Source: Candidatus Methanophagales archaeon (GTDB lineage: Archaea > Halobacteriota > Syntropharchaeia > Alkanophagales > Methanospirareceae). From it: a DNA stretch of 54,835 bases. Below, in pieces: positions 1-54,835 of the stretch. A program made the position numbers and the translations under genes. The DNA is taken from NCBI GenBank assembly GCA_013139985.1, contig WSZT01000164.1, positions 1 to 54,835 on the forward strand, written 5' to 3'. The notes below the pieces were generated by a model that saw only the letters and a program-made list of their open reading frames with translations, was not told the origin of the DNA and ran no database searches. How positions within the stretch are numbered: the stretch's first letter is position 1; every line of letters begins with the position of its first letter.

Positions 1-540
1 ACTCATAGATGAGCAAACAGAGCAATTGCATGGCAAATCCTCCAATTCACTCAGGCTTAGCTCGCCTTCTTCCATCTGATAAATGCCCTGATAACCTTTT
101 ATTACTGCATTTAGATTGTCAATTATGTCCACACCCAGGTAAAACAGTAATGCTGCATTTTCCGCGGTCGCTATTACCGGAACCCACAACGCAACATCCG
201 GCGGTATTGTGTTCCGCGCATTAATAACTCGGTGCACGAAATCCCGTGGGCTGTTGAGCATGTTAGATGCAAATGCGAGCACGAAGAAGTCGGCAGACCT
301 AGGGGCTTCATTCTTGGTGTACAGAGGATGTACTTCGGGCAGAAGGACCGCACCGCGTGGGGCGTTCCATGTCTCGCCCGACGCTAAATCGTTAAAGTTC
401 GAATCTGCCACAGTCAGCTCTTTGAGTTCTTCCGCATGCTCTACCGTGAGCATCAGCGGTGTTTGTGTAACTTCGCTTAGCTGTAATTGCCCTATCCTCG
501 CTGCACCGTCTCTCTTTCTTACTTCGTAGAATTTTGTCAT
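1..540 (-). CDS. tgtA: archaeosine tRNA-guanine(15) transglycosylase, N-terminal part (gene runs off the window edge)
   Basis: Minus-strand frame is open from the ATG at 540-538 to position 1, so the ORF track missed it (no stop in window). Translation starts MTKFYEVRKRDGAARIGQLQ, the TGT N-terminal signature. It reaches a CNCSVCS zinc-site motif at the window edge. Confidence 0.85.
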   Translation of the reverse strand, partial: MTKFYEVRKRDGAARIGQLQLSEVTQTPLMLTVEHAEELKELTVADSNFNDLASGETWNAPRGAVLLPEVHPLYTKNEAPRSADFFVLAFASNMLNSPRDFVHRVINARNTIPPDVALWVPVIATAENAALLFYLGVDIIDNLNAVIKGYQGIYQMEEGELSLSELEDLPCNCSVCSSMS

Positions 541-587
541 TGCTTTTTATTGTATATAACGTATAACTTCTAGCTATTTAATTTAGG

Positions 588-643
588 ACGCAGATTTACA
601 CGGATTTGGTTTTTTTCTGTGTTAATCAGAGTTAATCTGTGTC
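588..643. repeat. short palindromic intergenic element (family 2), copy 1
   Basis: GACGCAGATTTACACGGATTTGG-T7-CTGTGTTAATCAGAGTTAATCTGTGTC; the two arms are imperfect inverted repeats. An inverted copy lies at 26189-26250. Confidence 0.6.
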
Positions 644-654
644 AATAATTATTT

Positions 655-2127
655 TTAGTTGGATATTATGCTTTCTTTAACATATTCAAGCAACTGTTTG
701 TGCAACTCAACCATAGCCAATGTATCTTGCTTGCAATAGTCCAAAAGGTTCCTTTTTAGCGTTTCCGCTTCGTCCTCACCATATTTACCAAGCGCCAATA
801 AAGCAAAAACAGACATAGCTGTATAACCATCTCCGATTTCCAGGCCCTCATACGACATTTCCGGCACCAGGACCGGTAGTGTCCGCTTTATTGATGTGCG
901 GCCATGAAAATCAGGATGGTAAAAATTCTTTCTGATGATTGCTTCAAGATCTACCAAACGGCCTATCAAAAGATTCAAATCTGCCGACAGGTTCGGATAT
1001 AATCTTGCAAGGCTGTTTATGACGGTCTTCTCAAAAGAGGTATAAGCGATAATACTACCATCGCCGTTGAGATCTGCGATCAAATGCCCCGCAAGATCTC
1101 GCCGGCAATCTCTGCCCGGATCAGTCAGATATTCGGAATGCTTGACAACAAGACCTGGCTCAGAGCACTTATGTATGGAATATTGCGTAGGTAGCTGAGT
1201 ATAGGGTGTAATATCGCGATATAACGGTATTGCCGTCATAACCGTCTCGAAGTCAAGGTAATAGGCAGGCCACGAAACAGTTTCTAATTCTGTTTTAAGT
1301 CTAGCTTCGATCTGCGGTTTCTTTAATTGCACGCACTCTTTTGCTCTAACCTGATTTCCCGTCAACGGTAATCCGGGCGGGATGTCTTCGATACAAACGA
1401 TGCCCGATTCCGTTAATGCCTCAAATCTTGCTTGATTCAATCGTGGCAGGTCGAATATATGATTTTCAATCCCTTGCCCTGTGCAGTCTTTGAACAGTTC
1501 ACAACTGCGGCATTCAAATCGTAGTTTGGGCTCCGGTTTTTCGCGCATTCCTGTTAATTCTTCTAGTTCTGCACAAACCGGTTTGAATTCGACTATTCGA
1601 GCTTTTACAGTGTCGGTGTGATCTATCGCCACAAACAGTTTTTCTGATGGCATCCCCAGCCGGAACTCCTTAGAAATCAATAATAAAGAGACCGTAGCTA
1701 TGTTGTATCCCGCACGTTCAATAATCATAGCGGTATATGCCATGTCGTCAATGAATTTCTGTTTGCCGTTTACACTGGATTTGACTTCTATCATGTGCCA
1801 ACGCCCGTCATTGTTGCGCATTAATATGTCAGCTCTTGTGGTGAAATTATCAATACGGAAGGCAGCCTCGAAAAGTGTTGACTCGTTTTTGTTACGCATC
1901 AAATTCGTTGTCTCCGCCACGGCGGAGTCTAAATCGCGGGCGGCGATTAAGATACCATCGGGATACAGTGCTCGTGCACGTATTCCGATTTCTAATCCTT
2001 GCTCTATTTGGTATTTTTCGGCAGCGGTTATAGTCCTATGCTTTTCTTCTCCTTTTTGCCGCATTAACCAGCCTAAGGTGGGACATGTCAGTGCAGTTAA
2101 GAAGATGCGCTTTGTGATGTTTCGCAT
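655..2127 (-). CDS. DUF2779-type protein: N-terminal PD-(D/E)XK/Cas4-like nuclease region with a Cys cluster, plus C-terminal DnaQ/RNase H-like exonuclease region
   Basis: 490-aa ORF. It contains IEVKSS, FECRSCELFKDC and YYLDFET..IAYTSFE..DYCKQDTLAM, as in DUF2779 proteins. Confidence 0.7.
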   Translation of the reverse strand: MRNITKRIFLTALTCPTLGWLMRQKGEEKHRTITAAEKYQIEQGLEIGIRARALYPDGILIAARDLDSAVAETTNLMRNKNESTLFEAAFRIDNFTTRADILMRNNDGRWHMIEVKSSVNGKQKFIDDMAYTAMIIERAGYNIATVSLLLISKEFRLGMPSEKLFVAIDHTDTVKARIVEFKPVCAELEELTGMREKPEPKLRFECRSCELFKDCTGQGIENHIFDLPRLNQARFEALTESGIVCIEDIPPGLPLTGNQVRAKECVQLKKPQIEARLKTELETVSWPAYYLDFETVMTAIPLYRDITPYTQLPTQYSIHKCSEPGLVVKHSEYLTDPGRDCRRDLAGHLIADLNGDGSIIAYTSFEKTVINSLARLYPNLSADLNLLIGRLVDLEAIIRKNFYHPDFHGRTSIKRTLPVLVPEMSYEGLEIGDGYTAMSVFALLALGKYGEDEAETLKRNLLDYCKQDTLAMVELHKQLLEYVKESIISN

Positions 2128-2320
2128 GATGGTTCCCCCATATATCTAAATAAAATTAAATTGAAGCAAATCTCACATCTCATTAACGATATTTTCCATC
2201 TTTCTAGTATCCTCTTCCGCGGCTATCCTGAATTTCTTAATCATGTTAATACATCCGGCTCATTTTTTTATTCTTTCTTTAATGTCTTTGAGTCCAATTT
2301 ACCCTATGATAACCACTTAA

Positions 2321-3403
2321 TCACCCCAAATACCCCTCAACATTTTTATAATCGAACTTCTCCGTATCAAGCACATTATTTATAAAATTGAACATTTTCA
2401 GTCTTGTATCCGCCGAGATATTCGGGTACCAGATAGGTGAGGCGACTACGAGCCCTCGAAACGCATAAAATGGCTGTATCGCTTCCAGCAATTCATAATC
2501 GCCTGTCTTTTCGAGATACACATCGAAAAACAATTTGAACAATCGCATAAAATCCTTATCAACTTCCGCACCATCAGTTTTAAGAAGCCCGAAGAAGAGA
2601 TAATTTATTGTCATCGAGGATACATCGTCAGCAGCTTCGCCCCATTCGCCTCTACTTCGGTCGAGCGCCGTAAAATCAGTCCCTTCACGGAAAAGGACAT
2701 TCCAGGGATGAAAATCACCATGTACGATGCACAACCTTTTTGTTCGCTCCTTCAGTTGCCATCGCCAGTCTATGCATTTCTTCTCTATATCCTTCAGCTC
2801 GTCGCTCGTTATGAACTCATTTCTGGGTGGATAACTGTCTGTGAGCCCGAAGATACATTCGCTATGCCCGACCAACTCCCGTAATCTACGCACATAAAGT
2901 CCCGCATCTGCTTTTTTGACCGCATGAATATCAGCCAAATAGGCAGCCAGCGCAGAGGCTCTATCTTCATCCTCTTTTCTTAAATCACCGCCTTCTCTTA
3001 ACCTATCCAGGTCCATAGCGTACTCGTCACCGTCTACTTTCTCGCATACAATGAAATATTCTTCTGCATCGCCTGCTGATTCCATCCCACCATCTTTCGT
3101 AAAGTAGCCGACATCGAGCGATTTAACGTGCTTCGGCAGCGTATTGAATGCGTGATGCTGCCAAATCAATATCTGCGCACGGTCCGAGAGATGGTCATGC
3201 CCGAACCCATCACCCTTCATCGAAGAGATAACCACTTCTTTCCTCTCCCCTTCTCCCGTCTCAAACACGATAAAGTAAGGTTTGCCATACCCAAACCCTT
3301 TTATCTCTTCGCCTTGTTTTGACTCCAGACCTTTTACGCTTTCTATTTTTACCGGTGTTCTGAACGTGTTCTCTAAGTATCCTCTTACTTTTTCTTCTAA
3401 CAT
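2321..3403 (-). CDS. aminoglycoside phosphotransferase (APH)/choline-kinase-like small-molecule kinase family protein
   Basis: 360-aa ORF with the catalytic-loop motif CIVHGDFHPWNVLF followed by ALDRSRGEWGEAADD. Confidence 0.75.
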   Translation of the reverse strand: MLEEKVRGYLENTFRTPVKIESVKGLESKQGEEIKGFGYGKPYFIVFETGEGERKEVVISSMKGDGFGHDHLSDRAQILIWQHHAFNTLPKHVKSLDVGYFTKDGGMESAGDAEEYFIVCEKVDGDEYAMDLDRLREGGDLRKEDEDRASALAAYLADIHAVKKADAGLYVRRLRELVGHSECIFGLTDSYPPRNEFITSDELKDIEKKCIDWRWQLKERTKRLCIVHGDFHPWNVLFREGTDFTALDRSRGEWGEAADDVSSMTINYLFFGLLKTDGAEVDKDFMRLFKLFFDVYLEKTGDYELLEAIQPFYAFRGLVVASPIWYPNISADTRLKMFNFINNVLDTEKFDYKNVEGYLG

Positions 3404-3418
3404 TGCTTTTTGTAACAG

Positions 3419-3543
3419 ACCACAAGATTACACGGATTTCCACGAGAAAAAGAATAATATTAACATACGTCCTATACAGTATTAGCTATTTTATACCCGA
3501 ATAATTCCCTGTTCTTGTGTTAATCTTGTGAAATCTCGTGGTT
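3419..3543. repeat. MITE-like intergenic element (family 1), copy A, about 125 bp with terminal inverted repeats
   Basis: Termini are ACCACAAGATTACACGGATTTCCACGAG and CTTGTGTTAATCTTGTGAAATCTCGTGGTT. The full length aligns in reverse orientation with 7069-7194. Confidence 0.8.
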
Positions 3544-3572
3544 TTTTATTTGGCTATACAAATACTTTTATT

Positions 3573-3968
3573 TTATTTCGCCAGCACAAACTTCGTCCCG
3601 TAGTAAATTATGCCCCTCTCGCCCTCTTCGCCTATCTTCCTGAACACCGAACTGACCCGCATCCCCGTACTTATCTCTTCTGGCTCGCATATCACTTCAG
3701 AAAGTAAACGAGGGCCTTCATCGAGCTTGATAGTCGCCAGAGTATATGGTGTTTGCCGGTTGGGGTTCTTCGGCGCTTGATAAACAGTAGTATAAGTAAC
3801 AACCTCGCCAGTCCCTTTGAATTGATAACGCTCGATATTCCCGTCACGTCTGCATTTTGGGCACACGATACGCGGCGGGAAAAAGAAACTACCACAAGTC
3901 AAACAGTGTGTCCCCTCCAAATTATAACGAGATGCTTGCTCCCGCCAGAATTTTGCCGTTGACACCAT
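3573..3968 (-). CDS. DUF35 family Zn-ribbon/OB-fold protein (acyl-CoA-associated scaffold family)
   Basis: 131-aa ORF with CLTCGSFFFPPRIVCPKCRR, a four-Cys ribbon, followed by an OB-fold-like C-terminus. Confidence 0.8.
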   Translation of the reverse strand: MVSTAKFWREQASRYNLEGTHCLTCGSFFFPPRIVCPKCRRDGNIERYQFKGTGEVVTYTTVYQAPKNPNRQTPYTLATIKLDEGPRLLSEVICEPEEISTGMRVSSVFRKIGEEGERGIIYYGTKFVLAK

Positions 3969-3971
3969 CTT

Positions 3972-5000
3972 TTATTTATACCTCCATTGACTTGACATTT
4001 TCATCATCATCTCTTCTAAAGGTATAATAGTATTTAAAGAATAGCAAAGTTTTAAATCCGCTTCGCCTTCGTATAGCACAAGCCTGGCGAATAATTTCGA
4101 TGACTTTTTCCGCTCTGCTCTCATCTTCCTTCGCAACGCCTCATGTATCTCAACAAGAATTTCCTTTCCGTCTATTCGCTCTCCGCGTATCAAGAATTCT
4201 AACCCTGCCCGCACGTCTTTATGCCGAGATGCGAACGCCGAATCTATCAACTCCTCTGCGGTTCTTCTCTGGAAGAACGCATTTTCCGCTACCACTTCTA
4301 GCCCGTCTTCATCAATAGTATCCGAGTTTGTTGCTGCTGCTTCTAGCATGTTTATCGCAACGCCTGCATCGCCTCTCGCATATCCATTCAGTGCCTTTAA
4401 CCCACCTCCCGTGATTTTTAGCCCTTCCGCATCAGATATTAGCCTTATCAATCTACCAAACGCATCGATTTCTGCTAACGATGGGAAACGGAAATTTAAG
4501 CATCTTGATCTTATAGCGGGAATGACACTGGTTGCCTTTGTGGTGGCGAAGATGAACCTACAGGTTTTACTGCTTTGTTCCATAACCCTTCGTAAACCTT
4601 GCTGCAGATATACTGGAAGATAATCCGCATTACTGAAAAATAATAGTTTGAACGGAGCATTTAGGGGTGACAACGATGCATATTCCTTTATCATCGCCTT
4701 AAATATGTTTATTGCTGATTTCTGCTCATCGTAAAAGAACTTGAATCTCTTATCCGCTTTCAACCATTTTTTACGCTCTTCAATAAAATCCCGGCATTCT
4801 ATACGCAGGAGGTTCTCATCGTCACCATAGAACTCACTCGCAAGTGCATAAACCAAAGAAGTCTTGCCTGTACCTTTTGGACCCCAGAGCAATAGGTTAG
4901 GTATCGTTTTCTCCTTGACAAAACCATTTAGTCGTTTCACCACCTCATCATGCCCTAAAATCTCGTGCAACTGTTTCGGCCTGTATTTTTCGGTCCACAT
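3972..5000 (-). CDS. replication factor C small-subunit paralog with a degenerate Walker B
   Basis: Contains WTEKYRP (RFC box II), Walker A GPKGTGKTS and SRC motif AIRSRCLNFRF. The DEAD box is replaced by FSNAD. Start placed at the in-frame ATG at 5000; the track's TTG is at 5009. Confidence 0.8.
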   Translation of the reverse strand: MWTEKYRPKQLHEILGHDEVVKRLNGFVKEKTIPNLLLWGPKGTGKTSLVYALASEFYGDDENLLRIECRDFIEERKKWLKADKRFKFFYDEQKSAINIFKAMIKEYASLSPLNAPFKLLFFSNADYLPVYLQQGLRRVMEQSSKTCRFIFATTKATSVIPAIRSRCLNFRFPSLAEIDAFGRLIRLISDAEGLKITGGGLKALNGYARGDAGVAINMLEAAATNSDTIDEDGLEVVAENAFFQRRTAEELIDSAFASRHKDVRAGLEFLIRGERIDGKEILVEIHEALRRKMRAERKKSSKLFARLVLYEGEADLKLCYSLNTIIPLEEMMMKMSSQWRYK

Positions 5001-5005
5001 CCGTT

Positions 5006-5599
5006 TCAATCGCGTACGTTCCTTCTTTCTTCCCTCTGCGTAGCTTTATCTAACGCAATTCCAAGTGCTTTAAATATCGCCTCTACTTTGTGGTGTTCGT
5101 TCTCGCCCTTTGCATAGACATGGATAGTGAAGTTAGCATGAGAGGCGAAAGAGGATATGAAATGCGGGATGTTCTCTGTGCTAACATCCTCTACCTGTTC
5201 TTTACTGATGCCCGCCTCGAACACGGTATATCGTCTGCCATCACCGCCTATTCCGCCTATGTCCACTGCGCATCGTGCGATGGACTCGTCCATGGGTATA
5301 TCAGCATAGCCAAACCGCACCGTATTTTCTCGGCCGTCCGATCCACCAAGTGCTTCTTTAAACGCATCACCCAAAACAATACCGGTATCTTCTATAATAT
5401 GGTGGTTCAAGTCGCCCTCCGCCTTCACCACCAGATCAAAAAACCCATGCTTCGAGAAGGATGCGAGCATATGGTCAAAGAATTTTATCGTTGTGCTTAT
5501 TTCATGCGTGCCCGTACCGTCAAGGTTCAATTCTACCACTATATTCGTCTCTTCTGTCTCCCTTTTTATACTTGCGCTTCTCATTTTTGGAGCTCCCAT
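5006..5599 (-). CDS. hisB: imidazoleglycerol-phosphate dehydratase
   Basis: Contains RETEETNIVVELNLDG, FFDHMLASFSKHG, DLNHHIIEDTGIVLG and GENEHHKVEAIFKALG. Start moved to the internal ATG at 5599, because the longer ORF overlaps the upstream CBS gene. Confidence 0.9.
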   Translation of the reverse strand: MGAPKMRSASIKRETEETNIVVELNLDGTGTHEISTTIKFFDHMLASFSKHGFFDLVVKAEGDLNHHIIEDTGIVLGDAFKEALGGSDGRENTVRFGYADIPMDESIARCAVDIGGIGGDGRRYTVFEAGISKEQVEDVSTENIPHFISSFASHANFTIHVYAKGENEHHKVEAIFKALGIALDKATQREERRNVRD

Positions 5600-5642
5600 A
5601 TCAGTGTTCAATGTATTTTTTATATAAAACCGAACCCCTACT

Positions 5643-6425
5643 TCACCGCGTTCTCTTATATGGTAAGCGAAACTCTTTTCCCGTGCCGTGCCGATAATCA
5701 TGGAACCTGGAAACGCCAGTGCCTAAGCTGGACACCGTTTGCTGCTTCCGCCAGTAAGTGATATGCCGGAATTTCCGCAATACCTCTTCTAACCGCTTCT
5801 TTTGCTCTTCTAGTGGTAACGCCTCCTCATTATAGAGCTGTCCCAGACTCTCAAATACGCCTTTTAGCTCTTTATCGTCCATGTAATGACTCACGAGTTT
5901 ACTCAGTTCTTCATACACCTCTTTCAACCGTTCCTGGTAGCTAGTCACATCTTCTCGAGCTAAAAAGCCCACGCAATCGCTTAAAGACTTCTCGAGCCGG
6001 TCGAGAGTCCACCCACTTGCTAAGACACGCACCTCGGGATAGAATCGCTTTACATACTCAGGCTGCAGCGTTAAGATATTTCTAACGCTTACAACGCCAA
6101 TGAGCACGCCATTGTCAACCACCGGCAGACGTTTTATGCCGCTCTTTGCTGCGAGTTTAGATGCTTCCTCTACTGATGTGTCTGACCCCACGGTGATTAG
6201 AGGAGAAGTCATTATCTCTTTTGCTTTTACCTCACTTGCCAGTTTATTCTTCAATAGGACCTTTAAAGCGATGTCACGCTCTGTGATAATGCCTGCAGGT
6301 TTGCTTTCCGCAGTTATAACTACGCTCCCTACACCCAGTTCCTCCATAATACTCGCTATTTTAATGATCCCCGTATCTACATCTTCGGTGATGGCCGGAC
6401 TGCTCATTATCTCACGGATTTTCAT
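5643..6425 (-). CDS. CBS-pair domain protein with a helical C-terminal extension
   Basis: 260-aa ORF with two CBS motifs (IMSSPAITED..GIITERDI and IMTSPLITVG..LIGVVSVRNIL). Confidence 0.8.
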   Translation of the reverse strand: MKIREIMSSPAITEDVDTGIIKIASIMEELGVGSVVITAESKPAGIITERDIALKVLLKNKLASEVKAKEIMTSPLITVGSDTSVEEASKLAAKSGIKRLPVVDNGVLIGVVSVRNILTLQPEYVKRFYPEVRVLASGWTLDRLEKSLSDCVGFLAREDVTSYQERLKEVYEELSKLVSHYMDDKELKGVFESLGQLYNEEALPLEEQKKRLEEVLRKFRHITYWRKQQTVSSLGTGVSRFHDYRHGTGKEFRLPYKRTR

Positions 6426-6621
6426 TTTTACTCTTTCGCTTCTGTCCCCTTTTCCAGCTTAGCATCTACATTCTTTAACTGTTGATTATATATTGATAAA
6501 AAGTTTCAGATAATTTAAAACCCGATCCTATCAAATATACCCTATTTTTTATGCCCGCTAAAAACCGAAAAGCTTACATGAGTCCCAGGTATATGTTTCT
6601 CATACATGCTGCACCGGTTAG

Positions 6622-7008
6622 GGCATACTAGGTGACGGGGAAGGCGACATCATAGCGAAATTCAAAGGTGAGCTATATCCTAATGGCAAATTTGTGGACG
6701 TATTAGAAAGTGAAGAGAAGCTCGTTGAACCAGGAGATACCTCTGAGATCACGGTATACTACAAGATAACGGCACCCGGCGATTATAAGACAAAAGGATA
6801 CGTGACCTATAGCGGAAAGGAGACCCAGAAAGAGGAAGTTTCATTTACCGTTTCGGAAGGAGACGCGAAATAAATAGCGAAAGTAGAAAAGGAGTAAGAA
6901 GAGAAAAAAGCGGCAGAATCGGAAAAGAAGGGGATTCCTGGTTTCGAGTTCGTGACCTGTATGATAGCCATAGCAGTCGTCCCCTTGCTGGTATCGGTTT
7001 ACCGCTGA
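6622..7008 (+). pseudogene. remnant of a PGF-CTERM-anchored surface protein (5'-truncated, two in-frame TAA stops)
   Basis: A single frame reads ..YYKITAPGDYKTKGYVTYSGKETQKEEVSFTVSEGDAK*, then ..EEKKAAESEKKGIPGFEFVTCMIAIAVVPLLVSVYR*. The second part is PGF, a TM helix and a basic tail. There is no start codon, and stops lie at 6871 and 6895. Confidence 0.5.
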
Positions 7009-7068
7009 GAGCGCGGTAAGAATACCTGAAAAGGATATGGAAAATGGTATTTGTATAGCTGAATAAAA

Positions 7069-7194
7069 AACCACGAGATTTCACAAGATTAACACAAGAA
7101 CTTGGGCTTATTCTGGTATACAATAGCTAATAGTATACCGAAACGATGATAATATTATCCTTTTTCTCGTGGAAATCTGTGTAATCTTGTGGTT
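7069..7194. repeat. MITE-like intergenic element (family 1), copy B, inverted relative to copy A
   Basis: AACCACGAGATTTCACAAGATTAACACAAGAAC...CTTTTTCTCGTGGAAATCTGTGTAATCTTGTGGTT. By eye it aligns over its full length to the reverse complement of 3419-3543, and the termini are nearly identical. Confidence 0.8.
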
Positions 7195-7232
7195 ATAAAA
7201 AGTAGCTAAACAAAAAACAATCCAAAAATGAC

Positions 7233-8363
7233 CTAGCCGCCTATCTTCATCTCACTAACAATCGCATCACCAACCTCGTTTGTCTTCGAGCTACCGCCGA
7301 GATCATACGTTCTCACCTTCCCTTTACGCAGGACCGTTTCAATTGCATTAATAACTTTTTCCGCTGCACTCTTCTCGCCAACGGCCTCTAAAAGCATAGC
7401 ACCAGCCCAAATAGTCGCTATCGGATTTGAAACGCCTTTACCCTTATATTTCGGCGCTGAGCCATGAATAGGCTCGAACATGGATACGCCATCGGGATTG
7501 ATGTTCCCGCCAGGAGCAAGACCCAAGCCGCCCTGTATCATCGCACCGAGGTCCGTTATAATATCGCCAAACATGTTCGGGGCGACAATGACCTGATACC
7601 ATTCGGGATTCTTAACGAGCCACATGCATAGTGCATCGACGAAATTGAAATCCGTCTCTATCTCCGGATATCCATGTGCAACTTCGGTGAACACTTCTCG
7701 CCAGAACCCGTAGCCGTGCGTTAGCACGTTTGCCTTATCCACACTCGTCACCTTGTTCTTACCCTGCGCTCGCGCAAGCTCAAAGGCATACTTCATCACT
7801 CGCTCGCAGCCCTCTCGCGTCAGAATACCTATTTGATACGCAAGCTCATCCGAATCGGTCTCGATGTCCAATCCGAACTTAACTTGGTATCGTTCACGTA
7901 CAATTTCCAACTTCTCGCTCTTCTTCCTGTTTTTTACCCTACCGCCAATGCCGACATAGAAATCCTCGGTGTTCTCTCGTACAACCGTGAAATCTATATC
8001 CGCAGGACCCTTACCGGCAAGAGGTGTGGGAACGCCTTCCAGAAGCTTCACTGGTCGTAAGTTCACGTATTGGTCGAAATAGAACCGCATATTGAGTAAT
8101 ATACCTTGCTCTAAGACGCCGGTATCCACTCGCGGGTCGCCAATGCACCCGAAAAATATCGTGTCGTACTGCGCCAACTCCTTCAACGTATCCTCATTTA
8201 TTAACTCGCCTGTACTTAGATAATGCTCTGCTCCATGTGGATATTCAACCCACTCGAGCTCAAAATTATCGAGCTCTGAAACCGCATCAAGCACCTTCAC
8301 GCCTTCACTTATTATCTCTGGCCCTATCCCATCGCCACGGATTACCGCGATATTATGCTTCAT
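7233..8363 (-). CDS. leuB: 3-isopropylmalate dehydrogenase / tartrate dehydrogenase-family beta-hydroxyacid oxidative decarboxylase
   Basis: 376-aa ORF. Contains [35 protein letters not shown] and [25 protein letters not shown]. Confidence 0.75.
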
Positions 8364-8443
8364 TTTTCTTTATCGCTTATATAATTCCGCTCTTGTAATG
8401 AAAAGCTTTAGCAAATAAATCTTCTCTGCCAAAACGATATTTC

Positions 8444-8665
8444 TCATTTTATCTTTGATAGATCCTTACCACCCAAAATAGAACCACGCATCTCTTTTAT
8501 TGATTTCCCCGCCTTTCTAAAATGAATATTGATTTCGCCATCTTTTTCGTACCAAATTACATACATCCCGTTCTCTATACCCTGACTATCCCGTATTGCC
8601 TTGGGAATCAATATCCGAAATCCTGATGTTACCTTCGTTTTGGCAATGATCATTATTCTCACCAA
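8444..8665 (-). CDS. AbrB/SpoVT (MazE-like) swapped-hairpin domain protein, antitoxin-like
   Basis: 73-aa ORF. KVTSGFRILIPKAIRDSQGIENGMYVIWYEKDGEINI is a typical SpoVT/AbrB fold signature. The start is ambiguous (TTG 8665, GTG 8662 or ATG 8653). Confidence 0.6.
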   Translation of the reverse strand: MVRIMIIAKTKVTSGFRILIPKAIRDSQGIENGMYVIWYEKDGEINIHFRKAGKSIKEMRGSILGGKDLSKIK

Positions 8666-8667
8666 AT

Positions 8668-8838
8668 TTATAGCTCATCCCAATCAACAAAATCCCTATT
8701 ATTTAGCTCTTTCTTCGCTTTTCTGTAGGACACCATGAACTCTTCGTTCTCCATAAGTTCCAGCGATTCCATTACAACCTCGAAATCCTCTTTTAGCAGT
8801 ATAAAATCTTCAAAAGCGTCATAAACTTCACACACCAA
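8668..8838 (-). pseudogene. possible N-terminally truncated Phd/YefM-like antitoxin remnant
   Basis: A 56-codon frame below the track threshold reads ..EDFEVVMESLELMENEEFMVSYRKAKKELNNRDFVDWDEL*. This resembles only the C-terminal half of Phd/YefM antitoxins. Only TTG or GTG starts are available. Confidence 0.3.
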
Positions 8839-9019
8839 GAACCACCACCATAGGCATCAACATTTCATCATAAAAGCGAGTTCATGTGCCCTCGTTATGC
8901 AGCACCATGAAATTCGTATTTGTATAGAGCGAAAATCTCAAATTACAAGCACCAAATCTCAAACAGAGTATAATAACCAAAAACCAAAATTATAATTCGT
9001 AATTCCTTTTCCCCTTTCT

Positions 9020-9943
9020 TCAAACAGTATATCCCGCATAAGTTAATGCAAGCATACCCGAAATTCCGAACCGAGCGAGCAGTGCCAAATCATCCGTTTC
9101 TAGTTTCCGTTCTATAACAGGCGGAATAGGCTTTGTCCTTCTGCAAATAATCCGCCCGCCAGTCATTTTAGCACCCACAAAACCTTTACAATTGCCTTTT
9201 ACAAATACACGCCCTTTCATCTGCTCTATACCCAAGAACTCTGCTGCATCGCCCAATAAAATCACTTCGCCGCCATTTAGCAATGCCGCAGCGTTCATAC
9301 CTGCATCCCCCTCCACTATTACAGTACCTTTCCGCATCAATATGCCAACGCTTATACCTACATCGCCATCTACACGCACCTTCGCCTCCTTCAGACATCG
9401 TGCAGCGAGCGTATCCCGCAATATCTTATCCCTAAGAAGCAGTTCCCCATTCTTAAACACGTTAGGCTCACATAGCCCGTGCCGTTCTTCCGGGTGGTGC
9501 AAGAGCCATGTTATCGAAACAAATTTCTTATAACCTTCCAGATCGGACGTTACCTGCACCACATTACCAAGCGGTTCTTTAACTTTGCCTTTAACGTATA
9601 TGGCGCCAGAAAGCATACTCAATCCGAGATGAGAACCGGCATTTCCATCTACTATTATAGAGCCCATTTCTGACAGCTCCTTACCGCTACCGCCAAAAAA
9701 AACAAGGTCCACACCAAAACTCGAACCAACTCGCGTGCCCACATCGCCCTTGATATGCACGTCTTCACCGCTTTTCAGTGCCTCCACTACCTTTTCATAT
9801 GTATAATTCGTGCCGGACTGCGAAGGGATAGCATCAGTAGGATTGAGCTTTGCTCCTTTATGGTGCCAGATGAAGTTATATGTGAAGTCACCAATGCAGT
9901 TTTGTGGCGAACTTAGTTTCAGGTCCATAGAGATATATATCAC
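9020..9943 (-). CDS. GXGXG-motif beta-helix protein (glutamate synthase domain 3 / formylmethanofuran dehydrogenase subunit C-like)
   Basis: 307-aa ORF with repeated G-x-G-x-G turns (IKGDVGTRVGSSFG, VDGNAGSHLGLSMLSGAIYVKG, VDGDVGISVGILMRKGTVIVEGDAGMNAAALLNGGEVILLGDA). Confidence 0.7.
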   Translation of the reverse strand: MIYISMDLKLSSPQNCIGDFTYNFIWHHKGAKLNPTDAIPSQSGTNYTYEKVVEALKSGEDVHIKGDVGTRVGSSFGVDLVFFGGSGKELSEMGSIIVDGNAGSHLGLSMLSGAIYVKGKVKEPLGNVVQVTSDLEGYKKFVSITWLLHHPEERHGLCEPNVFKNGELLLRDKILRDTLAARCLKEAKVRVDGDVGISVGILMRKGTVIVEGDAGMNAAALLNGGEVILLGDAAEFLGIEQMKGRVFVKGNCKGFVGAKMTGGRIICRRTKPIPPVIERKLETDDLALLARFGISGMLALTYAGYTV

Positions 9944-9986
9944 TTGGAGCTACTGATATTTCTTTAAAACGTTATCAAAGAGATAA

Positions 9987-10528
9987 TATGACCTGGACTG
10001 CAAATTACGCGAGCAGGGATTTGAACAAGGAAGTTGTCATGTATTTGATTTTACGACTGGGCGGGAGCAGACAGCTTGTGAAGCCACACTCAAATATGAA
10101 GGAGGGATCCCATACCGGCTGATAAATGCAATCCTTCTTTCACGGCCTGAGCATTATCTCTCTGTTTACCAATCTGGTTGCAACCTCAGATGTAAAAAAT
10201 GCCACTCGTGGCAGTTTACTCAAAATGCGGTAGGCGAGTGGATGTCACCACATGATATAGCTAAGGAGGTCGAGCGATACATGCAGGAATACGAAATAAC
10301 TTTTGTGCGGCACGAGCACGCAACGAGTTGGCATGCACATGAGCTTTCTTCCCGGCGTATAAGATGGGCGAGGTCCCACCTCCAGATCTATGGCAGATGA
10401 TAGATGCTTATACTGCGGCAAAGGATGCCGGCTTGAGAAAGGTCAAACTTGGGAATTTCCATTTATTCGTGAAGACACGTGAGGAATATGAGACAGTGGA
10501 AAAAATCGTTGGAGAAGAGAGTTTCTAG
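9987..10528 (+). pseudogene. decayed radical SAM enzyme gene (no start codon, frameshift, internal deletion)
   Basis: Frame 0 (9987-10400) reads ..SRPEHYLSVYQSGCNLRCKKCHSWQF.., which contains the CxxxCxxC cluster. A different frame (10364-10528) carries a C-terminal-like piece, PPDLWQMIDAYTAAKDAGLRKVKLGNFH... Together they span only about 180 codons. Confidence 0.6.
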
Positions 10529-10665
10529 ATTAGGAATTACTGGTTTAGTATTGGTTATTTAAAGTTGCATGGCATAATCAATTAACAGGGTTACATCAAT
10601 AGAGGAGCGGCTGATGGTGGTATACGAGCACGGCCGTATATTTAATATTCAGGGGGCGATAAGAG

Positions 10666-11535
10666 ATGAAGAATATGACTTCTTCGGACGAGGGAGAGAT
10701 GCTACGGAATCGCAAGGAATTCGACACGGAATATATCGCATGGGTAGAGAACGCAGCAAAGGAGATTGCGGAAACGTTAAAGACGCTTGACATCAGTAAA
10801 ATAAGCGAAATCATCGAATTTCACGATAAAATAGCGGGGCTTCCTGCTTCGATGCATCAGCCGCTGGATAGCGAAGAGAAACAGAGAGTCGAAGAACTCA
10901 TTGGTAAAGATCGTCTCAAAGATACGATTGTGCTAAAAAACCAAGCTCTTATTTTCGCACCCTCTATCTTAGTGCCTTCTTCCACGTTTTTAGATTATGG
11001 TACGGCAATGCATCGTCGATTTTTCCTGCGGGGCTTCTGGTTCTCAATCCTAGCATTAAACGATGCGTATCTCAAATCCGCGTCTGAACTCATGCTTAAA
11101 TACATATTCGAGCACGAACTTACTCAGGGCGAACTATACAAAGAATTAGCAGAGCTTCAGATCGGAGATATTGGCTCTGAGATAAAAGGTGCAGTCCATG
11201 AAGAAGCGCGTATTAAAGCGATGCGGCAGTCGGCAATTTCAGAAGACGAAGTAGAACGCGAAAGGCAATTGATACTAAACCTCGCCACGGAATATCCGGT
11301 GGTTCCCGCGCAGTTCGCATCGGCATCGCTTTTTATGTACTTAGAAGAGAATTGGGAAGAGCTAAAGCAGTTTGGAGTCACCAGCCAGAACGAAAAGGAA
11401 AAGAAATTGGAACCCGAAGCCAAAAAAATCAGTGATTGGGCTGATTTCGCCCGTAACTTATTTGTATTATTTCTGAATGCATTTAAAAAAGAGATGACCA
11501 TGACCGGGGTAGAATATGGTGCTGGAATAGTATAA
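10666..11535 (+). CDS. hypothetical protein
   Basis: 289-aa ORF with ordinary coding composition. I recognise no motif. Confidence 0.55.
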   Translation: MKNMTSSDEGEMLRNRKEFDTEYIAWVENAAKEIAETLKTLDISKISEIIEFHDKIAGLPASMHQPLDSEEKQRVEELIGKDRLKDTIVLKNQALIFAPSILVPSSTFLDYGTAMHRRFFLRGFWFSILALNDAYLKSASELMLKYIFEHELTQGELYKELAELQIGDIGSEIKGAVHEEARIKAMRQSAISEDEVERERQLILNLATEYPVVPAQFASASLFMYLEENWEELKQFGVTSQNEKEKKLEPEAKKISDWADFARNLFVLFLNAFKKEMTMTGVEYGAGIV

Positions 11536-11645
11536 CATCAATTATCAAATCACAAACAAATTCCAAGTCCTAAATCAAAAACCCTTATTTTTTTGTCATT
11601 GGGATCTCGTTATCGTATATAAGGTACAACCACCTTTTGTTCTGT

Positions 11646-12569
11646 ATGCTGCGAATAACATTCTTAGGAACCGGCGGCTCAACGCCTACGCCGAACAGGA
11701 ATCCGTCTGCGATAGCGGTGAATAGAGAAGGCGAGTTAATACTATTTGATTGTGGAGAAGGAGCGCAGCAGCAGATGATGCGTGCAAAGAGTGGCATGAG
11801 GATAACTTCCATCTTCATCTCGCATTTCCATGCCGATCATGTGCTTGGTATCCCGGGTTTATTACAGACAATGGCGTTGCAAGATAGACAAGAGCCTTTA
11901 GAGATATACGGACCCAAGCAGGTGGATAAATTCTTATACCATCTCCTTGCCCTGGGCTATGCGGGAAAGAATTTTGAAGTGAAAGCGATAGAACTGCGGC
12001 CGGGCGATGTAGTAAGAAGAGTGGGGTATGAGATAAAAGTGATAAAAACGGTGCACAATATACTAAGTATAGGATACGTGCTAGAAGAGGATATGCGACC
12101 CGGGAGGTTCAACAGGGAAAGAGCAATAGAGCTAGGCATAAAACCGGGCCCTTTATTTTCTAAGCTTCAATCAGGGCGTTCCATTCTACTGGATGGAAAG
12201 GAGATACGACCTGAGCAAGTCGTAGGACCACCAAGACCAGGCAGGAAAATTGTATATACCGGAGATACGAGACCTTGTGATAGCGTAATAGAGGCGAGTG
12301 AGAACGCGGATTTATTAATTCACGATAGCACCTTATCAGAGGAGACGAAAGAATATGCGATTAATTACATGCATTCAACGGCATTAGAAGCTGCGGAAGT
12401 GGCGAAAAAGGCATCTGTAAGAAAACTCATCTTAACACATATCAGCGCGCGATATTCTGATCCGGGCGGAGCAAGTAAATTGGAAGAAGAAGCACGGAGC
12501 GAGTTTGAGAATACCGAAGTCGCAAAAGATTTAATGACTGAGGAAGTAGGATATAGAGATGAGGAGTGA
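11646..12569 (+). CDS. rnz: ribonuclease Z (tRNA 3' endonuclease, metallo-beta-lactamase fold)
   Basis: Contains MLRITFLGTGGSTPT, FDCGEGAQQQM, ISHFHADHVLGIPGLL and LILTHIS. ATG at 11646 preferred over the TTG at 11637. Confidence 0.9.
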   Translation: MLRITFLGTGGSTPTPNRNPSAIAVNREGELILFDCGEGAQQQMMRAKSGMRITSIFISHFHADHVLGIPGLLQTMALQDRQEPLEIYGPKQVDKFLYHLLALGYAGKNFEVKAIELRPGDVVRRVGYEIKVIKTVHNILSIGYVLEEDMRPGRFNRERAIELGIKPGPLFSKLQSGRSILLDGKEIRPEQVVGPPRPGRKIVYTGDTRPCDSVIEASENADLLIHDSTLSEETKEYAINYMHSTALEAAEVAKKASVRKLILTHISARYSDPGGASKLEEEARSEFENTEVAKDLMTEEVGYRDEE

Positions 12570-12830
12570 GGAGAGTAAGCCCCCTTCTGTTTCCGCGGCA
12601 TTTATCTTTGCGCCCTATTTTGGCTTGCACCCACGAGGTTGGTCGATTCCATCCGCAACCATACGTCTTCATCCTTACGGAATCATCACATTAGTATGGT
12701 ACGGTACCGTTTCTATACCAGTGCCAAGACTCTCGCCTTATGCCCTCTCGGCATTCGTGCCCTTATGGTGGGGGGACTTTCCTCAGCCTTCTACGAACGA
12801 AGGCCGGCAGCCGCCCTTCCTCTCTCCTTA
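12568..12830 (-). ncRNA. rnpB: RNase P RNA (ends approximate)
   Basis: The minus strand carries the universal CR-I motif GAGGAAAGUCC (plus strand ggactttcctc around 12775-12787). It also carries the CR-V-like ACAGAAGGGGGCUUAC (plus strand gtaagcccccttctgt, 12576-12591). A terminal P1 pairing GGAGAG/CUCUCC links 12822-12827 with 12570-12575. Confidence 0.85.
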
Positions 12831-12884
12831 GACAGAGATTTATATTATCCTATGTAAATAAAGTAAGCAAATATCTCGCATCCG

Positions 12885-13985
12885 TTATCTGATAACCGGT
12901 ATAATATCGCTGATTGCCCCCTTATGCACCGGTCTTTCGTTTTGATTTATTACATTTTCACGCTTTGTATAGTCCCCGCCAAATGTCCACTTCGGCTCCA
13001 CACCGGTCATTATTGCCGATACCTTTGCCGTCCCATTGCAACCCTCATTTATCCTCGCTCCCCATATTACATTTGCATCCTGATCCAGTTCGTAAGTAAG
13101 TAACTCTACAATGTCATTTGTCTCTTTCATCGTTAGGTCAGAACCACCAGTCACATGTATAAGAGCACCTTTTGCACCCTTATAATCTGCATCTAACAGG
13201 GGATGACTGAATGCATCTTCTACCACCGCTTCGGATTTGTTCTCCGCTTTCGACGTCTCGCCTACAAGCATCACTGCAACACCGCCTGCTTCCATTACCG
13301 ACTTGAGGTCCGCGAAGTCAAGATTTATCAGAGAAGGCTGTGTTATCGTCTCCGCAATACCCTGTATCGTGTCTGCAATCAACGTATCCATGGTTTTAAA
13401 AGCCTCATTTACCGGAAGATTTCCTGCATATTTTAGCAACTTGTCGTTTTCCAGCACGATAACCGTATCGGTAGACTCCCTCAACTTCTTTATCCCCTCT
13501 GCTGCTTTGTCTCTTCTTCGCCTTTCCACTTCAAAGGGAAACGAGACCATCGCAACTACGATCGCGCCGGCTTCCTTCGCTATTTCTGCGATAACAGGCG
13601 CAGCCCCGGTGCCTGTTCCTCCGCCCATGCCGGCGGTGAGGAACACGAAGTTTTTTCCTTCGAATAACTCCCCTAACACTTCCCGGTCTAATTCCGCTGC
13701 CTTTCGCCCTACATCGGGAGCGCCCCCGGATCCTAATCCGTGGGTGAGCGTTTTCCCTATCAATAGCTTCCGTTCACATTCTATCGAATCCAGGTGCAGC
13801 TTGTCAGTATTTATAGCTATTCGATCAACACCATCTAATCCGCCCAAATCCTCTAATCTACCCATAGAGTTGTTTCCCGCTCCACCAACGCCAACTATTG
13901 CTAACCGCGGCACTCCAAACCACTCCTCCATTTCTTCGCCCATGCTTAGCCCCTCAGAGCAATAACCTAACACTTTATCCATCAT
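12885..13985 (-). CDS. ftsZ: cell division GTPase FtsZ
   Basis: Contains IVGVGGAGNN and the tubulin signature GMGGGTGTGAAPVIAEIAKE, plus NLDFADLKSVM. The true start may be an internal Met. Confidence 0.9.
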   Translation of the reverse strand: MMDKVLGYCSEGLSMGEEMEEWFGVPRLAIVGVGGAGNNSMGRLEDLGGLDGVDRIAINTDKLHLDSIECERKLLIGKTLTHGLGSGGAPDVGRKAAELDREVLGELFEGKNFVFLTAGMGGGTGTGAAPVIAEIAKEAGAIVVAMVSFPFEVERRRRDKAAEGIKKLRESTDTVIVLENDKLLKYAGNLPVNEAFKTMDTLIADTIQGIAETITQPSLINLDFADLKSVMEAGGVAVMLVGETSKAENKSEAVVEDAFSHPLLDADYKGAKGALIHVTGGSDLTMKETNDIVELLTYELDQDANVIWGARINEGCNGTAKVSAIMTGVEPKWTFGGDYTKRENVINQNERPVHKGAISDIIPVIR

Positions 13986-14093
13986 TTTCCACCTTCCCCT
14001 TTTCTATTCTACTATCATCCCACATACTTATAACTACCTCTTCTTAAGAAGGAGGTGTTATATAAACTTTTCGGTTGCCATCCTATAATATAT

Positions 14094-14120
14094 ATAGTCT
14101 TCTAGACTAGAAAAGACTAT
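14094..14120. promoter_or_regulatory. imperfect palindrome in the ftsZ / cetZ-operon divergent intergenic region (candidate operator)
   Basis: ATAGTCTTCTAG-A-CTAGAAAAGACTAT. The arms match apart from a 2-nt insertion. It sits among TATA-like A/T tracts between the divergent genes. Confidence 0.3.
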
Positions 14121-14175
14121 AAAGAGAAATTTTAAATAAATTAGATGATACGATCCATAACTAATCTTTGGTGGA

Positions 14176-15078
14176 GTGAAAATGGTTGAAAAGTTCAATG
14201 AGCGGGCAAATACGATAGCAAATGAATACTGGCGGTTGAAAGAGGTAACTGCGGACAAAGCAGATGAAGCTAGATTAGCGGAAATAGAGAAGCTATTGGA
14301 AAAAGGGATAGGGGGTAAGCTACAGGAACAATTAGCGGCAGAATCGAAGACGCTAAGGAAAGAGAAGGAAGATAGAAGCAGTGCCTCTGAGAAACTAGCG
14401 GAATTGAAGAAGGAAATGACAGAGCTAACAGCGGATTTAGCCCCGAATCTCGACCTCTTTGTGGATGATTTCTTCCCTTATGACAGTGAGCACGAACCGA
14501 TTTCGGAGGCGTATTTCATGGCTATTACCGATATCTTTTTTGGATCGCCTCAGCCAAATATCAAATTTAAAATAGCTGCCTTCTCTACGGAGGGAATAAA
14601 AGTTAATTCAACTGACGAAAATTCACCTTTGACTATCCTGGCGTATGTAATAATGATAATTCAAGAGACAGCGAAGCACATGTTAGGCATGGAGAATATC
14701 ATAGGTAGGTGCTGTAAGCTACTCAAACAAAATGAATATGCTTTTATTGCTTTAGGGACTTTGATTAAAGAAGGAAAGGTGCTGATGCTAAAGGAGATAA
14801 AGGAGATTTCTAAAAGGGAAGATAGGGAATATAAAGAGCTGGTAAGTAGCACATATGATAAAGAATTGAGTAATGGTGTGGCGTATTTAGTGAGCGACGA
14901 ATGGGAATATAACATGGTGCAGGAATTGAGTGGCGAATATGAAGTGACGGACTTTGGCGAATGGGTGTGGCGAGTATGCAATGTCGAAGCGAGAGGGGGG
15001 GAATGGAAAGGGAAGGGAAAAAGTATTTCATCTCCAAATTTGGATATTCATAAGATAATAAACTTTTTAAGGAGATAG
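14176..15078 (+). CDS. hypothetical coiled-coil protein, first gene of the cetZ cluster
   Basis: 300-aa ORF with a GTG start. It has an N-terminal heptad-rich Glu/Lys/Leu segment and no motif I recognise. Confidence 0.55.
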   Translation: MKMVEKFNERANTIANEYWRLKEVTADKADEARLAEIEKLLEKGIGGKLQEQLAAESKTLRKEKEDRSSASEKLAELKKEMTELTADLAPNLDLFVDDFFPYDSEHEPISEAYFMAITDIFFGSPQPNIKFKIAAFSTEGIKVNSTDENSPLTILAYVIMIIQETAKHMLGMENIIGRCCKLLKQNEYAFIALGTLIKEGKVLMLKEIKEISKREDREYKELVSSTYDKELSNGVAYLVSDEWEYNMVQELSGEYEVTDFGEWVWRVCNVEARGGEWKGKGKSISSPNLDIHKIINFLRR

Positions 15079-15097
15079 TGCAAATAAAGAAGCGGGC

Positions 15098-15799
15098 ATG
15101 AGGAAGAAGAAAGATAAAGAGGAGAAGGAAAAGGTAATAGCTTATCTGCGATCAAGATTATTCCCCTGGAATTTCGTTTTCGAGGACGTTGAGGCAGATG
15201 CCATAGAACATTTTGTTCCATATGCGATTCAGGTATGCGAAGGGAAGGGGATAAATAAAAAGGCAATTGGTGGCGAGGTGTTAAAAGAGGTAATTACAAG
15301 GGAAGTAAGGGAAGCAGTTAACGATTATCTATTTGATACGGGTGATAAAGAGATTATGAGGATGCATGGTAAATTCATAACTAATTACCCCTTTGCGTTC
15401 TCTCAGTGTTTGGTCTATGTGATCTTAGACCGACTTGGGCTCAATATGGGCGAAGTGTTAGATCTAAAAGCGGTTAGCGATTTATTGGGCACGGATGTAG
15501 AACGGCTAAGAGATAGGGGGGTTTTTATCAATGGCTTAATAATAAAGAACGAAAAGAATGCGTTGAAGCTGTTTGGTAAAGACATTTTAGATAGAAAGGT
15601 AATAAGCGTAGGGGGCGATTATGTAGGTCATCTGGGAGATATTATTTTTGATATAGATAAAGGGGATGTGGCTGGATTAATAATAAACCACAGAAAGGGC
15701 ACGGGATTGGAAAAGAGCCAGGTATCCATGAGCGATGTGCGTTTAAATATGTATACTAAGAATATTAGTTTAAAACATTCAAATTACAATAAGAAATGA
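15098..15799 (+). CDS. PRC-barrel domain-containing protein
   Basis: The C-terminal segment GKDILDRKVISVGGDYVGHLGDIIFDIDKGDVAGLIINHRKG matches the PRC-barrel pattern. The N-terminal half is unknown. Confidence 0.65.
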   Translation: MRKKKDKEEKEKVIAYLRSRLFPWNFVFEDVEADAIEHFVPYAIQVCEGKGINKKAIGGEVLKEVITREVREAVNDYLFDTGDKEIMRMHGKFITNYPFAFSQCLVYVILDRLGLNMGEVLDLKAVSDLLGTDVERLRDRGVFINGLIIKNEKNALKLFGKDILDRKVISVGGDYVGHLGDIIFDIDKGDVAGLIINHRKGTGLEKSQVSMSDVRLNMYTKNISLKHSNYNKK

Positions 15800-15820
15800 A
15801 AAAGGGGAGGGGGATATAAA

Positions 15821-16975
15821 ATGCGGATATTTGTGATAGGCTACGGGCAGGCGGGAGGAAGAGTAGCGGATTCTTTTTTAGAATTTGCTAAGCGAACGGG
15901 GCAAAATTTTGTTGCTCGTGCATTGGCCATTAATACGGCAACGTCTGATCTGATGGGACTGAAGAATATACCGATGGAAGATCGGTTGCTTATAGGTGAA
16001 TCACTAACGAAAGGGCATGGAATAGGGGCCGATAATGAATTAGGTGCGAAGGTAGCTACGGAGGAGCTTTATACCATTCAGAGTGAAATAGATGAGCGGG
16101 GGTCGTATAAGGTTGATGCTTTTTTACTAATAGCTGGTTTAGGTGGAGGGACGGGTTCTGGTGGTGCGCCTGTATTAGCAAGGCGGCTGAAGAAGTTATA
16201 TGAGGAGCCAGTTTATGGACTCGGTATTCTACCATCGAAAGATGAAGGGAGTTTGTATTCCTTAAATGCTGCAAGGAGTCTGGTGACTCTGGTAAACGAA
16301 GTGGATAATCTCTTCTTGTTCGATAACGATGCGTGGAAGAAGGGCGGAGAGAGCGTAAAAGAGGCTTTTGCAGATATAAATAACGAGATAGTGAGACGAT
16401 TCGGGCTTTTGTTCGGCGCAGGAGAAGCAAATGAGGTAGGGCAGATGGTGGTAGATGCAGCAGAGATAATTAACACGCTTAAAGGGGGCGGGATATCATC
16501 AATTGGCTATGCGGCAGAAGAAATAGCAAGTGAAGGTATTCTAAAGAAGTTCTTTGGAAATAAAAAAGGAAACGTAGAAAAGTTAGATTCCGTTACAAGG
16601 ATTACGTCTTTGGTTAGGCGAGCAATAGCAGGCCGATTAACGATACCATGCGATGTTTCAACAGCGGAAAAGGCGTTGATAATTGCTGCGGGACCACCAA
16701 AGGAATTGAGTAGAAAGGGTATAGAACGGTCAAAGGTGCGAATAGAAGATATGATAAGGGGGACAGAAGTAAGGGGGGGGGATTTCCCACTTGTAAAGGG
16801 GCAGCATGTAGCCACAGTCGTTCTTTTTTCTGGCGTGTCTGATGTTCCACGGATAAAAGAGTTACAAAATACTGGCGCAGAAGCACAGGAGGTCATAAAG
16901 GAAGTGACAACAGAGAAAGAGAAAGACTATAAAGAGCTAATGGATACTAACGATAATATAAAACCGTTGTTCTGA
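15821..16975 (+). CDS. cetZ: tubulin/FtsZ-superfamily protein CetZ
   Basis: Contains MRIFVIGYGQAGGRVADSF, KGHGIGADNELGA, GLGGGTGSGGAPVLARRLK, VYGLGILPSKDEG and DNLFLFDNDAW, the CetZ-type motifs. Confidence 0.9.
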   Translation: MRIFVIGYGQAGGRVADSFLEFAKRTGQNFVARALAINTATSDLMGLKNIPMEDRLLIGESLTKGHGIGADNELGAKVATEELYTIQSEIDERGSYKVDAFLLIAGLGGGTGSGGAPVLARRLKKLYEEPVYGLGILPSKDEGSLYSLNAARSLVTLVNEVDNLFLFDNDAWKKGGESVKEAFADINNEIVRRFGLLFGAGEANEVGQMVVDAAEIINTLKGGGISSIGYAAEEIASEGILKKFFGNKKGNVEKLDSVTRITSLVRRAIAGRLTIPCDVSTAEKALIIAAGPPKELSRKGIERSKVRIEDMIRGTEVRGGDFPLVKGQHVATVVLFSGVSDVPRIKELQNTGAEAQEVIKEVTTEKEKDYKELMDTNDNIKPLF

Positions 16976-16977
16976 AG

Positions 16978-17826
16978 GTGATAACATTGAAAATTTACCA
17001 TAAGTATGTTTTGATAGCAATTGTCGTCGGGGCCCTTTTTTTTGTGCCTCTAATGAGCGTGAGCGGGGCTGCTACGAAAGAGCTAACGGAATCGCCTTTT
17101 GTGAAATCGGAAATAAAGAATATCGATTATGAAGTGGTGTCAGGAACAGAGCGGGTAAAGAACTGCACTGAAGTTTCTATAAAAATCGTCTTAGCGAACG
17201 TTAGTAAAGAGATAGGCTCATCAGAGCTTATTTTCTATTCTGAATTGGTAGGCGCAGAGGGGCATATAAAGGATAAAGTACTCCAAAGTGGCAGTATTTA
17301 TATGCTAAATCCCGAAGTAGTAGGCGAAGAAGCAGTAGTAAGTTGGTCCGGTGAGGCACCAGATGCGAAAAGACGGGTTTCGTTCACATTGTTAAACATA
17401 ACGCAGGAGACCACGGAAGGACAATATCCGGTAGAGAGCATAATAAGGGATGTCTCATCAGAGATGATAGAAGATGCTCTTAACGTCTGTTATAACGCCA
17501 AGAAAGCGATAGAAGAAGCAAATCAGACAATAACGAACGCCAACGAGAAGGGGCTAAATGTGGCAAGTGCTACTACGAAATTCGAGCTTGCCAGGGAGCA
17601 CCTGAATAATTCTCTTGGCTATTATAATTTAGGTAGGCAAGATGCGGCATTAGAAGCAGCTAAGCTGGCTTTGATTCATGCAGAAGCGGCTAATAAGCTT
17701 ACCAAAGGTGCAGAAACCACCAGTGAAATCAGGAATTACGGCATTCTCGCCGCAGTCGTAGTAATTATAGTGGTGGTGCTTGCAGTTATACTTATGCAAA
17801 GGAAGAGAAAGCGGGGCATATATTAA
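16978..17826 (+). CDS. bitopic membrane/extracytoplasmic protein (N-terminal signal or TM segment, C-terminal TM anchor plus basic tail)
   Basis: 282-aa ORF with a GTG start 3 nt after the cetZ stop. The N-terminus is YVLIAIVVGALFFVPLMSVSGA and the C-terminus is GILAAVVVIIVVVLAVILMQRKRKRG. Confidence 0.6.
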   Translation: MITLKIYHKYVLIAIVVGALFFVPLMSVSGAATKELTESPFVKSEIKNIDYEVVSGTERVKNCTEVSIKIVLANVSKEIGSSELIFYSELVGAEGHIKDKVLQSGSIYMLNPEVVGEEAVVSWSGEAPDAKRRVSFTLLNITQETTEGQYPVESIIRDVSSEMIEDALNVCYNAKKAIEEANQTITNANEKGLNVASATTKFELAREHLNNSLGYYNLGRQDAALEAAKLALIHAEAANKLTKGAETTSEIRNYGILAAVVVIIVVVLAVILMQRKRKRGIY

Positions 17827-17876
17827 ATAAACCTGTTTTGCCGGAAAAGGCGTTTTCGTGACATAGGTTCTTCCGG

Positions 17877-18176
17877 ATGAAAAAGAAGAAGATTAAGTAC
17901 CGACAAAAGTATCATCCAAATGCATTCTTAGAGCGTAAGAGGAACGTTACAAAGGGGCTAAAAGCGAGGACGGAGATACTCGAGGTGTTAAGTGCGAGAG
18001 AAGATGCGCTCACAGTAAAGTCCGTGTCAGGGTTAGCAACGCTAAGTTATTCCTCTTCCTTTCATCATTTACGCCTGTTGGAGAAGGAAGAGATAGTGAA
18101 GCGAGAGGGGAAGAGGCCATATAAATGGAAAATAACGGGAACTGGGCAGAAGAGCCTTGGCGACCTTGACTTGTGA
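17877..18176 (+). CDS. small winged-helix (ArsR-like) DNA-binding protein
   Basis: 99-aa ORF. RTEILEVLSAREDALTVKSVSGLATLSYSSSFHHLRLLEKEEIVKRE fits a wHTH layout. Confidence 0.55.
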   Translation: MKKKKIKYRQKYHPNAFLERKRNVTKGLKARTEILEVLSAREDALTVKSVSGLATLSYSSSFHHLRLLEKEEIVKREGKRPYKWKITGTGQKSLGDLDL

Positions 18177-18232
18177 TAGGAATTCATTTTTATTTTCATT
18201 TTTATGCGCAAAGAAGGAATAATTAGAATTAG

Positions 18233-18318
18233 GTCGGGATAGCCAAGAGGTCTAAGGCGGTAGGTTGCTAACCTACTTCCCCTTACGGGGAGCGAGGGTT
18301 CGAATCCCTCTCCCGGCG
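18233..18318 (+). tRNA. tRNA-Ser (anticodon GCU), class II with a long variable arm
   Basis: Manual fold: acceptor GUCGGGA/UCCCGGC, anticodon stem GUAGG/CCUAC with loop UUGCUAA, variable arm UUCCCCUUACGGGGAGC, T arm GAGGG-UUCGAAU-CCCUC, discriminator G. Confidence 0.9.
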
Positions 18319-18321
18319 TTT

Positions 18322-19026
18322 ATGCTAAACTTACTTTCGTATCTATATGGAGGGATATTAAAGAGGGGTATATTGAACTCACCGATCCACGTGAAGCATG
18401 TTCTTCTTGTTATGGACGAAACAGATCTTCTTTCCACTGACTACGCGGATGCGAAAGGTACGGGAATGGAGAAGCTGCGGCATTTCATAAAGTGGTGTCA
18501 TGGACTGGAGATAAATGTTATAAGCGTTTATGTCGGCGTTATACGAGAAGGGATGGATAAGAACTTGTTGGAGCGGGCATACGCACAGCTAATGGAAGAG
18601 ATAACAAAGGCGTTGAGTAAAGAAAAAGCTTTGATTGCGCTCTATGATGACTCTTTTGAACCTACGCATGCAAAATACAGGGGGGCAGAGAAGGGCAATA
18701 ACGGAAAAAAGATAAATATTTCTATCGGCTTTGGTGGGCGAAGCGAGTTAACGAAAGCTATAAAAGAGATTGTGGGGCGAGTAGAGAGAGGGGAACTAGA
18801 GCCCGAAGAGATAGACGAGAAACTGCTGGAATCACAATTGATATTCAAGTCAGAACCCGACCTCGTTATAAGGTCTGGTGCAACCCGTTTAGCGGATTTC
18901 CTGATATGGCAATCGGTGTATAGCGAATTTTATTTCACTGATGTTAACTGGTTAAAATTCAGGAAGATCGATCTGTACCGTGCAGTTCGTGATTTCCAGT
19001 GGCGAGAGCGCAGATATGGACGCTGA
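18322..19026 (+). CDS. cis-prenyltransferase (UppS) family protein with a degenerate N-terminal catalytic motif
   Basis: The C-terminus IRSGATRLADFLIWQSVYSEFYFTDVNWLKFRKIDLYRAV..RERRYGR is UPPS-like. The N-terminal H(V/I)AxIMDGNRR motif reads HVLLVMDETDLL. Start set to the ATG at 18322, because the track ORF start lies inside the tRNA. Confidence 0.75.
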   Translation: MLNLLSYLYGGILKRGILNSPIHVKHVLLVMDETDLLSTDYADAKGTGMEKLRHFIKWCHGLEINVISVYVGVIREGMDKNLLERAYAQLMEEITKALSKEKALIALYDDSFEPTHAKYRGAEKGNNGKKINISIGFGGRSELTKAIKEIVGRVERGELEPEEIDEKLLESQLIFKSEPDLVIRSGATRLADFLIWQSVYSEFYFTDVNWLKFRKIDLYRAVRDFQWRERRYGR

Positions 19027-19111
19027 ATTTTTCGCATAACCTTTTTATATAACCGCTGTTATAGTAGCACAAATCGTTGAAAGATGCAGAAGGAGAGGAG
19101 ATAAATAAATA

Positions 19112-19342
19112 ATGAAAATAATTGTGTTGTCTGTGGTAGTGGGTATGATGCTGTTAACGTTAACAGTCGGAACAGTTGCAGGGGATGGATCTTTGATGAG
19201 TGCAATGGGCTGTAACTGCCCTCATAGTGGTCCGGCTATAGACTATTTGGACAACCCGTCAGACGACGACTATTTCTCGCCAAGTTTTTTGATGGGTGAG
19301 GATGCGGAAAGGAAAAGTTCTTCCAAAGAGCGTACGTCCTGA
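19112..19342 (+). CDS. signal-peptide/TM-bearing short ORF, possibly the frameshifted N-terminus of the downstream rhodanese
   Basis: Starts MKIIVLSVVVGMMLLTLTVGTVAG and overlaps the next ORF in another frame. Confidence 0.4.
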   Translation: MKIIVLSVVVGMMLLTLTVGTVAGDGSLMSAMGCNCPHSGPAIDYLDNPSDDDYFSPSFLMGEDAERKSSSKERTS

Positions 19343-20603
19343 TCGTTCGCATACCATTTTTGAAACTGCTATCCCAATTCGTCCTACAAATAGTCAATAT
19401 GAAAATCCCAGTCTCATTACCTACATAGACGAACTTAAGAATGTTAGTGATCCAAATGTCGTGATTGTGGATGTCCGTGTACCGGCAAAATATGCGGCGG
19501 GGCACATACCGGGAGCGATAAATTTGCCCTGGGAGCTTTTCAGAGCGGATAACGGTGTTCTGACTACTTTGGAAAATGTGACCGGACTCTTGGGGGAGTC
19601 TGGAATAAGCCCGGATAACGGAGTAATTGTGTATAGTGACACATGCCAGACCTGTGGCGGGCTTTCTGCATCTTCTTACATCTTCTGGACGCTCGAATAC
19701 ATCGGGCACGAAAACGTTTCGGTACTAGATGGCGGGTTTGAGGCATGGAATGCTACATATGGATACACAAAGAACATGACAACAAGATCGCCAACCACAT
19801 ATTATAGCGTAAATGTAATGGAAGATAAATTTGCAGACACCGAGTGGGTTCAAAATAACCGTAATAACACAATGGTTCAGATAGCGGATGCAAGAACGAC
19901 AGAAGACTACAATGCTGACCATATCGCAGGAGCAATCAACATAGAGTACGAAGAACTCTTTAGAGATGGATACCGGCTGAAGGGCGCAGATGATCTGGAG
20001 TTTCTTATATCGCCAGTCGTGATCAAGAGATTGGATAAAAGCAAGGATACGATCGTCTATTGCTGGTCTGGAGCGAGCTCGTCGTTCTTGTACTTTGCAT
20101 TGCGGTTGATGGGCTATCAAGTGCGGAATTATGATGAGTCTTGGAATGTATGGTGTGAAACGAATGATGTGCTAACTATACCGATCTCAAATGTGAGTGT
20201 AGAACCGAGTTTTGCATATAAAGGGAGTACAGTAAAGATATATGCTGAGGTTGAACTCAGGTCAGAAATGAAAGAAGAGTCAAAGGGGTCATTAATTATT
20301 CACGGCAATGGAAAAGCCCCCTATAACCCTGGTTCGTTCTGCGCAGGTTGTAGCGGTGTCTACGCTGTCCCGCTACCTACTACCGATGTCTCTTTTGTAC
20401 GGGCATACATACATAAAGAAGACAATGTTGGGACGACGGTTGTTATGCACGATTATAATGGTGATGGACGATATGAGGGCGAATGGCAGACATACTCCGC
20501 AGAAGAGGGAACATACTATATAGTTATTGAAGCAACCGATGGAGAACTAAAGACAACGAGTGCGGCAACGGTTGAAGTGGCGATAGATGCAGCGGGTCCT
20601 TAA
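19296..20603 (+). CDS. tandem-rhodanese sulfurtransferase with a C-terminal Ig-like extension
   Basis: Contains NVVIVDVRVPAKYAAGHIPGAINLPW and IADARTTEDYNADHIAGAINIEY..IVYCWSGASSS, an active-site Cys loop. Confidence 0.8.
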   Translation: MRMRKGKVLPKSVRPDRSHTIFETAIPIRPTNSQYENPSLITYIDELKNVSDPNVVIVDVRVPAKYAAGHIPGAINLPWELFRADNGVLTTLENVTGLLGESGISPDNGVIVYSDTCQTCGGLSASSYIFWTLEYIGHENVSVLDGGFEAWNATYGYTKNMTTRSPTTYYSVNVMEDKFADTEWVQNNRNNTMVQIADARTTEDYNADHIAGAINIEYEELFRDGYRLKGADDLEFLISPVVIKRLDKSKDTIVYCWSGASSSFLYFALRLMGYQVRNYDESWNVWCETNDVLTIPISNVSVEPSFAYKGSTVKIYAEVELRSEMKEESKGSLIIHGNGKAPYNPGSFCAGCSGVYAVPLPTTDVSFVRAYIHKEDNVGTTVVMHDYNGDGRYEGEWQTYSAEEGTYYIVIEATDGELKTTSAATVEVAIDAAGP

Positions 20604-20730
20604 ATATCAAGTCTCTTCAGCAGCGTCTCAACAGCTACTTTATGTTTATCCTCAACTGATTGAATGCAAACATATATAGGATATGCGATTCCTGTTGATT
20701 TTTGTAAAAAGCACTTGGAGGGAGATATTT

Positions 20731-20767
20731 TATTGTGTGGAAATCCCTGTAATCGATGGCACGGTGG
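20731..20767. repeat. degenerate family-1 repeat terminus
   Basis: TATTGTGTGGAAATCCCTGTAATCGATGGCACGG resembles CTCGTGGAAATCTGTGTAATCTTGTGGTT, the terminus of copy B. Confidence 0.35.
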
Positions 20768-20941
20768 TATGAAAGAGGCATTTAAGAAGATAAATGAGAG
20801 GGTGTATACTACCAAGGAGGGATGGAGAATTCCGCTTGAACTATGACACACAACTGTGCAAAAGGGTTGTCAATAAGGGATAGGATGTGCAAGTTCCTGA
20901 TACATACAATGGAACCATCACAATATCGTTCGTTTTCTCCC

Positions 20942-20975
20942 CTCTGTGTAATTAATCTCGTGCAATCGCGTGGTC
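20942..20975. repeat. degenerate family-1 repeat terminus
   Basis: CTCTGTGTAATTAATCTCGTGCAATCGCGTGGTCC resembles CTTGTGTTAATCTTGTGAAATCTCGTGGTT, the terminus of copy A. Confidence 0.35.
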
Positions 20976-20984
20976 CCTTCCTTT

Positions 20985-22382
20985 TCACAATCCCTCCAAA
21001 ATCTTCGCGAAATTCTTATCGGCATTCCGCTTCTTAAACTTTACCAATTTCGCAATCTCCTTCTTATCCACTTCAGCGCGTGTGAACTCAGTAGCATCCA
21101 GCAGCTTCTTACCTGCTTTTGACCGTACAATCACAGTAGAATACCCATCAGGACTGCCAACCGAGCCGATAGCAATGTCGGCAAGCCGGGATGCGAAATC
21201 GTCACAGAACGAACAGCCTTCTCTTATCTCCGACTCCATCTCCCGCACATCGCATGAATATTCCTTGCCACCACCCGTAACGATATATTTCCCTTTGCTT
21301 ATCTGCGTCTTTTCCGCTTTATCGAGTTCAACGCCAAATGTCCGTTTCGTATACGCTTTTAAACCCAAGTAATCGAAACTCTCAAAACAGAACAAGCCTA
21401 ATATGGTCAGCTCCGCGCCAGGATATTCGCGTTCCAAATCCCACAGTTGCTGCAGCTTCCGCACCGCTCTGACTTCACACGGTGTTCCAACCACTGCAAT
21501 TCGTCTCTTACCCGCTTTCAGCGCTGCCTCTAGCTTAGACATCAGAGGCACACGCAGATATTTCGTTCCTCTCGCACTCAATATTCCGGCTACATCATCA
21601 GCTACCACATACTCCGCATTATAACCCGCCGCTCGCTGCACCACAAGTGCAGCATCAAAGATATTATTCTCAATACCTGCAATGAGCAGTGCGGTAACCA
21701 TTCCACCGTCTTGGCCACCCGTAGCAGCCTTACCGGCAATAATATCGTTATAAACGCCCAGTTCTTCATCACGTTCGCCCACCAGGTATTTATCCTCCAG
21801 TTCCGCTATGTCCTCGGCCGTAGTCGGATATATATTCTTCTCCCGCTTTATTGCGTCCGTGGGGCATACAAGAGCGCACGAACCACAACCGATGCAATCG
21901 TCAGATAGCTCCCTGTACGGTGTACCAACTTCGCGCTCTACACCACGACTTATAACATTAATCGCCGAGACACCAACTAACTCATCACAGACCCGTGTGC
22001 ACAATCCGCAAAGAATACATCGTTCATCTTCCAATACGAATCGCGGCTTTACAACGCCATATTCACGTGCCATGCTTTGTATCCGCCCTTCTTCCGGACA
22101 TCGTGCCAGCAGCAGTTCCAGGAGCATCTTCCTTATCGCTATAATATCCGGCGACTTAGTGCTCACGACCAGTCCCTCCTCAGCGGGATAATTACAGGCA
22201 GTGACAACCTTCTTCCGGCCTCGTTTCTCTATCTCCACTGAGCATAACCTGCAAGCGCCAAGAGGCTCTAACGCGGGATGATAACATAACGTAGGAATAT
22301 CAATGCCAATGCTTCGCGCAGCCTCTAATATTGTCTGCCCTTCCTCTATTTTGACACCCCTACCGTCAATTTCCATTTTCAT
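20985..22382 (-). CDS. fusion protein: [2Fe-2S] plus 2x[4Fe-4S] ferredoxin N-terminus (HydA/NuoG-N-like) joined to an FrhB/FdhB-type F420-binding flavoprotein C-terminus
   Basis: N-terminus: IDGRGVKIEEGQTILEAARSIGIDIPTLCYHP..GACRLCSVEI. Fe-S motifs: CILCGLCTRVCDE and CIGCGSCALVCPTDAI. FrhB-like part: GGQDGGMVTALL..IAVVGTPCEVRAVRKL..ILGLFCFESF..GCSFCDDFASRLADIAIGSVGSPDGYSTVIVRSKAG. Confidence 0.85.
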   Translation of the reverse strand: MKMEIDGRGVKIEEGQTILEAARSIGIDIPTLCYHPALEPLGACRLCSVEIEKRGRKKVVTACNYPAEEGLVVSTKSPDIIAIRKMLLELLLARCPEEGRIQSMAREYGVVKPRFVLEDERCILCGLCTRVCDELVGVSAINVISRGVEREVGTPYRELSDDCIGCGSCALVCPTDAIKREKNIYPTTAEDIAELEDKYLVGERDEELGVYNDIIAGKAATGGQDGGMVTALLIAGIENNIFDAALVVQRAAGYNAEYVVADDVAGILSARGTKYLRVPLMSKLEAALKAGKRRIAVVGTPCEVRAVRKLQQLWDLEREYPGAELTILGLFCFESFDYLGLKAYTKRTFGVELDKAEKTQISKGKYIVTGGGKEYSCDVREMESEIREGCSFCDDFASRLADIAIGSVGSPDGYSTVIVRSKAGKKLLDATEFTRAEVDKKEIAKLVKFKKRNADKNFAKILEGL

Positions 22383-24337
22383 CGCTCGTCCCCCCCTCCT
22401 TCGCCCTTTGCCTTTTGCCCTTTGCCCCTTTCTATCACCCTCTCCGCTTCCGGAATAGGCGGTGGAACTGGTTCACCCGAAATCTTCATCACTGCACCCA
22501 CCTTAGACGGACAAACGTCATAGCAAATACCGCACTTTATGCATTTTGTCTGATCTATCACGTGTATCACGCGCTTATCGCCTTCTATCGCACCCTCGGG
22601 ACAATTCTTCATGCAGAGCCGGCATGCAGTGCACTTATCGGGCTCTATATAAAAAGAGATCAGGTTTTTACATACCAGTGCCGGGCATCTCCTCTCCTTT
22701 ATATGCGCTTCATATTCGTCGCTGAAATACCGTATGGTACTTAAAACCGGATTAGCGGCTGTTGTCCCCAAAGCACATAGTGACGCGCTCTTCATCACAT
22801 CCGATATCTCTTTAAGCAGTTCTATATCTCCCTCTCGGCCTTTGCCGGCAACGATACCATTCAGTATCTCACGCATACGCTTTAAGCCCTCACGACAGGG
22901 CACGCATTTGCCACACGATTCATTACAGAGGAAATCCACAAAGTACCGCGCTATATCCACGATACACGTGTCTTCGTCCATAACGATCATACCGCCCGAG
23001 CCCATCATCGAACCCAACTTCGTAAGTGCATCGAAATCCACTGGTGTGTCGAGATACTGTTCGGGAATCACTCCGCCTGATGGGCCTCCGGTTTGGACAG
23101 CTTTGAATCTCTTCCCTCCGGGAATACCACCACCGATCTTATATATTATGTCCCTCAGTGTGGTGCCCATGGGTACTTCCACTAAACCGGTATTGTTCAC
23201 CTTGCCCACAAGCGAGAAGATCTTTGTCCCTTTGCTGCCTTCCGTTCCAATCGAGTTAAACCAATCGGCACCTTTTCTTATTATCAGTGGCACCGTTGCA
23301 TAAGTCTCAACATTATTTAAATTGCTCGGCTTGTCCCAAACGCCACTGTCAGAGGTATGGATATATTTAGGTCTCGGTTCGCCTACCTTCCCTTCTATCG
23401 CATTCATTAACGCACTCGATTCGCCGGAAACGAAAGCGCCCGCACCTCTGTGCACCTTTACGTCGAATTCGAATCCCGAGCCCAAGATGTCTTTTCCCAG
23501 GAACCCGTATTCCCTCGCCTGTTCGAGAGCAATAGCAAGATTCTTCACCGCTAGTGGATACTCCTGACGCACGTAAACGAAACCCTGCTGAGAGCCTATG
23601 GCGTATGCCGCGATTGCTAAGCCCTCAAGAACCCTGTGTGGATTCCCTTCCATAATTGATCGGTCCATATATGCACCGGGATCGCCTTCATCGCAGTTGA
23701 CGATTACATATTTGGGCTCGCCCGTAGCATTTCGTGTAGACTCCCATTTCCTACCTGCGGGAAAGCCACCACCGCCACGACCACGTAAATTCGCTCTTTT
23801 CACTTCTTCCAATACCTCTTCGGGCGTCATCTCGTGCAATACCTTGGCTAATGCCAGGTACCCGCCAAGAGCGATGTAATCATCAACATTTGCCGGATCA
23901 ACCCATAGGTTACCGCTAAAAACAACACGAGTTTGGTATTTGTAGAATGGGATCTCATGTTCATGGACAATTCGTGCTCCCGTGCTAGGGTCGTAGTAAA
24001 GCAGCCGCTCAATAATTTCATTCTCCTTTATGGTCTTGGCGATAATTTCCGGAACATCCTCGGGCGTTACATTGAGGTAACATAGTTCTCCTGGATAAAT
24101 CACTATTATTGGGCCTCGCTCACAAAATCCGTGACAGCCTGTCCTTCGGACGCCCACATCTTCTGTTAAACCTTGTTTCTCCAACTCAGCCTGAATTGCC
24201 GCGGCGACCGCATCGCTGCCCGTGGCATGGCATGCCGTTCCTGAACATATTGTGATATATGGCTTACTCAAGTCCCGTTTTGAGGTGATATTGTTTCTCA
24301 GTGCCTTCAATTCCGCTTTTGAGTTTATTCTTGGCAT
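22379..24337 (-). CDS. NuoF/HydB-like NAD(P)H-binding FMN flavoprotein with an extra N-terminal [2Fe-2S] and C-terminal 2x[4Fe-4S] domains
   Basis: Contains TICSGTACHATGS..CHGFCERGP, GRGGGGFPAGRKWE, NCDEGDPGAYMDRSIMEGNPH and ESCGKCVPCREG..SLCALG. The C-terminus has CTACRLCMKNCPEGAI and CIKCGICYDVCPS. An ATGA overlap links it to the downstream gene. Confidence 0.9.
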   Translation of the reverse strand: MPRINSKAELKALRNNITSKRDLSKPYITICSGTACHATGSDAVAAAIQAELEKQGLTEDVGVRRTGCHGFCERGPIIVIYPGELCYLNVTPEDVPEIIAKTIKENEIIERLLYYDPSTGARIVHEHEIPFYKYQTRVVFSGNLWVDPANVDDYIALGGYLALAKVLHEMTPEEVLEEVKRANLRGRGGGGFPAGRKWESTRNATGEPKYVIVNCDEGDPGAYMDRSIMEGNPHRVLEGLAIAAYAIGSQQGFVYVRQEYPLAVKNLAIALEQAREYGFLGKDILGSGFEFDVKVHRGAGAFVSGESSALMNAIEGKVGEPRPKYIHTSDSGVWDKPSNLNNVETYATVPLIIRKGADWFNSIGTEGSKGTKIFSLVGKVNNTGLVEVPMGTTLRDIIYKIGGGIPGGKRFKAVQTGGPSGGVIPEQYLDTPVDFDALTKLGSMMGSGGMIVMDEDTCIVDIARYFVDFLCNESCGKCVPCREGLKRMREILNGIVAGKGREGDIELLKEISDVMKSASLCALGTTAANPVLSTIRYFSDEYEAHIKERRCPALVCKNLISFYIEPDKCTACRLCMKNCPEGAIEGDKRVIHVIDQTKCIKCGICYDVCPSKVGAVMKISGEPVPPPIPEAERVIERGKGQKAKGEGGGDER

Positions 24338-24354
24338 TTCTTCCTCCTACCTAC

Positions 24355-24816
24355 CTACTCATACGTTTCTAAAATCCCCTCTACCATTGCTGGCGTAATC
24401 TTGCCGTGATAAATACCATCTACCACTATCACCGGTCCCATGGCACAACAGCCAAGGCAATTTACTCGCTTCAAACTAAACCGCATGTCAGGCGTTGTCT
24501 CCCCACCTTTTATCTTTAAATCCCCCTCTAGTCGATCCAGAATCTTCGGCGCACCTCGTACCTGGCAGGCAGTGCCAAGACAAACCTGTATTATGTGTCG
24601 ACCTACCGGCTCCAGGCTCATAGCTTCATAAAAACTCGCTATTCGGTATACATGGCTTTTCGGAATCTGCATCCGCGCGCTTATTTGCGTTATCGCTTCG
24701 TTCGAGATCCAGTTGAATTCGCTCTGGATGTCCAACAGTAACTGAATCAAAACACCTTCTTCGCCTTTATAGCGCTCTATTATCTCATCCACTCTTTTCA
24801 GGTCTATTTCTACCAT
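24355..24816 (-). CDS. NuoE/HoxE/HydC-like thioredoxin-fold [2Fe-2S] subunit
   Basis: Contains VCLGTACQVRGA..VNCLGCCAMGPVIVVDG, the four-Cys NuoE pattern. A GGAGG-type SD precedes the downstream gene. Confidence 0.9.
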   Translation of the reverse strand: MVEIDLKRVDEIIERYKGEEGVLIQLLLDIQSEFNWISNEAITQISARMQIPKSHVYRIASFYEAMSLEPVGRHIIQVCLGTACQVRGAPKILDRLEGDLKIKGGETTPDMRFSLKRVNCLGCCAMGPVIVVDGIYHGKITPAMVEGILETYE

Positions 24817-24825
24817 TTTACCCCA

Positions 24826-24969
24826 TCACCTCTCACCCGCTGCTCTTTTTAGCCCTATGGGCGTCAGCATTTCTCTTCCATAAAGCTTCAAAGGCTTAAT
24901 TGCCATCTCATCTGCTCCAAGCGACGAAATCAAATAATCATCCGGCAAATTAGAAATCTCAAAATCCAT
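24826..24969 (-). CDS. possible 47-aa leader ORF of the NuoE/NuoF/FrhB operon (speculative)
   Basis: Translation is MDFEISNLPDDYLISSLGADEMAIKPLKLYGREMLTPIGLKRAAGER*. GAGGTGGA lies 7 nt upstream of its ATG, and its stop is 9 nt before the nuoE-like ATG. It is below the ORF-track size cut-off and has no recognisable motif. Confidence 0.3.
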   Translation of the reverse strand: MDFEISNLPDDYLISSLGADEMAIKPLKLYGREMLTPIGLKRAAGER

Positions 24970-25147
24970 CCTTTCTTCCACCTCTCGCTGTATAATCTTC
25001 ACTCCACCTAAAGAAGCTGAGCTTTATCATTACCGATGAACTTATTTTGTAGATGGGCTTATAAATGTTGCGATTTTTTCCGGCTCTTTTGATCTAACAT
25101 TCTTAAATAAATAAATTATACCTTTGGGATAAATAAGTAATTCAAAG

Positions 25148-26146
25148 ATGAAACACGAACAAGAGATAGAGCAATTGAATTCGCAGGCACGTGCATACTC
25201 GTCCAAATTAAATGATACCCTAAACGAACTAAAAAGAGTTATTGTCGGTCAGGAACTAGTATTGAGTAAATTGCTGATCTGCCTTATCGCCGAGGGGCAT
25301 GTTCTTCTTGAAGGTGTGCCCGGTCTGGCGAAGACATTAATGGTAAAGACGTTATCAGATACAGTATCAGCGCAATTCTGCCGTATTCAATTCACCCCGG
25401 ACCTGCTGCCTGCGGACATTACCGGAACGAAGATCTATGACCACCGGACAGCGAGCTTTAGCACGCAAAAAGGGCCCATCTTCAATAATTTCATTCTCGC
25501 CGATGAGATAAACCGGGCACCACCAAAGGTGCAATCCGCTTTGTTGGAAGCCATGCAGGAGCGGCAGGTGAGCATACAGGGCGAAACGTTCATGCTAGAT
25601 CGCCCGTTCCTGGTTCTGGCAACACAAAACCCCATAGAGACCGAGGGCACATACAAACTACCGGAAGCTCAAGTTGATAGATTCTCGTTTAAGCTGCTGG
25701 TTGACTACCCGAATAAGGACGAGGAGCGGGTAATAATCCAGCGGAATACGCAGGGTATTGTGCTAGCACCCGGTAAAGTCCTTACTGCTGGGGATATAAT
25801 CGAAATGCAACAGTTTAATCAAAAGATTTATGCCGATGAGAAGATAGAGGAATATGTTACAGAACTTGTAGATGCAACGAGGTATCCTGAGAATTATACG
25901 CTGGGGAGGGATATTAATGGTCTGATCGAGTACGGAGCTTCGCCAAGAGCGTCTATATGGTCTATTCTTACCGGTAAAGCGCACGCATTACTAAATGGTC
26001 GTGGCTATGTTATCCCTGAAGATATTAAAGCGGTCGTACATGATGTGCTCAGGCATCGTATAATTCTGACCTATGAAGCCGATGCAGAGGGCATTACTTC
26101 TGACCATATTATTGATATGCTTGTTGCGAATATCAAGGCGCCGTAA
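25148..26146 (+). CDS. MoxR-family AAA+ ATPase
   Basis: Contains VIVGQELVLSKLLICLIAEGHVLLEGVPGLAKT, ILADEINRAPPKVQSALLEAMQE and ATQNPIETEGTYKLPEAQVDRF. Confidence 0.9.
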   Translation: MKHEQEIEQLNSQARAYSSKLNDTLNELKRVIVGQELVLSKLLICLIAEGHVLLEGVPGLAKTLMVKTLSDTVSAQFCRIQFTPDLLPADITGTKIYDHRTASFSTQKGPIFNNFILADEINRAPPKVQSALLEAMQERQVSIQGETFMLDRPFLVLATQNPIETEGTYKLPEAQVDRFSFKLLVDYPNKDEERVIIQRNTQGIVLAPGKVLTAGDIIEMQQFNQKIYADEKIEEYVTELVDATRYPENYTLGRDINGLIEYGASPRASIWSILTGKAHALLNGRGYVIPEDIKAVVHDVLRHRIILTYEADAEGITSDHIIDMLVANIKAP

Positions 26147-26188
26147 GCGAGTTTGTGAGTTTGTAAGTTAGCAAGGAAATAAAGTATT

Positions 26189-26250
26189 GACACAGAATAA
26201 CGCAGATCTACTTAACGCAGAAAAAAATCAAATCCGTGTAAATCCGTGTC
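26189..26250. repeat. short palindromic intergenic element (family 2), copy 2, inverted relative to 588-643
   Basis: GACACAGAATAACGCAGATCTACTTAACGCAG-A7-TCAAATCCGTGTAAATCCGTGTC. Its reverse complement aligns with the element at 588-643. Confidence 0.6.
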
Positions 26251-26298
26251 ATAAATTAAATTTATAGGGAGAAGTTTTTTTATACTTTATATACAACA

Positions 26299-27882
26299 AT
26301 GAAAGCAGAACCAAAAGCGCTAACGGCATCTGAGAACAAGGTTTTGCTCGCTATCGCGGACGAGAAGAAGGTGTGCGATCCGATCCGACTATCAAAAGAA
26401 ACGGGCATAAATGTCGATGCCGTGATGCAAACGGCATTCATGCTCGCTCAGGACGGGTTATGCGAGATAAAAGAGACGCATGAGGATTATTATCGGCTAA
26501 CTGGGGAGGGGGAGACGTACGTCGAGCAAGGCTTGCCGGAAAAGAGAGCGCTTGCGTTCTTGATTGACAAGGGACGTGCAACAGTTGACGAACTCCAATC
26601 CTTTTTCGATGATGATAAGGAATCGAAAATAGCGATAAATTGGCTTTTGCGGAACAAATGGACGAAAATCGATAAAATAGGCGACGAACGGCTATTAATG
26701 CCTATAATAACACTGGACGAGTTGTCATCTGACGTTAGTGAAGCGATACTGCGAATTGTTAATGCTGGTGAAACCGAGAGAAAAGTATTAGCAGAAGCGG
26801 TCACAAAAGAATTCAGCGCAGCGGCAATAAATGACTCTTTGACGCTATTGAGTTCGCGGAGTTTGTTAGAGTCCTACTCACGTGTAAATAGGGTAATAGC
26901 GATAACAAAAGCGGGCAAAGATACTTTAACACAGCTTACTCAAACACATACTAAAACCTTTTCTGCGGATGTAATCCTCGTTGAGGAGAAGATAACGCAG
27001 CTCACACCTGAACTCATAAGAACTGGCTCATGGCGAGCTCAGAAATTCAAGACATATGATGTGAATCTACCCTCAAAAGCAGTTTACCCTGCGAAGATAC
27101 ATCCATATCAGCGTATTTTAGACTCTATGAGACGGATTTTCACTGAGATGGGGTTCGTAGAGATAAAAGGCGAACTTGCTCAGAGCGCGTTTTGGAATTT
27201 CGATGCGTTATTTGTGCCGCAGGACCATCCAGCGCGAGAGATGCAGGATACCTTCTATCTGGCGAGAAGAAAGCCTATAGACGCACCCAAAGAATTGATA
27301 GAGAATGTGAAGCAGATGCACGAGCATGGCGGCTCGTTAAATTCCACAGGCTGGGGTGGCAAGTGGGAAAGCGAGTTAGGTGAGGAGATATTGCTGAGAA
27401 CGCATACCACTGCTGTTACGTTGCAGTATCTGGCATCGCATCCCAAGCCGCCGGTTAAGGTCTTCTGCATTGACCGAGTTTATCGTCGTGAGACTATTGA
27501 TCCAACGCACATACCGGAATTCGACCAGTTGGAGGGCATTGTCATGGACAAGGGCGTAACATTCAGCCACTTGCTTGGCTATCTCGCAACATTCTACAAT
27601 AAGATGGGGTTCCCTTCTATACGGTTCCGGCCGGGTTATTTCCCTTATACCGAGCCGTCAGTGGAGGTGGAAGTCTATATGCCCGAAAGAGGATGGATCG
27701 AACTGGGTGGTGCGGGTATATTCCGAGAGGAGGTAACGAATCCAATAGGCGTGAAATATCCGGTTTTAGCATGGGGGCTTGGAATTGGCCGATTAGCTAT
27801 GCTTAGTTTGGGGCTGACCGATATACGTGATTTGTATCGCTCGGATATAGAGTGGTTGAGGCGGGCGAGGGTCGTTCGGTGA
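26299..27882 (+). CDS. pheS: phenylalanine--tRNA ligase alpha subunit (archaeal type)
   Basis: Contains HPAREMQDTFY, LLRTHTTAVT, FRPGYFPYTEPSVEVEV and GAGIFREEV, the class II motifs. Confidence 0.9.
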   Translation: MKAEPKALTASENKVLLAIADEKKVCDPIRLSKETGINVDAVMQTAFMLAQDGLCEIKETHEDYYRLTGEGETYVEQGLPEKRALAFLIDKGRATVDELQSFFDDDKESKIAINWLLRNKWTKIDKIGDERLLMPIITLDELSSDVSEAILRIVNAGETERKVLAEAVTKEFSAAAINDSLTLLSSRSLLESYSRVNRVIAITKAGKDTLTQLTQTHTKTFSADVILVEEKITQLTPELIRTGSWRAQKFKTYDVNLPSKAVYPAKIHPYQRILDSMRRIFTEMGFVEIKGELAQSAFWNFDALFVPQDHPAREMQDTFYLARRKPIDAPKELIENVKQMHEHGGSLNSTGWGGKWESELGEEILLRTHTTAVTLQYLASHPKPPVKVFCIDRVYRRETIDPTHIPEFDQLEGIVMDKGVTFSHLLGYLATFYNKMGFPSIRFRPGYFPYTEPSVEVEVYMPERGWIELGGAGIFREEVTNPIGVKYPVLAWGLGIGRLAMLSLGLTDIRDLYRSDIEWLRRARVVR

Positions 27883-27959
27883 TGGGTGGCCGGCTTGACT
27901 TGCATCTTCACAATTTATAGTGAAAATTGAAAAATACCAAAGAAGCAAGTTTTAATCGC

Positions 27960-30281
27960 TTATTCAGTGTTTTTATATGGACAGGCATCAGCAAATTTTA
28001 CAATATCTTCTCCGGAATTGTCCATAATACTAATATTCCACACATCGCGGTAGAAGTTTTTATGGGATTGAAATATCTTAACGGGAACCCCCTGTGATAC
28101 ACAAATGCCTGCCAAAAACATGAGTTGAGCATCGTGCATCTTATTATCGTTTGATCCTCTCTGCACACCCGCTAAATTAACTAACACCGCCCGAGCATTT
28201 ATTAGACTTTCCGCTAATCCCTCAGGAATAAAACATTGATCCAATATGTTAATAGCCACTTTTGTATAGCTGTACCTTTCCGTCAGTTTTCTTACCAGTT
28301 CTGTTTCATGATTAAATGACACTACATAAACTTCATTACTTTTATCCCTATCGTTTGGCGAATTAAAGTTATTAATATGCTTAAAAACTCTAGGTACCTG
28401 GTATAAATCGTTGATTTTATTATTGTTAAACTTTTCAGTTTTCCACCCTAATTTATCTGGGATTTCATCGACTGTTTGGTAGCTTTTATACAGTTGTTCT
28501 CCAAGTTTAGCTTTAATATCCTCAGATTTATCATCACATAAGAAAACAACCCTCCTTCCTAGTCCAAGAGCAAAACCGCATTCAAAAAATACGTTTGGAT
28601 TAAAATCTGATACTTCAGCGAGCATCCATAAATTTCTGAATACCTTTGGGCATACTTCATCACATAATACTCGACCCGTTTCTAGCTTCTCGGGCGTCGT
28701 CCACTTATCGGGCTCTACAGCAAGATTAAGCTTTTTAAGTTTGTTACCTAACACCTCAACAAACTCCTTTTTGCTAGCGGACGATGCCAAAAAAACGCCT
28801 CGTTTATTTAAGAACCGATCAGTACTACAGACACGATAAATAAAACTACAGTACCTGTCTGTTCTATAAATTCTTGGATTCTTCCATGGACGTCCATCAC
28901 CAACTATAGTTCTTGGATTAATGTGGTACGGTGCACCTTCCTTCATCTTTTTCCTCTCCCTGATTAGAGAATTAAGAATAGGATGAATTAGGTAAAAATC
29001 AGAGACTGGTAAGATCTTAGATTCAAAAATCTTGTCTCCGGGCCGCTCAAACTTTTGAATAATATTACCATTTTCTTCATCAATATCAACATAACCTAGT
29101 AATCCTACTTTATACAAATTGCAAAAAACATGATTTTTTTCACAGTTTTTCTGGTTGTTATATGTGCTGCATATTCCCTTTATTTCACTTTTGCTAAGTA
29201 TATCTGAATCTATTAAGTCGAACAATTCATCAAAAGGCCTAATAAAATCTAAAAAAGGTTTAGTTTCTGCTAGATATGTCCGCGCGATTGTTGTTGCTTC
29301 CCTGTTGACCACGGATCTTATATTTACTTCTGTCCGTTCATTGGGATAAATAGCAGCTAGAGCGCCCCCAATGACCATAAAATCTCTAGGTCGTTTTAAG
29401 GTATGACGATAAATATAGTCAAAAATATCCTCTTTTTGATTGTCAACTCGTGCATTTGCTATTTTGTTATCGCTTAACCCCAAGAAGGCGTAAATAAGAT
29501 CTTCATTAATAAAATTGGCGTTGACGAGGTCTTTCTTATTCATTCGTTTAATATTTTTTTCAAAGATGTCTTTTAGTTCTGATTTAGTATATCCAATATC
29601 TAATGCGCTTCCTTTTTTTTGCAATCCTATGGGATCATTTCTCAGTAATCTCTCCCACGCTTCTTTTCTAATAGATGCAAAAACTTTTATATGGCTGCTT
29701 TGTCCAGATAAAACCCAGATAGCATTGATTAATCCAATTTGAGCATTATACCAGAGTTCTGAAGATAAAACTCCTGTAACACTAGACCTTTCACCGTGTT
29801 GTCCTAAATGACCTCCAAAATATTCATCCACATTATCAATAAAAATTGCGACACCAGAACGAACTCGATTTAGGATCGAGGTTAGTCTATATTGTTTTCT
29901 TGCAATTTTAATGATACTGCTATGACTACGATCTAAAATATTTGTGAGATATCCAAAAGGTGTAACAAGCTGAGGGTCATTTACCATCTCGAGAATTTCG
30001 TCAGGAAGACTTCCAATCACTTTATTCAGTTCTTGTTCCTTTTCTTTATCCCCTTTCCGTTCATAACTTATTTTAAGAGTCTTAATGACGGACAAAGAAA
30101 TAGATAATAACCAAATATTGGTCCAATATTCAATGTTTCCTAATGCCTCTATTGTTTCAAAACTAAAGGTAAAAGCTTGTTGGGCTCTATCTAATGGCTC
30201 ATCCTTATGGATGAAATATATCTCCTCTTCTTGTAAATCTTTCTTATGTTTTTTTTGGTAGATGTATCGCTTATACATCAA
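27960..30281 (-). CDS. STAND/NACHT-like NTPase body (Walker B onward) with tandem C-terminal TIR/NDT-like Rossmannoid domains; lacks its own Walker A
   Basis: The 773-aa ORF lies in a visibly A+T-rich block. Walker B-like VAIFIDNVDEYF is followed by IKVFASIRKEAW. C-terminal motifs are GVFLASSASKKEF..NVFFECGFALGLGRRVVFL and VYVVSFNHE..LMFLAGICVSQGVPVKIF. Confidence 0.7.
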   Translation of the reverse strand: MMYKRYIYQKKHKKDLQEEEIYFIHKDEPLDRAQQAFTFSFETIEALGNIEYWTNIWLLSISLSVIKTLKISYERKGDKEKEQELNKVIGSLPDEILEMVNDPQLVTPFGYLTNILDRSHSSIIKIARKQYRLTSILNRVRSGVAIFIDNVDEYFGGHLGQHGERSSVTGVLSSELWYNAQIGLINAIWVLSGQSSHIKVFASIRKEAWERLLRNDPIGLQKKGSALDIGYTKSELKDIFEKNIKRMNKKDLVNANFINEDLIYAFLGLSDNKIANARVDNQKEDIFDYIYRHTLKRPRDFMVIGGALAAIYPNERTEVNIRSVVNREATTIARTYLAETKPFLDFIRPFDELFDLIDSDILSKSEIKGICSTYNNQKNCEKNHVFCNLYKVGLLGYVDIDEENGNIIQKFERPGDKIFESKILPVSDFYLIHPILNSLIRERKKMKEGAPYHINPRTIVGDGRPWKNPRIYRTDRYCSFIYRVCSTDRFLNKRGVFLASSASKKEFVEVLGNKLKKLNLAVEPDKWTTPEKLETGRVLCDEVCPKVFRNLWMLAEVSDFNPNVFFECGFALGLGRRVVFLCDDKSEDIKAKLGEQLYKSYQTVDEIPDKLGWKTEKFNNNKINDLYQVPRVFKHINNFNSPNDRDKSNEVYVVSFNHETELVRKLTERYSYTKVAINILDQCFIPEGLAESLINARAVLVNLAGVQRGSNDNKMHDAQLMFLAGICVSQGVPVKIFQSHKNFYRDVWNISIMDNSGEDIVKFADACPYKNTE

Positions 30282-30445
30282 AAAAGGGTTTTTCCGATAC
30301 CTTTTGGAGCAACGGCAAAATACATATTTTCTCTCTCTTCAGACTCAATAAATTCCTTTATGGCGGGCGTTATGACTAAATCCTCCGACGGATTTAGCTC
30401 CCCAACTTCGCCAATCCTTATCGCATCAACAATCCAAGGTTTCAT
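30278..30445 (-). CDS. 55-aa ORF carrying the Walker A (P-loop) that belongs to the downstream NTPase; separated from it by a frameshift
   Basis: Translation is MKPWIVDAIRIGEVGELNPSEDLVITPAIKEFIESEERENMYFAVAPKGIGKTLF*. The stop overlaps the ATG of the 773-aa ORF inside a T6 run (minus strand). Adding one T gives ..GIGKTLFLMYKRYIY.. in frame. Confidence 0.6.
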   Translation of the reverse strand: MKPWIVDAIRIGEVGELNPSEDLVITPAIKEFIESEERENMYFAVAPKGIGKTLF

Positions 30446-30559
30446 TTTATATTTCTCCTTATTTTCATCAATTTGTCGTGTGGGATAGTTTTATCAAAAT
30501 GTCGTATAAAATGGTCTTATAGCGGATGTTTTATATATAACTTTCGATTTTTTTTTGAT

Positions 30560-30587
30560 CAAACTTTTTTTTTGAAAAAAAAGTTTG
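30560..30587. terminator. perfect A/T-run palindrome downstream of the archease gene (candidate terminator or hairpin)
   Basis: Two 13-nt perfect inverted arms, CAAACTTTTTTTT and AAAAAAAAGTTTG, are separated by TG and flanked by a further T-run. The site lies about 55 nt past the archease stop. Confidence 0.35.
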
Positions 30588-30640
30588 CTGCGTAAGCCTT
30601 TTTCGGTAAAGCCTCTAAATTTTCTTTAGAAAAAGGGTTT

Positions 30641-31066
30641 TTAGACATCTAAAACGACTCTTGCCTTCCAAACCTCATTCTTCTTTACCTCCATCATGTT
30701 ATAGGTGACCGCTTTTATTATTATGCCGGATACATGTTTTGAGGGGTCGAATTTACCACCTTTGCATGTTCCCTGTATACTGAAATTGGATTCGTCTATC
30801 GCTATGTCAAAGGATCTCATAACTAGCGATTTCGAGTCAAACAAAAAAATCAGCTCGTCCAGCCAATCAAACATCAAGCTATAAAGGTCTTCGGAGTTTA
30901 TCTCTATTTCTCGCTCCTCCGCCCCCTCTATTTCGTCTACATCGGTCATGAGACTGTACATGGCAATAGCGGCATTAGCATAAAGCTCCTCTAACGTGTC
31001 GCCATACACCTCAAATCCGACATCCGAGGGATGCTCGATATATTTTATTTTCTCTTCTCGGTTCAT
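30641..31066 (-). CDS. archease (RtcB tRNA-ligase cofactor family)
   Basis: 141-aa ORF. Contains YIEHPSDVGFEVYGDTLEELYANAA and KAVTYNMMEV..ARVVLDV. Confidence 0.9.
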   Translation of the reverse strand: MNREEKIKYIEHPSDVGFEVYGDTLEELYANAAIAMYSLMTDVDEIEGAEEREIEINSEDLYSLMFDWLDELIFLFDSKSLVMRSFDIAIDESNFSIQGTCKGGKFDPSKHVSGIIIKAVTYNMMEVKKNEVWKARVVLDV

Positions 31067-31094
31067 TTCGGGGTTATGTTTTAGGTTTTAGGGG

Positions 31095-32732
31095 TTATGG
31101 ATTTGGTACTCTTTGCATTATCGCTCTGACATAATCGTCCGCGTTCAGATCAACGGTTTTGAACTCTGCGAATTTGCTCAATACGTGTTTTTCAATCTCC
31201 CTGAGCCCTTCTTCGGTCTTCGCCTCCATCCGTAGAATTATCACAGGCGATGTGTTCGAGTGGCGTACAAGCGCCCATCCGTTCTCCTTCACAAACTCTA
31301 TCTTCACACCGTCTATATCATTACCTCTTTCGTCTGTCCTTCGTTTATATAGCTCGGGGTTAGTTGCAGCAAGCTCACGATAATAGTCCTCTACGGCATC
31401 GCAAACACGCCCTTTCTCTTCATCGCTCACTACGGGGATCCTTATCTCCGGCGTGTTCACGTATCTCTTCAAGAAGTCCTCAAGCAGTACATCCACCACT
31501 TTCACGTCGCTTTTAGTCTCTGATTCCTTGGCAGTAAGCAGTAAAAGCTCGGAAAATGCGAATACCGCATCGTCTGCACGATTATTCTTCGCGAAATACA
31601 CATGGCCTGACATCTCACCGCCTGCAACTGCATTTAGCTCTTCCATCTTCGATTTGATAAACGAAAAACCCGTTTTCCACTCGACTGGCACGCCCTCATT
31701 CTCTATGATTATCTCTCGTATCGCATCAGAGCATTTTGTATCGTAAACGATTTTTGCATGATGATGCTCCTTTAAGATGTGCTTGCAGAGCAGAGCGAGG
31801 ATCTGTTCACCGATTATCATCTTTCCAGTCGGTGATATTGCACCTGCTCGATCACCGTCACAGTCGGAAGCCAGCCCAATATGCGCGTTCTTTCGCGCTA
31901 CTTCGGCATGTAAATCCTCCAGGAACCGCGGAATCGTTGGATCCGGCAGATGGTTAGGGAAATTGCCGTCCGGCTCGGAATAAAGCTCGAATACTTCGGC
32001 ACCCAAATCACGGAATAGCGGTGGTGCTATCACCCCCGTAGTTCCATTTCCAGCGTCATAAACGATTCTTAAGCCGGTCAACGGCTTCCTTTTGGCCGCC
32101 GGTAGCTTTTCTAGCTCTTGTTCCGCGATGGCAAGTGCGGCTCTTAAAGAACTCTTGCCCGCAAGAGCGTCTAATGTCAGTTCTTCCCATCTCTCGCGCA
32201 GTACAACGTTCGCAACAATCATCGCATGATAATCCGCCAGTACGTCCACCACTTCATGCTCGCCTTTAACACTGCTTACGTGCGTTTTGAATCCTTCTTC
32301 AAGCTGCTTCGCTGTTTGGAACATCTCTCGTATTTGGTCCTCTGTGGCGCTTTCTGTGCCAACACAGGGCTTGAATCCGTTCCATTCCTTGTCCAGGTGG
32401 CTGCCCGTGACTTCCACGCCGCCATCTGCATTGAATAGCCAAGTCGCGAAATACATTAGTGGCGTGGAGCTTACCTTTTCAGCAGGTGCTATGTCTATGA
32501 CATGGACACCTTTGCTCATAAGCGCGTCGGCAAAGGCGGTTTTCAATCGCGGCGAGCTGTTTCTGACGTCCTTGCCCACAACCACTCTTAGCTCTTGCGG
32601 CTCTTTACCTCGGTGCTTGCGCAGTAGCTCTACATATGCCAGCCCGGTCAGGGTGCAGAAGTCGTCACTGAGCTGGATGTCTGCTATGCCTCTTATATCG
32701 TTCGCACGATATGCGGTTTTATCTACTATCAT
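31095..32732 (-). CDS. alpha-D-phosphohexomutase family protein (phosphomannomutase/phosphoglucomutase-like)
   Basis: Contains VEVTGSHLDKEWNGFK (phosphoserine loop), ASDCDGDRAG (metal loop) and GGEMSGHVYF (sugar loop). Confidence 0.85.
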   Translation of the reverse strand: MIVDKTAYRANDIRGIADIQLSDDFCTLTGLAYVELLRKHRGKEPQELRVVVGKDVRNSSPRLKTAFADALMSKGVHVIDIAPAEKVSSTPLMYFATWLFNADGGVEVTGSHLDKEWNGFKPCVGTESATEDQIREMFQTAKQLEEGFKTHVSSVKGEHEVVDVLADYHAMIVANVVLRERWEELTLDALAGKSSLRAALAIAEQELEKLPAAKRKPLTGLRIVYDAGNGTTGVIAPPLFRDLGAEVFELYSEPDGNFPNHLPDPTIPRFLEDLHAEVARKNAHIGLASDCDGDRAGAISPTGKMIIGEQILALLCKHILKEHHHAKIVYDTKCSDAIREIIIENEGVPVEWKTGFSFIKSKMEELNAVAGGEMSGHVYFAKNNRADDAVFAFSELLLLTAKESETKSDVKVVDVLLEDFLKRYVNTPEIRIPVVSDEEKGRVCDAVEDYYRELAATNPELYKRRTDERGNDIDGVKIEFVKENGWALVRHSNTSPVIILRMEAKTEEGLREIEKHVLSKFAEFKTVDLNADDYVRAIMQRVPNP

Positions 32733-32816
32733 ATTTTTATTTGCTTTTTGTTAATTACGTTTTTGCTTTACATCTTCCCTCTATGTACTCAAAAAGCATC
32801 AATAACTACCAGTAGC

Positions 32817-34610
32817 CTAGATCGGGAGGTAGAATGGTTCTCGATCTAGACGATGAAGGATGTAGTCAGCGTCGGGGTATTTTTCTAATATTTTGTTTTT
32901 AAATTCCTCCGCTTTATCTAAGCTATAAAAAATCCTTCCTACTTCCACTAATGCTCTATCATTTCTACGCCTTAAAGCCTCATTTAGCATCATATTTAGT
33001 CTCTTATCCGCTTCTTCTAATCTCCCTAACCTCTTCATTACGTTAAAATATACAGATGGTTTTTCATCAAAAAGTTTTTTTTCTGTAACCCCACCGTCAT
33101 CAAGCAGTTCTAGCATTTCTTGCAACGTACCTGCTTTGAATTTGAACATAACTTCTACTTTTTTCACTCGTAAGGATATATCCATATCAATAATATCAGA
33201 ATAATTCTCGAATAATTCCATAGCATCTTCAGGACGCTCCTTCTTAATATAAATATCGAGAATTTCTCCAAGAATTTCACTTTTTTCTTTAATCACGTCT
33301 AAAAGTCGAAGATAGTGCTCTAAAGCCATTTCCGATTTATCATACTTCTTATACGCTTCAGCTAATCTCCTCTCAACTGCAATCATATCCTCGGGATTTA
33401 ATTCGAGATATTTTTCTACTATTGCTAATTCAAACTCTGGCTCTTCCCGAGAGGATAATTCCCAGTTCATAAAAAGAGAAACGTATTTTGATAGTGTCTT
33501 AGGATTGTCAATTCCAAAAGTCATCCATAAGTCTTGAAATGCACCTAATATCTTTTTCCTCCCAGCATTGCGGAGGATATAGAAATCTATGAGCGTTTCA
33601 AGACTTTTTGGGTGCGAATAAGTTAGCACCAGTCCTTCCAATTCCTCTTGTGCTTTATCCGGATGGTCTAACAGGTTAGCAGTGATTTCTTTTAGGATAC
33701 TGTCAAGTTTTGGTACAATAACAGTATTAGGTATGATTTTTGAAAACAGTATTAGATAATCCCGTAATAAATGTGTTTCTTTAGTAACCCCTTCCTCGCC
33801 TATTCTCAAGGACTCTGATAATTCCAATTTTCTATCAGAGTGAAGTATACAAATATCCTGAACATTTAACTGGCTCTCTAAATCTTCTACTGGCTCGTTT
33901 AGAAAATGTTGTATATCCCCTATTATTTGCCTTTCTATTACTTTATCTTTTTCTTCTTCTGGAAAAGGAATACGGGTAAGCGCAAAAGTTACCCCTATTG
34001 GCTTTTGTCCGGGCAATCGTTCAACTGCCTGGATACTGCGGAGTATCTGACGTGCGCCCTCAATATTTTCTCGATTGTTGACGATTAGAAACACTACTTT
34101 GTCAGGCAAAAGGGACGTGCATAAACCGCTCATCTCTGTTACGCCTGTTCTGGAATCTATAAGTAGAAAATCAGGGTTAAATTCTTTCCTTATTCTCTCC
34201 TTTAGTTCAAGAAAGAAAGGGAGACCTTCGCTGTATTCTTCATAAAACAATTTGTGCCAATTTATCGCTGCTAATTTTCGCCAATAACCTGCAGAAAGGA
34301 CATCACCTGCGGGAATCAATCGGATTTCGCCCTGGGTTTTTGATGGATGAATAAGTTCCAATGTAAATTCATCTAATGATTCTGGAATGACTTTATTATG
34401 CATAAATTCAGATATGTAGTCCACCAAACCCTTCCTAATATCTGTTGTTTTGACGAGTTGTGGGAATTTGTAATGAAGTCCAGGCGCCTCTAAGTCGAAG
34501 TCCATAATGCAAACATTTTGACCAAAGCGGGAAAGATAAATCGCAATGTTCGCTAAAGCTAATGTGCGTCCAACCCCTCCTTTATATGAATAGAAAGTTA
34601 TTGTTTCCAT
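32817..34610 (-). CDS. KGGVGR-variant ParA/MinD-like (SIMIBI) ATPase fused to a TPR-like helical-repeat C-terminal half
   Basis: Contains ITFYSYKGGVGRTLALANIA, a deviant Walker A with Arg in place of the usual Lys. Also MDFDLEAPGL and FLLIDSRTGVTE (Walker B). The C-terminal roughly 300 aa are helical and repeat-like. Confidence 0.8.
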   Translation of the reverse strand: METITFYSYKGGVGRTLALANIAIYLSRFGQNVCIMDFDLEAPGLHYKFPQLVKTTDIRKGLVDYISEFMHNKVIPESLDEFTLELIHPSKTQGEIRLIPAGDVLSAGYWRKLAAINWHKLFYEEYSEGLPFFLELKERIRKEFNPDFLLIDSRTGVTEMSGLCTSLLPDKVVFLIVNNRENIEGARQILRSIQAVERLPGQKPIGVTFALTRIPFPEEEKDKVIERQIIGDIQHFLNEPVEDLESQLNVQDICILHSDRKLELSESLRIGEEGVTKETHLLRDYLILFSKIIPNTVIVPKLDSILKEITANLLDHPDKAQEELEGLVLTYSHPKSLETLIDFYILRNAGRKKILGAFQDLWMTFGIDNPKTLSKYVSLFMNWELSSREEPEFELAIVEKYLELNPEDMIAVERRLAEAYKKYDKSEMALEHYLRLLDVIKEKSEILGEILDIYIKKERPEDAMELFENYSDIIDMDISLRVKKVEVMFKFKAGTLQEMLELLDDGGVTEKKLFDEKPSVYFNVMKRLGRLEEADKRLNMMLNEALRRRNDRALVEVGRIFYSLDKAEEFKNKILEKYPDADYILHRLDREPFYLPI

Positions 34611-34622
34611 GATGAAACCACC

Positions 34623-35249
34623 TTAACAGCCCACGGGTAATATTTGCCCCCTCACAGCGATTTGTTTTTGATGCTTTTTTATAGCATCTATTGGATATGT
34701 GCTCTCTACGCCGAGAAATCTATCCTTCCACGTTTCTTCTTGATTATCTCTTATCTGATTTTCTAATTCTCTCAGTTTTTCTCTCTCCTCTTTACAGTTT
34801 TCAAGAATATCAATCGCCATTTTTTGCATTTCGGGATTCCGCATTACCTGTTCTAATTTCATTAAATCAATAGTCACGGACTCAGCCGCATCAAGTTTTC
34901 CTTCAGGAATCAACTCTCTTTTAGCTCTCTTAAGATATTCTAACAGCACATCATCAGTAGCATATTTCAACCCTTCTCGCAATTTCTCAAAAGATGGTAA
35001 CTCAATACCTTGAGTTTTTTTTGTTTCAATATATGCCTCTTTGAGAAATTTGACTGTTTCGTTTATGCTATTAAGACTAATAGCACACTCTTCAAAGCCA
35101 TATGAATGAATGGCCTTTGATAAGTCTTTTATTGAAACTTCAATCTGATCTGAAGTAGTATAGGGCGGTCGTAATAAAAATAATTTTTCCTCTTTTTCAA
35201 TAAACCCCCATCCATCCTTTGGAGCGGTGGCCATGATCTTAATTTCCAT
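34623..35249 (-). CDS. hypothetical helical protein, middle gene of the three-gene operon
   Basis: 208-aa ORF. It overlaps the upstream gene by 11 nt and ends 12 nt before the ATPase gene. A Glu/Lys-rich coiled-coil-like segment lies near the C-terminus. Confidence 0.55.
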   Translation of the reverse strand: MEIKIMATAPKDGWGFIEKEEKLFLLRPPYTTSDQIEVSIKDLSKAIHSYGFEECAISLNSINETVKFLKEAYIETKKTQGIELPSFEKLREGLKYATDDVLLEYLKRAKRELIPEGKLDAAESVTIDLMKLEQVMRNPEMQKMAIDILENCKEEREKLRELENQIRDNQEETWKDRFLGVESTYPIDAIKKHQKQIAVRGQILPVGC

Positions 35250-36096
35250 TTTCGTCTATTACCTCCACTCGAATCCCTTGGTTATGTAAAAGATCACGCA
35301 TATTAATAAAATCCTCTAGCCAATATCTTTCTTCAGCATCTGATAATTCAGAAATGATGGCTTTATATAAGTCATTCTCGAAACGATTTAAAACACTTTT
35401 CCTCATTCGTACACTCTCTATATGTATATTTTTGATTTCGCCTTTCGTTATAGCTTCAATATAACATTCATTGCTACAGATCATAGATGCCAATTCATCA
35501 AAAGGAATTCCTCCTATTTCATTTTCGTGTTTAAGAGCTACCAAAGCAGGTACACATTCTCTATTTGCAGTATCTCGAGATAACCGTTCAACGTTCACAG
35601 AATTTTCTTCGACATATTTGAGACTATCCTCTTTAATGAATGCTAACGATGAATATTCTTTTGATTGTTTTCGTTTAATTATAACACAATATTCTCCGAA
35701 CTTTTCTGGACCGAATCCTCCGATGTTTAAAGCACCATACTTAAATTTTTCAGCACATTCAAAGGTGCTATTAAAAATCTTCCTCTCTTTTTTATGGTTT
35801 TTTAATTGCAAATCCATTGCAGTTTCATATGATATTCCTATTTTTCTTTTGCCCTTTAACTCTTCTATTCTTTCCTTTGTAACTTCATATCGGTTTTTAT
35901 ATACCCCTTCAATTAAAAAACTAATTAATACCCCTTGCCTAATATTTATCGAAATAGTCGGTTTATTCCTCATAAAGTCAATAAAATTTTTAAATATATC
36001 TAAATTATTTTGATTCTCATGCTTCTCTTTCAATAACTTATGTCGGGTTTTTAGATTATCCGAATTTTGATCTGCCATATCAAATATGTTCTTCAT
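35239..36096 (-). CDS. hypothetical protein, first gene of the three-gene operon
   Basis: 285-aa ORF with no motif I can assign. A conserved-looking core is KYGALNIGGFGPEKFGEYCVIIK..SLAFIKEDSL. A TATA-like TTTATAAA lies about 40 nt upstream, near 36134-36142. Confidence 0.55.
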   Translation of the reverse strand: MKNIFDMADQNSDNLKTRHKLLKEKHENQNNLDIFKNFIDFMRNKPTISINIRQGVLISFLIEGVYKNRYEVTKERIEELKGKRKIGISYETAMDLQLKNHKKERKIFNSTFECAEKFKYGALNIGGFGPEKFGEYCVIIKRKQSKEYSSLAFIKEDSLKYVEENSVNVERLSRDTANRECVPALVALKHENEIGGIPFDELASMICSNECYIEAITKGEIKNIHIESVRMRKSVLNRFENDLYKAIISELSDAEERYWLEDFINMRDLLHNQGIRVEVIDENGN

Positions 36097-36240
36097 ATCT
36101 TCCCCTCAAAGTGATTAATAGAACAATTTTTCCTTTTATAAACTTTTTGGTGGATAGATAAAAGACCAGAAATTGGAAAACCTAATTCAGACATTTATCC
36201 TCCGAGTTCTTGTTTTTATTTTTATTTTTGCTGGAAAAGA

Positions 36241-36612
36241 TTATAGGGTCGCTTTATCATGCACAATTGAAATAAACACAAAAAAAAATCCACCGATTTT
36301 GAGCAGATACATATATATTGCCCATGCCAGAAAGAATCGCCGATCTAAAAATAGCGTGTGAATGCACTGCGCATGCTGAGATACCAGTAACTGTGGGATC
36401 GCTACATTTACCAGAGAGACAAGCGATCTGCACACAAAGATGTCAGTAACAGTGAGGTTGTCGCTTTCATCAGAAGGGCGAGTAATGAATAACTGTTGTT
36501 TTTGCTGACCCTTGACATGAGCAGTAGCCCGCATGTTTTCACTATATAGAATCTTTACTGTTTTCTTCTTGTGCTTAAGCCCCCAATCGTACAGATATGT
36601 ACCTTGAACCAC
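36241..36612 (-). CDS. doubtful ORF; if real, a small protein with a C-terminal hydrophobic helix
   Basis: 123-aa ORF. The C-terminal FFLAWAIYMYLLKIGGFFFVFISIV runs into an A/T-rich non-coding-looking tract. Confidence 0.25.
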   Translation of the reverse strand: MVQGTYLYDWGLKHKKKTVKILYSENMRATAHVKGQQKQQLFITRPSDESDNLTVTDIFVCRSLVSLVNVAIPQLLVSQHAQCIHTLFLDRRFFLAWAIYMYLLKIGGFFFVFISIVHDKATL

Positions 36613-36683
36613 ACTGTTTATCGCCCCTCACTCGTTTTTACCCGAAGGTGCAAGGTCGCTAAAAAGCGAAGCGAATATGAACG

Positions 36684-37175
36684 CTACAACCTGCAATCAT
36701 ATACGACCTCATCTGCGTTTTCTATCACAAATCCTTTTATCGCTTCTAACTCCGGACATGGTTCAAATCGGTCTTCTGTCCTTTTTAATACCTCTTCTGC
36801 GGTTAGCACCGGTGCCATCCTTATATAATCCAGGACATAATGCAAGTACCACGCCTTCACGTATTCGCTCCCTTTTTCTCGCATGAATAATAGCTGAAGA
36901 TACTTTGGGATTTTCATTATCATATTAAAATCATGGCTCTTCGCCAACTGTATGATTATTTCTTCTCCATCACGCTCACAGAACAGTATAAACTCTGGGC
37001 TCTTTTCTGGGAAGTCACTTAAATGATTCACAAAGTCTGTGGTTTCTCTGGTTAGCTCCATCTTCGCCGCCCATTTATTATGGATCTCCCACTTTGGCAT
37101 AGTTCCTGATAAACCGTTTTGCAAGCAAAAAGCTTTACCAAAATTTTTATCACATAACATCACATCACAACTCAA
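36684..37175 (-). CDS. hypothetical protein
   Basis: 163-aa ORF overlapping the upstream gene by 11 nt; an alternative start is the Met in MPKWEIHNKW. I cannot assign a family. Confidence 0.5.
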   Translation of the reverse strand: MSCDVMLCDKNFGKAFCLQNGLSGTMPKWEIHNKWAAKMELTRETTDFVNHLSDFPEKSPEFILFCERDGEEIIIQLAKSHDFNMIMKIPKYLQLLFMREKGSEYVKAWYLHYVLDYIRMAPVLTAEEVLKRTEDRFEPCPELEAIKGFVIENADEVVYDCRL

Positions 37176-37932
37176 TGAAGTGCATCTTCTGCATCCAGAT
37201 ACTTACTGCTCTACGCGCCTGTTCAGGATTCGCGAAATTATCTTCTATTGCTTCATCCGTGGAAATGCCTATAAAGGGGTCTATTGTAGACTTCCCCACA
37301 TCGGCAACCCATATCATCGCGTCACTAACGTCATGCCCCCGGAAGAACGAGATAAAAGGTGCGGGTGTCTTCTCTGTTGGAACAACGATCACCACCTCTT
37401 CCGCGGCTTCTGACCGCTCTAATTGGCGCTCGTCAGCAAAATGTGGCACAAAAGTAATCGAAGGTAAAACGAAGATGTGTATGCTTCTGTGTTCATCTTT
37501 ATTCTTCACCGCTATCAACTCAAGATGCTCCTCTTCACCTCCACCTTCGTTCACCTGATACCCACAGCGTTCCAAAAACGATATTAGCACGCTTTTTAGC
37601 GCACTTATAGGGCTTCGTAGCTCAGCCCAACGTAAAAACGCAGCTTCCAGTTCCTCACTCATATATCCATGTGTTGGCAAGCAGTAAAATATCTCGCCCT
37701 GATAGTTTATCCGGGTATGCATGTCAGGCGAGAAAACAGAAAGTTTCTCTTCGCTAGTTATGCTCTTGAAGATCATATCTTCCGGATCACCGCCAAATTT
37801 ACTCGCTAACTCGTCCCTATCGGCATCGCTTAGCGCACTTACACACTCGCTTATCTTCAACGCGAGTTCTCCTTCTGATATTACCTTATGCTCCTGACAG
37901 TAGCCCGAAAGGTATTCAAATATTTTTAACAT
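37165..37932 (-). CDS. hypothetical protein
   Basis: 255-aa ORF with normal coding composition. The acidic-linker-then-beta-rich C-terminal half (HLELIAVKNKDE..VVIVVPTEK) could be nuclease-fold-like, but this is unproven. Confidence 0.55.
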   Translation of the reverse strand: MLKIFEYLSGYCQEHKVISEGELALKISECVSALSDADRDELASKFGGDPEDMIFKSITSEEKLSVFSPDMHTRINYQGEIFYCLPTHGYMSEELEAAFLRWAELRSPISALKSVLISFLERCGYQVNEGGGEEEHLELIAVKNKDEHRSIHIFVLPSITFVPHFADERQLERSEAAEEVVIVVPTEKTPAPFISFFRGHDVSDAMIWVADVGKSTIDPFIGISTDEAIEDNFANPEQARRAVSIWMQKMHFIEL

Positions 37933-37998
37933 CTCTTGCCATCTTCATAGTATAAATATTTCTTTGGTAAAGCTTTTAAAACTTTTTGGTAGAAGAAA

Positions 37999-39120
37999 AT
38001 GAGAAGCAAATTTGCGGGACGTATAAAGAACATAGAGATTTCCGGTATAAGGAAGGCATTTGAAGCTTTGTCCGGTGATTTTTTCAACCTCGGACTCGGT
38101 GAGCCCGACTTTGATACCCCAGAGCACGTAAAAATCGCCGCTGTGCAGGCATTAAAGTCAGGATTTACCTCATATACATCAAATAAAGGTATAGACGAAC
38201 TGAGAGAGGCGATAAGTGCTAAGCTCTACCATGATAATAACCTCGCCTTTAGCCCTGATGAGATGATAGTTACATCCGGTGCGAGTGAAGCGTTACATAT
38301 CGCTATCCATTCAGTCGTTGAAAGAGGGGATGAAGTGCTAATCCCGAATCCAGGGTTTGTCTCTTTCGCTGCACTGACGGAACTGGCCGAAGGGAAACCG
38401 ATAGGGGTCCCTTTAAGTGACGACTTTTCGATCTCCGCGGAAGCGGTAAAAGAGAGAATTACAGATAAGACAAAGGCACTCATAATAAATTCACCTGCTA
38501 ATCCTACGGGCGCTGTGGAAAGCGGGGAGAACATAAAAGCGCTTGTTGACATCGCCCATGACCATCATGTAACTATCATTTCTGATGAGGTCTATGAGCA
38601 GCTTATATACGATGACTTGAAGCACATAAGCCCCGCGAGATTCTCTGACGATGTCATCACGGTAAATGCAGTCTCAAAGACATACGCAATGACCGGCTTT
38701 CGATTGGGTTATGTTGTCGCTCGCAGCGAGTACACGGAGCAAATGCTAAAGGTGCATCAATATGTCCAGGCGTGTGCATCATCGATATCGCAGAAAGCGG
38801 CGTTGGCCGCTATTGCAGGCCCTCAAGACTGCGTGGTAGATATGAGAAGCGAGTTCAAAAGAAGAAGGGATTTCGCTGTTTACGCTCTTCATGATATGGG
38901 TATGAAGTTCAAGATACCAAAAGGCGCATTTTATATCTTTCCTCGGGTGAGCGATGAGCATGAATTTGTGGAGTCTTTGAAGCGGAAACGGGTAATTGTC
39001 ACGTCGGGATCTACCTTTGGAAGTCGTGGTAAAAATCATGTGCGAATATCGTATGCTACGAGCTTAGCTAATTTGAAGCACGCTTTTGATATAATGAAGG
39101 GAATTGTAAGAGGGGATTGA
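37999..39120 (+). CDS. class I/II pyridoxal-phosphate-dependent aminotransferase (aspartate aminotransferase-like)
   Basis: Contains LGLGEPDFDTP, IINSPANPTG and NAVSKTYAMTGFRLGY, which holds the PLP-binding Lys. Confidence 0.9.
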   Translation: MRSKFAGRIKNIEISGIRKAFEALSGDFFNLGLGEPDFDTPEHVKIAAVQALKSGFTSYTSNKGIDELREAISAKLYHDNNLAFSPDEMIVTSGASEALHIAIHSVVERGDEVLIPNPGFVSFAALTELAEGKPIGVPLSDDFSISAEAVKERITDKTKALIINSPANPTGAVESGENIKALVDIAHDHHVTIISDEVYEQLIYDDLKHISPARFSDDVITVNAVSKTYAMTGFRLGYVVARSEYTEQMLKVHQYVQACASSISQKAALAAIAGPQDCVVDMRSEFKRRRDFAVYALHDMGMKFKIPKGAFYIFPRVSDEHEFVESLKRKRVIVTSGSTFGSRGKNHVRISYATSLANLKHAFDIMKGIVRGD

Positions 39121-39158
39121 AACAGGGATGCTTTTGGCAAATACCCTTTGTGTTGGTG

Positions 39159-39494
39159 CTATTTTCTTCTCGGCGAAGGCGCTCGAGGCGCTTTATACGG
39201 GCGCCGCATTTGCTGCCCACATTTCAAACACGTTGTTGTAATATACTCGCCCCTGAGACGAATGCGTGCATTCTTCCCTGGGATTAAATAGGTATAACAG
39301 CCTTTACAAATCCGCATCTTCAACTGTGACGGTATTCGTACTCGATAACGCATTCCAATCAAACGGGCCAGCTGCACATACCTATCACTTCTCTTTCGTC
39401 CATCCTTTCTCGCATCCGCTTCTGCCAGCTCGAAGAGCCGCACTATCCGCTGCAATGCGATGTCCCCTATCCTTCTACCCCTCTTCTTTACCAT
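39159..39494 (-). CDS. rnp4: RNase P protein component 4 (Rpp21/Rpr2 family)
   Basis: Contains IALQRIVRLFELAE..YVQLARLIGMRYRVRIP and the zinc ribbon CKGCYTYLIPG..CLKCG. Confidence 0.85.
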   Translation of the reverse strand: MVKKRGRRIGDIALQRIVRLFELAEADARKDGRKRSDRYVQLARLIGMRYRVRIPSQLKMRICKGCYTYLIPGKNARIRLRGEYITTTCLKCGQQMRRPYKAPRAPSPRRK

Positions 39495-39581
39495 CTACAA
39501 CGATTAATTATGTAACTGTCTTTTGTTCTAAATCTTGTTTGAATTTGATAACTATAATGGAATGATACGGCGGAAGAGAAC

Positions 39582-40043
39582 ATGAACAACCTGCATAGAA
39601 GGGCAAGAATCATTGCCGATTTTCAGTTTGGATGGGGTACCGGCAACATCTTGTTCCCGGACAGCGTAGTATTTACCCTCTCAAGGACAAGGAGAATATC
39701 TCAGATACTAGATAATGGGGAAAGAATATCCACACTTAGGAGCTCTGACGGGCTGCTGACGCTGAGCATAGAAGGTGCAAAAAGACTGCATCGATTCATA
39801 AAATATCCTGGACTGAGGGTTGTTATGAATGAAGAGAGCAGCGAGTTCATAAAAAAAGGCGGAACTGCATTTTGCAAACATGTAATAGATGCAGATTCCG
39901 AGATAAGGGCTTATGATGAACTTATAGTGGTAGATGAAAAAGACAGACTACTTGCAACGGGAAAGGCTATGTTATCCTGTGATGAGATGAAAATCTTTGA
40001 GCATGGTGTAGCTGTGAAGGTAAGGTATGGCATAGAAGAATAA
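39582..40043 (+). CDS. PUA-domain RNA-binding protein
   Basis: The N-terminus has RRARIIADFQFGWGTGNILFP. The C-terminus has IRAYDELIVVDEKDRLLATGKAMLSCDEM, which is PUA-like. Confidence 0.7.
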   Translation: MNNLHRRARIIADFQFGWGTGNILFPDSVVFTLSRTRRISQILDNGERISTLRSSDGLLTLSIEGAKRLHRFIKYPGLRVVMNEESSEFIKKGGTAFCKHVIDADSEIRAYDELIVVDEKDRLLATGKAMLSCDEMKIFEHGVAVKVRYGIEE

Positions 40044-40057
40044 GGGATAGTCGGTAA

Positions 40058-40570
40058 ATGATAGAAGAAGAGATAGCGAATATGTTACGAAAAAGGGGAC
40101 TCAGTTTAGCTACTGCAGAATCTTGCACCGGTGGACTGATCGCCCATAGGATAACAAACATCTCTGGCAGCTCGGACTATTATAAAGGTGGCGTGATCGC
40201 TTATGCGAACGAAGTAAAGGCGCAAATTTTGCTTGTGGATGATGCGCTATTGGCGCAGAAGGGTGCGGTAAGTGCAGAATGTGCGCGGGCAATGGCGGAA
40301 GGTATAAGGGCGCTACTGAATGGCGACATTGGTATTGCTACCACAGGCATTGCAGGACCCACAGGGGGAACGCCGGACACGCCTGTTGGATTAGTTTATA
40401 TAGCATTGGCAACAAAGGGTTACTTATATCATGAGAGGCATATCTTCCACGGAGATAGAGGAGGGAACAAACGCAAGGCGGCTGAGGCTGCTCTTGTGAT
40501 GTTAAAAAAGTTTCTCATACCTGGAGCAGAAGGGCTCGTAGCTCAGAAAGGTAGAGCAGCGGGCTTTTAA
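40058..40570 (+). CDS. pncC: CinA C-terminal domain / nicotinamide-nucleotide amidohydrolase PncC-like protein; 3' end overlaps tRNA-Lys
   Basis: Contains LATAESCTGGLIAHRITNISGSSDYYKGGVIAYANEVK and IATTGIAGPTGGTPDTPVGLVYIAL. There is no stop before the tRNA, and the TAA stop lies at 40568-40570 inside it. Confidence 0.85.
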   Translation: MIEEEIANMLRKRGLSLATAESCTGGLIAHRITNISGSSDYYKGGVIAYANEVKAQILLVDDALLAQKGAVSAECARAMAEGIRALLNGDIGIATTGIAGPTGGTPDTPVGLVYIALATKGYLYHERHIFHGDRGGNKRKAAEAALVMLKKFLIPGAEGLVAQKGRAAGF

Positions 40571-40605
40571 CCCGTCGGTCACGGGTTCAAATCCCGTCGA
40601 GCTCG
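40532..40605 (+). tRNA. tRNA-Lys (anticodon UUU)
   Basis: Manual fold: acceptor GGGCUCG/CGAGCUC, D arm GCUC..GAGC, anticodon stem GCGGG/CCCGU with loop CUUUUAA, T arm ACGGG-UUCAAAU-CCCGU, discriminator G. Confidence 0.9.
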
Positions 40606-40614
40606 TTAGTAGAA

Positions 40615-40857
40615 ATGAAGAAGGAGACGTTATCTATACTTGGACATGAGTTAGTGCCGGAACACATATTAATGGACGAGAGCGAAGTGAAAGAACTTTT
40701 AGATAAGTACAAAATAAAGCGGGTACAACTGCCTAAGATAAAAGTATCCGATCCCGCTATAAATGGACTAGGTGCAAAAGTTGGAGATGTCGTGGAGATA
40801 ACAAGACAAAGTAGAACAGCGGGAAAAGCTTTATCTTTTCGACTGATTATAGAGTGA
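40615..40857 (+). CDS. rpoH: DNA-directed RNA polymerase subunit H (Rpb5 homolog)
   Basis: 80-aa ORF. Contains [32 protein letters not shown] and [12 protein letters not shown]. Confidence 0.9.
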
Positions 40858-40861
40858 AAGG

Positions 40862-43800
40862 GTGAATGGAATGTTAGATCGAAGTGTCTTTTCAAAAGCA
40901 TATTTAAAAAGGGAAAAAATAGTACAGCATCAGCTCGATTCGTTCAATTACTTCCTCGATGAGGGTATACAAAGGATAATTGAGGAGCTCCCGTATACTG
41001 AAACATCTATTAGCGGCGAAGATGAAGAAAAGGGGAAGTATAAACTGGGTGTAAAGTTTGGTAAGATAACTGTGGGCATACCTAAGGCGAGGGAGGCAGA
41101 TGGTTCTTATGAGGATGTTTTCCCTTCCCAAGCAAGATTAAGGAATCTGAACTATTCCGCGCCTATTATTTTGGATATGCAGCTCGTGAAGAAATATGAA
41201 AGTGGCGAGATAGAAATAATGCGGGATGAGGAGGAGGTAGCTATCGGCGAGCTTCCAATCATGCTTAAATCAAATAGGTGCAACATATCAAAAGATGTTA
41301 TCCAGGAAAAACTAGGCGAAGATCTTTCTGAGCAGGAATATGAAGACTGGTTGAAAAACAACGCAGGAGAAGATCCTCTTGATCCTGGTGGATATTTCAT
41401 CATAAATGGTTCAGAGCATGTAATAATTACGCTGGAAGATCTCGCACCAAACAGGATATTTGTGAATTTCGAAGAGAAATATGGGAGTAAAGGCGTTGTT
41501 TCTAAAGTTTTCTCGCTTAACCAAGGTTTTAGAGTTCCAATAAGGGTGGAAATAAGTAAAAAGGGAATACTTGAGGTTTCTTTCCCTGCTGTGGGGCGTA
41601 AAATACAGTTTATGACGCTTATACGTGCGTTAGGGCTAGGAAGTGATGAGGAGATAATAAAAGCCGTCTCTGATGACCCACAAATAGTAAAATACGTCCT
41701 AGAGAACATAGAAGAGTGCGATGTGGATACGCAGGAAGAAGCAATAGAGAAATTGGGCCGTAAAATCGCACCAACGCAAGCAAGGGAGTATCGAGAAAGG
41801 AGAGTTAATTACATCCTGGATCGTTATTTCCTTCCACATCTTGATACCAAGATAGCAAAGGCCTATTTCATTGGGAGAATGGCAGAATCATGTTATGAGC
41901 TTTATCTTGGTAAGAGAGGCGAGGGTGACAAAGACCATTACGCAAATAAAAGATTGAAACTCGCAGGTGACTTAGTGGAAGACCTTTTCCGTGTATCATT
42001 TACAAAACTCACTCGTGATATGCGATATCAATTGGAGCGTGCAAATATGCGAAGTCGAGAACTAAAGATCGCTACTGCTATTCGTTCCGATGTGCTCACG
42101 GAACGGATAGTGCATGCACTAGCAACCGGGAACTGGGTAGGTGGCAGAGCGGGAGTTTCCCAGTTATTGGAACGGAGCAATTATATAGCCACCTTAAGCC
42201 ATCTTAGAAGGATAATTTCGCCGTTATCGCGATCTCAACCTCATTTTGAAGCTCGTGACTTACATCCCACGCAATGGGGGAAAATTTGTCCTAGCGAGAC
42301 ACCGGAAGGTCCTAATTGCGGCTTGGTAAAGAATTTTTCGCAGATGGTTGAAATATCCGTGGGCGAAGACGAGAAGAGCTTTAAAGACATTTTATATGAA
42401 CTTGGTGCTATTCCACCTGCTCGCTCTTTGGAAGTAAGTGCTGAAAGTAGGACTCGTGTGTTCCTGAATGGTGATTTCATTGGCTTCTCTACGGAGCCAG
42501 AGATATTTGTGGATGCGGTGAGGAAGAAGAGGAGAAGCGATGAAATATCAACGCAGGTAAACATTGCCTATTACAAGGACCAGAGTGACATAATAATAAA
42601 TTCTGATAGGGGGAGAGCAAGAAGACCCGTTATGGTGGTCGAGAATAGAACACCTCTGGTTACAGAATCACAGATCGAGAAACTGAGAAAATGTGAGATG
42701 AACTTTGATGACTTAGTGAGTGTGGGTGTGATAGAATATTTAGATGCCGAGGAGGAAGAGAATGCGCTTATAGCATTAAATGAATCCGATTTGACAAAAG
42801 AAGGAGGGAATGAATATACGCATTTAGAAATGGATCCTTCATTGATCTTAGGCATTGTTGCCGGGTTGATTCCTTATCCCGACCACAATTCATCACCACG
42901 TAATACAATGGGTTGTGCCATGCTGAAGCAATCTTTGGGGCTTTCGACTGCGAATTATAAAACCCGTGCCGACACCAGAACGCATCTTTTGCATTCCCCG
43001 CAAAAACCGCTAGTAACAACAAGAACTGCGGACCTTATTCAGCATGGCCGGAGGCCTGCAGGGCAGAACTTCGTCGTTGCGGTTTTAAGTTACGAAGGGT
43101 ATAATATGGAAGATGCGTTGATTTTGAATCAAGCTGCCATAGATCGTGGGTTGGGTAGGAGTCATTTCTTCAGAACGTATGAAGGTGAGGAGCGGCGGTA
43201 TCCTGGTGGTGAAGAAGATATATTTGAGATACCCGATGTAGAGATTGTAGGGGTTAGAAGTCATGAAGCGTATCAACAACTTGACGATGCGGGCATAATA
43301 AATTCAGAAGTGGAAGTGTTGCCAAATGATGTGTTAATCGGAAAGACAAGTCCACCAAGGTTCTTGGAAGAGACTACGGAGCTTTTAAGTCCTTTAGAAA
43401 GGAGGGACACTTCTATTTGCACTCGTGCCAACGAACGTGGCAGGGTGGATTCTGTGGTGCTCATGGAATCAAGTAGCAATAGACGTCTGGTTAAAGTTGC
43501 TGTTCGGGATCAGAAGGTTCCAGAGGTTGGTGATAAATTCGCATCACGACATGGCCAGAAGGGCGTTATCGGGTTGATTGCACATCCTGAAGACATGCCT
43601 TTTACTGAAGGGGGAATCATTCCTGATATGATTATAAATCCTCATGCCATACCATCAAGGATGACCGTAGGACATGTGCTAGAGATGATAGGCGGAAAGG
43701 TGGGCGCTTTAGAGGGGCGATGTATAGATGGCTCTGCTTTTTCCGGCGAGAAGGAAGTGGACTTAAGGAATGCACTTGTACGTGCTGGGTTCTCAGATAC

Positions 43801-44266
43801 TGGTAGAGAAACGATGTGGGATGGACTAAAAGGCACTAAAATAGATGCTGATGTCTTTGTAGGTGTGGTATATTATCAGAAGTTATATCATCTGGTATCG
43901 GCAAAGATGCATGCACGTGCGAGAGGTCCAGTGCAAATATTGACACGACAACCGACGGAAGGTAAAGCAAGAGAAGGGGGACTCCGTTTCGGTGAGATGG
44001 AAAGAGATGTTCTTATTGGGTATGGGGCAGCAATAGCGCTGAAGGATCGGTTGTTGAATGAATCAGATCGAGTTGTTGAGCTGGTCTGTGGAAATTGTGG
44101 CATGATTGCCTGCCGAGATATGAAAACAGGATCTTCATATTGCCCGAATTGTGGTGCCGATACGGACATATATCCGGTGGAGATGAGTTATGCATTTAAA
44201 CTGCTTCTGGATGAGATGAAAGCACTGGGTATAGCACCAAGATTGGAATTAGAGGAGGCGGTCTGA
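40862..44266 (+). CDS. rpoB: DNA-directed RNA polymerase subunit B, encoded as a single unsplit ORF
   Basis: 1134-aa ORF. Contains [53 protein letters not shown] and the C-terminal zinc ribbon CGNCG..CPNCG. The start is GTG at 40862 or ATG at 40871. Confidence 0.95.
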
Positions 44267-44267
44267 A

Positions 44268-46937
44268 ATGAGGCTAAAACGGATAAAAGGGATAAAATTT
44301 GGGCTACTATCACCAAAAGAGATAAGGAAGATGAGTGCATCGAAGATTATAACTCCGGATACATACGGTGAAGATGGTTTCCCGATAGAGCTGGGTCTGG
44401 TTAACCAGCGGATAGGGGTCATTGATCCTGGGTTAAGATGTAAGACTTGTGGTGGTCGAATGGGTGAATGTCCAGGGCATTTTGGGCATATCGAGCTTGC
44501 AGCTCCTATTATCCACGTCGGATATGCTAAAATGATATACCGGATGCTCGCGGCAACATGCAGGCGCTGTGGCAAGGTTCTGCTGGGAGAAGAAGCTAGG
44601 GCGAAGTTTTTAGACGGTATAGAGCAACAGAAAGAGAAGCAAGCCGATGTGGGCGATGTAGTGAAGTTGGTATTTAAGGAGGCGGCGAAAAATGATGTAT
44701 GCCCCTTTTGTGATGAAATCCAGAAGCGCATAAAATATGACAAACCCACCGGCTATATAGAAATAGACAAAGAGGATAAAGAACGTAGATTGATGCCTAC
44801 CGATGTGAGAGAGCGACTTGAGAAAATACCTGACGAGGATATCCCTCTTTTTGGTATGGATCCCAAAAATGCACGCCCTGAATGGATGATCATCACTGTG
44901 TTGCCAGTCCCACCTGTAACTGCTAGACCGTCAATTACGTTAGAAAGCGGACAGCGCAGCGAAGATGACCTTACCCATAAATTGGTAGATATAATAAGGA
45001 TAAATCAAAGATTCATGGAAAATCGGGATGCGGGCGCACCGCAGTTGATAATAGAGGATCTATGGGAACTTCTTCAGTATCACATAAGTACCTATTTCAA
45101 TAACGAAATCCCTAGTATCCCTCCAGCGAGGCACCGGAGTGGTAGACCCCTTAAGACGATGACACAGCGATTAAAAGGTAAGGAAGGTAGATTTAGAGGC
45201 TCTCTATCGGGGAAAAGGGTAAATTTCTCCGCTCGAACGGTTATATCTCCCGATCCCGAGATTGAAATAGACGAAGTTGGCGTGCCTAAAGACATAGCGA
45301 AGGAATTAACAATTAATGTTAACGTAACAGAAAGAAACCTTGAGGCGATACGAGAGACTTTGAAAAGGGGGAGTGAACATCCTGGTGCAAATTATGTGAG
45401 AAGATCGGATGATAAAAAGGTAAAAGTAACAGAAACAAATCACGAGCTTTTAGCAGAGGAGTTGGGTGTCGGATGGAAGGTAGAACGACATCTCCAGGAT
45501 GGTGACATCGTGTTATTCAACAGACAGCCATCGCTGCACAGATTGAGCATAATGGCGCATTATGTGCGGGTAATGCCCGGTAGGACTTTCAGGTTGAATC
45601 CTACTGTTTGCCCACCCTACAATGCAGATTATGATGGTGACGAGATGAACATGCATGTGCTACAAACAGAGGAAGCGAGAGCGGAGGCAAAGATTCTTAT
45701 GGCTGTGAAGCGAAACATAATGTCACCCAGATTTGGCAGACCTATCATAGGCGGTATCCATGATTACATAACCGGTCTCTTTATACTCACGTGGGGTGAG
45801 AAGCGGTTTGAGAAGGAAAAAGCGCAGGATATGTTGCATAGAATAAATATTCATGACTTGGGTGAGCCTGCGGGAACTTTTGAGTCCTCTTCCAGCATTC
45901 AAGTCCCTTATTGGACCGGGAAACAATTATTTGGTAGGATACTACCAAAGCAAATGGATCTACAATTCCGGGGCGTGGTATGCGAGAAGTGTATAGAGCG
46001 AGGCGAGAAATGCAAGAAAGAAAACTGCCCACGAGAGGCATATGTTGTGATAAAGGAAGGGAATTTAGTATGCGGTGTGATAGATGAAATGGCAATTGGA
46101 TCGTTCAAAGGAAAAATAATTGAGCAGATTTTCCGGCTATACGGTGAAGACGAAGCGAAAAAGTTTATAAATGACGCTGCCCGACTTGCTATTAATTGTA
46201 TTAAACAATCAGGTTTCAGCTTTGGTATAAGTGATGAGGACATACCAAAGGAAGGGAAGGTGCAAATAAGAGAAGAGGCAGTGTATGCAGCTGAGCACAA
46301 AGTCGAAGAGTTGATAAGGGCGTATGATGCAGAAGAGCTGGAAGCTTTGCCCGGGCGGAGTTTGGAAGAGACTCTGGAACTATTGATCATGCAGGAACTT
46401 GGCCGTGCGAGAGATGATGCCGGTGATATAGCAGAGCGGTATCTAGGCATAGAAAACGCGGCTGTGCTCATGGCAAAATCGGGTGCAAGGGGCTCTATGC
46501 TCAATCTAACACAAATGGCGGCATGTGTGGGTCAACAATCGGTTAGGGGTGAAAGGATAAATAGAGGCTATCAAGGTAGAACGCTACCCCACTTTAAATC
46601 CGGTGACCGCCGTGCAGAGGCTCATGGCTTTGTTAGGGCTTCTTTTAAAGATGGCTTGACAGCAACCGAATACTTCCTACATGCAGTTGGAGGTAGAGAA
46701 GCATTGGTTGATACAGCAGTCCGGACATCTCAGAGTGGATATTTCCAGAGACGACTTATCAATGCTTTACAAGACCTCGAAGTGAAGAATGACGGGACTG
46801 TTAGAGAAACAAGAGGGACTGTAGTGCAATTTAAATATGGTGATGACGGCGTGGACCCTTCAAAAAGTGAGTGTGGTAAAGTGGTAGACATTGACGAAAT
46901 AATAAGCGATATAGTAGAAGAAGATGTAGGGGCGTAG
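44268..46937 (+). CDS. rpoA1: DNA-directed RNA polymerase subunit A' (Rpo1N)
   Basis: 889-aa ORF. Contains CKTCGGRMGECPGHFGHIELAAPIIH, RQPSLHRLSIMAH and the catalytic NADYDGDEMNMH. Confidence 0.95.
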   Translation: MRLKRIKGIKFGLLSPKEIRKMSASKIITPDTYGEDGFPIELGLVNQRIGVIDPGLRCKTCGGRMGECPGHFGHIELAAPIIHVGYAKMIYRMLAATCRRCGKVLLGEEARAKFLDGIEQQKEKQADVGDVVKLVFKEAAKNDVCPFCDEIQKRIKYDKPTGYIEIDKEDKERRLMPTDVRERLEKIPDEDIPLFGMDPKNARPEWMIITVLPVPPVTARPSITLESGQRSEDDLTHKLVDIIRINQRFMENRDAGAPQLIIEDLWELLQYHISTYFNNEIPSIPPARHRSGRPLKTMTQRLKGKEGRFRGSLSGKRVNFSARTVISPDPEIEIDEVGVPKDIAKELTINVNVTERNLEAIRETLKRGSEHPGANYVRRSDDKKVKVTETNHELLAEELGVGWKVERHLQDGDIVLFNRQPSLHRLSIMAHYVRVMPGRTFRLNPTVCPPYNADYDGDEMNMHVLQTEEARAEAKILMAVKRNIMSPRFGRPIIGGIHDYITGLFILTWGEKRFEKEKAQDMLHRINIHDLGEPAGTFESSSSIQVPYWTGKQLFGRILPKQMDLQFRGVVCEKCIERGEKCKKENCPREAYVVIKEGNLVCGVIDEMAIGSFKGKIIEQIFRLYGEDEAKKFINDAARLAINCIKQSGFSFGISDEDIPKEGKVQIREEAVYAAEHKVEELIRAYDAEELEALPGRSLEETLELLIMQELGRARDDAGDIAERYLGIENAAVLMAKSGARGSMLNLTQMAACVGQQSVRGERINRGYQGRTLPHFKSGDRRAEAHGFVRASFKDGLTATEYFLHAVGGREALVDTAVRTSQSGYFQRRLINALQDLEVKNDGTVRETRGTVVQFKYGDDGVDPSKSECGKVVDIDEIISDIVEEDVGA

Positions 46938-46943
46938 ATAGCA

Positions 46944-48281
46944 ATGGAGCTAAAGACGGCGGCGGAAGAACTGAAGAAATCCGGGGTGGACGAAGAGATA
47001 GTAGAGCTAATAAAAGAAGAGTTTATCTCAGTAGAACTAGCTACTGAGCTCGAAGAGCAGTTGGAGATGCAGGTAGGACAACCTTATGCAGATGATATTA
47101 TATTGATGTTTGGTCGAGAGGTAGAAAGTGAAGAATTAAACCTGGGTCGGATAGGACGCGAAGTGAATAAAATCAAAGTACCTGTCAAGATAAAGAATGA
47201 ATTGCGGCAGAAATTAAGAGTGGTAAAGACAAAGCTGAGTAAAGAGAAACTGGATGCAATTTTGGCTGCGGTTGAGCAGAAATATGAAGAAGCACAGGTG
47301 GAGCCTAGGGAAGCGGTAGGGATAGTGGCTGCACAGTCCATCGGTGAGCCCGGGACGCAGATGACGATGCGTACTTTCCACTATGCTGGTGTGGGTGCCA
47401 TATACATCACTCTCGGTCTGCCACGGATAATAGAAATAGTAGATGCGAGGAAGAAACTTTCTACACCAACGATGAAGGTGAAGCTAGTGAGTGAATTCGC
47501 CTCAGAGCGGAATAAGGCAGAAAAGATAGCGATGGAAATAGAAGAGACATATATACGGGATATAGCTGAGGTAAAAGCTGCTATTGATGATATGTCCGTG
47601 TGGATCGTGTTAAATGCGACGGAATTGGAAAGAAGATATATAATGAGCGAGGAAGTAGAACAGACGATAAATGACATAGGTACGGACCTACTCGTGGATG
47701 TGGTAGGAGACGGTAAGCTGAGAATACATGTGAAGGATAAGTCATATCACGATCTGCTGAGGCTTGAGGCTAAGGTGTCTAACACACTGGTGAAGGGAAT
47801 AGAAGGGATAAAACGGGCTTTGGTGAGGCGTGATCCTAGCGATGAGTATGTACTTTATACAGAGGGTTCCGCCTTGAAAAAGGTGCTTAAGGTTGATGGT
47901 GTTGATTCCAGAAGAACTACAACAAATAACATAAATGAGATATCAGATGTATTAGGCATAGAAGCTGCTCGTAATGCAATAATAGAGGAGATGGCAAGCA
48001 CATTAGATGAACAAGGTTTGGATGTGGATCCGCGTCATATAACCTTAATTGCAGATACAATGACAATGGATGGCGTAGTGAAGCAGATAGGAAGGCATGG
48101 AATAGCGGGGGAGAAAGCATCGGTACTTTCAAGAGCTGCTTTCGAGGTCACCGTGGATAACCTATTGGAGGCGGCTATGCATGGGGAAACGGACGCGTTG
48201 AAAGGTGTCACGGAGAATGTGATTGTGGGCCAACCGATAAAATTAGGAACGGGTGCAATAGAATTAATTGCGAGGAAGTAA
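46944..48281 (+). CDS. rpoA2: DNA-directed RNA polymerase subunit A'' (Rpo1C)
   Basis: 445-aa ORF. Contains [24 protein letters not shown] and a trigger-loop region. Confidence 0.95.
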
Positions 48282-48286
48282 ATAAA

Positions 48287-48670
48287 ATGGCGAAAACAAA
48301 AAAAGGCTCGACTGAGCTCGCAGATGTGAATAGGGAATTACAAAAGGTTGTAAATGGTGGTGAGCTGTTAATAGGGGCGAAGGAGACGGTAAAAGCACTC
48401 AAGAGGAAAGAAGCAAAACTTGTCATTTATGCTTCTAACTGTCCTGAAGAGCTGAGGGATAAATTTAAAGATGCTGATAGTGGAGAGGCAGAAGAAGTTA
48501 TCTATTATAAATATCCTGCTAATAGTCTTGAACTTGGACTTGCGTGTGGGAAACCGTATTCTATTGCTTCTTTGTGTATTACAGATGCAGGCGAGTCAGA
48601 ACTTTTAGGACTCAGGACCTCTAACGTTTTTCATTATGTGAAGACGGAAGAGATAAATGTGGACAGGTGA
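48287..48670 (+). CDS. rpl30e: ribosomal protein eL30 (L30e), with a C-terminal extension
   Basis: Contains LIGAKETVKALKRKEAKLVIYASNCP..NSLELGLACGKPYSIASLCITDAGES. It occupies the conserved position after rpoA2. Confidence 0.85.
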   Translation: MAKTKKGSTELADVNRELQKVVNGGELLIGAKETVKALKRKEAKLVIYASNCPEELRDKFKDADSGEAEEVIYYKYPANSLELGLACGKPYSIASLCITDAGESELLGLRTSNVFHYVKTEEINVDR

Positions 48671-48687
48671 TTTAACTGACCGTAAAA

Positions 48688-49107
48688 TTGGACACTGAGG
48701 GGATAAGGTATATAGGGATATTCGAGAGTATTACAGGCGCGGGAGTCAAAGATTGCGTGGTGAATAGCGAAGCAAATAAGGTAATACTAGTGGTGAAAAA
48801 AGGTGATATGGGTTTAGCTATTGGTAAAGGTGGCTCAAACATAACTAAGGTAAAGGACATGATAAGGAAGGATATAGAGGTTGTGGAACATTCCACAGAT
48901 GCAAAGGAATTCATAGAGAATCTATTTCGCCCTGCGGAAATAAAGAGTGTTGAACTGCTGACAGATGATAACGGCAAAAGCTGTGCATACGTGGCGGTTC
49001 TCACAAAACAGAAGGGAATTGCAATAGGGAAAAATGGCGAGCGAATAAAAAAGGTAAAATTACTGGTGAAAAGAAATCTGAGTATAGATGACGTGGTAAT
49101 AAAATAA
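48688..49107 (+). CDS. nusA: archaeal NusA-like transcription termination/antitermination factor (two KH domains)
   Basis: Contains IRYIGIFESITGAGVKDCV, GLAIGKGGSNITKVK and GIAIGKNGERIKKVK. The start is TTG. Confidence 0.85.
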   Translation: MDTEGIRYIGIFESITGAGVKDCVVNSEANKVILVVKKGDMGLAIGKGGSNITKVKDMIRKDIEVVEHSTDAKEFIENLFRPAEIKSVELLTDDNGKSCAYVAVLTKQKGIAIGKNGERIKKVKLLVKRNLSIDDVVIK

Positions 49108-49163
49108 AATAATATAAATTGAAAGAATCAATAAGAATTAAATTCTTTGTGGAGTAAAAAGAT

Positions 49164-49592
49164 ATGGGAAGAGGGATACATGCAGCGCGGAAGGTGAAGA
49201 AGAGGCGAGAGAAGTTCAGGTGGGCGAGTCCCGACTATGTACGAAGAGCGTTTACATCTTCTAAAAAGAGAGACCCTTTAGAAGGATCGCACATGGCCCG
49301 GGCTATCGTCCTGGAAAAAGTGGGAATAGAAGCGAAACAGCCGAACTCAGGGATACGGAAATGTGTTCGTGTACAGTTAATAAAAAATGGTAAGCAGGTG
49401 ACTTCTTTTTGCCCCGGTGATGGTGCAATAAAGTTTATAGATGAGCATGATGAGGTATTGATAGAGGGGATAGGCGGTAGTAAAGGCAGATCATATGGCG
49501 ACCTCGCTGGTGTAAGGTATAAAGTGATAGCGGTAAATGATATTTCATTACGCGAATTGGTAAAAGGCAGAAAGGAGAAGATTCTGAGGTGA
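49164..49592 (+). CDS. rps12: ribosomal protein uS12
   Basis: Contains [30 protein letters not shown]. Confidence 0.95.
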
Positions 49593-49597
49593 TTGTA

Positions 49598-50170
49598 ATG
49601 CAAACAGAGCTGCATTTTGACAAGATATTTGACGAATGGCCTATTTCAGACGTGGCGGTAGTGGACATAGGCATAGAGAAGCATATCAATCTCCAGCCCG
49701 TGTCTGCCTTGCATACTGGCGGTAGACATGCGAAACAGTCTTACGAGTCGAAGGTCTGCGTGGTAGAACTACTTATTAACAAATTAATGCGAAGTGAAAA
49801 GAACACGGGGCAGAAACAAAAAACGTACAAAATTGTTAAAAATGCCTTTGAGTTGGTATACCAGGATACGGAAAAGAATCCCACTCAGGTGTTCGTGGAT
49901 GCGATCCAGAATGCGGGCCCGATGGAGGAAACAATCAGACTGAGATTTGGAGGGATATTAGTGCCAAAAGCGGTAGACGTGTCATCGCAAAGGCGAGTAG
50001 AGCATGCGCTGCGGTTCATCGTGCAAGGCGCGCAGAAATGCGCATTCAAGAGTAAGAGGAGTATGGCGCGGTGTCTTGCAGATGAGCTAATAGCTGCTTC
50101 GCGTAATGCTAAGTGCCACTCGATAGGTAAGAAGGAGGAGAAAGAGCGGGTAGCAAGAGCGGCGAGGTAA
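49598..50170 (+). CDS. rps7: ribosomal protein uS7
   Basis: Contains GGILVPKAVDVSSQRRVEHALRFIVQGA and KKEEKERVARAAR. The start is ATG at 49598, or GTG at 49589 overlapping the uS12 stop. Confidence 0.9.
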   Translation: MQTELHFDKIFDEWPISDVAVVDIGIEKHINLQPVSALHTGGRHAKQSYESKVCVVELLINKLMRSEKNTGQKQKTYKIVKNAFELVYQDTEKNPTQVFVDAIQNAGPMEETIRLRFGGILVPKAVDVSSQRRVEHALRFIVQGAQKCAFKSKRSMARCLADELIAASRNAKCHSIGKKEEKERVARAAR

Positions 50171-50360
50171 AAGACGTAGCTTTTGTAATCGCAAGATTAC
50201 TATGAAGTAATTTTTGGTTGAATATGTCGTATCCTTTTTATATAAGAAAGGAATATAGATATTTGAGTGATGGGGCAATGAAGCGACTTTTCTATTATAG
50301 GAAGCGATTTTTTGCGGCATCACGAAATAGGAAATAAAAAAAACGGAGGATTTGTAAGTT

Positions 50361-50573
50361 ATGAGTGGAGAAAGAAGGGATATAAATGCCCCCTTAAACG
50401 TAGGAGATAGCTACGACGTATCGATAGAGGATGTAGGTAGAGAAGGGGATGGAATAGCGCGTGTAGAAGGTTTTGTGGTCTTTGTGCCAAACACGAAGAA
50501 AGGCGATAATGTAAAAATAAGGATATCGAAAGTATCGAGGAGAGTTGGATTTGGAGAAGTAGTTACGGAGTGA
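50361..50573 (+). CDS. small TRAM-domain protein
   Basis: 70-aa ORF. VGDSYDVSIEDVGREGDGIARVEGFVVFVPNTKKGDNVKIRISKV is a stand-alone archaeal TRAM pattern. Confidence 0.8.
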   Translation: MSGERRDINAPLNVGDSYDVSIEDVGREGDGIARVEGFVVFVPNTKKGDNVKIRISKVSRRVGFGEVVTE

Positions 50574-50611
50574 AAGTCCCTTATGCTTCTAGGATGTACT
50601 AGATCTCAAAG

Positions 50612-50660
50612 CTATGGATTTCCATAGTTTTCTCTCTTTTATTTTTTATTTACTTTTTTC
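50612..50660. terminator. hairpin plus T-rich tract between the convergent TRAM and dinB genes
   Basis: CTATGGA-TT-TCCATAG is followed by TTTTCTCTCTTTTATTTTTTATTTACTTTTTT. Confidence 0.4.
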
Positions 50661-50662
50661 AA

Positions 50663-51754
50663 CTATACAAACCGCATTTGCTTATCATCAACAGCACCCA
50701 AATTTGAGATTTGAACGCCGATCAATCTCATTTTATTCTGTTTTGCATTCTTCAATTCCGTCATCAGTTCATTTGCTGTTCTCTTGAGTGTGCTCAAATC
50801 ACAATGGTATGTTTTTAGCGTCTTAGCACGCGTAGCTATAGCGAAATTTTCAAACTTAACCTTTATCGAAACCGTTTTGAAAACAAATCCGGCGTCCGTC
50901 ATCGCATTATAGACCTCTTCCGCCAACGCATCCACACACTTAGTTAATACAGAAGCGTCTCTCGTGTCATTAATGAACGTTCGCTCTCGACTCAACGACT
51001 TTCTCACCCTTTTTTCTTCCACTTCGCTTTTGTCTATCCCGTTTGCAACCAGATGTAGTCTTTTGCCTGACTGACCAATAGCAGCCACGAGTTTTTGCAC
51101 GTCACCGCTTGCAAGCTGACCTATTTGGTCGATACCCATCATGCGCAATATTTTATCGGTCTTTGGACCCACGCCTGGGATATTTTTCACATCTAATGGT
51201 GCTAAGAAAGCTTTTGCCTCTTCTACCACCGTTAGACCATCCGGCTTCACGAAATCCGATGCTATCTTCGCTATTGTTTTATTTGGGCCGATGCCAATAG
51301 AACATGTCAATCCTTCTTCCACCTGTATCGCTTTCTTTATCCGCTTCGCATGTTCTCGCGCATCGTTCCAATCCTCTACTTTTGTACTGACATCAAGAAA
51401 CGCCTCGTCTATGCTTACTTGTTCCATTTTATCGGCGTATTTCCTCAGAATGTTCATTATTTCGCCGGACACCTGTTTGTACAGCGGCATATTTACTGGT
51501 AGAAACTTAGCATCAGGGCAAAGCTTATATGCCTTTGAAAGTGCCATTGCAGAATGAACGCCATACTTCCGTGCCTCATAAGAGCATGTGCTCACAACGC
51601 CTCTTATCTTACTCTCTTCTTTTTCCCATTCAGGCGTAATTTTCCCGCCTACTATCACGGGTAACCCTTTCAGTTTCGGCTTCTCTCGCTCTTCAACAGA
51701 CGAAAAGAAACTGTCCATGTCTACATGAAGTATTACTCTCACCCTGTTTATCAC
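50663..51754 (-). CDS. dinB: Y-family DNA polymerase IV (Dpo4/Dbh-like)
   Basis: Contains VILHVDMDSFFSSVEE, SIDEAFLDV, SIGIGPNKTIAKIASD and IPGVGPKT. Confidence 0.9.
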   Translation of the reverse strand: MINRVRVILHVDMDSFFSSVEEREKPKLKGLPVIVGGKITPEWEKEESKIRGVVSTCSYEARKYGVHSAMALSKAYKLCPDAKFLPVNMPLYKQVSGEIMNILRKYADKMEQVSIDEAFLDVSTKVEDWNDAREHAKRIKKAIQVEEGLTCSIGIGPNKTIAKIASDFVKPDGLTVVEEAKAFLAPLDVKNIPGVGPKTDKILRMMGIDQIGQLASGDVQKLVAAIGQSGKRLHLVANGIDKSEVEEKRVRKSLSRERTFINDTRDASVLTKCVDALAEEVYNAMTDAGFVFKTVSIKVKFENFAIATRAKTLKTYHCDLSTLKRTANELMTELKNAKQNKMRLIGVQISNLGAVDDKQMRFV

Positions 51755-51767
51755 CTCGGTTATTACC

Positions 51768-52415
51768 TTATCTAAAACGCGTTACGCCAATTTGTTCGCA
51801 GTACTTAGTAATAGGGCAGATGCTACACTTTGGACTTATCGGCGTGCATATCGTTTGACCATGCAAGACAAGAAGCTCATTAAGTACCTTCCAATGCTGC
51901 TTTGCGAGTGCTTTTTGTAATGCGAATTCCGTTTGATATGGATCTTTAGTCGCTACGAGTCCCAGACGGTTGGATATACGGTGTACGTGAGTATCAACTG
52001 CGATTCCGGGCTTATTATACGCCATCGTGATAACGATATTCGCAGTTTTTCTGCCAACACCCTTAAGTTTCAAGAGCTCTTCCAGCTCAGCGGGAACCTT
52101 TGAATCATAGCTTGCCACAAGAGTATGACTAATACCAAGGATTTGTTCTGCCTTTCGTCTGTAAAACCCAACGGGGTAAATCGCTCGTTCTATATCTTCT
52201 TTTTTGTGCTGTAACATATCAGCAGGTGTTTTTGCCAATGCAAACAGCCGCTTTGACGCCCCGGCAGTCACTTCATCCTTGGTTCTTAGGCTCAAAAGGC
52301 ATGAAATAAGGGTCAAATACGGGTCTCTTGTATTTGAAATAGCTCTCAACGCCGATATTTGGTCTTGATACTGTTCCTTGAGTATCTGCAAGACCTTCTC
52401 AATATCCATCTGCAA
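51768..52415 (-). CDS. nth: endonuclease III (HhH-GPD DNA glycosylase/AP lyase with a [4Fe-4S] cluster)
   Basis: Contains LKGVGRKTANIV, VDTHVHRISNRLG and the C-terminal CTPISPKCSICPITKYC. Confidence 0.9.
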   Translation of the reverse strand: MQMDIEKVLQILKEQYQDQISALRAISNTRDPYLTLISCLLSLRTKDEVTAGASKRLFALAKTPADMLQHKKEDIERAIYPVGFYRRKAEQILGISHTLVASYDSKVPAELEELLKLKGVGRKTANIVITMAYNKPGIAVDTHVHRISNRLGLVATKDPYQTEFALQKALAKQHWKVLNELLVLHGQTICTPISPKCSICPITKYCEQIGVTRFR

Positions 52416-53247
52416 GTTCTCTCACCTTCCGGATATTTCCTATATCATCTCTTCGATCATCAACGGGTGTTTCGAGGATCATCGGCAGATCCTTAATGTG
52501 CTCCTCGTTAATAATAACACGAAAACCATCTTCTCCAATATATCCAAGTCCAATATGCTCATGTCGGTCCAATCGCGAGTTCAGACCTGCCTTGGCATCA
52601 TTTAAATGAATGAGTTTTAGATGTTCAAGGCCTATGACCTCATCGAAATGCAGCAATGTCGCGTTCAAGCTTTTTTCCGTACGTAATTCGTAACCGGCAA
52701 CGAAGGCGTGGCAGGTGTCAAAGCAGATTCCTAGCCGTTCTTTATGTTCTATATGTGCCATGATATGTCGTATATCCTCAAAGGTTCCGCCCATACTATT
52801 CTTTGTCCCTGCGGTATTCTCCAGAAGTAGCATCACTGTATTATCTACTTCGCGGAGTGCCTCGTTAACAGCATCTCCGATCCTCCGGAAGCCCTCGGCT
52901 TTTCCATATCCGCGATGACTACCCAGGTGAGTGACGAGGTAAGGGATATGTAAAGCGTCACACCGTCTCAATTCCACGATGAGCGCGGAAACAGACTTTT
53001 TATACACTTCATCGACCGGTGCGGCGAGATTTGGTAGGTAAGGCATATGGTCCACAGGAGGGTATATACCGGAATGGGCACCCTTCTCAATGAATCGCGT
53101 TATCTCTATCTCTGTAAGTTCTCGAACCTTCCACCCCCGGGGGTTGCTCGAGAAGATCTGAAACGTATCACAATTCTTCTCTACTGCTCGGTCTACAGCC
53201 TTATCTATTGACCCTGCAATTGAGACATGAACGCCAACTTGAACCAT
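52399..53247 (-). CDS. nfo: endonuclease IV (AP endonuclease, TIM barrel)
   Basis: Contains GVHVSIAG, FQIFSSNPRGW, VTHLGSH, LENTAG, CFDTCHAF and HLNDAK..DRHEHIG. It overlaps the nth start by 17 nt. Confidence 0.9.
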   Translation of the reverse strand: MVQVGVHVSIAGSIDKAVDRAVEKNCDTFQIFSSNPRGWKVRELTEIEITRFIEKGAHSGIYPPVDHMPYLPNLAAPVDEVYKKSVSALIVELRRCDALHIPYLVTHLGSHRGYGKAEGFRRIGDAVNEALREVDNTVMLLLENTAGTKNSMGGTFEDIRHIMAHIEHKERLGICFDTCHAFVAGYELRTEKSLNATLLHFDEVIGLEHLKLIHLNDAKAGLNSRLDRHEHIGLGYIGEDGFRVIINEEHIKDLPMILETPVDDRRDDIGNIRKVRELADGY

Positions 53248-53357
53248 TTTTCATTACTACTTTTGTATCTATTTATTCCTCTTTTTAAAATTTAATTTAT
53301 TGATGATTTCTTTTTAAAAAACATTTACCAAAGAAACAGTATGCTTTATGTACAACA

Positions 53358-54158
53358 ATGAAAAGTGATAAAGCGAAAATCATTGCAGTAGCGGGCAAAG
53401 GAGGCACGGGTAAAACGGTAATTGCATCGCTAATACTGAAATTCCTGGCGGAATATGGGGCGGAGAGAGCGCTTGCGATTGATGCTGACCCTGCTAGTTG
53501 CCTTCCCAGCACGTTAGGCGTGAAAGTAAATAAGACGATAGGGGACATAAGGGAAGAGATAGCATCGCCATCACAGGTCTTTTTCTCCGAAGACATGCCC
53601 ACAGATATGCTGATAGAATATAAGATAGACGAGATAACAGTGAACACACCGCAATTCTCGGTATTAGCCATGGGACGTTCTGAAGGCATTGGCTGTTATT
53701 GCCTGATAAATGACATGCTAAGGCATTTTATTGATACGCTGTCTGGTCGCTTCACTACGATAGTAATAGATTGCGAAGCCGGGTTGGAGCATCTAAGCCG
53801 TAGAACAACAAGAGATGTAGATACAATGCTTGTGGTTAGCGATCCCACAAAAAGGGGTATTGATACCGCGTTAGCCATAAAGAATCTTGCCGAGAAGTTG
53901 CATATTCACTTCCAGCATATCTATCTCGTTTTGAATAAGGTTACCGAGGACGAGGTGGTGAAGACGGCATTGCTCGATATGGTTAAGGATAGTGGGCTTA
54001 CGCTTATAGGTACAGTGCCCGAAGATGAGAACATAAGGGCATATGATTTAATAGGGACGCCAATAATAGAGCTGCCAGATGATTCTAAAGCGGTTGTTGC
54101 AGTGAAGGCGATATTTGAGAAGATTATAGGCAAAAACCACGAGAGTTCCCCATATTAA
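53358..54158 (+). CDS. cooC: CooC-type Ni-insertion accessory ATPase (ParA/MinD-fold)
   Basis: Contains IAVAGKGGTGKT, AIDADPASCLP, the GIGCYC (CxC) motif and IDCEAGLEHLSRR. Confidence 0.8.
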   Translation: MKSDKAKIIAVAGKGGTGKTVIASLILKFLAEYGAERALAIDADPASCLPSTLGVKVNKTIGDIREEIASPSQVFFSEDMPTDMLIEYKIDEITVNTPQFSVLAMGRSEGIGCYCLINDMLRHFIDTLSGRFTTIVIDCEAGLEHLSRRTTRDVDTMLVVSDPTKRGIDTALAIKNLAEKLHIHFQHIYLVLNKVTEDEVVKTALLDMVKDSGLTLIGTVPEDENIRAYDLIGTPIIELPDDSKAVVAVKAIFEKIIGKNHESSPY

Positions 54159-54166
54159 CACGAGAA
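54133..54166. repeat. solo terminus of the family-1 repeat, overlapping the last codons of cooC
   Basis: AAACCACGAGAGTTCCCCATATTAACACGAGAA compares with AAACCACGAGATTTCACAAGATTAACACAAGAA (copy B terminus). Most positions are identical. Confidence 0.45.
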
Positions 54167-54207
54167 AAAATGGTTTTACTCTGTTGAAGTAAAATAAGTA
54201 GTAGAAG

Positions 54208-54835
54208 ATGCCTAATGAAACAACTACTTTATTGAGCGGGGTCGACATATACTACTTAGCAGCCTTCCTCAGTATTATAAGTGTAATAATTACAATCTTC
54301 ATGTTTTTCCTTGCGATATTACCGTATATAAAATCAAAAAAGGATTTCTCTGACCTATTCATCTACCGCAAAGTGAAAGAACTGCAACAAAGTGATTTCG
54401 CAATTCAACAGCCGTTACATGCAAACGCAGAAGTATATAAAGGAAGGGCTAGTGACGAGGCGATAAAGAACTCGCTTAAGAAGCATGAAAACGTTTTGGT
54501 TATCGGTATGCCAAAATCCGGGAAGACAAGAAGTATCTATCAGGCACTAAAAGCCGTTTTTCCTGATTTTTTCGTGATTAACGTGCCACCTAAAGATGTT
54601 GAACAGGTTCGTTTTCCATTATTAAAGCGGAATTATTTGGTAGTTTTTGACGATTTAAACAAATTTAGTGAGGGGAATTTCGATTTTAATTTGTTTTTGA
54701 AGAAGATAAAAGCGAAATCAAAGAACCTGATTGTCGTTTCAACGTGCAGGAGCGGCAATGAGTTTAGATTACTAAAGGATGAGACAAAGCAGTTTTTTAA
54801 GAGTACATTTACAACTGTTGTAGATCTGGATGAAT
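54208..54835 (+). CDS. membrane-anchored STAND/NACHT-like P-loop NTPase, N-terminal part (runs off the window)
   Basis: Open frame from the ATG at 54208 to the window end, not in the ORF track. It has the TM helix YYLAAFLSIISVIITIFMFFLAIL, Walker A VIGMPKSGKT, Walker B YLVVFDDLNKF, then LIVVSTCRSG. Confidence 0.6.
   Translation, partial: MPNETTTLLSGVDIYYLAAFLSIISVIITIFMFFLAILPYIKSKKDFSDLFIYRKVKELQQSDFAIQQPLHANAEVYKGRASDEAIKNSLKKHENVLVIGMPKSGKTRSIYQALKAVFPDFFVINVPPKDVEQVRFPLLKRNYLVVFDDLNKFSEGNFDFNLFLKKIKAKSKNLIVVSTCRSGNEFRLLKDETKQFFKSTFTTVVDLDE

Follow-up and report, generated by a model that had tools for sequence, protein, structure and literature searches.

Two genome-based descriptions from 2022 cover the closest known systems. 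Among HydABC-like bifurcating enzymes (the BfuABC family), Schut et al. (2022; PMC9304861) predicted a Type 1 member with this architecture, named it F420-Bfu and placed its BfuB in clade 45; the same prediction was made for Methanothrix orthologs. Chadwick et al. (2022; PMC9012536, Fig. 16, S2/S3 Data) catalogued in ANME genomes a "FrhB8 / NuoF-Trx / Trx" cluster, which is the same gene cluster as the bfuCBA genes analyzed here, but drew no link from it to HydABC/Bfu bifurcating enzymes, the missing Fno (F420H2:NADP+ oxidoreductase) or ferredoxin recycling. The architecture is thus not new, having been predicted, named and catalogued from other genomes, and the novelty implied by a previous sequence-only reading of this locus was overstated. 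That reading was nevertheless correct in knowing of no characterized enzyme with such a composition: the PDB and the searchable literature hold no biochemical characterization, activity, cofactor analysis or solved structure for any enzyme of this FrhB-headed type. The unpublished aspect concerns ANME-1 archaea, which have no Fno and, for the most part, no Rnf/Ech, and where the complex could send NAD(P)H and ferredoxin electrons back to F420.

The window, that is, the whole 54,835-nucleotide stretch analyzed (WSZT01000164.1), derives from an ANME-1 (Methanophagales) archaeon. Its minus strand holds three tightly coupled ORFs between 24816 and 20985 (table 1), read directly from the sequence. 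A TAG codon, the spacer gtaggtaggaggaagaa and an ATG form the bfuC/bfuB junction, and bfuB and bfuA share an ATGA overlap. ORFs and junctions are as the sequence-only reading had described them, and all the motifs that it quoted are present. The three genes are predicted to form a co-transcribed operon encoding an intact iron-sulfur flavoprotein complex, whose promoter must lie in the intergenic region that separates bfuC from a divergent moxR-like gene (25148-26146, + strand). An ORF in this region (24826-25002; 58 aa from GTG, 47 aa from ATG) had been suggested, in its 47-aa form, as a possible leader. The ORF exists but shows no conservation: a Methanophagales locus with a 90-92% identical operon (L002) lacks it, and all its differences from a near-identical locus (L001) are non-synonymous or shift the stop. 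Thus, it is very probably not a gene, and we reject it as a leader.

Table 1. Features of the bfuCBA locus, in window coordinates (res, residues of the encoded protein).
Feature	Coordinates	Strand	Details
bfuC (NuoE/HydC-like)	24355..24816	-	153 aa, 17 kDa
bfuC-bfuB spacer, 17 nt, GGAGG ribosome-binding site	24338..24354	-	direct sequence reading
bfuB (HydB-type NuoF)	22379..24337	-	652 aa, 71 kDa
BfuB thioredoxin-like N-terminal domain, res 23-101	24035..24271	-	Pfam 2Fe-2S_thioredx 2.8e-10
BfuB FMN/NAD(H) Rossmann domain, res 179-350	23288..23803	-	Complex1_51K 1.7e-43
BfuB four-helix-bundle Fe-S region, res 461-545	22703..22957	-	NADH_4Fe-4S 1.9e-33
BfuB C-terminal ferredoxin domain, res 563-613	22499..22651	-	two Fer4 motifs (Pfam)
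bfuA (HydA/NuoG-type Fe-S N-terminus + FrhB fusion)	20985..22382	-	465 aa, 51 kDa
BfuA [2Fe-2S] domain, res 3-77	22152..22376	-	Fer2_4 3.2e-18
BfuA 2x[4Fe-4S] ferredoxin-like domain, res 117-180	21843..22034	-	Fer4 families, cysteine map
BfuA FrhB (F420-oxidoreductase-type) domain, res 208-461	21000..21761	-	Pfam, NCBIfam, 9r51_B, fold
Divergent intergenic region, between bfuC and moxR-like gene	24817..25147	.	ORF calls, conservation

The closest solved relatives of BfuB, matched over nearly the full length, are 7t2r_B (1.2e-230), 9mqx_B (5.9e-229), 8a6t_B, 7q4v_B and 9n5u_B (3.3e-196), all from biochemically bifurcating Bfu enzymes; complex I NuoF matches the core only (residues 150-550, ~1e-110). 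Pfam also detects SLBB, and the nucleotide/FMN motifs are GRGGGGF (186-192) and GAGAFVSGESSAL (298-310). Alignment with the five solved BfuB chains gives C475, C478, C481 and C521 as ligands of the B1 [4Fe-4S] cluster and C458, H545, C551 and C556 as those of the adjoining B2 site, a three-Cys, one-His site as defined in PMC11829005. The B3 and B4 [4Fe-4S] clusters align at C569/572/575/579 and C599/602/605/609, presumed to be the ferredoxin-reducing end (PMC11829005), while C31, C36, C68 and C72 align with the B5 cysteines of 7t2r_B, 9mqx_B and 8a6t_B. All of these ligands are invariant, and B2-B5 are all present in residue-for-residue alignment with the solved bifurcating chains and unchanged in 13 archaeal BfuBs, in agreement with the bifurcating-type HydB architecture proposed earlier. 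BfuC is a 2Fe-2S_thioredx protein (Pfam, 1.4e-49) whose C1 [2Fe-2S] ligands (C79, C84, C120, C124) are invariant in 12 loci; its best PDB matches are C subunits of bifurcating enzymes (7t2r_C at 1.7e-40, 8a6t_C and 9mqx_C).

The N-terminal part of BfuA carries [2Fe-2S] ligands at C33, C44, C47 and C63, all invariant, and 2x[4Fe-4S] ligands at C122/125/128/132 and C163/166/169/173. BfuA has no counterpart of the His-ligated HydA/NuoG cluster, only C95 being left at that position. Residues 4-178 match 9mqx_A, the BfuA of Wor-Bfu, at 3e-43. Beyond them lies a full FrhB domain, detected by FrhB_FdhB_N (7.9e-15, residues 220-284), FrhB_FdhB_C (1.4e-37, residues 293-431), the NCBIfam FrhB subfamily (3e-57) and, in a sequence search of the PDB, FrhB 9r51_B (5e-39). 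With the definitions of PMC3930138, the FAD loops are QDGG (224-227), GTKY (272-275) and GLFCFESF (329-336), and the cluster ligands C302, C332, C390 and C393; loops and cysteines are invariant across 54 homologs and 13 loci. The AF2 model of BfuA (pLDDT 88.7, pTM 0.85) superposes on 9r51_B with TM 0.85 and rmsd 2.2 Å and, at its N-terminus, on the Wor-Bfu BfuA with rmsd 2.0 Å. Its best fold matches are F420-reactive modules, namely 8riu_B, an F420-reducing CODH component (1e-25), Fsr (2.6e-24) and 9r51_B, and the 2x[4Fe-4S] domain is spanned by both the Wor-Bfu BfuA match (residues 1-178) and the Fsr/8riu_B match. HCAR (5dqr), a ferredoxin-dependent protein of FrhB-family type, is also among the fold matches. 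The domain assignments of the sequence-only reading are borne out for the three proteins, the FrhB N and C, Complex1_51K, thioredoxin-like 2Fe-2S and Fer2_4 profiles all scoring well above cut-offs. We found no F420-bound FrhB structure that defines substrate residues, and so the F420 pocket of BfuA can only be probed indirectly.

The neighborhood survey that had been suggested shows the nuoE/nuoF/FrhB-fusion unit to be conserved across archaeal lineages. The C-B-A order is kept in all 13 full-length loci, spread over Methanophagales, Methanothrix, other Methanosarcinales, Bathyarchaeia and "Halobacteriota", and in 12-13 orthologous archaeal loci no cofactor ligand of BfuABC is missing or replaced. 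Within the set of loci surveyed, the full BfuA-FrhB fusion occurs in archaeal records only; two bacterial relatives (L016, L078) lack the FrhB part, and at other bacterial loci the match is limited to BfuA residues 1-~200. In ANME-1 GB37 and GB60, transcripts of the cluster are about as abundant as those of Fqo subunits, a moderate level that falls well short of MetF and Mcr (PMC9012536 S3 Data).

In this context, we put forward, with a probability of about 0.55, that BfuABC is a soluble heterotrimeric (or higher-order) flavin/Fe-S oxidoreductase of the bifurcating type with an FrhB head, the predicted F420-Bfu, which in this ANME-1 organism would likely work by confurcation. F420/F420H2 would exchange hydride with the FAD of the FrhB domain, and single electrons would pass through the FrhB [4Fe-4S], the two [4Fe-4S] clusters and the [2Fe-2S] of BfuA to the BfuBC flavobicluster (B1 [4Fe-4S], FMN and C1 [2Fe-2S]), where they would be split, or merged in reverse. 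The high-potential branch would lead to NAD+ at the FMN, NADH rather than NADPH being the presumed nicotinamide, and the low-potential branch through the mobile C1 cluster and B3/B4 to ferredoxin. The putative net reaction, 2 F420H2 + NAD+ + Fd(ox) <-> 2 F420 + NADH + H+ + Fd(red, 2e-), would be near equilibrium; published values put the potential of F420 (-360 mV) between those of NAD (-280 mV) and Fd (-500 mV) (PMC9304861). In this archaeon, NAD(P)H and reduced ferredoxin from formylmethanofuran dehydrogenase would probably reduce F420, the F420H2 formed then being oxidized by the membrane Fqo complex. The F420/NAD(P)H/ferredoxin coupling of the sequence-only reading thus finds support in sequence and predicted fold, from which we infer F420 reactivity and bifurcation.

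Fno is universally absent from ANME-1, where the route of electrons from NADPH to F420 is an open question (PMC9012536), and this would also suit a simple non-bifurcating NAD(P)H:F420 oxidoreductase replacing Fno, with the extra BfuB Fe-S sites only structural or regulatory. The potentials of NAD(P)H and F420 are close enough for coupling not to be a thermodynamic requirement (values from PMC9304861), and the B2 and B5 positions can hold Zn, dispensable for electron transfer (PMC11829005). Nevertheless, we consider this scenario unlikely. The three-Cys, one-His B2 site, B3, B4 and B5 are absent from known non-bifurcating NuoF homologs, and T. kivui HydABC no longer bifurcates once B3/B4 are deleted (PMC11829005). 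Furthermore, the 16 B2-B5 ligands are all invariant although BfuB is only about 62-70% identical among orthologs (BfuA down to 39%), and invariance across such diverged sequences argues for selection on these ligands. A 139-kDa machine with roughly nine clusters would also be extravagant next to the small, single-subunit Fno.

FrhB-family membership alone is not proof of F420 use. Thermococcus FrhAGB, an FrhB-family enzyme, reduces rubredoxin (PMC13333549), and HCAR provides a second precedent; BfuA falls short of the equivalog cut-offs that NCBIfam sets for FrhB (165.6 vs 331.5) and FpoF (126.1 vs 475), and Chadwick et al. list FrhB8 as a paralog with no assigned function (PMC9012536). The head of a Bfu-type bifurcating enzyme might then serve a rubredoxin- or ferredoxin-like small redox protein, another flavin or deazaflavin analogue, or an unknown substrate. 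This appears distinctly improbable given that the closest relatives in sequence and fold (Frh, Fsr, Ethanoperedens CODH, Fwd; 28-33% identity) are all named as F420-dependent or F420-reducing, that HCAR is less similar (19-22%), that the FAD loops along the substrate channel do not vary, and that the carriers of the fusion, where named, are all archaea of methanogen-, methanotroph- or alkanotroph-related groups.

The NuoG-like N-terminus of BfuA, the NuoEF homology of BfuBC and the many Hdr and FrhB paralog clusters of ANME-1 might suggest a non-autonomous electron-input module docking on HdrABC or membrane Fqo, as NuoEFG does on complex I. We regard this as very unlikely: neither Hdr, Fqo nor any other gene is conserved beside the operon in the 13 loci, its neighbors in the window are moxR, rhodanese, UPP synthase, cetZ and pheS, BfuA lacks the NuoG C-terminal domain, and no BfuABC subunit has a membrane-helix-like hydrophobic segment (maximum 19-residue Kyte-Doolittle mean 1.1-1.6). 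Finally, a cryptic HydABC/FdhF-type hydrogenase or formate dehydrogenase, hinted at by weak matches between the BfuA N-terminus and the NCBIfam models for [FeFe]-hydrogenase group A6 and HoxU, is refuted by domain content, those matches spanning only residues 2-98 and 117-188 (149 bits against a cut-off of 765) and the Pfam and NCBIfam profiles detecting no H-cluster or molybdopterin domain in BfuA.

Among characterized systems, Fno is a possible functional analogue in linking nicotinamide and F420, but it is an unrelated, small, single-domain protein without Fe-S clusters, flavin or ferredoxin coupling. The family prototype, the electron-bifurcating HydABC [FeFe]-hydrogenase (T. maritima, T. 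kivui, A. woodii), has HydB and HydC homologous over their full length, whereas the H-cluster domain and His-ligated [4Fe-4S] of its HydA are both missing from the BfuA described here. The N-terminal half of Fsr, FpoF/FqoF and the Ca. Ethanoperedens CODH and Fwd components (8riu_B, 8rja_E) combine the same 2x[4Fe-4S] and FrhB (FAD, [4Fe-4S]) modules, wire F420 to an Fe-S chain and give the best fold matches to BfuA, yet their partners are siroheme, complex-I-like, CODH or Fwd modules and none sits on a NuoEF/HydBC core. That core is shared by the characterized Type 1 enzyme NfnABC/Nfn-Bfu (StnABC; C. saccharolyticus, S. ovata, T. sibiricus; 9n5u and others), which follows the same logic, with a mid-potential hydride carrier at the BfuA flavin, NAD at FMN and Fd at B3/B4; its head, however, is a GltD/NfnB-type FAD/NADPH domain rather than FrhB, its third substrate NADPH rather than F420, and its A subunit has more clusters. 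No solved structure is closer to the BfuA N-terminus than Wor-Bfu (44% identity), the bifurcating tungsten aldehyde oxidoreductase (9mqx; PMC12318220), which is also among the closest for BfuB and BfuC and shares clade-45 features with the BfuB described here, including the "GESS" nucleotide-loop variant. In contrast, its BfuA is short (247 aa) and has no FrhB domain, electrons arriving from separate WOR subunits.

The window's closest relative is the cluster of ANME-1 AG-394-G06 (C4E22_02730-02740), with a 93% identical BfuA and identical flanking genes. F420-Bfu as predicted by Schut et al. has the same three subunits, with a BfuA of [2Fe-2S] and 2x[4Fe-4S], no His-ligated cluster and an FrhB C-terminal end, a complete BfuBC core and the same proposed reaction (NADH + Fd -> F420H2). 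Its Methanothrix orthologs (L006-L008, L011) were recovered here with the same synteny, the ANME-1 copy being 55-57% (BfuA) and 62-68% (BfuB) identical to them. Schut et al. had only two sequences, confined to Methanosaetaceae, and a biosynthetic role in view (PMC9304861); judged by sequence, the F420-Bfu family is wider than they reported, extending to Methanophagales, ANME-2, Bathyarchaeia and others.

The three genes under study, bfuC, bfuB and bfuA, encode a NuoE/HydC-like protein, a HydB-type NuoF and a fusion of an Fe-S N-terminus to an FrhB domain, and together they cover 3.8 kb with every cofactor site intact. At the first junction, the sequence reads TAG, 17 nt (gtaggtaggaggaagaa) and ATG, and bfuB and bfuA share an ATGA overlap. 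Gene positions, gap and overlap are exactly those of the sequence-only reading, which had proposed the operon as a candidate F420-linked enzyme, possibly of the bifurcating type. Its gene positions and domains were confirmed, and its assignment is supported by sequence, conservation and predicted fold; the possible leader ORF that it placed before the operon fared less well (see below). Profile searches for FrhB, Complex1_51K, the 2Fe-2S thioredoxin-like domain and Fer2_4 returned the expected domains in all three proteins.

In BfuA, Pfam detects Fer2_4 (3.2e-18), a 2x[4Fe-4S] domain, FrhB_FdhB_N (7.9e-15; 55.2 bits against a gathering cut-off of 22) and FrhB_FdhB_C (1.4e-37; 129.3 bits against 23.3). 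Residues 4-178 match best the short BfuA of Wor-Bfu (9mqx_A, 3e-43), and residues ~160-460 match FrhB 9r51_B (5e-39), Fsr (1.3e-38) and 8riu_B. FrhB holds its FAD with three loops, namely QDGG, G-T/S-K-Y and a loop carrying a cluster-ligand Cys beside the isoalloxazine (PMC3930138). Their counterparts in BfuA are QDGG 224-227, GTKY 272-275 and GLFCFESF 329-336, which, together with the FrhB [4Fe-4S] ligands C302, C332, C390 and C393, show no variation across 54 homologs and 13 loci. The AlphaFold2 model, computed from an alignment of 54 sequences, is confident (pLDDT 88.7, pTM 0.85). It matches best 8riu_B, the F420-reducing CODH component of Ca. Ethanoperedens, over both ferredoxin and FrhB domains (1e-25, 359 aligned columns), followed by Fsr (2.6e-24). 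Further matches are FrhB 9r51_B (target-normalised TM 0.85, rmsd 2.2 A), 4ci0_C (0.85), 6qgr_B (0.82) and 8rja_E of the F420-reducing Fwd complex; the model N-terminus superposes on the BfuA of Wor-Bfu (rmsd 2.0 A, 44% identity). HCAR, a ferredoxin-dependent member of the family, is a distinctly weaker match (6e-17, 19-22% identity).

The FrhB domain falls below the equivalog cut-offs of both canonical FrhB (TIGR03289, 165.6 against 331.5) and FpoF (NF040616, 126.1 against 475), and is, judged by sequence, a paralog distinct from either. No F420-bound FrhB structure defining the substrate-pocket residues was found. It is possible that the operon encodes a Bfu enzyme (the HydABC-type bifurcating family) whose FrhB-like head acts on another partner, since both HCAR and a Thermococcus FrhAGB do without F420. 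However, the closest relatives of BfuA are all named F420-dependent or F420-reducing enzymes, and those hosts that are named fall in archaeal groups related to methanogens. Sequence and model support the BfuA FrhB domain, indirectly, as a predicted F420 module.

BfuA also lacks the His-ligated [4Fe-4S] cluster of HydA and NuoG. This absence is a published trait of BfuB clade 45, which holds F420-, Wor- and Bam-Bfu (PMC9304861), and our observation agrees with that description. Where the HxxxCxxCxxxxxC motif lies, C95 (within ARCP) is the sole survivor; it is invariant and family-specific, and Wor-Bfu has Ala at the matching position.

The genes around the operon, coding for a MoxR ATPase, a rhodanese, a UPP synthase, CetZ and PheRS, are functionally unrelated to it, and those directly flanking bfuCBA lie on the opposite strand, thus leaving a self-contained three-gene unit. 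Hydrogenase, fpo, nuo and fqo genes are absent from this neighbourhood. Across the compared loci no conserved fourth gene (ferredoxin, Hdr, Fqo) accompanies the operon, and only antisense shadow ORFs cluster there. The idea that the complex docks as a module onto Hdr or Fqo therefore finds no support in synteny.

The divergent bfuC-moxR intergenic region measures 331 nt, and a TTTATA element lies ~245 nt 5' of bfuC. The proposed leader peptide ORF was rejected as a conserved coding sequence. It can be aligned solely with the near-identical locus L001, where each difference changes an amino acid or changes or shifts the stop. It is missing from all more distant loci and from L002, whose corresponding region is unrelated although the operon itself is 90-92% identical.

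The window is a piece of archaeal chromosome, as its archaeal RNase P RNA, RNA polymerase B/A'/A'', FtsZ, CetZ and PheRS-alpha show. The two tubulin-family genes are 2 kb apart, separated by a PRC-barrel protein and an ORF without a match. The UPP-synthase-like ORF, called mechanically from a TTG start, shares its first 54 nt with tRNA-Ser(GCU); as its Pfam match begins at residue 66, the true start is probably a downstream Met. One stretch of low GC (0.36 against ~0.44 elsewhere) may represent an integrated or defence island.

Features of the bfuCBA operon and its surroundings (positions in the window)
Feature	Position	Strand	Size	Remark
bfuC (gene 1)	24355-24816	minus	153 aa	
bfuB (gene 2)	22379-24337	minus	652 aa	
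bfuA (gene 3)	20985-22382	minus	465 aa	
BfuB S304 codon	23426-23428			
BfuA C95 codon	22098-22100			
Rejected leader ORF	24826-25002			
Archaeal RNase P RNA	12564-12826			
FtsZ	12885-13985	minus		
CetZ	15821-16975	plus		
tRNA-Ser(GCU)	18233-18318			
UPP-synthase-like ORF	18265-19026			
Low-GC stretch	27960-36100			
ORF	27960-30281	minus	773 aa	No Pfam or PADLOC match
ParA/CbiA-like ORF	32817-34610		597 aa	PADLOC candidate system PDC-M28B, 4.9e-30
ORF	34623-35249			No matches
ORF	35239-36096			No matches

The other two subunits provide the bifurcating-type core. BfuC is a thioredoxin-like [2Fe-2S] protein (Pfam 1.4e-49) whose C1 cluster ligands, C79, C84, C120 and C124, are invariant in 12 loci. 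BfuB combines an N-terminal thioredoxin-like domain (residues 23-101, 2.8e-10), Complex1_51K (1.7e-43), SLBB, NADH_4Fe-4S (1.9e-33) and, at its C-terminus, two Fer4 motifs. Its closest PDB chains, matched over nearly the full length, are the B subunits of proven bifurcating enzymes: NiFe-HydABCSL (7t2r_B, 1.2e-230), Wor-Bfu (9mqx_B, 5.9e-229), the HydB of T. kivui (8a6t_B) and A. woodii (7q4v_B), NfnB (9n5u_B) and T. maritima 7p5h_B. In contrast, complex I NuoF matches residues 150-550 only, at ~1e-110. NCBIfam bears out the Pfam domains. Against its NuoF equivalog BfuB scores 474.7, below the cut-off of 558.65, and none of the three proteins reaches the equivalog cut-off for NuoE, NuoF, FrhB or FpoF, which indicates that they are paralogs rather than orthologs of these.

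Cofactor sites were assigned by residue-level alignment with five solved chains (7t2r_B, 9mqx_B, 8a6t_B, 7q4v_B and 9bov_B) combined with a cysteine map. The GRGGGGF motif of the FMN/NAD(H) site and the B1 [4Fe-4S] ligands (C475, C478, C481, C521) align to the solved BfuBs. The B2 site, with three Cys and one His (C458, H545, C551, C556) and holding Zn or Fe-S, is present in 5/5 of these chains and in 13 loci. The B3 and B4 [4Fe-4S] ligands (C569/572/575/579 and C599/602/605/609) form two aligned and invariant CxxCxxCxxxCP motifs at 569-580 and 599-610, and the B5 ligands of the N-terminal thioredoxin-like domain (C31, C36, C68, C72) are likewise aligned and invariant. Overall, every C1 and B1-B5 ligand is invariant in the 12-13 orthologous archaeal loci. 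In the cryo-EM literature the family is defined by a flavobicluster of B1 [4Fe-4S], FMN and C1 [2Fe-2S], together with B2, B3, B4 and B5, which are missing from non-bifurcating homologs; B3 and B4, absent from non-bifurcating NuoF homologs, are required for bifurcation (PMC11829005). The strict conservation of every B2-B5 ligand argues against a non-bifurcating NAD(P)H:F420 oxidoreductase.

The nucleotide loop of BfuB reads GAGAFVSGESSAL in place of GAGAYICGEETAL. We weighed whether this variant points to a preference for NADP(H) and dropped the idea, given that Wor-Bfu, solved structurally with NADH, has the GESS form as well. Ser in place of Cys marks the clade and is shared by some Dehalococcoidia. 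The residue concerned, S304, is invariant and family-specific; the five solved chains have a conserved Cys here, in the GAGAxxCGE loop. A lost metal ligand at this position was ruled out, the B2 ligands being C458, H545, C551 and C556.

The operon thus displays the traits of the BfuABC family: C1, FMN/B1, B2, B3/B4, B5, the [2Fe-2S]/[4Fe-4S] N-terminus of BfuA and its co-encoding with bfuB and bfuC. Absent are the H-cluster domain of [FeFe]-hydrogenase HydA and, from the complex I N-module (NuoEFG), the His-ligated cluster, the molybdopterin-like C-terminal domain and the membrane-arm genes. A hydrogenase or formate dehydrogenase is excluded by domain content, as BfuA contains neither a detectable H-cluster or Fe-hydrogenase large-subunit domain (Pfam, NCBIfam), its NCBIfam FeFe-hydrogenase matches being confined to the N-terminal Fe-S part (149 versus 765 bits), nor a molybdopterin domain (Pfam).

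As homology to Nfn-Bfu and HydABC suggests, the FAD in the FrhB domain of BfuA would take up a hydride from F420H2, and electrons would travel by way of the FrhB [4Fe-4S] cluster, the pair of [4Fe-4S] clusters and the [2Fe-2S] of BfuA to the B1-FMN-C1 site. High-potential electrons would there reduce NAD+ at the FMN, and low-potential electrons would reach ferredoxin through the mobile C1 cluster and then B3/B4; confurcation, the reverse direction, is equally possible. Each of these steps is inferred, as are complex formation, F420 turnover, nicotinamide specificity and coupling. Published potentials (NAD -280 mV, Fd -500 mV, F420 -360 mV; PMC9304861) place the reaction near equilibrium, slightly in favour of F420 reduction.

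When sequences are clustered at 90% identity, at least 120 clusters show the full architecture, with 57-94% identity to the query. Among 1.84 billion representatives at the 50% level, searched exhaustively, just two proteins are full length, P0121 (60%) and P0122 (45%), so that the fusion constitutes a narrow family in sequence space. All other matches cover either the N-terminal Fe-S part or the ferredoxin+FrhB part. One such representative, P0123 (716 aa), aligns by its residues 380-715 to query 119-457 (48% identity); its ~380-aa N-terminal extension makes it another FrhB fusion, with an unassigned head. An exact-sequence look-up of the window protein gave no identical record.

Among GTDB species, each represented by a single genome, the best match is ANME-1 cluster archaeon AG-394-G06 (BfuA 93% and MoxR 97.6% identical, same flanking genes), and the second is Methanophagales CONS3730B06UFb1 (90%). 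These matches place the window in an ANME-1 (Methanophagales) archaeon. Full-length copies were found in Methanophagales, unclassified Halobacteriota/Methanomicrobia, Methanothrix/Methanotrichaceae, one Methanosarcinales MAG, one Bathyarchaeia MAG and two more divergent 'Halobacteria/Halobacteriota' MAGs. Among these species genomes bfuC-bfuB lies directly 5' of every full-length bfuA. The survey of FrhB-fusion neighbourhoods advised by the sequence-only reading thus finds the two genes adjoining the fusion, with C-B-A synteny, in 13 archaeal loci.

The BfuA subunits of bacterial relatives are short or different. In a neighbour-joining tree, archaeal BfuBs group with a few Dehalococcoidia sequences having the GAGAFVSGESSAL signature. 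The BfuBs of two bacterial loci, L016 (Dehalococcoidaceae CAYWAU010000017, 5989-7776 and 7842-12186) and L019, nest within the archaeal F420-Bfu BfuB clade, with 72-74% identity and the same signature. In L016, BfuA has 595 aa, including a ~330-aa insert with a weak partial Pyr_redox_2 match and then a further dicluster domain of the Fer4 type. It is followed by another Bfu-like operon, with a BfuB fused to a GltD/NfnB-like Fer4_20 + Pyr_redox_2 domain (1034 aa). These loci suggest archaeal-bacterial transfer of the BC core, joined to a head domain without known function.

How ANME-1 re-oxidises ferredoxin, and possibly NAD(P)H, is an acknowledged question in anaerobic methane oxidation: most ANME-1 lack Rnf, all lack Ech and HdrDE, Fno is absent as well, and in the place of Mer stands MetF, a possible source of NAD(P)H (PMC9012536). 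A soluble enzyme equilibrating the NAD(H), ferredoxin and F420 pools would be a plausible answer. In this context, we put forward, at a probability of roughly one in five, that the complex supplies the catabolic link missing from reverse methanogenesis in ANME-1, in place of Fno, Rnf and Ech, which are absent, rather than acting as a minor biosynthetic helper. MetF-derived NAD(P)H and Fwd/Fmd-derived reduced ferredoxin would be confurcated onto F420, and F420H2 from both pools would feed the energy-conserving Fqo complex. This role was proposed by neither Schut et al. (2022) nor Chadwick et al. (2022).

The published genome tables bear on it. According to the Fig 16 and Fig 18 sheets of S2 Data (PMC9012536), the cluster, there labelled FrhB8/NuoF-Trx/Trx, is complete in 11/19 tabulated ANME-1 genomes, partial in 5/19 and absent from three (GoMg4, SA and ERB6). 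GoMg4 and SA are the only carriers of Rnf (and of MvhA) among the 19; ERB6 has neither cluster nor Rnf. This anticorrelation is only a hint that Rnf and F420-Bfu serve as alternatives in ANME-1, as the genomes are very few, related and incomplete, and ANME-2 genomes hold both systems. Transcript values of the cluster are 0.46/1.40/1.92 in ANME-1 GB37 and 1.85/2.45/2.82 in GB60, compared with ~0.7-4.0 for Fqo subunits, 3.4/6.0 for MetF and 9-11 for Mcr (PMC9012536 S3 Data, in the sheet's own units). Such moderate levels argue against a dominant catabolic flux, yet they resemble those of Fqo, which hints at the catabolic-link role.

The architecture, the functional prediction and the ANME presence of the cluster are already published. 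In Schut et al. (2022, PMC9304861), where the Bfu family was defined, 'F420-Bfu' appears in clade 45 as two uncharacterised Methanosaetaceae sequences, proposed to oxidise NADH + Fd to yield F420H2. Chadwick et al. (2022, PMC9012536) gave FrhB8/NuoF-Trx/Trx accessions for ANME-2a/b/c/d and most ANME-1 genomes, including AG-394-G06 (C4E22_02730-02740), the genome nearest to the window. The '[FeFe] hydrogenase' of the first ANME-1 fosmid genome was ruled out as being this operon, having no homologs in other ANME-1 genomes (PMC9012536). Neither the PDB nor the searchable literature yielded a biochemical or structural characterisation, so the earlier statement that no characterised enzyme has this composition stands; nor did that literature report the three-substrate activity (ferredoxin reduction only with NAD+ plus a third substrate). 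Novelty is therefore low, the operon being orthologous to an enzyme class that was published and named but is uncharacterised, and to an ANME gene cluster already catalogued. What we add is a full verification, a taxonomic range wider than that of the Bfu paper and the link to ANME-1 physiology. A compact operon, intact cofactor sites and many natural orthologs make bfuCBA a tractable target for heterologous expression, and the enzyme could account for the balance between NAD(P)H, ferredoxin and F420 pools in ANME-1. If the prediction is true, it would be the first deazaflavin-using enzyme of the Bfu family and the second characterised archaeal Bfu.

Follow-up and report, generated by a model that had tools for sequence, protein, structure and literature searches.

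Two adjacent open reading frames (ORFs) on the minus strand of the window, the 54,835-nucleotide stretch of DNA analysed here, are, judged by comparison with orthologs and near-identical alleles, one gene broken by the loss of a single T from a run of seven. What the window carries is probably an allele, inactivated in nature and already decaying, of an accessory locus of ANME-1 (Methanophagales) that consists of one gene; the intact product would be an ATPase-NDT system of defence or conflict.

One gene split at a T-run

The split and the region upstream of it comprise the following elements:

30446..30640, minus strand: upstream intergenic region, with features read directly from the sequence
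30278..30445, minus strand: 5' fragment ORF of 55 aa (residues 1-55 of the ancestral protein), with Walker A APKGIGKT at 30287-30310, ending ...VAPKGIGKTLF and a stop
30280..30285, minus strand: T6 homopolymer (T7 when intact), the frameshift site; codons 54-56 CTT TTT TTG = L F L
27960..30281, minus strand: remainder ORF, 773 aa from a TTG or 772 aa from the ATG at 30276-30278

The T6 run directly follows the Walker A Thr codon, and the 55-aa ORF ends on a TGA (30280-30278) that is produced by the frameshift and shares one base with the ATG (30276-30278) of the large ORF. The latter contains the rest of the ATPase, a helical part that may be of the winged-helix kind, and the two C-terminal domains. 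The Walker motifs are separated in the window, A being encoded by the 55-aa ORF and B by the 773-aa ORF; in T7 alleles both lie within a single polypeptide. Adding one T to the run gives a continuous frame of 828 aa, reading ...GIGKTLFLMYKRYIY..., and the product of an intact allele has 836 aa. An earlier interpretation of the window from its letters and ORFs (the sequence-only reading) had proposed this split by a single base, and its coordinates, overlap and restored frame were all confirmed.

The profile of the Sll1717 family (NCBIfam NF047389, curated cut-off 75 bits) recognises the rejoined protein but not the large fragment. The reconstructed fusion scored 81.9 bits over profile positions 18-450 of 454 and an intact allele (P0126) 80.2 bits, while the 772-aa ORF alone fell below the cut-off at 60.9 bits, its match beginning at profile position 68 with positions 1-67 missing. 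Further, the 55-aa ORF corresponds in alignment to the N-termini of some 20 full-length orthologs, all of which cross the junction as a single ORF, reading GKTLFLMYKR; like the T7 contigs, they are continuous and do not encode two ORFs. P0126 and three environmental contigs (L005-L007) have the same sequence as the window but with T7 (intact, 836 aa). Since near-identical environmental contigs have T7 and the orthologs are single ORFs, the ancestral state is one gene.

Upstream, a T8/A9 palindrome that follows the archease stop is probably a terminator. A TATA-like TTATATATAA at 30531-30540 is a putative promoter of the split gene, and AAGGAG at about 30455-30460 precedes the ATG at 30445. The A-run of the palindrome, near 30565-30573, is A9 in the window and A8 elsewhere.

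The ATPase half

29823..29849, minus strand: Walker B strand AIFIDNVDE; F202, D204 and D207 near-invariant in 93 homologs
29661..29687, minus strand: KVFASIRKE strand, sensor-1-like
29382..29408, minus strand: RHTLKRPRD motif; R348, R353, P354 and R355 invariant in 93 homologs (P0002 numbering)

By its profile match, the N-terminal half is an Sll1717-family P-loop ATPase: some 490 residues of the reconstructed protein match NF047389 end to end. The clade is divergent, as the ortholog P0002 scores only 65.9 bits against the same profile. The Walker B strand and the KVFASIRKE element of the sequence-only reading are present as described. RHTLKRPRD is the most conserved stretch of the family, and its residues, like the sensor-1-like strand, presumably have a functional role.

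The earlier label of a NACHT/STAND-like NTPase was not borne out. No NACHT, NB-ARC or AAA_16 model matched at E <= 0.1 among 25 orthologs. The predicted structure of the ATPase resembles Orc1/Cdc6 AAA+ proteins rather than NACHT or NB-ARC: the top Foldseek match in the PDB was Orc1/Cdc6 (2qby_A, probability 1.0), followed by ClpC and TnsC, and no Apaf-1, NLR or Avs structure appeared within the top 50. The model continues after the ATPase with helices and one small beta-hairpin, and its alignment to Cdc6 spans 527 columns. No repeat sensor of the TPR, WD40 or LRR kind is evident in the model, where the C-terminus consists of two alpha/beta domains. Sll1717-family P-loop ATPase is the appropriate label, and a literature search found no functional study of this family.

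The C-terminal domains

28407..28808, minus strand: C-terminal domain 1, NDT/DNPH1-like fold (fused residues about 547-680; AF2 and Foldseek)
27963..28349, minus strand: C-terminal domain 2, alpha/beta, flavodoxin/Rossmann-like (fused residues about 700-828; AF2 model)

The C-terminal region was modelled by AF2 with a pLDDT of 82.8 and a pTM of 0.87. For domain 1, the best Foldseek matches in the PDB were DNPH1/Rcl and BcmB (probability 0.97-1.0, target TM 0.57-0.72, E about 1e-2). PF05014 matched residues 617-642 of this domain with 18.8 bits (E = 0.0018), below the Pfam gathering threshold of 28.8, and gave sub-threshold matches in 14 of 25 orthologs (best E 9.9e-5). The domain carries the motif SDFNPNVFFECGFALGLG at 28557-28610 (minus strand), of the form D614-x-N616-P-N618-V619-F-F-E622-x-G624, in which D614, N618, V619, E622 and G624 are invariant in the ortholog alignment. 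The invariant Glu622 (codon at 28581-28583) occupies what we take, from the Pfam-aligned segment, to be the position of the nucleophile in NDT and DNPH1 enzymes. The TIR models PF01582 and PF13676, and also PF13271, did not match this protein. PF10137, the CAP12/Pycsar TIR-like family, matched weakly in 6 of 25 orthologs, and also in remote relatives of the module, and profile comparison reached the PycTIR structure 8jsj at E = 1. The modelled fold thus supports placing domain 1 on the NDT side of the TIR/NDT assemblage, as a putative N-glycosidase-type domain.

Domain 2 has a Leu at the position of the domain 1 Glu and had no significant match among Pfam or PDB sequences. Comparison of the ortholog profiles of the two domains by hhalign showed no significant similarity (E = 0.027 over 19 columns in local mode, E = 0.12 in global mode), and the idea of a tandem repeat of one domain was dropped. 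Hence the tandem TIR/NDT-like arrangement of the sequence-only reading survives for domain 1, which has an NDT/DNPH1 fold, and fails for domain 2; both of the Rossmannoid motifs that it had seen are there, but profile comparison gives no sign that the two domains repeat each other. Sequence searches of the PDB with the C-terminal region, the full ortholog profile and the profiles of either domain returned nothing meaningful, and the C-terminal model found in BFVD, by Foldseek, only low-TM, high-rmsd glycosyltransferase-like matches. As a word-indexed homolog search with the C-terminus yielded only 6 proteins, an exhaustive search of representatives was used.

Further lesions and an allelic series in wild populations

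30249..30256, minus strand: A8 tract 1 (codons 63-65, Q K K); A8 in the window, A9 in 14 near-identical contigs and in L044
30207..30209, minus strand: Pro80His, CCT to CAT (substituted base 30208); Pro in every aligned ortholog
29613..29620, minus strand: A8 tract 2 (in LQKKG, intact-allele codon 276); A8 in the window, A9 in L044 and L045
29121..29174, minus strand: remnant of a Cys/His cluster, in the intact allele C-x10-C-x4-C-x2-C-x4-H-x2-C

Comparison with the T7 alleles shows that replication slippage from T7 to T6, right after Walker A, severed the P-loop, and that the window haplotype subsequently lost 24 nt, with two conserved Cys, and gained P80H. The in-frame deletion (KRDCKKCE, at about 29144) lies between 10-nt direct repeats TGTGAAAAAA and takes two near-invariant residues out of the Cys/His cluster. 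Both changes are specific to the window and L003. As the deletion and P80H sit on the same haplotype as the split, the allele is not freshly inactivated. Among the three fates that had been envisaged for the gene, an inactivated defence gene fits best, albeit not a fresh one.

The window is one of many alleles. The T-tract is T6 in the window, L003 and L004, T7 in L001, L002, L005-L007 and all contigs with the A9 allele, and T8 in L008. In total, three A/T tracts vary in length (T6/7/8, A8/9 and A8/9) across three ANME-1 lineages, of which the second, a sister lineage, is represented by L044 and the third by L045. The T6/T7/T8 and A8/A9 alleles occur on backgrounds otherwise 100% identical over 2.7 kb, and even adjacent runs of one series differ (T7 in SRR18936873, T8 in SRR18936874). 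Other alleles have larger deletions, one has a nonsense change, and L041 is an empty site from which the gene is absent. These contigs show natural populations holding the gene as an allelic series of intact forms, T6, T8 and A9 frameshifts, deletions, a nonsense allele and an empty site.

Such a series might also be produced by adaptive phase variation, in which the 5' T7 and A8 tracts would turn the gene ON and OFF reversibly and so let populations keep both immune and non-immune cells, the window being in the OFF state. We regard this as possible though somewhat unlikely. The same tracts have slipped independently in the three lineages, orthologs that share 85-90% nt identity still have T7 and the first A8, and single-lesion alleles are abundant on identical backgrounds, which fits a reversible switch as against plain decay. 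Runs of at least 7 nt are also enriched in the first 300 nt under a synonymous-codon shuffle (2 observed against 0.6 expected, P = 0.034). A general role as switches, in archaea too, has been suggested for 5' poly(A/T) tracts (PMC2831843). However, by the same shuffle the number of such runs in the whole gene does not exceed the composition-matched expectation (6 against 4.1, P = 0.17), and the mid-gene A8 slips too. Further, both T6 haplotypes have extra irreversible lesions (L004, on a different haplotype from the window, has a nonsense change TAT to TAA), L044 has two frameshifts, and many alleles are deletions. A natural, decaying loss allele remains the preferred reading. The still more specific proposal of an archaeal single-protein immune system, with an Sll1717-type ATPase and an NDT-like N-glycosidase whose expression is toggled by A/T-tract slippage in wild ANME-1, is speculative and, in our judgement, doubtful. 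If true, it would amount to a contingency-locus style ON/OFF switch for a defence gene in uncultured archaea.

Relatives, genomic context and the case for defence

A possible link to defence comes from relatives. Homologous ATPases are fused elsewhere to TIR, DUF4062, PNP, CHAT, deaminase, PIG-L, kinase or methyltransferase domains. The TIR, PNP, CHAT and deaminase domains, which were those checked, lie C-terminal to the ATPase and are matched by PADLOC effector models. DUF4062 is a TIR-like NADase related to TIR and NDT, and was shown by experiment to be an effector of abortive-infection defence (bioRxiv 10.64898/2026.05.01.722283). This exchange of C-terminal TIR, DUF4062, PNP and CHAT domains among paralogous architectures suggests a defence gene subject to repeated loss. 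The tandem C-terminal module, for its part, recurs on LRR, REC, GAF signalling and other AAA-type proteins.

The locus appears to be accessory and mobile in ANME-1. The gene has a GC content of 0.34-0.38 in flanks of 0.41-0.51, and it differs by 1 substitution in 2.5 kb where the pheS flank differs by 10 in 312 nt. In the GTDB species-representative genomes there was no close full-architecture ortholog, only distant relatives of the ATPase or relatives limited to the NDT motif. A viral origin is unsupported, since IMG/VR contained no homolog of the ATPase.

NDT and DNPH1 relatives are metabolic enzymes. Accordingly, the gene could have no immune role at all, and be an ATP-regulated enzyme of nucleotide salvage or signalling, or one in which the NDT-like module is a ligand sensor, that is dispensable in the habitats concerned and drifting to loss. 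Housekeeping genes are the neighbours in the window and beside the ortholog P0020, the module also occurs with REC and GAF, and PADLOC 2.0.0 has no model for the ATPase, the sister architectures being matched through their C-terminal effector domains only; the fused protein and P0002 matched no family in PADLOC-DB 2.0.0, a check that the sequence-only reading had proposed. However, the effector fusions of the same ATPase, the presence/absence polymorphism, the low GC and the near-identity of the gene in diverged strains argue against this explanation, as does one ortholog, P0018, the only one to sit among restriction-modification (RM), helicase-PLD and HicB genes. A non-immune function is thus unlikely, and an inactivated defence or conflict gene is preferred.

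Reality of the split

Homopolymers are classic sites of error, and the window looks like a metagenome-assembled contig, so that the true sequence could be T7 and the gene intact in the organism. This is very improbable. An independent Logan assembly (L003, SRR10097247) is identical to the window, T6 included, and T6 recurs on a different haplotype in a JGI contig (L004, JGI 3300005100); the exact 55-aa product is accordingly present in one Logan and one JGI contig. Further, 10 other coding tracts of at least 6 nt, A8 among them, are invariant across the near-identical contigs compared, the A8, A7 and T7 tracts of the gene being constant across seven contigs, and the two further lesions of the window lie outside homopolymers. 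By these comparisons the T6 split is a real allele and not a one-off assembly slip, and the assembly error that the sequence-only reading had listed among its fates can be set aside as unlikely.

Least plausible of all is programmed recoding or coupling, in which a -1 slip on C-TTT-TTT-GA, or else re-initiation at TGATG, would let the T6 allele make a functional protein, full-length or in two pieces. In its favour, a -1 shift does restore the frame, the P-site TTT can re-pair perfectly one base back while the A site holds a stop codon, a hairpin of 7 bp (z = -3.4) lies directly 3' of the run and the TGA/ATG overlap resembles translational coupling. However, the gene is one uninterrupted ORF in orthologs and near-identical alleles, and the site does not fit the canonical heptamer X XXY YYZ. 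The hairpin was rejected as a frameshift stimulator because it begins 0-1 nt after the run, within the A-site codon, and because L002 has an altered palindrome. A protein made in this way would, moreover, have P80H and be missing two conserved Cys, and the two pieces would be unlikely to complement each other as the break falls inside the helix after Walker A.

Proposed function and significance

The intact protein of ~836 aa would comprise the Sll1717 ATPase, a lid, a winged-helix-like part, the Cys/His cluster, the NDT/DNPH1-like domain and the second alpha/beta domain, and may be a defence or conflict system in one polypeptide. In such a scheme, a trigger sensed by the ATPase would make it switch or oligomerise, after which the NDT-like module would hydrolyse N-glycosidic bonds of nucleotides or NAD+ and arrest the infected cell. 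So costly a gene would be lost repeatedly, mostly by slippage in the A/T runs of its AT-rich, Lys/Phe-rich sequence.

For annotation, the two ORFs are better entered as a single pseudogene with a frameshift, for an Sll1717-family ATPase that has an NDT-like domain, than as two hypothetical proteins. The family shows features typical of conflict systems that pair an NTPase with an effector, namely swappable effectors, presence/absence polymorphism, low GC and near-identity in diverged strains, yet it is absent from PADLOC-DB 2.0.0 and its ATPase is Orc1/Cdc6-like, which makes it a candidate for a new family of defence genes whose effector would be nucleotide-directed and of the NDT type. In uncultivated methane-oxidising archaea, the allelic series is an unusual chance to see in nature how such genes are lost or switched.

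Comparison with known systems

In Avs systems the effector sits N-terminally. The present protein is like Avs, bNACHT and TIR-NLR proteins in that one polypeptide joins a P-loop NTPase, with a helical and putatively winged-helix-like part, to a swappable enzymatic effector; unlike in Avs-type systems, the effector is C-terminal, and a sensor region of TPR, WD40 or LRR type is absent. A 2026 survey of STAND proteins mentions neither NDT nor the Sll1717 family.

With the NDT superfamily (NDT, DNPH1/Rcl and the CMP N-glycosidase BcmB), domain 1 shares the fold and a conserved acidic motif, but it differs from these entries in its fusion partners, an ATPase and a second alpha/beta domain that does not look catalytic. 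TIR-like NADase effectors such as CAP12/Pycsar TIR and DUF4062/Swarozyc are close in another way, as sister architectures of the same ATPase have DUF4062 or TIR; the structural matches of domain 1 nevertheless favour NDT/DNPH1 over such effectors. Swarozyc was not equated with this gene because its auxiliary domain is not described as an ATPase (bioRxiv 10.64898/2026.05.01.722283).

Homopolymeric phase variation, as in the 5' poly(A) of L. monocytogenes inlA and the 7C tract of M. tuberculosis glpK, is similar to what is seen here, where intra-ORF tracts of 7-8 nt, two of them close to the 5' end, have +1/-1 alleles on identical backgrounds. In contrast to those loci, many alleles here have multiple or irreversible lesions, and the enrichment of tracts beyond composition is non-significant.

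Finally, the named NF047389 members, such as the Methanosarcina proteins of ~527 aa that NCBI calls Sll1717-family P-loop ATPases, are bare ATPases of ~520 aa, whereas this clade adds to the ATPase a 300-aa C-terminal NDT-like tandem module.

A single ancestral reading frame

The sequence-only reading described two ORFs that meet in a T6 run and are rejoined by one added T, and this anatomy was confirmed on the minus strand.

Features of the split gene
30278-30445, minus strand: 5' ORF of 55 aa, ending in VAPKGIGKTLF and a stop
30280-30285, minus strand: junction T6 run, where the TGA of the first ORF and the ATG of the second share one base
27960-30281, minus strand: large ORF of 773 aa, ATG at 30276-30278, in the -1 frame relative to the 55-aa ORF

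Adding one T to the run gives an 828-aa protein with the junction ...GIGKTLFLMYKRYIY... This rebuilt protein passes the 75-bit cut-off of the NCBIfam model NF047389 ('P-loop ATPase, Sll1717 family') at 81.9 bits, covering profile positions 18-450 of 454; the 772-aa ORF by itself scores 60.9 bits and its match begins at profile position 68. Among 5.8 billion proteins searched, ~20 full-length relatives (34-75% identity) were found, each a single protein spanning 97-100% of the fused query. A continuous ORF in orthologs had been proposed as the check on a single frameshifted gene, and the junction is indeed uninterrupted in every aligned relative that reaches the N-terminus (consensus APKGxGKTLFLxYKR). 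As these orthologs are continuous rather than consistently split, the ancestral state, judged from the alignment, is one ORF.

Genomic setting and spread among strains

The split gene is the sole gene between archease and the 3' end of pheS.

Flanking housekeeping genes
30641-31066: archease, one flank of the split gene
26299-27882: pheS, the other flank, with its 3' end toward the split gene

The GC content of the gene is 35.6% versus 43.3% for the whole window, with a sharp step at both gene ends (0.34-0.38 inside, 0.41-0.51 outside). The PheRS-alpha, RNA polymerase A' and NuoF-like proteins encoded nearby fall in 90%-identity clusters named ANME-1 or Methanophagales. An empty site was found in the metagenome contig L041 (AHKK01009930.1), where a spacer of just 263 nt, devoid of genes, parts archease from pheS. 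Compared with contigs of another strain, the window shows 1 substitution across the 2.5-kb gene, while 312 nt of the pheS 3' end hold 10 substitutions and ~400 nt of archease hold 4. Because the gene is near-identical while its flanks diverge, it has the appearance of an accessory insertion that spread recently. The near-identical tract covers ~3 kb (27853-30811), with 1 substitution and indel lesions between strains against ~1-4% difference in flanking pheS and archease, suggesting that the gene was recently transferred or recombined between strains of ANME-1.

Several further features of the locus were observed. The empty-site allele spans L041 399-1441, equivalent to window 27883-30640, and its 263-nt spacer holds a tandem repeat whose translation reads SPITHHP several times over. 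A related 7-nt repeat, CCCGTCT, occurs in L037 (JGI 3300040951), a contig whose positions 1-700 are a hybrid: a copy of archease, terminator and pheS 3' end resembling the empty site is fused to an A9-allele gene. The joint lies between CCCCAAACTAAG and TTGGGGAG and enters the gene at about codon 13, with promoter and start lost; the arrangement could be genuine or an assembly chimera. Downstream of archease, the palindrome T8-C-A9 (AAAC T8 C A9 GTTT, 30565-30580) is probably a terminator, and its A-run is polymorphic (A9 in the window and the identical contig L003, A8 in other contigs). A MoxR-type AAA+ ATPase (AAA_3, AAA_lid_2, bpMoxR) lies just upstream of pheS at 25148-26146 on the plus strand. 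A second low-GC stretch on the minus strand (32817-36096; 0.34-0.36 at 33000-34000) may be another accessory block; it holds a 597-aa MinD/ParA-like ATPase, whose AAA_31 and CbiA matches are confined to its N-terminus, after which come two ORFs of 208 and 285 aa that lack a Pfam match.

Allelic series and origin of the frameshift

Alleles of the gene in public contigs and proteins
L005, L006, L007 (SRR18936873, SRR19174373, SRR29278622): T7, intact 836-aa ORF (P0126)
L008 (SRR18936874): T8
L003 (SRR10097247): 100% identical to the window, T6 included
L004 (JGI 3300005100): T6, different haplotype
L044 (SRR26901930), lineage 2, ~90% nt identity: both A8 tracts are A9, the first of them at codon 64
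L045 (SRR13892601), lineage 3: second A8 tract is A9
L001, lineage 2: 28-nt deletion within the NDT motif
P0136, lineage 2: 33-aa in-frame deletion, Walker A and both 5' tracts gone

The first four entries are near-identical copies, and in fourteen more contigs (including L033-L039), A9 for A8 at codon 64 is the sole difference from the intact allele. Measured against that allele, the window haplotype carries two lesions beyond T6. One is a 24-nt in-frame deletion between two TGTGAAAAAA direct repeats, which removes KRDCKKCE and thereby two cysteines, each at least 90% conserved in orthologs; the other is a C-to-A change at 30208 that turns Pro80, a proline in every aligned ortholog, into His. 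L004 combines T6 with a nonsense change, TAT-to-TAA. Given extra lesions on both T6 haplotypes, the T6 alleles look like dead genes that kept decaying, so that the window allele, for which fresh inactivation was one of three fates first offered, is instead an older pseudogene with several lesions, one of a rich series of natural alleles. The sister-lineage lesions (L044, L045, L001, P0136) are, on sequence comparison, independent events. Further members are broken at other points, and lineage 2 also has intact alleles (P0134, P0139). As a control, pheS, rpoA' and nuoF clusters from the same organisms are near-uniformly full length. Collectively, the data fit recurrent loss via slippage. There is nothing unusual about the frameshift itself; moderate novelty lies in the family and in its ANME-1 population genetics.

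A reversible, phase-variable switch at the A/T tracts is possible. T7 and the first A8 tract are retained in orthologs at 85-90% nt identity and absent from a distant ortholog, and 5' poly(A/T) tracts have been argued to be general inactivation switches in bacteria and archaea (Orsi et al., PMC2831843). However, several alleles carry multiple or irreversible lesions, and the number of tracts is near the expectation from composition: synonymous-codon shuffling of the intact allele gave 6 observed runs of at least 7 nt versus 4.1 expected (P = 0.17) and, when restricted to the first 300 nt, 2 versus 0.6 (P = 0.034). The tracts are thus largely what an AT-rich, Lys/Phe-rich gene would hold anyway.

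Recoding, whereby a -1 ribosomal slip at T6 would restore the continuous frame or the enzyme would work in two pieces, is unlikely. A perfect 7-bp hairpin (GAUGUAU AAGCG AUACAUC, 30261-30279, minus strand) directly follows the T run, and a 90-nt fold containing it has z = -3.4. Yet T6 does not form a canonical heptamer, the hairpin begins within the A-site codon, L002 (a 75% ortholog) has a changed palindrome, and the relatives are plain ORFs. Further, in the structural model the split interrupts the helix that follows Walker A, which makes a functional two-piece enzyme improbable. Finally, a homopolymer sequencing or assembly error masking an intact gene is unlikely, as L003 gives the same T6, L004 has it on a second haplotype, and ten other coding tracts of at least 6 nt (one A8, several A7/T7) are unvarying among the near-identical contigs, which argues against generic homopolymer error.

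Domain architecture

The 75%-identical ortholog P0002 was modelled with AF2 from 93 homologs (pLDDT 89.6, pTM 0.82). Of PDB structures, Orc1/Cdc6 matches this model best (2qby_A; probability 1.0, 527 aligned columns), and ClpC and TnsC come next; NLR, Apaf-1 and Avs structures are absent from the top 50 PDB matches. Similarly, none of 25 orthologs matches the NACHT, NB-ARC or AAA_16 Pfam models. The earlier NACHT/STAND-like label is therefore not borne out: the ATPase is Sll1717/Orc-Cdc6-like, and 'STAND-like' would describe a functional analogy. Conservation is seen in Walker A, in Walker B (hhhhDNVDE) and in the KVFASIRKE strand; the RHTLKRPRD motif is invariant, and the winged-helix-like region has a conserved Cys/His cluster.

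An AF2 model of fused residues 533-828 (pLDDT 82.8, pTM 0.87) has two alpha/beta domains. Domain 1 is matched best in the PDB by DNPH1/Rcl and by BcmB, a CMP N-glycosidase (probability 0.97-1.0, target TM 0.57-0.72, E ~1e-2). Its PF05014 match at 617-642 is below threshold; across the 25 orthologs, PF05014 matches 14 and PF10137 (CAP12/Pycsar TIR-like) 6. D614, N618, V619, E622 and G624 are invariant, and E622 presumably occupies the nucleophile position of NDT-type enzymes. Domain 2, which carries Leu in place of this Glu, matches no Pfam or PDB sequence and shows no significant similarity to domain 1 in profile comparison. Of the tandem TIR/NDT-like C-terminus first proposed, the NDT/DNPH1-like fold of domain 1 holds, and domain 2, assigned to no family, is not supported as a second copy. 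An exhaustive search of 1.84 billion representatives returned 141 relatives, some with both domains joined to LRR, REC or AAA_16/ORC-like proteins; domain 1 without domain 2 is also found with GAF domains. Some orthologs, namely P0008 (921 aa) and P0005 (870 aa), have an extra C-terminal extension past domain 2, starting ...LDRDPRADALESKARSLIANQEY...

Comparison with known defence systems

In homologs, the ATPase is joined to TIR (16 proteins), DUF4062 (11), methyltransferase, PIG-L, PNP, CHAT, kinase or deaminase domains. TIR, PNP, CHAT and deaminase domains lie C-terminal to the ATPase wherever the position of these four was examined, and PADLOC recognises them there as defence effectors; it has no model for the ATPase itself. 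DUF4062, a relative of the NDT clan, has been shown to work as a TIR-like NADase and to mediate abortive infection (bioRxiv 10.64898/2026.05.01.722283). One ortholog has helicase-PLD, type I RM and HicB genes as neighbours; a second has hydrogenase genes. Based on the swapped effector domains, the DUF4062 precedent and the RM/HicB neighbours, the protein is read as a putative one-polypeptide conflict system, in which the ATPase would be sensor and switch and the NDT-like module a nucleotide- or NAD-directed effector. The cost of such a system would account for the empty site and for null alleles being so frequent. The immune role with an NDT-like effector suggested by the sequence-only reading is thereby retained: by analogy with its effector-swapped homologs, the gene is probably defensive.

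Follow-up and report, generated by a model that had tools for sequence, protein, structure and literature searches.

A mobile three-gene cassette of archaea and bacteria: a putative conflict module combining a KGGVGR-variant ATPase with a predicted ADP-ribosyltransferase-fold protein

Introduction

What is the role of a small A+T-rich block of three genes, lodged among housekeeping genes of a Candidatus Methanophagales archaeon, whose last product begins with a ParA/MinD-like ATPase domain? A first-pass annotation, read by eye from the sequence, had proposed that the block is an uncharacterised conflict or defence module. We examined this proposal on a window of 54,835 nucleotides (the whole stretch of DNA analyzed, contig WSZT01000164.1), by comparing the products of the three genes, hereafter named A, B and C, with their homologues, their predicted structures and their genomic contexts.

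Results

Gene layout and composition of the cassette

The three minus-strand genes announced by the annotation are all present, as open reading frames of 285, 208 and 597 aa (Table 1). The first two overlap by 11 nt (35239-35249) and the last two are separated by a gap of 12 nt (34611-34622), both as described, and the ORF-to-ORF arrangement is that of translationally coupled genes, co-transcribed in appearance. The TATA-like box (TTTATAAA) is also found, and only its distance to the start of A needs correction: placed at about 40 nt, it begins 46 nt before the ATG.

Table 1. Features of the cassette and of its upstream region, in window coordinates
Feature	Position (nt)	Strand	Basis
Gene A, 285 aa: predicted ADP-ribosyltransferase (ART)-fold protein, putative effector/toxin	35239..36096	-	AF2 + Foldseek
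Gene B, 208 aa: partner of A, putative adaptor or antitoxin	34623..35249	-	position directly after A
Gene C, 597 aa: KGGVGR-variant ParA/MinD-like ATPase with variable helical C-terminal region	32817..34610	-	NF047398
C residues 1-194: ParA/MinD-like P-loop domain	34029..34610	-	invariant motifs
C residues 7-16: YSYKGGVGRT motif	34563-34592	-	sequence
C residues ~301-597: helical repeat region, putative sensor/interaction domain	32817..33710	-	few conserved columns
TTTATAAA: TATA-like box, candidate archaeal-type promoter	36135..36142	-	sequence
GAGGGGA: ribosome-binding site, 4 nt before the ATG of A	36101..36107	-	sequence

The richness in A+T and in Lys, Asn and Ile codons that had drawn attention to the block was borne out. 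GC content is 0.353 in the cassette against 0.433 in the whole window, and the three amino acids together make up 0.29 of A, against approximately 0.16 in flanking genes. GC3 ranges from 0.25 to 0.32 in the cassette, compared to 0.46-0.52 in the genes for PGM, PheRS and the aminotransferase. Such low GC and GC3, relative to host genes, fit a foreign origin. These ORFs are not due to chance, since A, B and C are all conserved protein families under purifying selection (dN/dS 0.10-0.66).

The three genes are inherited together

Co-occurrence of the three families elsewhere was among the checks suggested at first, and it gave a clear answer: they are found together at dozens of loci in distant archaea and bacteria, with gene order and junction geometry unchanged. 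In an HMM scan of all fetched loci, 33 non-redundant ones extended 700 nt or more past B; C followed B in 29 of these (about 88%), at a distance of 2 to 23 nt, or 126 nt in one locus. B came after A wherever there was room for it, except in the distant locus L056, and the overlap between them was 11 nt in some 38 of 46 loci. Divergence of A did not alter this geometry: it was kept at L017, from SAR324, and at L054, whose A proteins share only 22-26% identity with that of the window. Conversely, when C was the starting point, seven look-ups gave A, or a remnant of it, and B immediately upstream in six cases. Pairs of A and B without C were found at L001, L018, L030 and L034. Hosts of the module include Methanophagales, Altiarchaeum, SAR324 and Aminicenantes, and its flanking genes are unrelated, different in every lineage. 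A, B and C therefore constitute a real module, whose genes are inherited together in archaea and bacteria alike.

C is a KGGVGR-variant ATPase with a variable C-terminal half

C matches the NCBIfam model NF047398, "KGGVGR-motif variant AAA ATPase", with 166 bits (cut-off 90, E = 1.2e-48), residues 1-194 being aligned to positions 2-190 of a 190-position profile. The motifs read by eye, YSYKGGVGRT, DFDLEAPG and LLIDSRTG, are in place from residues 7, 37 and 149, respectively. More than 120 full-length homologues of C were collected, and KGGVGR[T/S], DFDLEAPG and LLIDSRTG are invariant in 95 to 99 of the 99 that were aligned. The deviant Walker A of ParA and MinD, KGGxxK[ST], has two lysines, of which C lacks the second: Arg replaces the canonical Walker A Lys (R15) in 95 of 96 aligned homologues. 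C was also scored as a partition ATPase and as MinD, and rejected as both (ParA_partition 18.9 bits for a cut-off of 180, MinD_arch 29.3 for 201.75, MinD_bact 24.6 for 212.9), the alignments to these equivalogs covering only its first 40 residues or so. The annotation had likened C to sensor or switch proteins rather than to partition ATPases, and these scores, far below the ParA/MinD cut-offs while the KGGVGR-variant model is passed, agree with it. Its remark that ParB and a centromere are missing was borne out as well: no partner (ParB, MinE) was identified by Pfam or NCBIfam in the neighbouring genes, and no centromere-like repeat array was found in 32700-36800. By its sequence, C belongs with the KGGVGR-variant ParA/MinD-like P-loop proteins and not with the partition ATPases.

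ParA/MinD-family ATPases typically adjoin a small partner gene, and B, a small gene beside C, fits this habit; the closest Pfam and PDB sequence matches of C are moreover the P-loops of ParA, MinD and Soj, and the neighbourhoods are largely housekeeping. One might thus imagine a positioning or assembly system, in which C would localise a cargo, B would be a ParB/MinE/McdB-like partner, and A would be the cargo itself or a DraT-like regulatory ART. We hold this to be very improbable, given the distance of C to every ParA/MinD equivalog, the almost universal Arg in its Walker A, and the absence of ParB and of centromere-like repeats. Besides, the surroundings contain no conserved genes for a cargo or a pathway, and a patchy, low-GC cassette that swaps alleles and often has a broken A (see below) is unexpected for a housekeeping function.

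The ParA-like domain and a conserved extension end around residue 290, and the repeat region occupies residues ~300-597. Of the ~300 aa of TPR-like repeats claimed earlier, the helical C-terminal half stands, whereas its TPR character is only weakly detectable. No Pfam TPR model matched C at E ≤ 0.1; residues 390-468 align to designed consensus TPRs (E = 1.8e-4), and the homologue at L059 carries TPR_12 repeats of the canonical type in the corresponding stretch. This half of the protein is hypervariable, with almost no conserved columns among the 99 aligned homologues. When compared with L011, its dN/dS is 0.66, the highest in the cassette, versus 0.10 for the ATPase domain. It is shortened at L017, L042, L045, L047, L050 and L053.

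A is predicted to adopt an ADP-ribosyltransferase fold

The two upstream proteins had not been recognised by eye, and searches with curated families gave the same outcome: family A, with 618 representative clusters, has no match in Pfam, NCBIfam, PADLOC or PHROGs, and B matches no family in them either. Neither did 63 diverse members of family A match any curated ART family in Pfam or NCBIfam at E ≤ 1, nor did the A-family profiles (A1, A3) find anything among PDB sequences. The fold search that had been recommended, for ART, nuclease or toxin-like folds, pointed to ARTs. The AF2 model of A (pLDDT 90.3, pTM 0.87) was compared to the PDB with Foldseek, and the top 20 matches were all NAD+-utilising ARTs. 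Among the best were SopF (E = 7.2e-6, probability 1.0), OspC3 (5.5e-3) and DarT (5.9e-3), the latter through structures from Thermus, E. coli and M. tuberculosis; CopC, CteC and Tpt1 were further structural matches. TM-scores were moderate (0.46 to SopF). In BFVD, 16 matches were obtained at E ≤ 1e-3, including phage polyvalent, iridovirus and granulovirus proteins. In those virus groups, an ORF28 family, which may or may not include these matches, has been described as DarT-like by Iyer et al. (PMC9503650). A is confidently predicted to have an ART-like fold, a link made by predicted structure only, Pfam and PDB profile searches being negative.

Near-invariant positions of the family are N51, R105, Y120, N124, G126/127/129, C137, S158, K189, C207, E214 and R230, among which R105, Y120, S158 and E214 are each shared by 90% or more of the family; the KYGALNIGGFGPEKFGEYCVIIK core begins at residue 119. 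As regards sequence order only, N51, R105, Y120 and E214 follow each other with a spacing similar to that of H13/N19, R51, Y71 and E160 in DarT. R105 is placed in a predicted helix, whereas Arg is on a strand in R-S-E ARTs. In the AF2 model, a long loop leads to the near-invariant Glu, which opens a strand; this placement fits an ARTT-type catalytic Glu.

Alternatively, A might have the ART fold and yet not act as a toxin on macromolecules. It might inactivate a small molecule (like Arr, the rifampicin ADP-ribosyltransferase), repair RNA as a Tpt1-like 2'-phosphotransferase, or be a dead sensor of NAD+/ADP-ribose, and the cassette would then serve resistance, repair or signalling. Tpt1 is indeed among the structural matches, the canonical H-Y-E or R-S-E triad is not verifiable in A, and in ANME-1 the cassette is two genes away from archease, an RNA-ligase cofactor. 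Yet this linkage is limited to ANME-1 and absent elsewhere, the closest structures belong to toxins and effectors (SopF, OspC3/CopC, DarT, CteC), and the position of the near-invariant Glu fits a catalytic residue of the ARTT kind. As A was moreover lost repeatedly while B, and C where present, were kept, we consider a non-toxin role for A improbable.

B has no recognisable fold

The B family comprises 69 clusters. B itself starts with an N-terminal alpha/beta domain (residues ~1-80), continues into a helical region and ends in a C-terminal tail that varies (~160-208). The AF2 model of B (pLDDT 83.8, pTM 0.51) had no significant Foldseek match (best E = 0.18), and no antitoxin fold was recognisable in it by this search. 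Macrodomain, NADAR and ARH were considered for B and set aside, none of them being among the listed Foldseek matches or matched by Pfam or NCBIfam.

Alleles are exchanged at a fixed site and A decays repeatedly

At locus L012, the cassette occupies the same chromosomal site as in the window, and the flanking proteins are 84-96% identical to those of the window, against 60% for A, 63% for B and 65% for the C-terminal region of C. Likewise, dS is 0.50-0.72 in the cassette, versus 0.15-0.24 for DUF6834_C and PGM, and 0.46 for archease. L019 is a mosaic, with 98% identity over A, 78% over B and 90% over the N-terminal domain of C. In ANME-1 genomes, cassette alleles have thus replaced one another at a fixed site. 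In L012 and L020, an EcoRV-type endonuclease and a D12 methyltransferase are encoded directly upstream of A. Together, hypervariable alleles at a fixed site, mosaicism, and adjacent R-M genes in a relative fit a conflict locus.

A was found frameshifted, interrupted or deleted next to an intact B in L008, L018, L019, L053 and L059, and C was also intact at A-disrupted loci wherever present and readable. That A was lost time and again while B, and C where present, remained suggests that A is costly, and gives an indirect hint that it is toxic and neutralised by its partner. The neighbours of the cassette across 23 loci (149 genes) were mostly housekeeping genes, with sporadic matches, taken as plain counts, to PtuA/AriA-like, MTase, DpdF, PsyrT, ShosA and HNH models. 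Enrichment of the cassette in defence islands is accordingly weak, and is not established, because defence-type neighbours are only sporadic.

These observations may also be explained by a selfish addiction cassette, with A as toxin, B as antitoxin and C as regulator or stabiliser, similar to tripartite toxin-antitoxin-chaperone systems, which would persist by post-segregational killing or stress-induced growth arrest and not through antiviral immunity. The tight coupling of A and B by a conserved overlap, the A+B pairs devoid of C, the decay of A with B kept, and the sporadic distribution of exchanged alleles in neighbourhoods that are mostly not defence islands would all be expected of it. 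Addiction modules are common on plasmids; the cassette was not found on any, its search among viral contigs, phage records and plasmid records being negative. Against it, C accompanies A and B at about 88% of loci, and its hypervariable repeat domain is more sensor-like than chaperone-like. Variable hotspots of ANME-1 do carry TA operons (PMC13385816), but TA and abortive infection are not mutually exclusive, as DarTG does both (PMC9967889). We regard a purely selfish addiction cassette as rather unlikely.

Discussion

The candidate conflict or defence role fits what was found on the three points that could have contradicted it: the families co-occur elsewhere, the ATPase stands apart from partition proteins with known partners, and no ordinary metabolic family was matched by the upstream proteins. 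The cassette looks like a putative NTPase-regulated ADP-ribosylating toxin or defence module, which is our best reading. That the three genes make up a single conflict module of the toxin or defence type, spread by horizontal exchange and built around an ART-fold effector, is a proposal to which we give about an even chance.

In such a module, A would use NAD+ to ADP-ribosylate a macromolecule, possibly a nucleic acid (as DarT) or a protein (as SopF, OspC3 and CteC), with E214, R105 and Y120 as candidate catalytic residues. B, presumably made in fixed proportion to A owing to the conserved 11-nt overlap, might bind A and either hold it inactive or join it to C. The latter would be a nucleotide-dependent dimerising switch: with the signature Lys kept and the P-loop Lys changed to Arg, C probably binds ATP, with hydrolysis that is slow or absent, and the Arg could even mean that there is no nucleotide cycling, which would count against this role. 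The variable C-terminal repeats of C may recognise a trigger, either a protein from a virus or mobile element or a stress signal, upon which A would be released or activated, leading to growth arrest or death of the infected cell.

How does this compare with known systems? C has the SIMIBI P-loop fold of ParA, MinD and Soj, with the signature Lys of the deviant Walker A, DxD and hhhhD, but it differs by the Arg, by scores below the cut-offs, by the lack of ParB, MinE or centromere, and by an additional repeat region of ~300 aa. MinD/ParA-like domains predicted to be inactive were reported by Kaur et al. in 2020 in NTP-dependent conflict systems, where they occur in fusion or association with vWA-MoxR/VMAP, kinase or AP-ATPase components (PMC7159879). 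The putative conflict setting and the reduced or absent hydrolysis predicted for the C-type domain are alike, whereas C is a protein of its own, which ends in a variable tail of helical repeats and is paired with A and B. No description of a KGGVGR-variant ATPase paired with the A and B families was found in the literature. Residues 2-197 of C match PDC-M28B (E = 4.9e-30), from the PADLOC candidate PDC-M28 proposed through guilt-by-embedding (Payne et al. 2024), so members of this ATPase clade have already been observed within known defence loci. The match nevertheless extends over no more than positions 129-323 of the 438 in the model, and the cassette was not retained as a PDC-M28 system, A and B matching no PADLOC v2 model. 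"Uncharacterised" hence holds for A and B, which lack family matches, and less so for the ATPase clade, which has an NCBIfam name and a domain-level PADLOC candidate match.

Adjacent, translationally coupled and co-inherited, A and its partner B resemble a type II-like toxin-antitoxin pair. With DarT-DarG, the cassette shares a predicted ART-fold effector with DarT among its structural matches, a conserved polar residue, Arg, Tyr and Glu in the same order, a putative toxin gene tightly coupled to a partner gene, and a patchy, mobile distribution. Differences are that A matches no Pfam family, that of DarT included, that B lacks a macrodomain or NADAR hydrolase or any recognisable fold, and that the loci almost always include a third gene, which encodes a repeat-bearing ParA-like ATPase.

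SopF, OspC3 and CopC, among the best matches to the A model, are secreted virulence effectors acting in eukaryotic cells, and A has no sequence similarity to them. These ART-fold enzymes are inactive until a partner is bound, an ARF GTPase for SopF, calmodulin for OspC3 and CopC. The activator of SopF is thus a small NTPase, and, by analogy, this may parallel the control of A by B and C that we propose.

Cassette layout and genomic surroundings

Genes A, B and C code respectively for a protein with a predicted ADP-ribosyltransferase (ART) fold, its partner protein, and a KGGVGR-variant ParA/MinD-like ATPase followed by helical repeats. All three were found as minus-strand open reading frames exactly where the first-pass annotation had placed them, and every protein motif it had quoted is present in the products. 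In the window, A and B overlap by 11 nt, and a gap of 12 nt separates B from C.

Elements of the A-B-C cassette and their positions in the window
Feature	Position	Strand	Description
Gene A	35239..36096	(-)	285 aa ORF
Gene B	34623..35249	(-)	208 aa ORF
Gene C	32817..34610	(-)	597 aa ORF
TTTATAAA box	36135-36142		starts 46 nt upstream of the ATG of A; read from sequence
Ribosome-binding site GAGGGGA	36101-36107		upstream of A; read from sequence

The block had been described as A+T-rich, and its GC content is indeed 0.353, versus 0.433 for the whole window. GC3 is 0.25-0.32 in the cassette versus 0.46-0.52 in the genes for phosphoglucomutase (PGM), PheRS and an aminotransferase, and the fraction of Lys, Asn and Ile reaches 0.29 in A versus about 0.16 in flanking genes. 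The block is compositionally foreign. It is surrounded by housekeeping genes of the archaeal core (RNA polymerase B and A', PheRS, F420-dependent enzymes, PGM, archease, aminotransferase), and the nearest relatives are Methanophagales (ANME-1) MAGs. The low GC of the cassette and its conserved housekeeping surroundings thus mark it as a short insert of low GC within a conserved part of the chromosome. An Rfam search of positions 30000-38500 gave no match, and around the cassette no centromere-like or terminal repeats were found, only short repeat matches at chance level.

Upstream of the cassette (36684..37932, minus strand) lie genes for a DUF6834_C protein (255 aa) and a 163-aa protein without family match (orf163). 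They also overlap by 11 nt (37165-37175), and both products are 87-90% identical in ANME-1 relatives. Another low-GC gene (27960..30281, minus strand; GC 0.351, GC3 0.295) encodes a 773-aa protein similar in its N-terminal part to the NCBIfam Sll1717-family P-loop ATPase (60.9 bits, under the cut-off of 75); residues ~562-587 briefly match the fold of nucleoside 2-deoxyribosyltransferases. As this gene has no counterpart within 2.4 kb beyond archease in the syntenic loci L011 and L012, it probably represents an independent conflict-type insertion specific to the strain, two genes from the triad. Finally, a MoxR-type AAA_3 ATPase gene (25148..26146, plus strand; PF07726, 1.4e-64), followed by PheRS alpha, has no adjoining vWA partner gene; MoxR-vWA pairs occur in conflict systems where MinD/ParA-like domains were described.

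The three genes form a conserved and mobile module

HMMs were built for A, B, the C N-terminal domain and the C C-terminal region, and 59 loci were scanned. Essentially every locus reaching far enough had the order A-B-C on one strand. The 11-nt A/B overlap was present in about 38 of the 46 non-redundant loci; of the 33 that extend at least 700 nt past B, 29 have C following at 2-23 nt (at 126 nt in one of them). This arrangement was kept down to 22-26% identity between A and the window protein (L017 in SAR324, and L054). Co-occurrence of the three families, a check proposed in the first-pass annotation, was borne out by look-ups anchored on divergent C proteins, which retrieved A (or an A remnant) and B in 6 of 7 cases. 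The hosts include archaea (Methanophagales, other Halobacteriota MAGs, Altiarchaeum, Theionarchaea) as well as SAR324, Aminicenantes, Poribacteria, Desulfobacula, Nitrospirae and Kapabacteria, and the genes flanking the cassette are unrelated between lineages. Chance juxtaposition is excluded: A-B-C is a conserved and mobile module.

Protein C is a KGGVGR-variant ATPase with a variable repeat region

The N-terminal 194 residues of C pass the NCBIfam model NF047398, "KGGVGR-motif variant AAA ATPase" (166 bits, cut-off 90), and C scores far under every one of the ParA, MinD, BcsQ and VirC1 equivalog models. On these membership tests a partition or Min role was rejected. A ParA-type positioning system, with B as the partner protein, is contradicted by the same tests and also by the patchy distribution and allele turnover of the cassette, and we consider it highly improbable.

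An alignment of 99 full-length homologues shows essentially no variation in S-Y-K-G-G-V-G-R-T, D-F-D-L-E-A-P-G and L-L-I-D-S-R-T-G, and residues 300-597 contain almost no conserved columns. The deviant Walker A retains the signature Lys and has the canonical P-loop Lys replaced by Arg. Variation of the repeat region brings whole-protein length from ~300 to 777 aa. The description of these repeats as TPR-like held in part: they match no Pfam TPR model, but residues 390-468 resemble designed consensus TPR proteins (E = 1.8e-4). In the C homologue of L059, canonical TPR_12 repeats fill the region equivalent to the C-terminal half.

The ATPase domain also matched the PADLOC model PDC-M28B (4.9e-30), covering only part of the model. 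PDC systems are untested candidates, proposed by "guilt-by-embedding" in BREX, DISARM and type I R-M loci (bioRxiv 10.1101/2024.01.29.577857), and Kaur et al. 2020 reported MinD/ParA-like domains, "predicted to be inactive", in NTP-dependent conflict systems (PMC7159879).

Protein A has a predicted ADP-ribosyltransferase fold

Family searches with A gave no match in Pfam, NCBIfam, PADLOC or PHROGs. A word-indexed search returned 51 clusters of relatives, and an exhaustive profile search extended the family to 618 representative clusters (E <= 1e-3), nearly all stand-alone proteins of 260-300 aa. No recurring Pfam family appeared among 63 diverse members, and two profiles of the family (A1 and A3) retrieved nothing relevant among PDB sequences.

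The AlphaFold2 model of A, built on a 33-sequence alignment, was confident (pLDDT 90.3, pTM 0.87), and its best 20 Foldseek matches in the PDB were all ART-fold proteins. They included SopF (E = 7.2e-6, probability 1.0, TM 0.46), and OspC3, CopC, CteC, Tpt1 and the DarT proteins of Thermus, E. coli and M. tuberculosis were also matched. The model thus gives A a predicted ART fold. In BFVD, 16 matches were found at E <= 1e-3, among them phage polyvalent proteins, whose commonest enzymatic domains are ARTs, as well as iridovirus and granulovirus proteins. An ORF28 family of iridovirus/granulovirus groups, which may or may not include these BFVD matches, was described as DarT-like by Iyer et al. 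(PMC9503650).

Invariant or nearly invariant positions across the broad family are N51, N68, R105, F108, Y120, N124, G126/127/129, G134, C137, S158, K189, C207, E214 and R230. In the model, a long loop precedes E214, which is placed where a predicted strand begins; a catalytic ARTT-type Glu would occupy such a position. In order and spacing, N51, R105, Y120 and E214 resemble H13/N19, R51, Y71 and E160 of DarT (PMC9967889), a correspondence that we infer from the sequences.

An ART-fold protein could also have a role other than that of a toxin, in small-molecule modification, RNA repair or sensing, and for A we judge this improbable. A link to archease or Tpt1-style RNA repair was rejected, archease synteny being confined to ANME-1.

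Protein B and variant loci

The B family comprises 69 clusters, and B matched no model in Pfam, NCBIfam, PADLOC or PHROGs. Its structural model was reasonable (pLDDT 83.8, pTM 0.51), with no significant neighbour in the PDB (best E-value 0.18). B consists of a conserved N-terminal alpha/beta domain carrying the signature APxDGWxF...LLRPPY, a helical region and a variable tail.

Four loci (L001, L018, L030 and L034) have A and B without C, and in them the C-terminal tail usual for B is missing, a hint that B connects to C through this tail; L003, with a short B and C present, is a counter-example. A plain addiction or toxin-antitoxin (TA) cassette, to which the ATPase would be accessory, seems to us rather unlikely as the function of the triad; such a reading is compatible with defence and does not exclude it.

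In the bacterial loci L001 (8827-11087) and L018 (7280-9161), the B-like protein following A retains no more than the N-terminal 155-161 residues of the family, fused in L001 to a different C-terminal part. The next gene, in place of C, codes for a signal-peptide or membrane protein: a 443-aa protein without Pfam match in L001, and a 415-aa FG-GAP repeat protein in L018. In L001, genes for an NYN-domain protein and an HNH protein also lie upstream and downstream, respectively.

Conversely, C was found without A or B in Brevibacillus brevis (L007; CP030117, 3889524-3905251), the sole match from a cultured organism. This homologue is 46% identical to C and is preceded by genes for 277-aa, 150-aa and DUF6575 (171-aa) proteins; here the KGGVGR switch may work with other effectors. 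The neighbourhood also codes for HNH nucleases, an SRA-HNH protein, an AAA_15/AAA_21 ATPase and a serine recombinase. By hhalign (probability <1%), none of the three preceding genes is remotely related to A or B.

In L008, L018, L019, L053 and L059, A is disrupted by a frameshift, an interruption or an internal deletion, and B is intact, as is C wherever it is present and readable. In L059 (5001-10081), A is an 85-aa remnant joining the N- and C-terminal ends, B is intact, and the 777-aa C homologue is directly followed by a 904-aa LRR-Roc-COR GTPase. In the metagenomic contig L019 (1256-2104), the A frame is interrupted near codon 117, with B and the C N-terminal domain open; either a real pseudogene or an assembly error may explain this.

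Allele turnover at the ANME-1 site

Related ANME-1 MAGs have the same site, in the order orf163/DUF6834, A, B, C, PGM and archease.

Protein identity to the window proteins in loci L012 and L019
Protein	L012	L019
Aminotransferase	96%	
DUF6834_C	90%	
orf163	87%	
PGM	95%	
Archease	84%	
A	60%	98%
B	63%	78%
C N-terminal domain	85.5%	90%
C C-terminal region	65%	

Compared with L012, dS was 0.50-0.72 for the cassette and two to four times lower for DUF6834_C and PGM (0.15-0.24), with 0.46 for archease. The raised dS of the cassette indicates that alleles at a fixed locus were replaced or recombined, and not merely that the proteins evolve fast. With L011 the relation was reversed for A (0.08 versus ~0.2-0.5 for the flanks) which, together with the L019 pattern, shows mosaic exchange. 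dN/dS versus L011 was 0.37 for A, 0.37 for B, 0.10 for the C N-terminal domain and 0.66 for its C-terminal region; L012 orf163 and L019 A were left out of the dN/dS table as alignment artefacts due to frame interruptions. All parts of the cassette are under purifying selection, the C C-terminal region being the least constrained.

Directly upstream of A, between orf163 and A, L012 has a 2.2-kb insertion (4623-6868), also found in L020, which replaces positions 36153-36282 of the window. It encodes an EcoRV-family restriction endonuclease (PF09233, 9e-80), a D12-class N6-adenine methyltransferase and a small retropepsin-like aspartyl protease. ANME-1 genomes are reported to diversify at hotspots carrying R-M and TA genes (PMC13385816). 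Alleles do turn over at this fixed site, a clear natural example of cassette alleles exchanged between conserved flanks.

Defence context

The 149 flanking ORFs of 23 loci were mostly housekeeping genes, with sporadic defence-type neighbours (PtuA/AriA-like ABC ATPases, methyltransferases, DpdF, PsyrT, ShosA, HNH), so that enrichment of the cassette in defence islands is not established. No relatives of A were found on IMG/VR viral contigs, GenBank phage records or PLSDB plasmids.

Discussion

For the triad as a whole, an NTPase-regulated conflict module with an ART effector, B as inhibitor or adaptor and C as switch is a reading to which we give about even chances. A would be an NAD+-dependent ADP-ribosylating effector. 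The conserved overlap would couple production of B to that of A, and B would inhibit A or serve as its adaptor. C would act as an ATP-binding dimerisation switch, with slow or no hydrolysis, whose variable repeats may sense a trigger and control the release or activation of A, the outcome being growth arrest or abortive infection.

NTPase-regulated toxin or defence modules with an ART effector are already known as a kind, and the ATPase clade of C has been named before. What appears undescribed is families A and B, the obligatory association of both with a KGGVGR ParA-like protein, and their spread over archaea and bacteria; our literature search found no account of KGGVGR, PDC-M28 or MinD/ART/TPR three-gene systems. 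If our reading is right, family A, with its 618 clusters and neither Pfam model nor annotation, is a new family of predicted ADP-ribosylating enzymes. For the KGGVGR-variant ParA-like clade, so far known only by an NCBIfam name and comparative-genomic remarks, a nucleotide-dependent sensor or switch for toxin release becomes a working hypothesis. The conflict system would be common to two domains, occurring in uncultured methane-oxidising ANME-1, Altiarchaeum, SAR324, Aminicenantes and others; to our knowledge, few defence systems have been defined in these lineages.

How C might control A is suggested by SopF, the best structural analogue of A, whose activity is switched on by binding a small NTPase. 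The proposed control of A by C parallels this NTPase switch, which makes such a logic plausible by analogy. More tentatively, the triad may be a new antiviral or abortive-infection system, widespread in archaea and bacteria, in which B, lacking any structural relative in the searches, would restrain A, the hypervariable repeats of C would sense invader proteins, and C, as a ParA-like dimerisation switch with Arg for the Walker A Lys, would release A; we regard this as possible but doubtful. Were it true, a SIMIBI-class NTPase would do what STAND NTPases do in other immune systems, and a new ART clade would be added, possibly nucleic-acid-directed like DarT.
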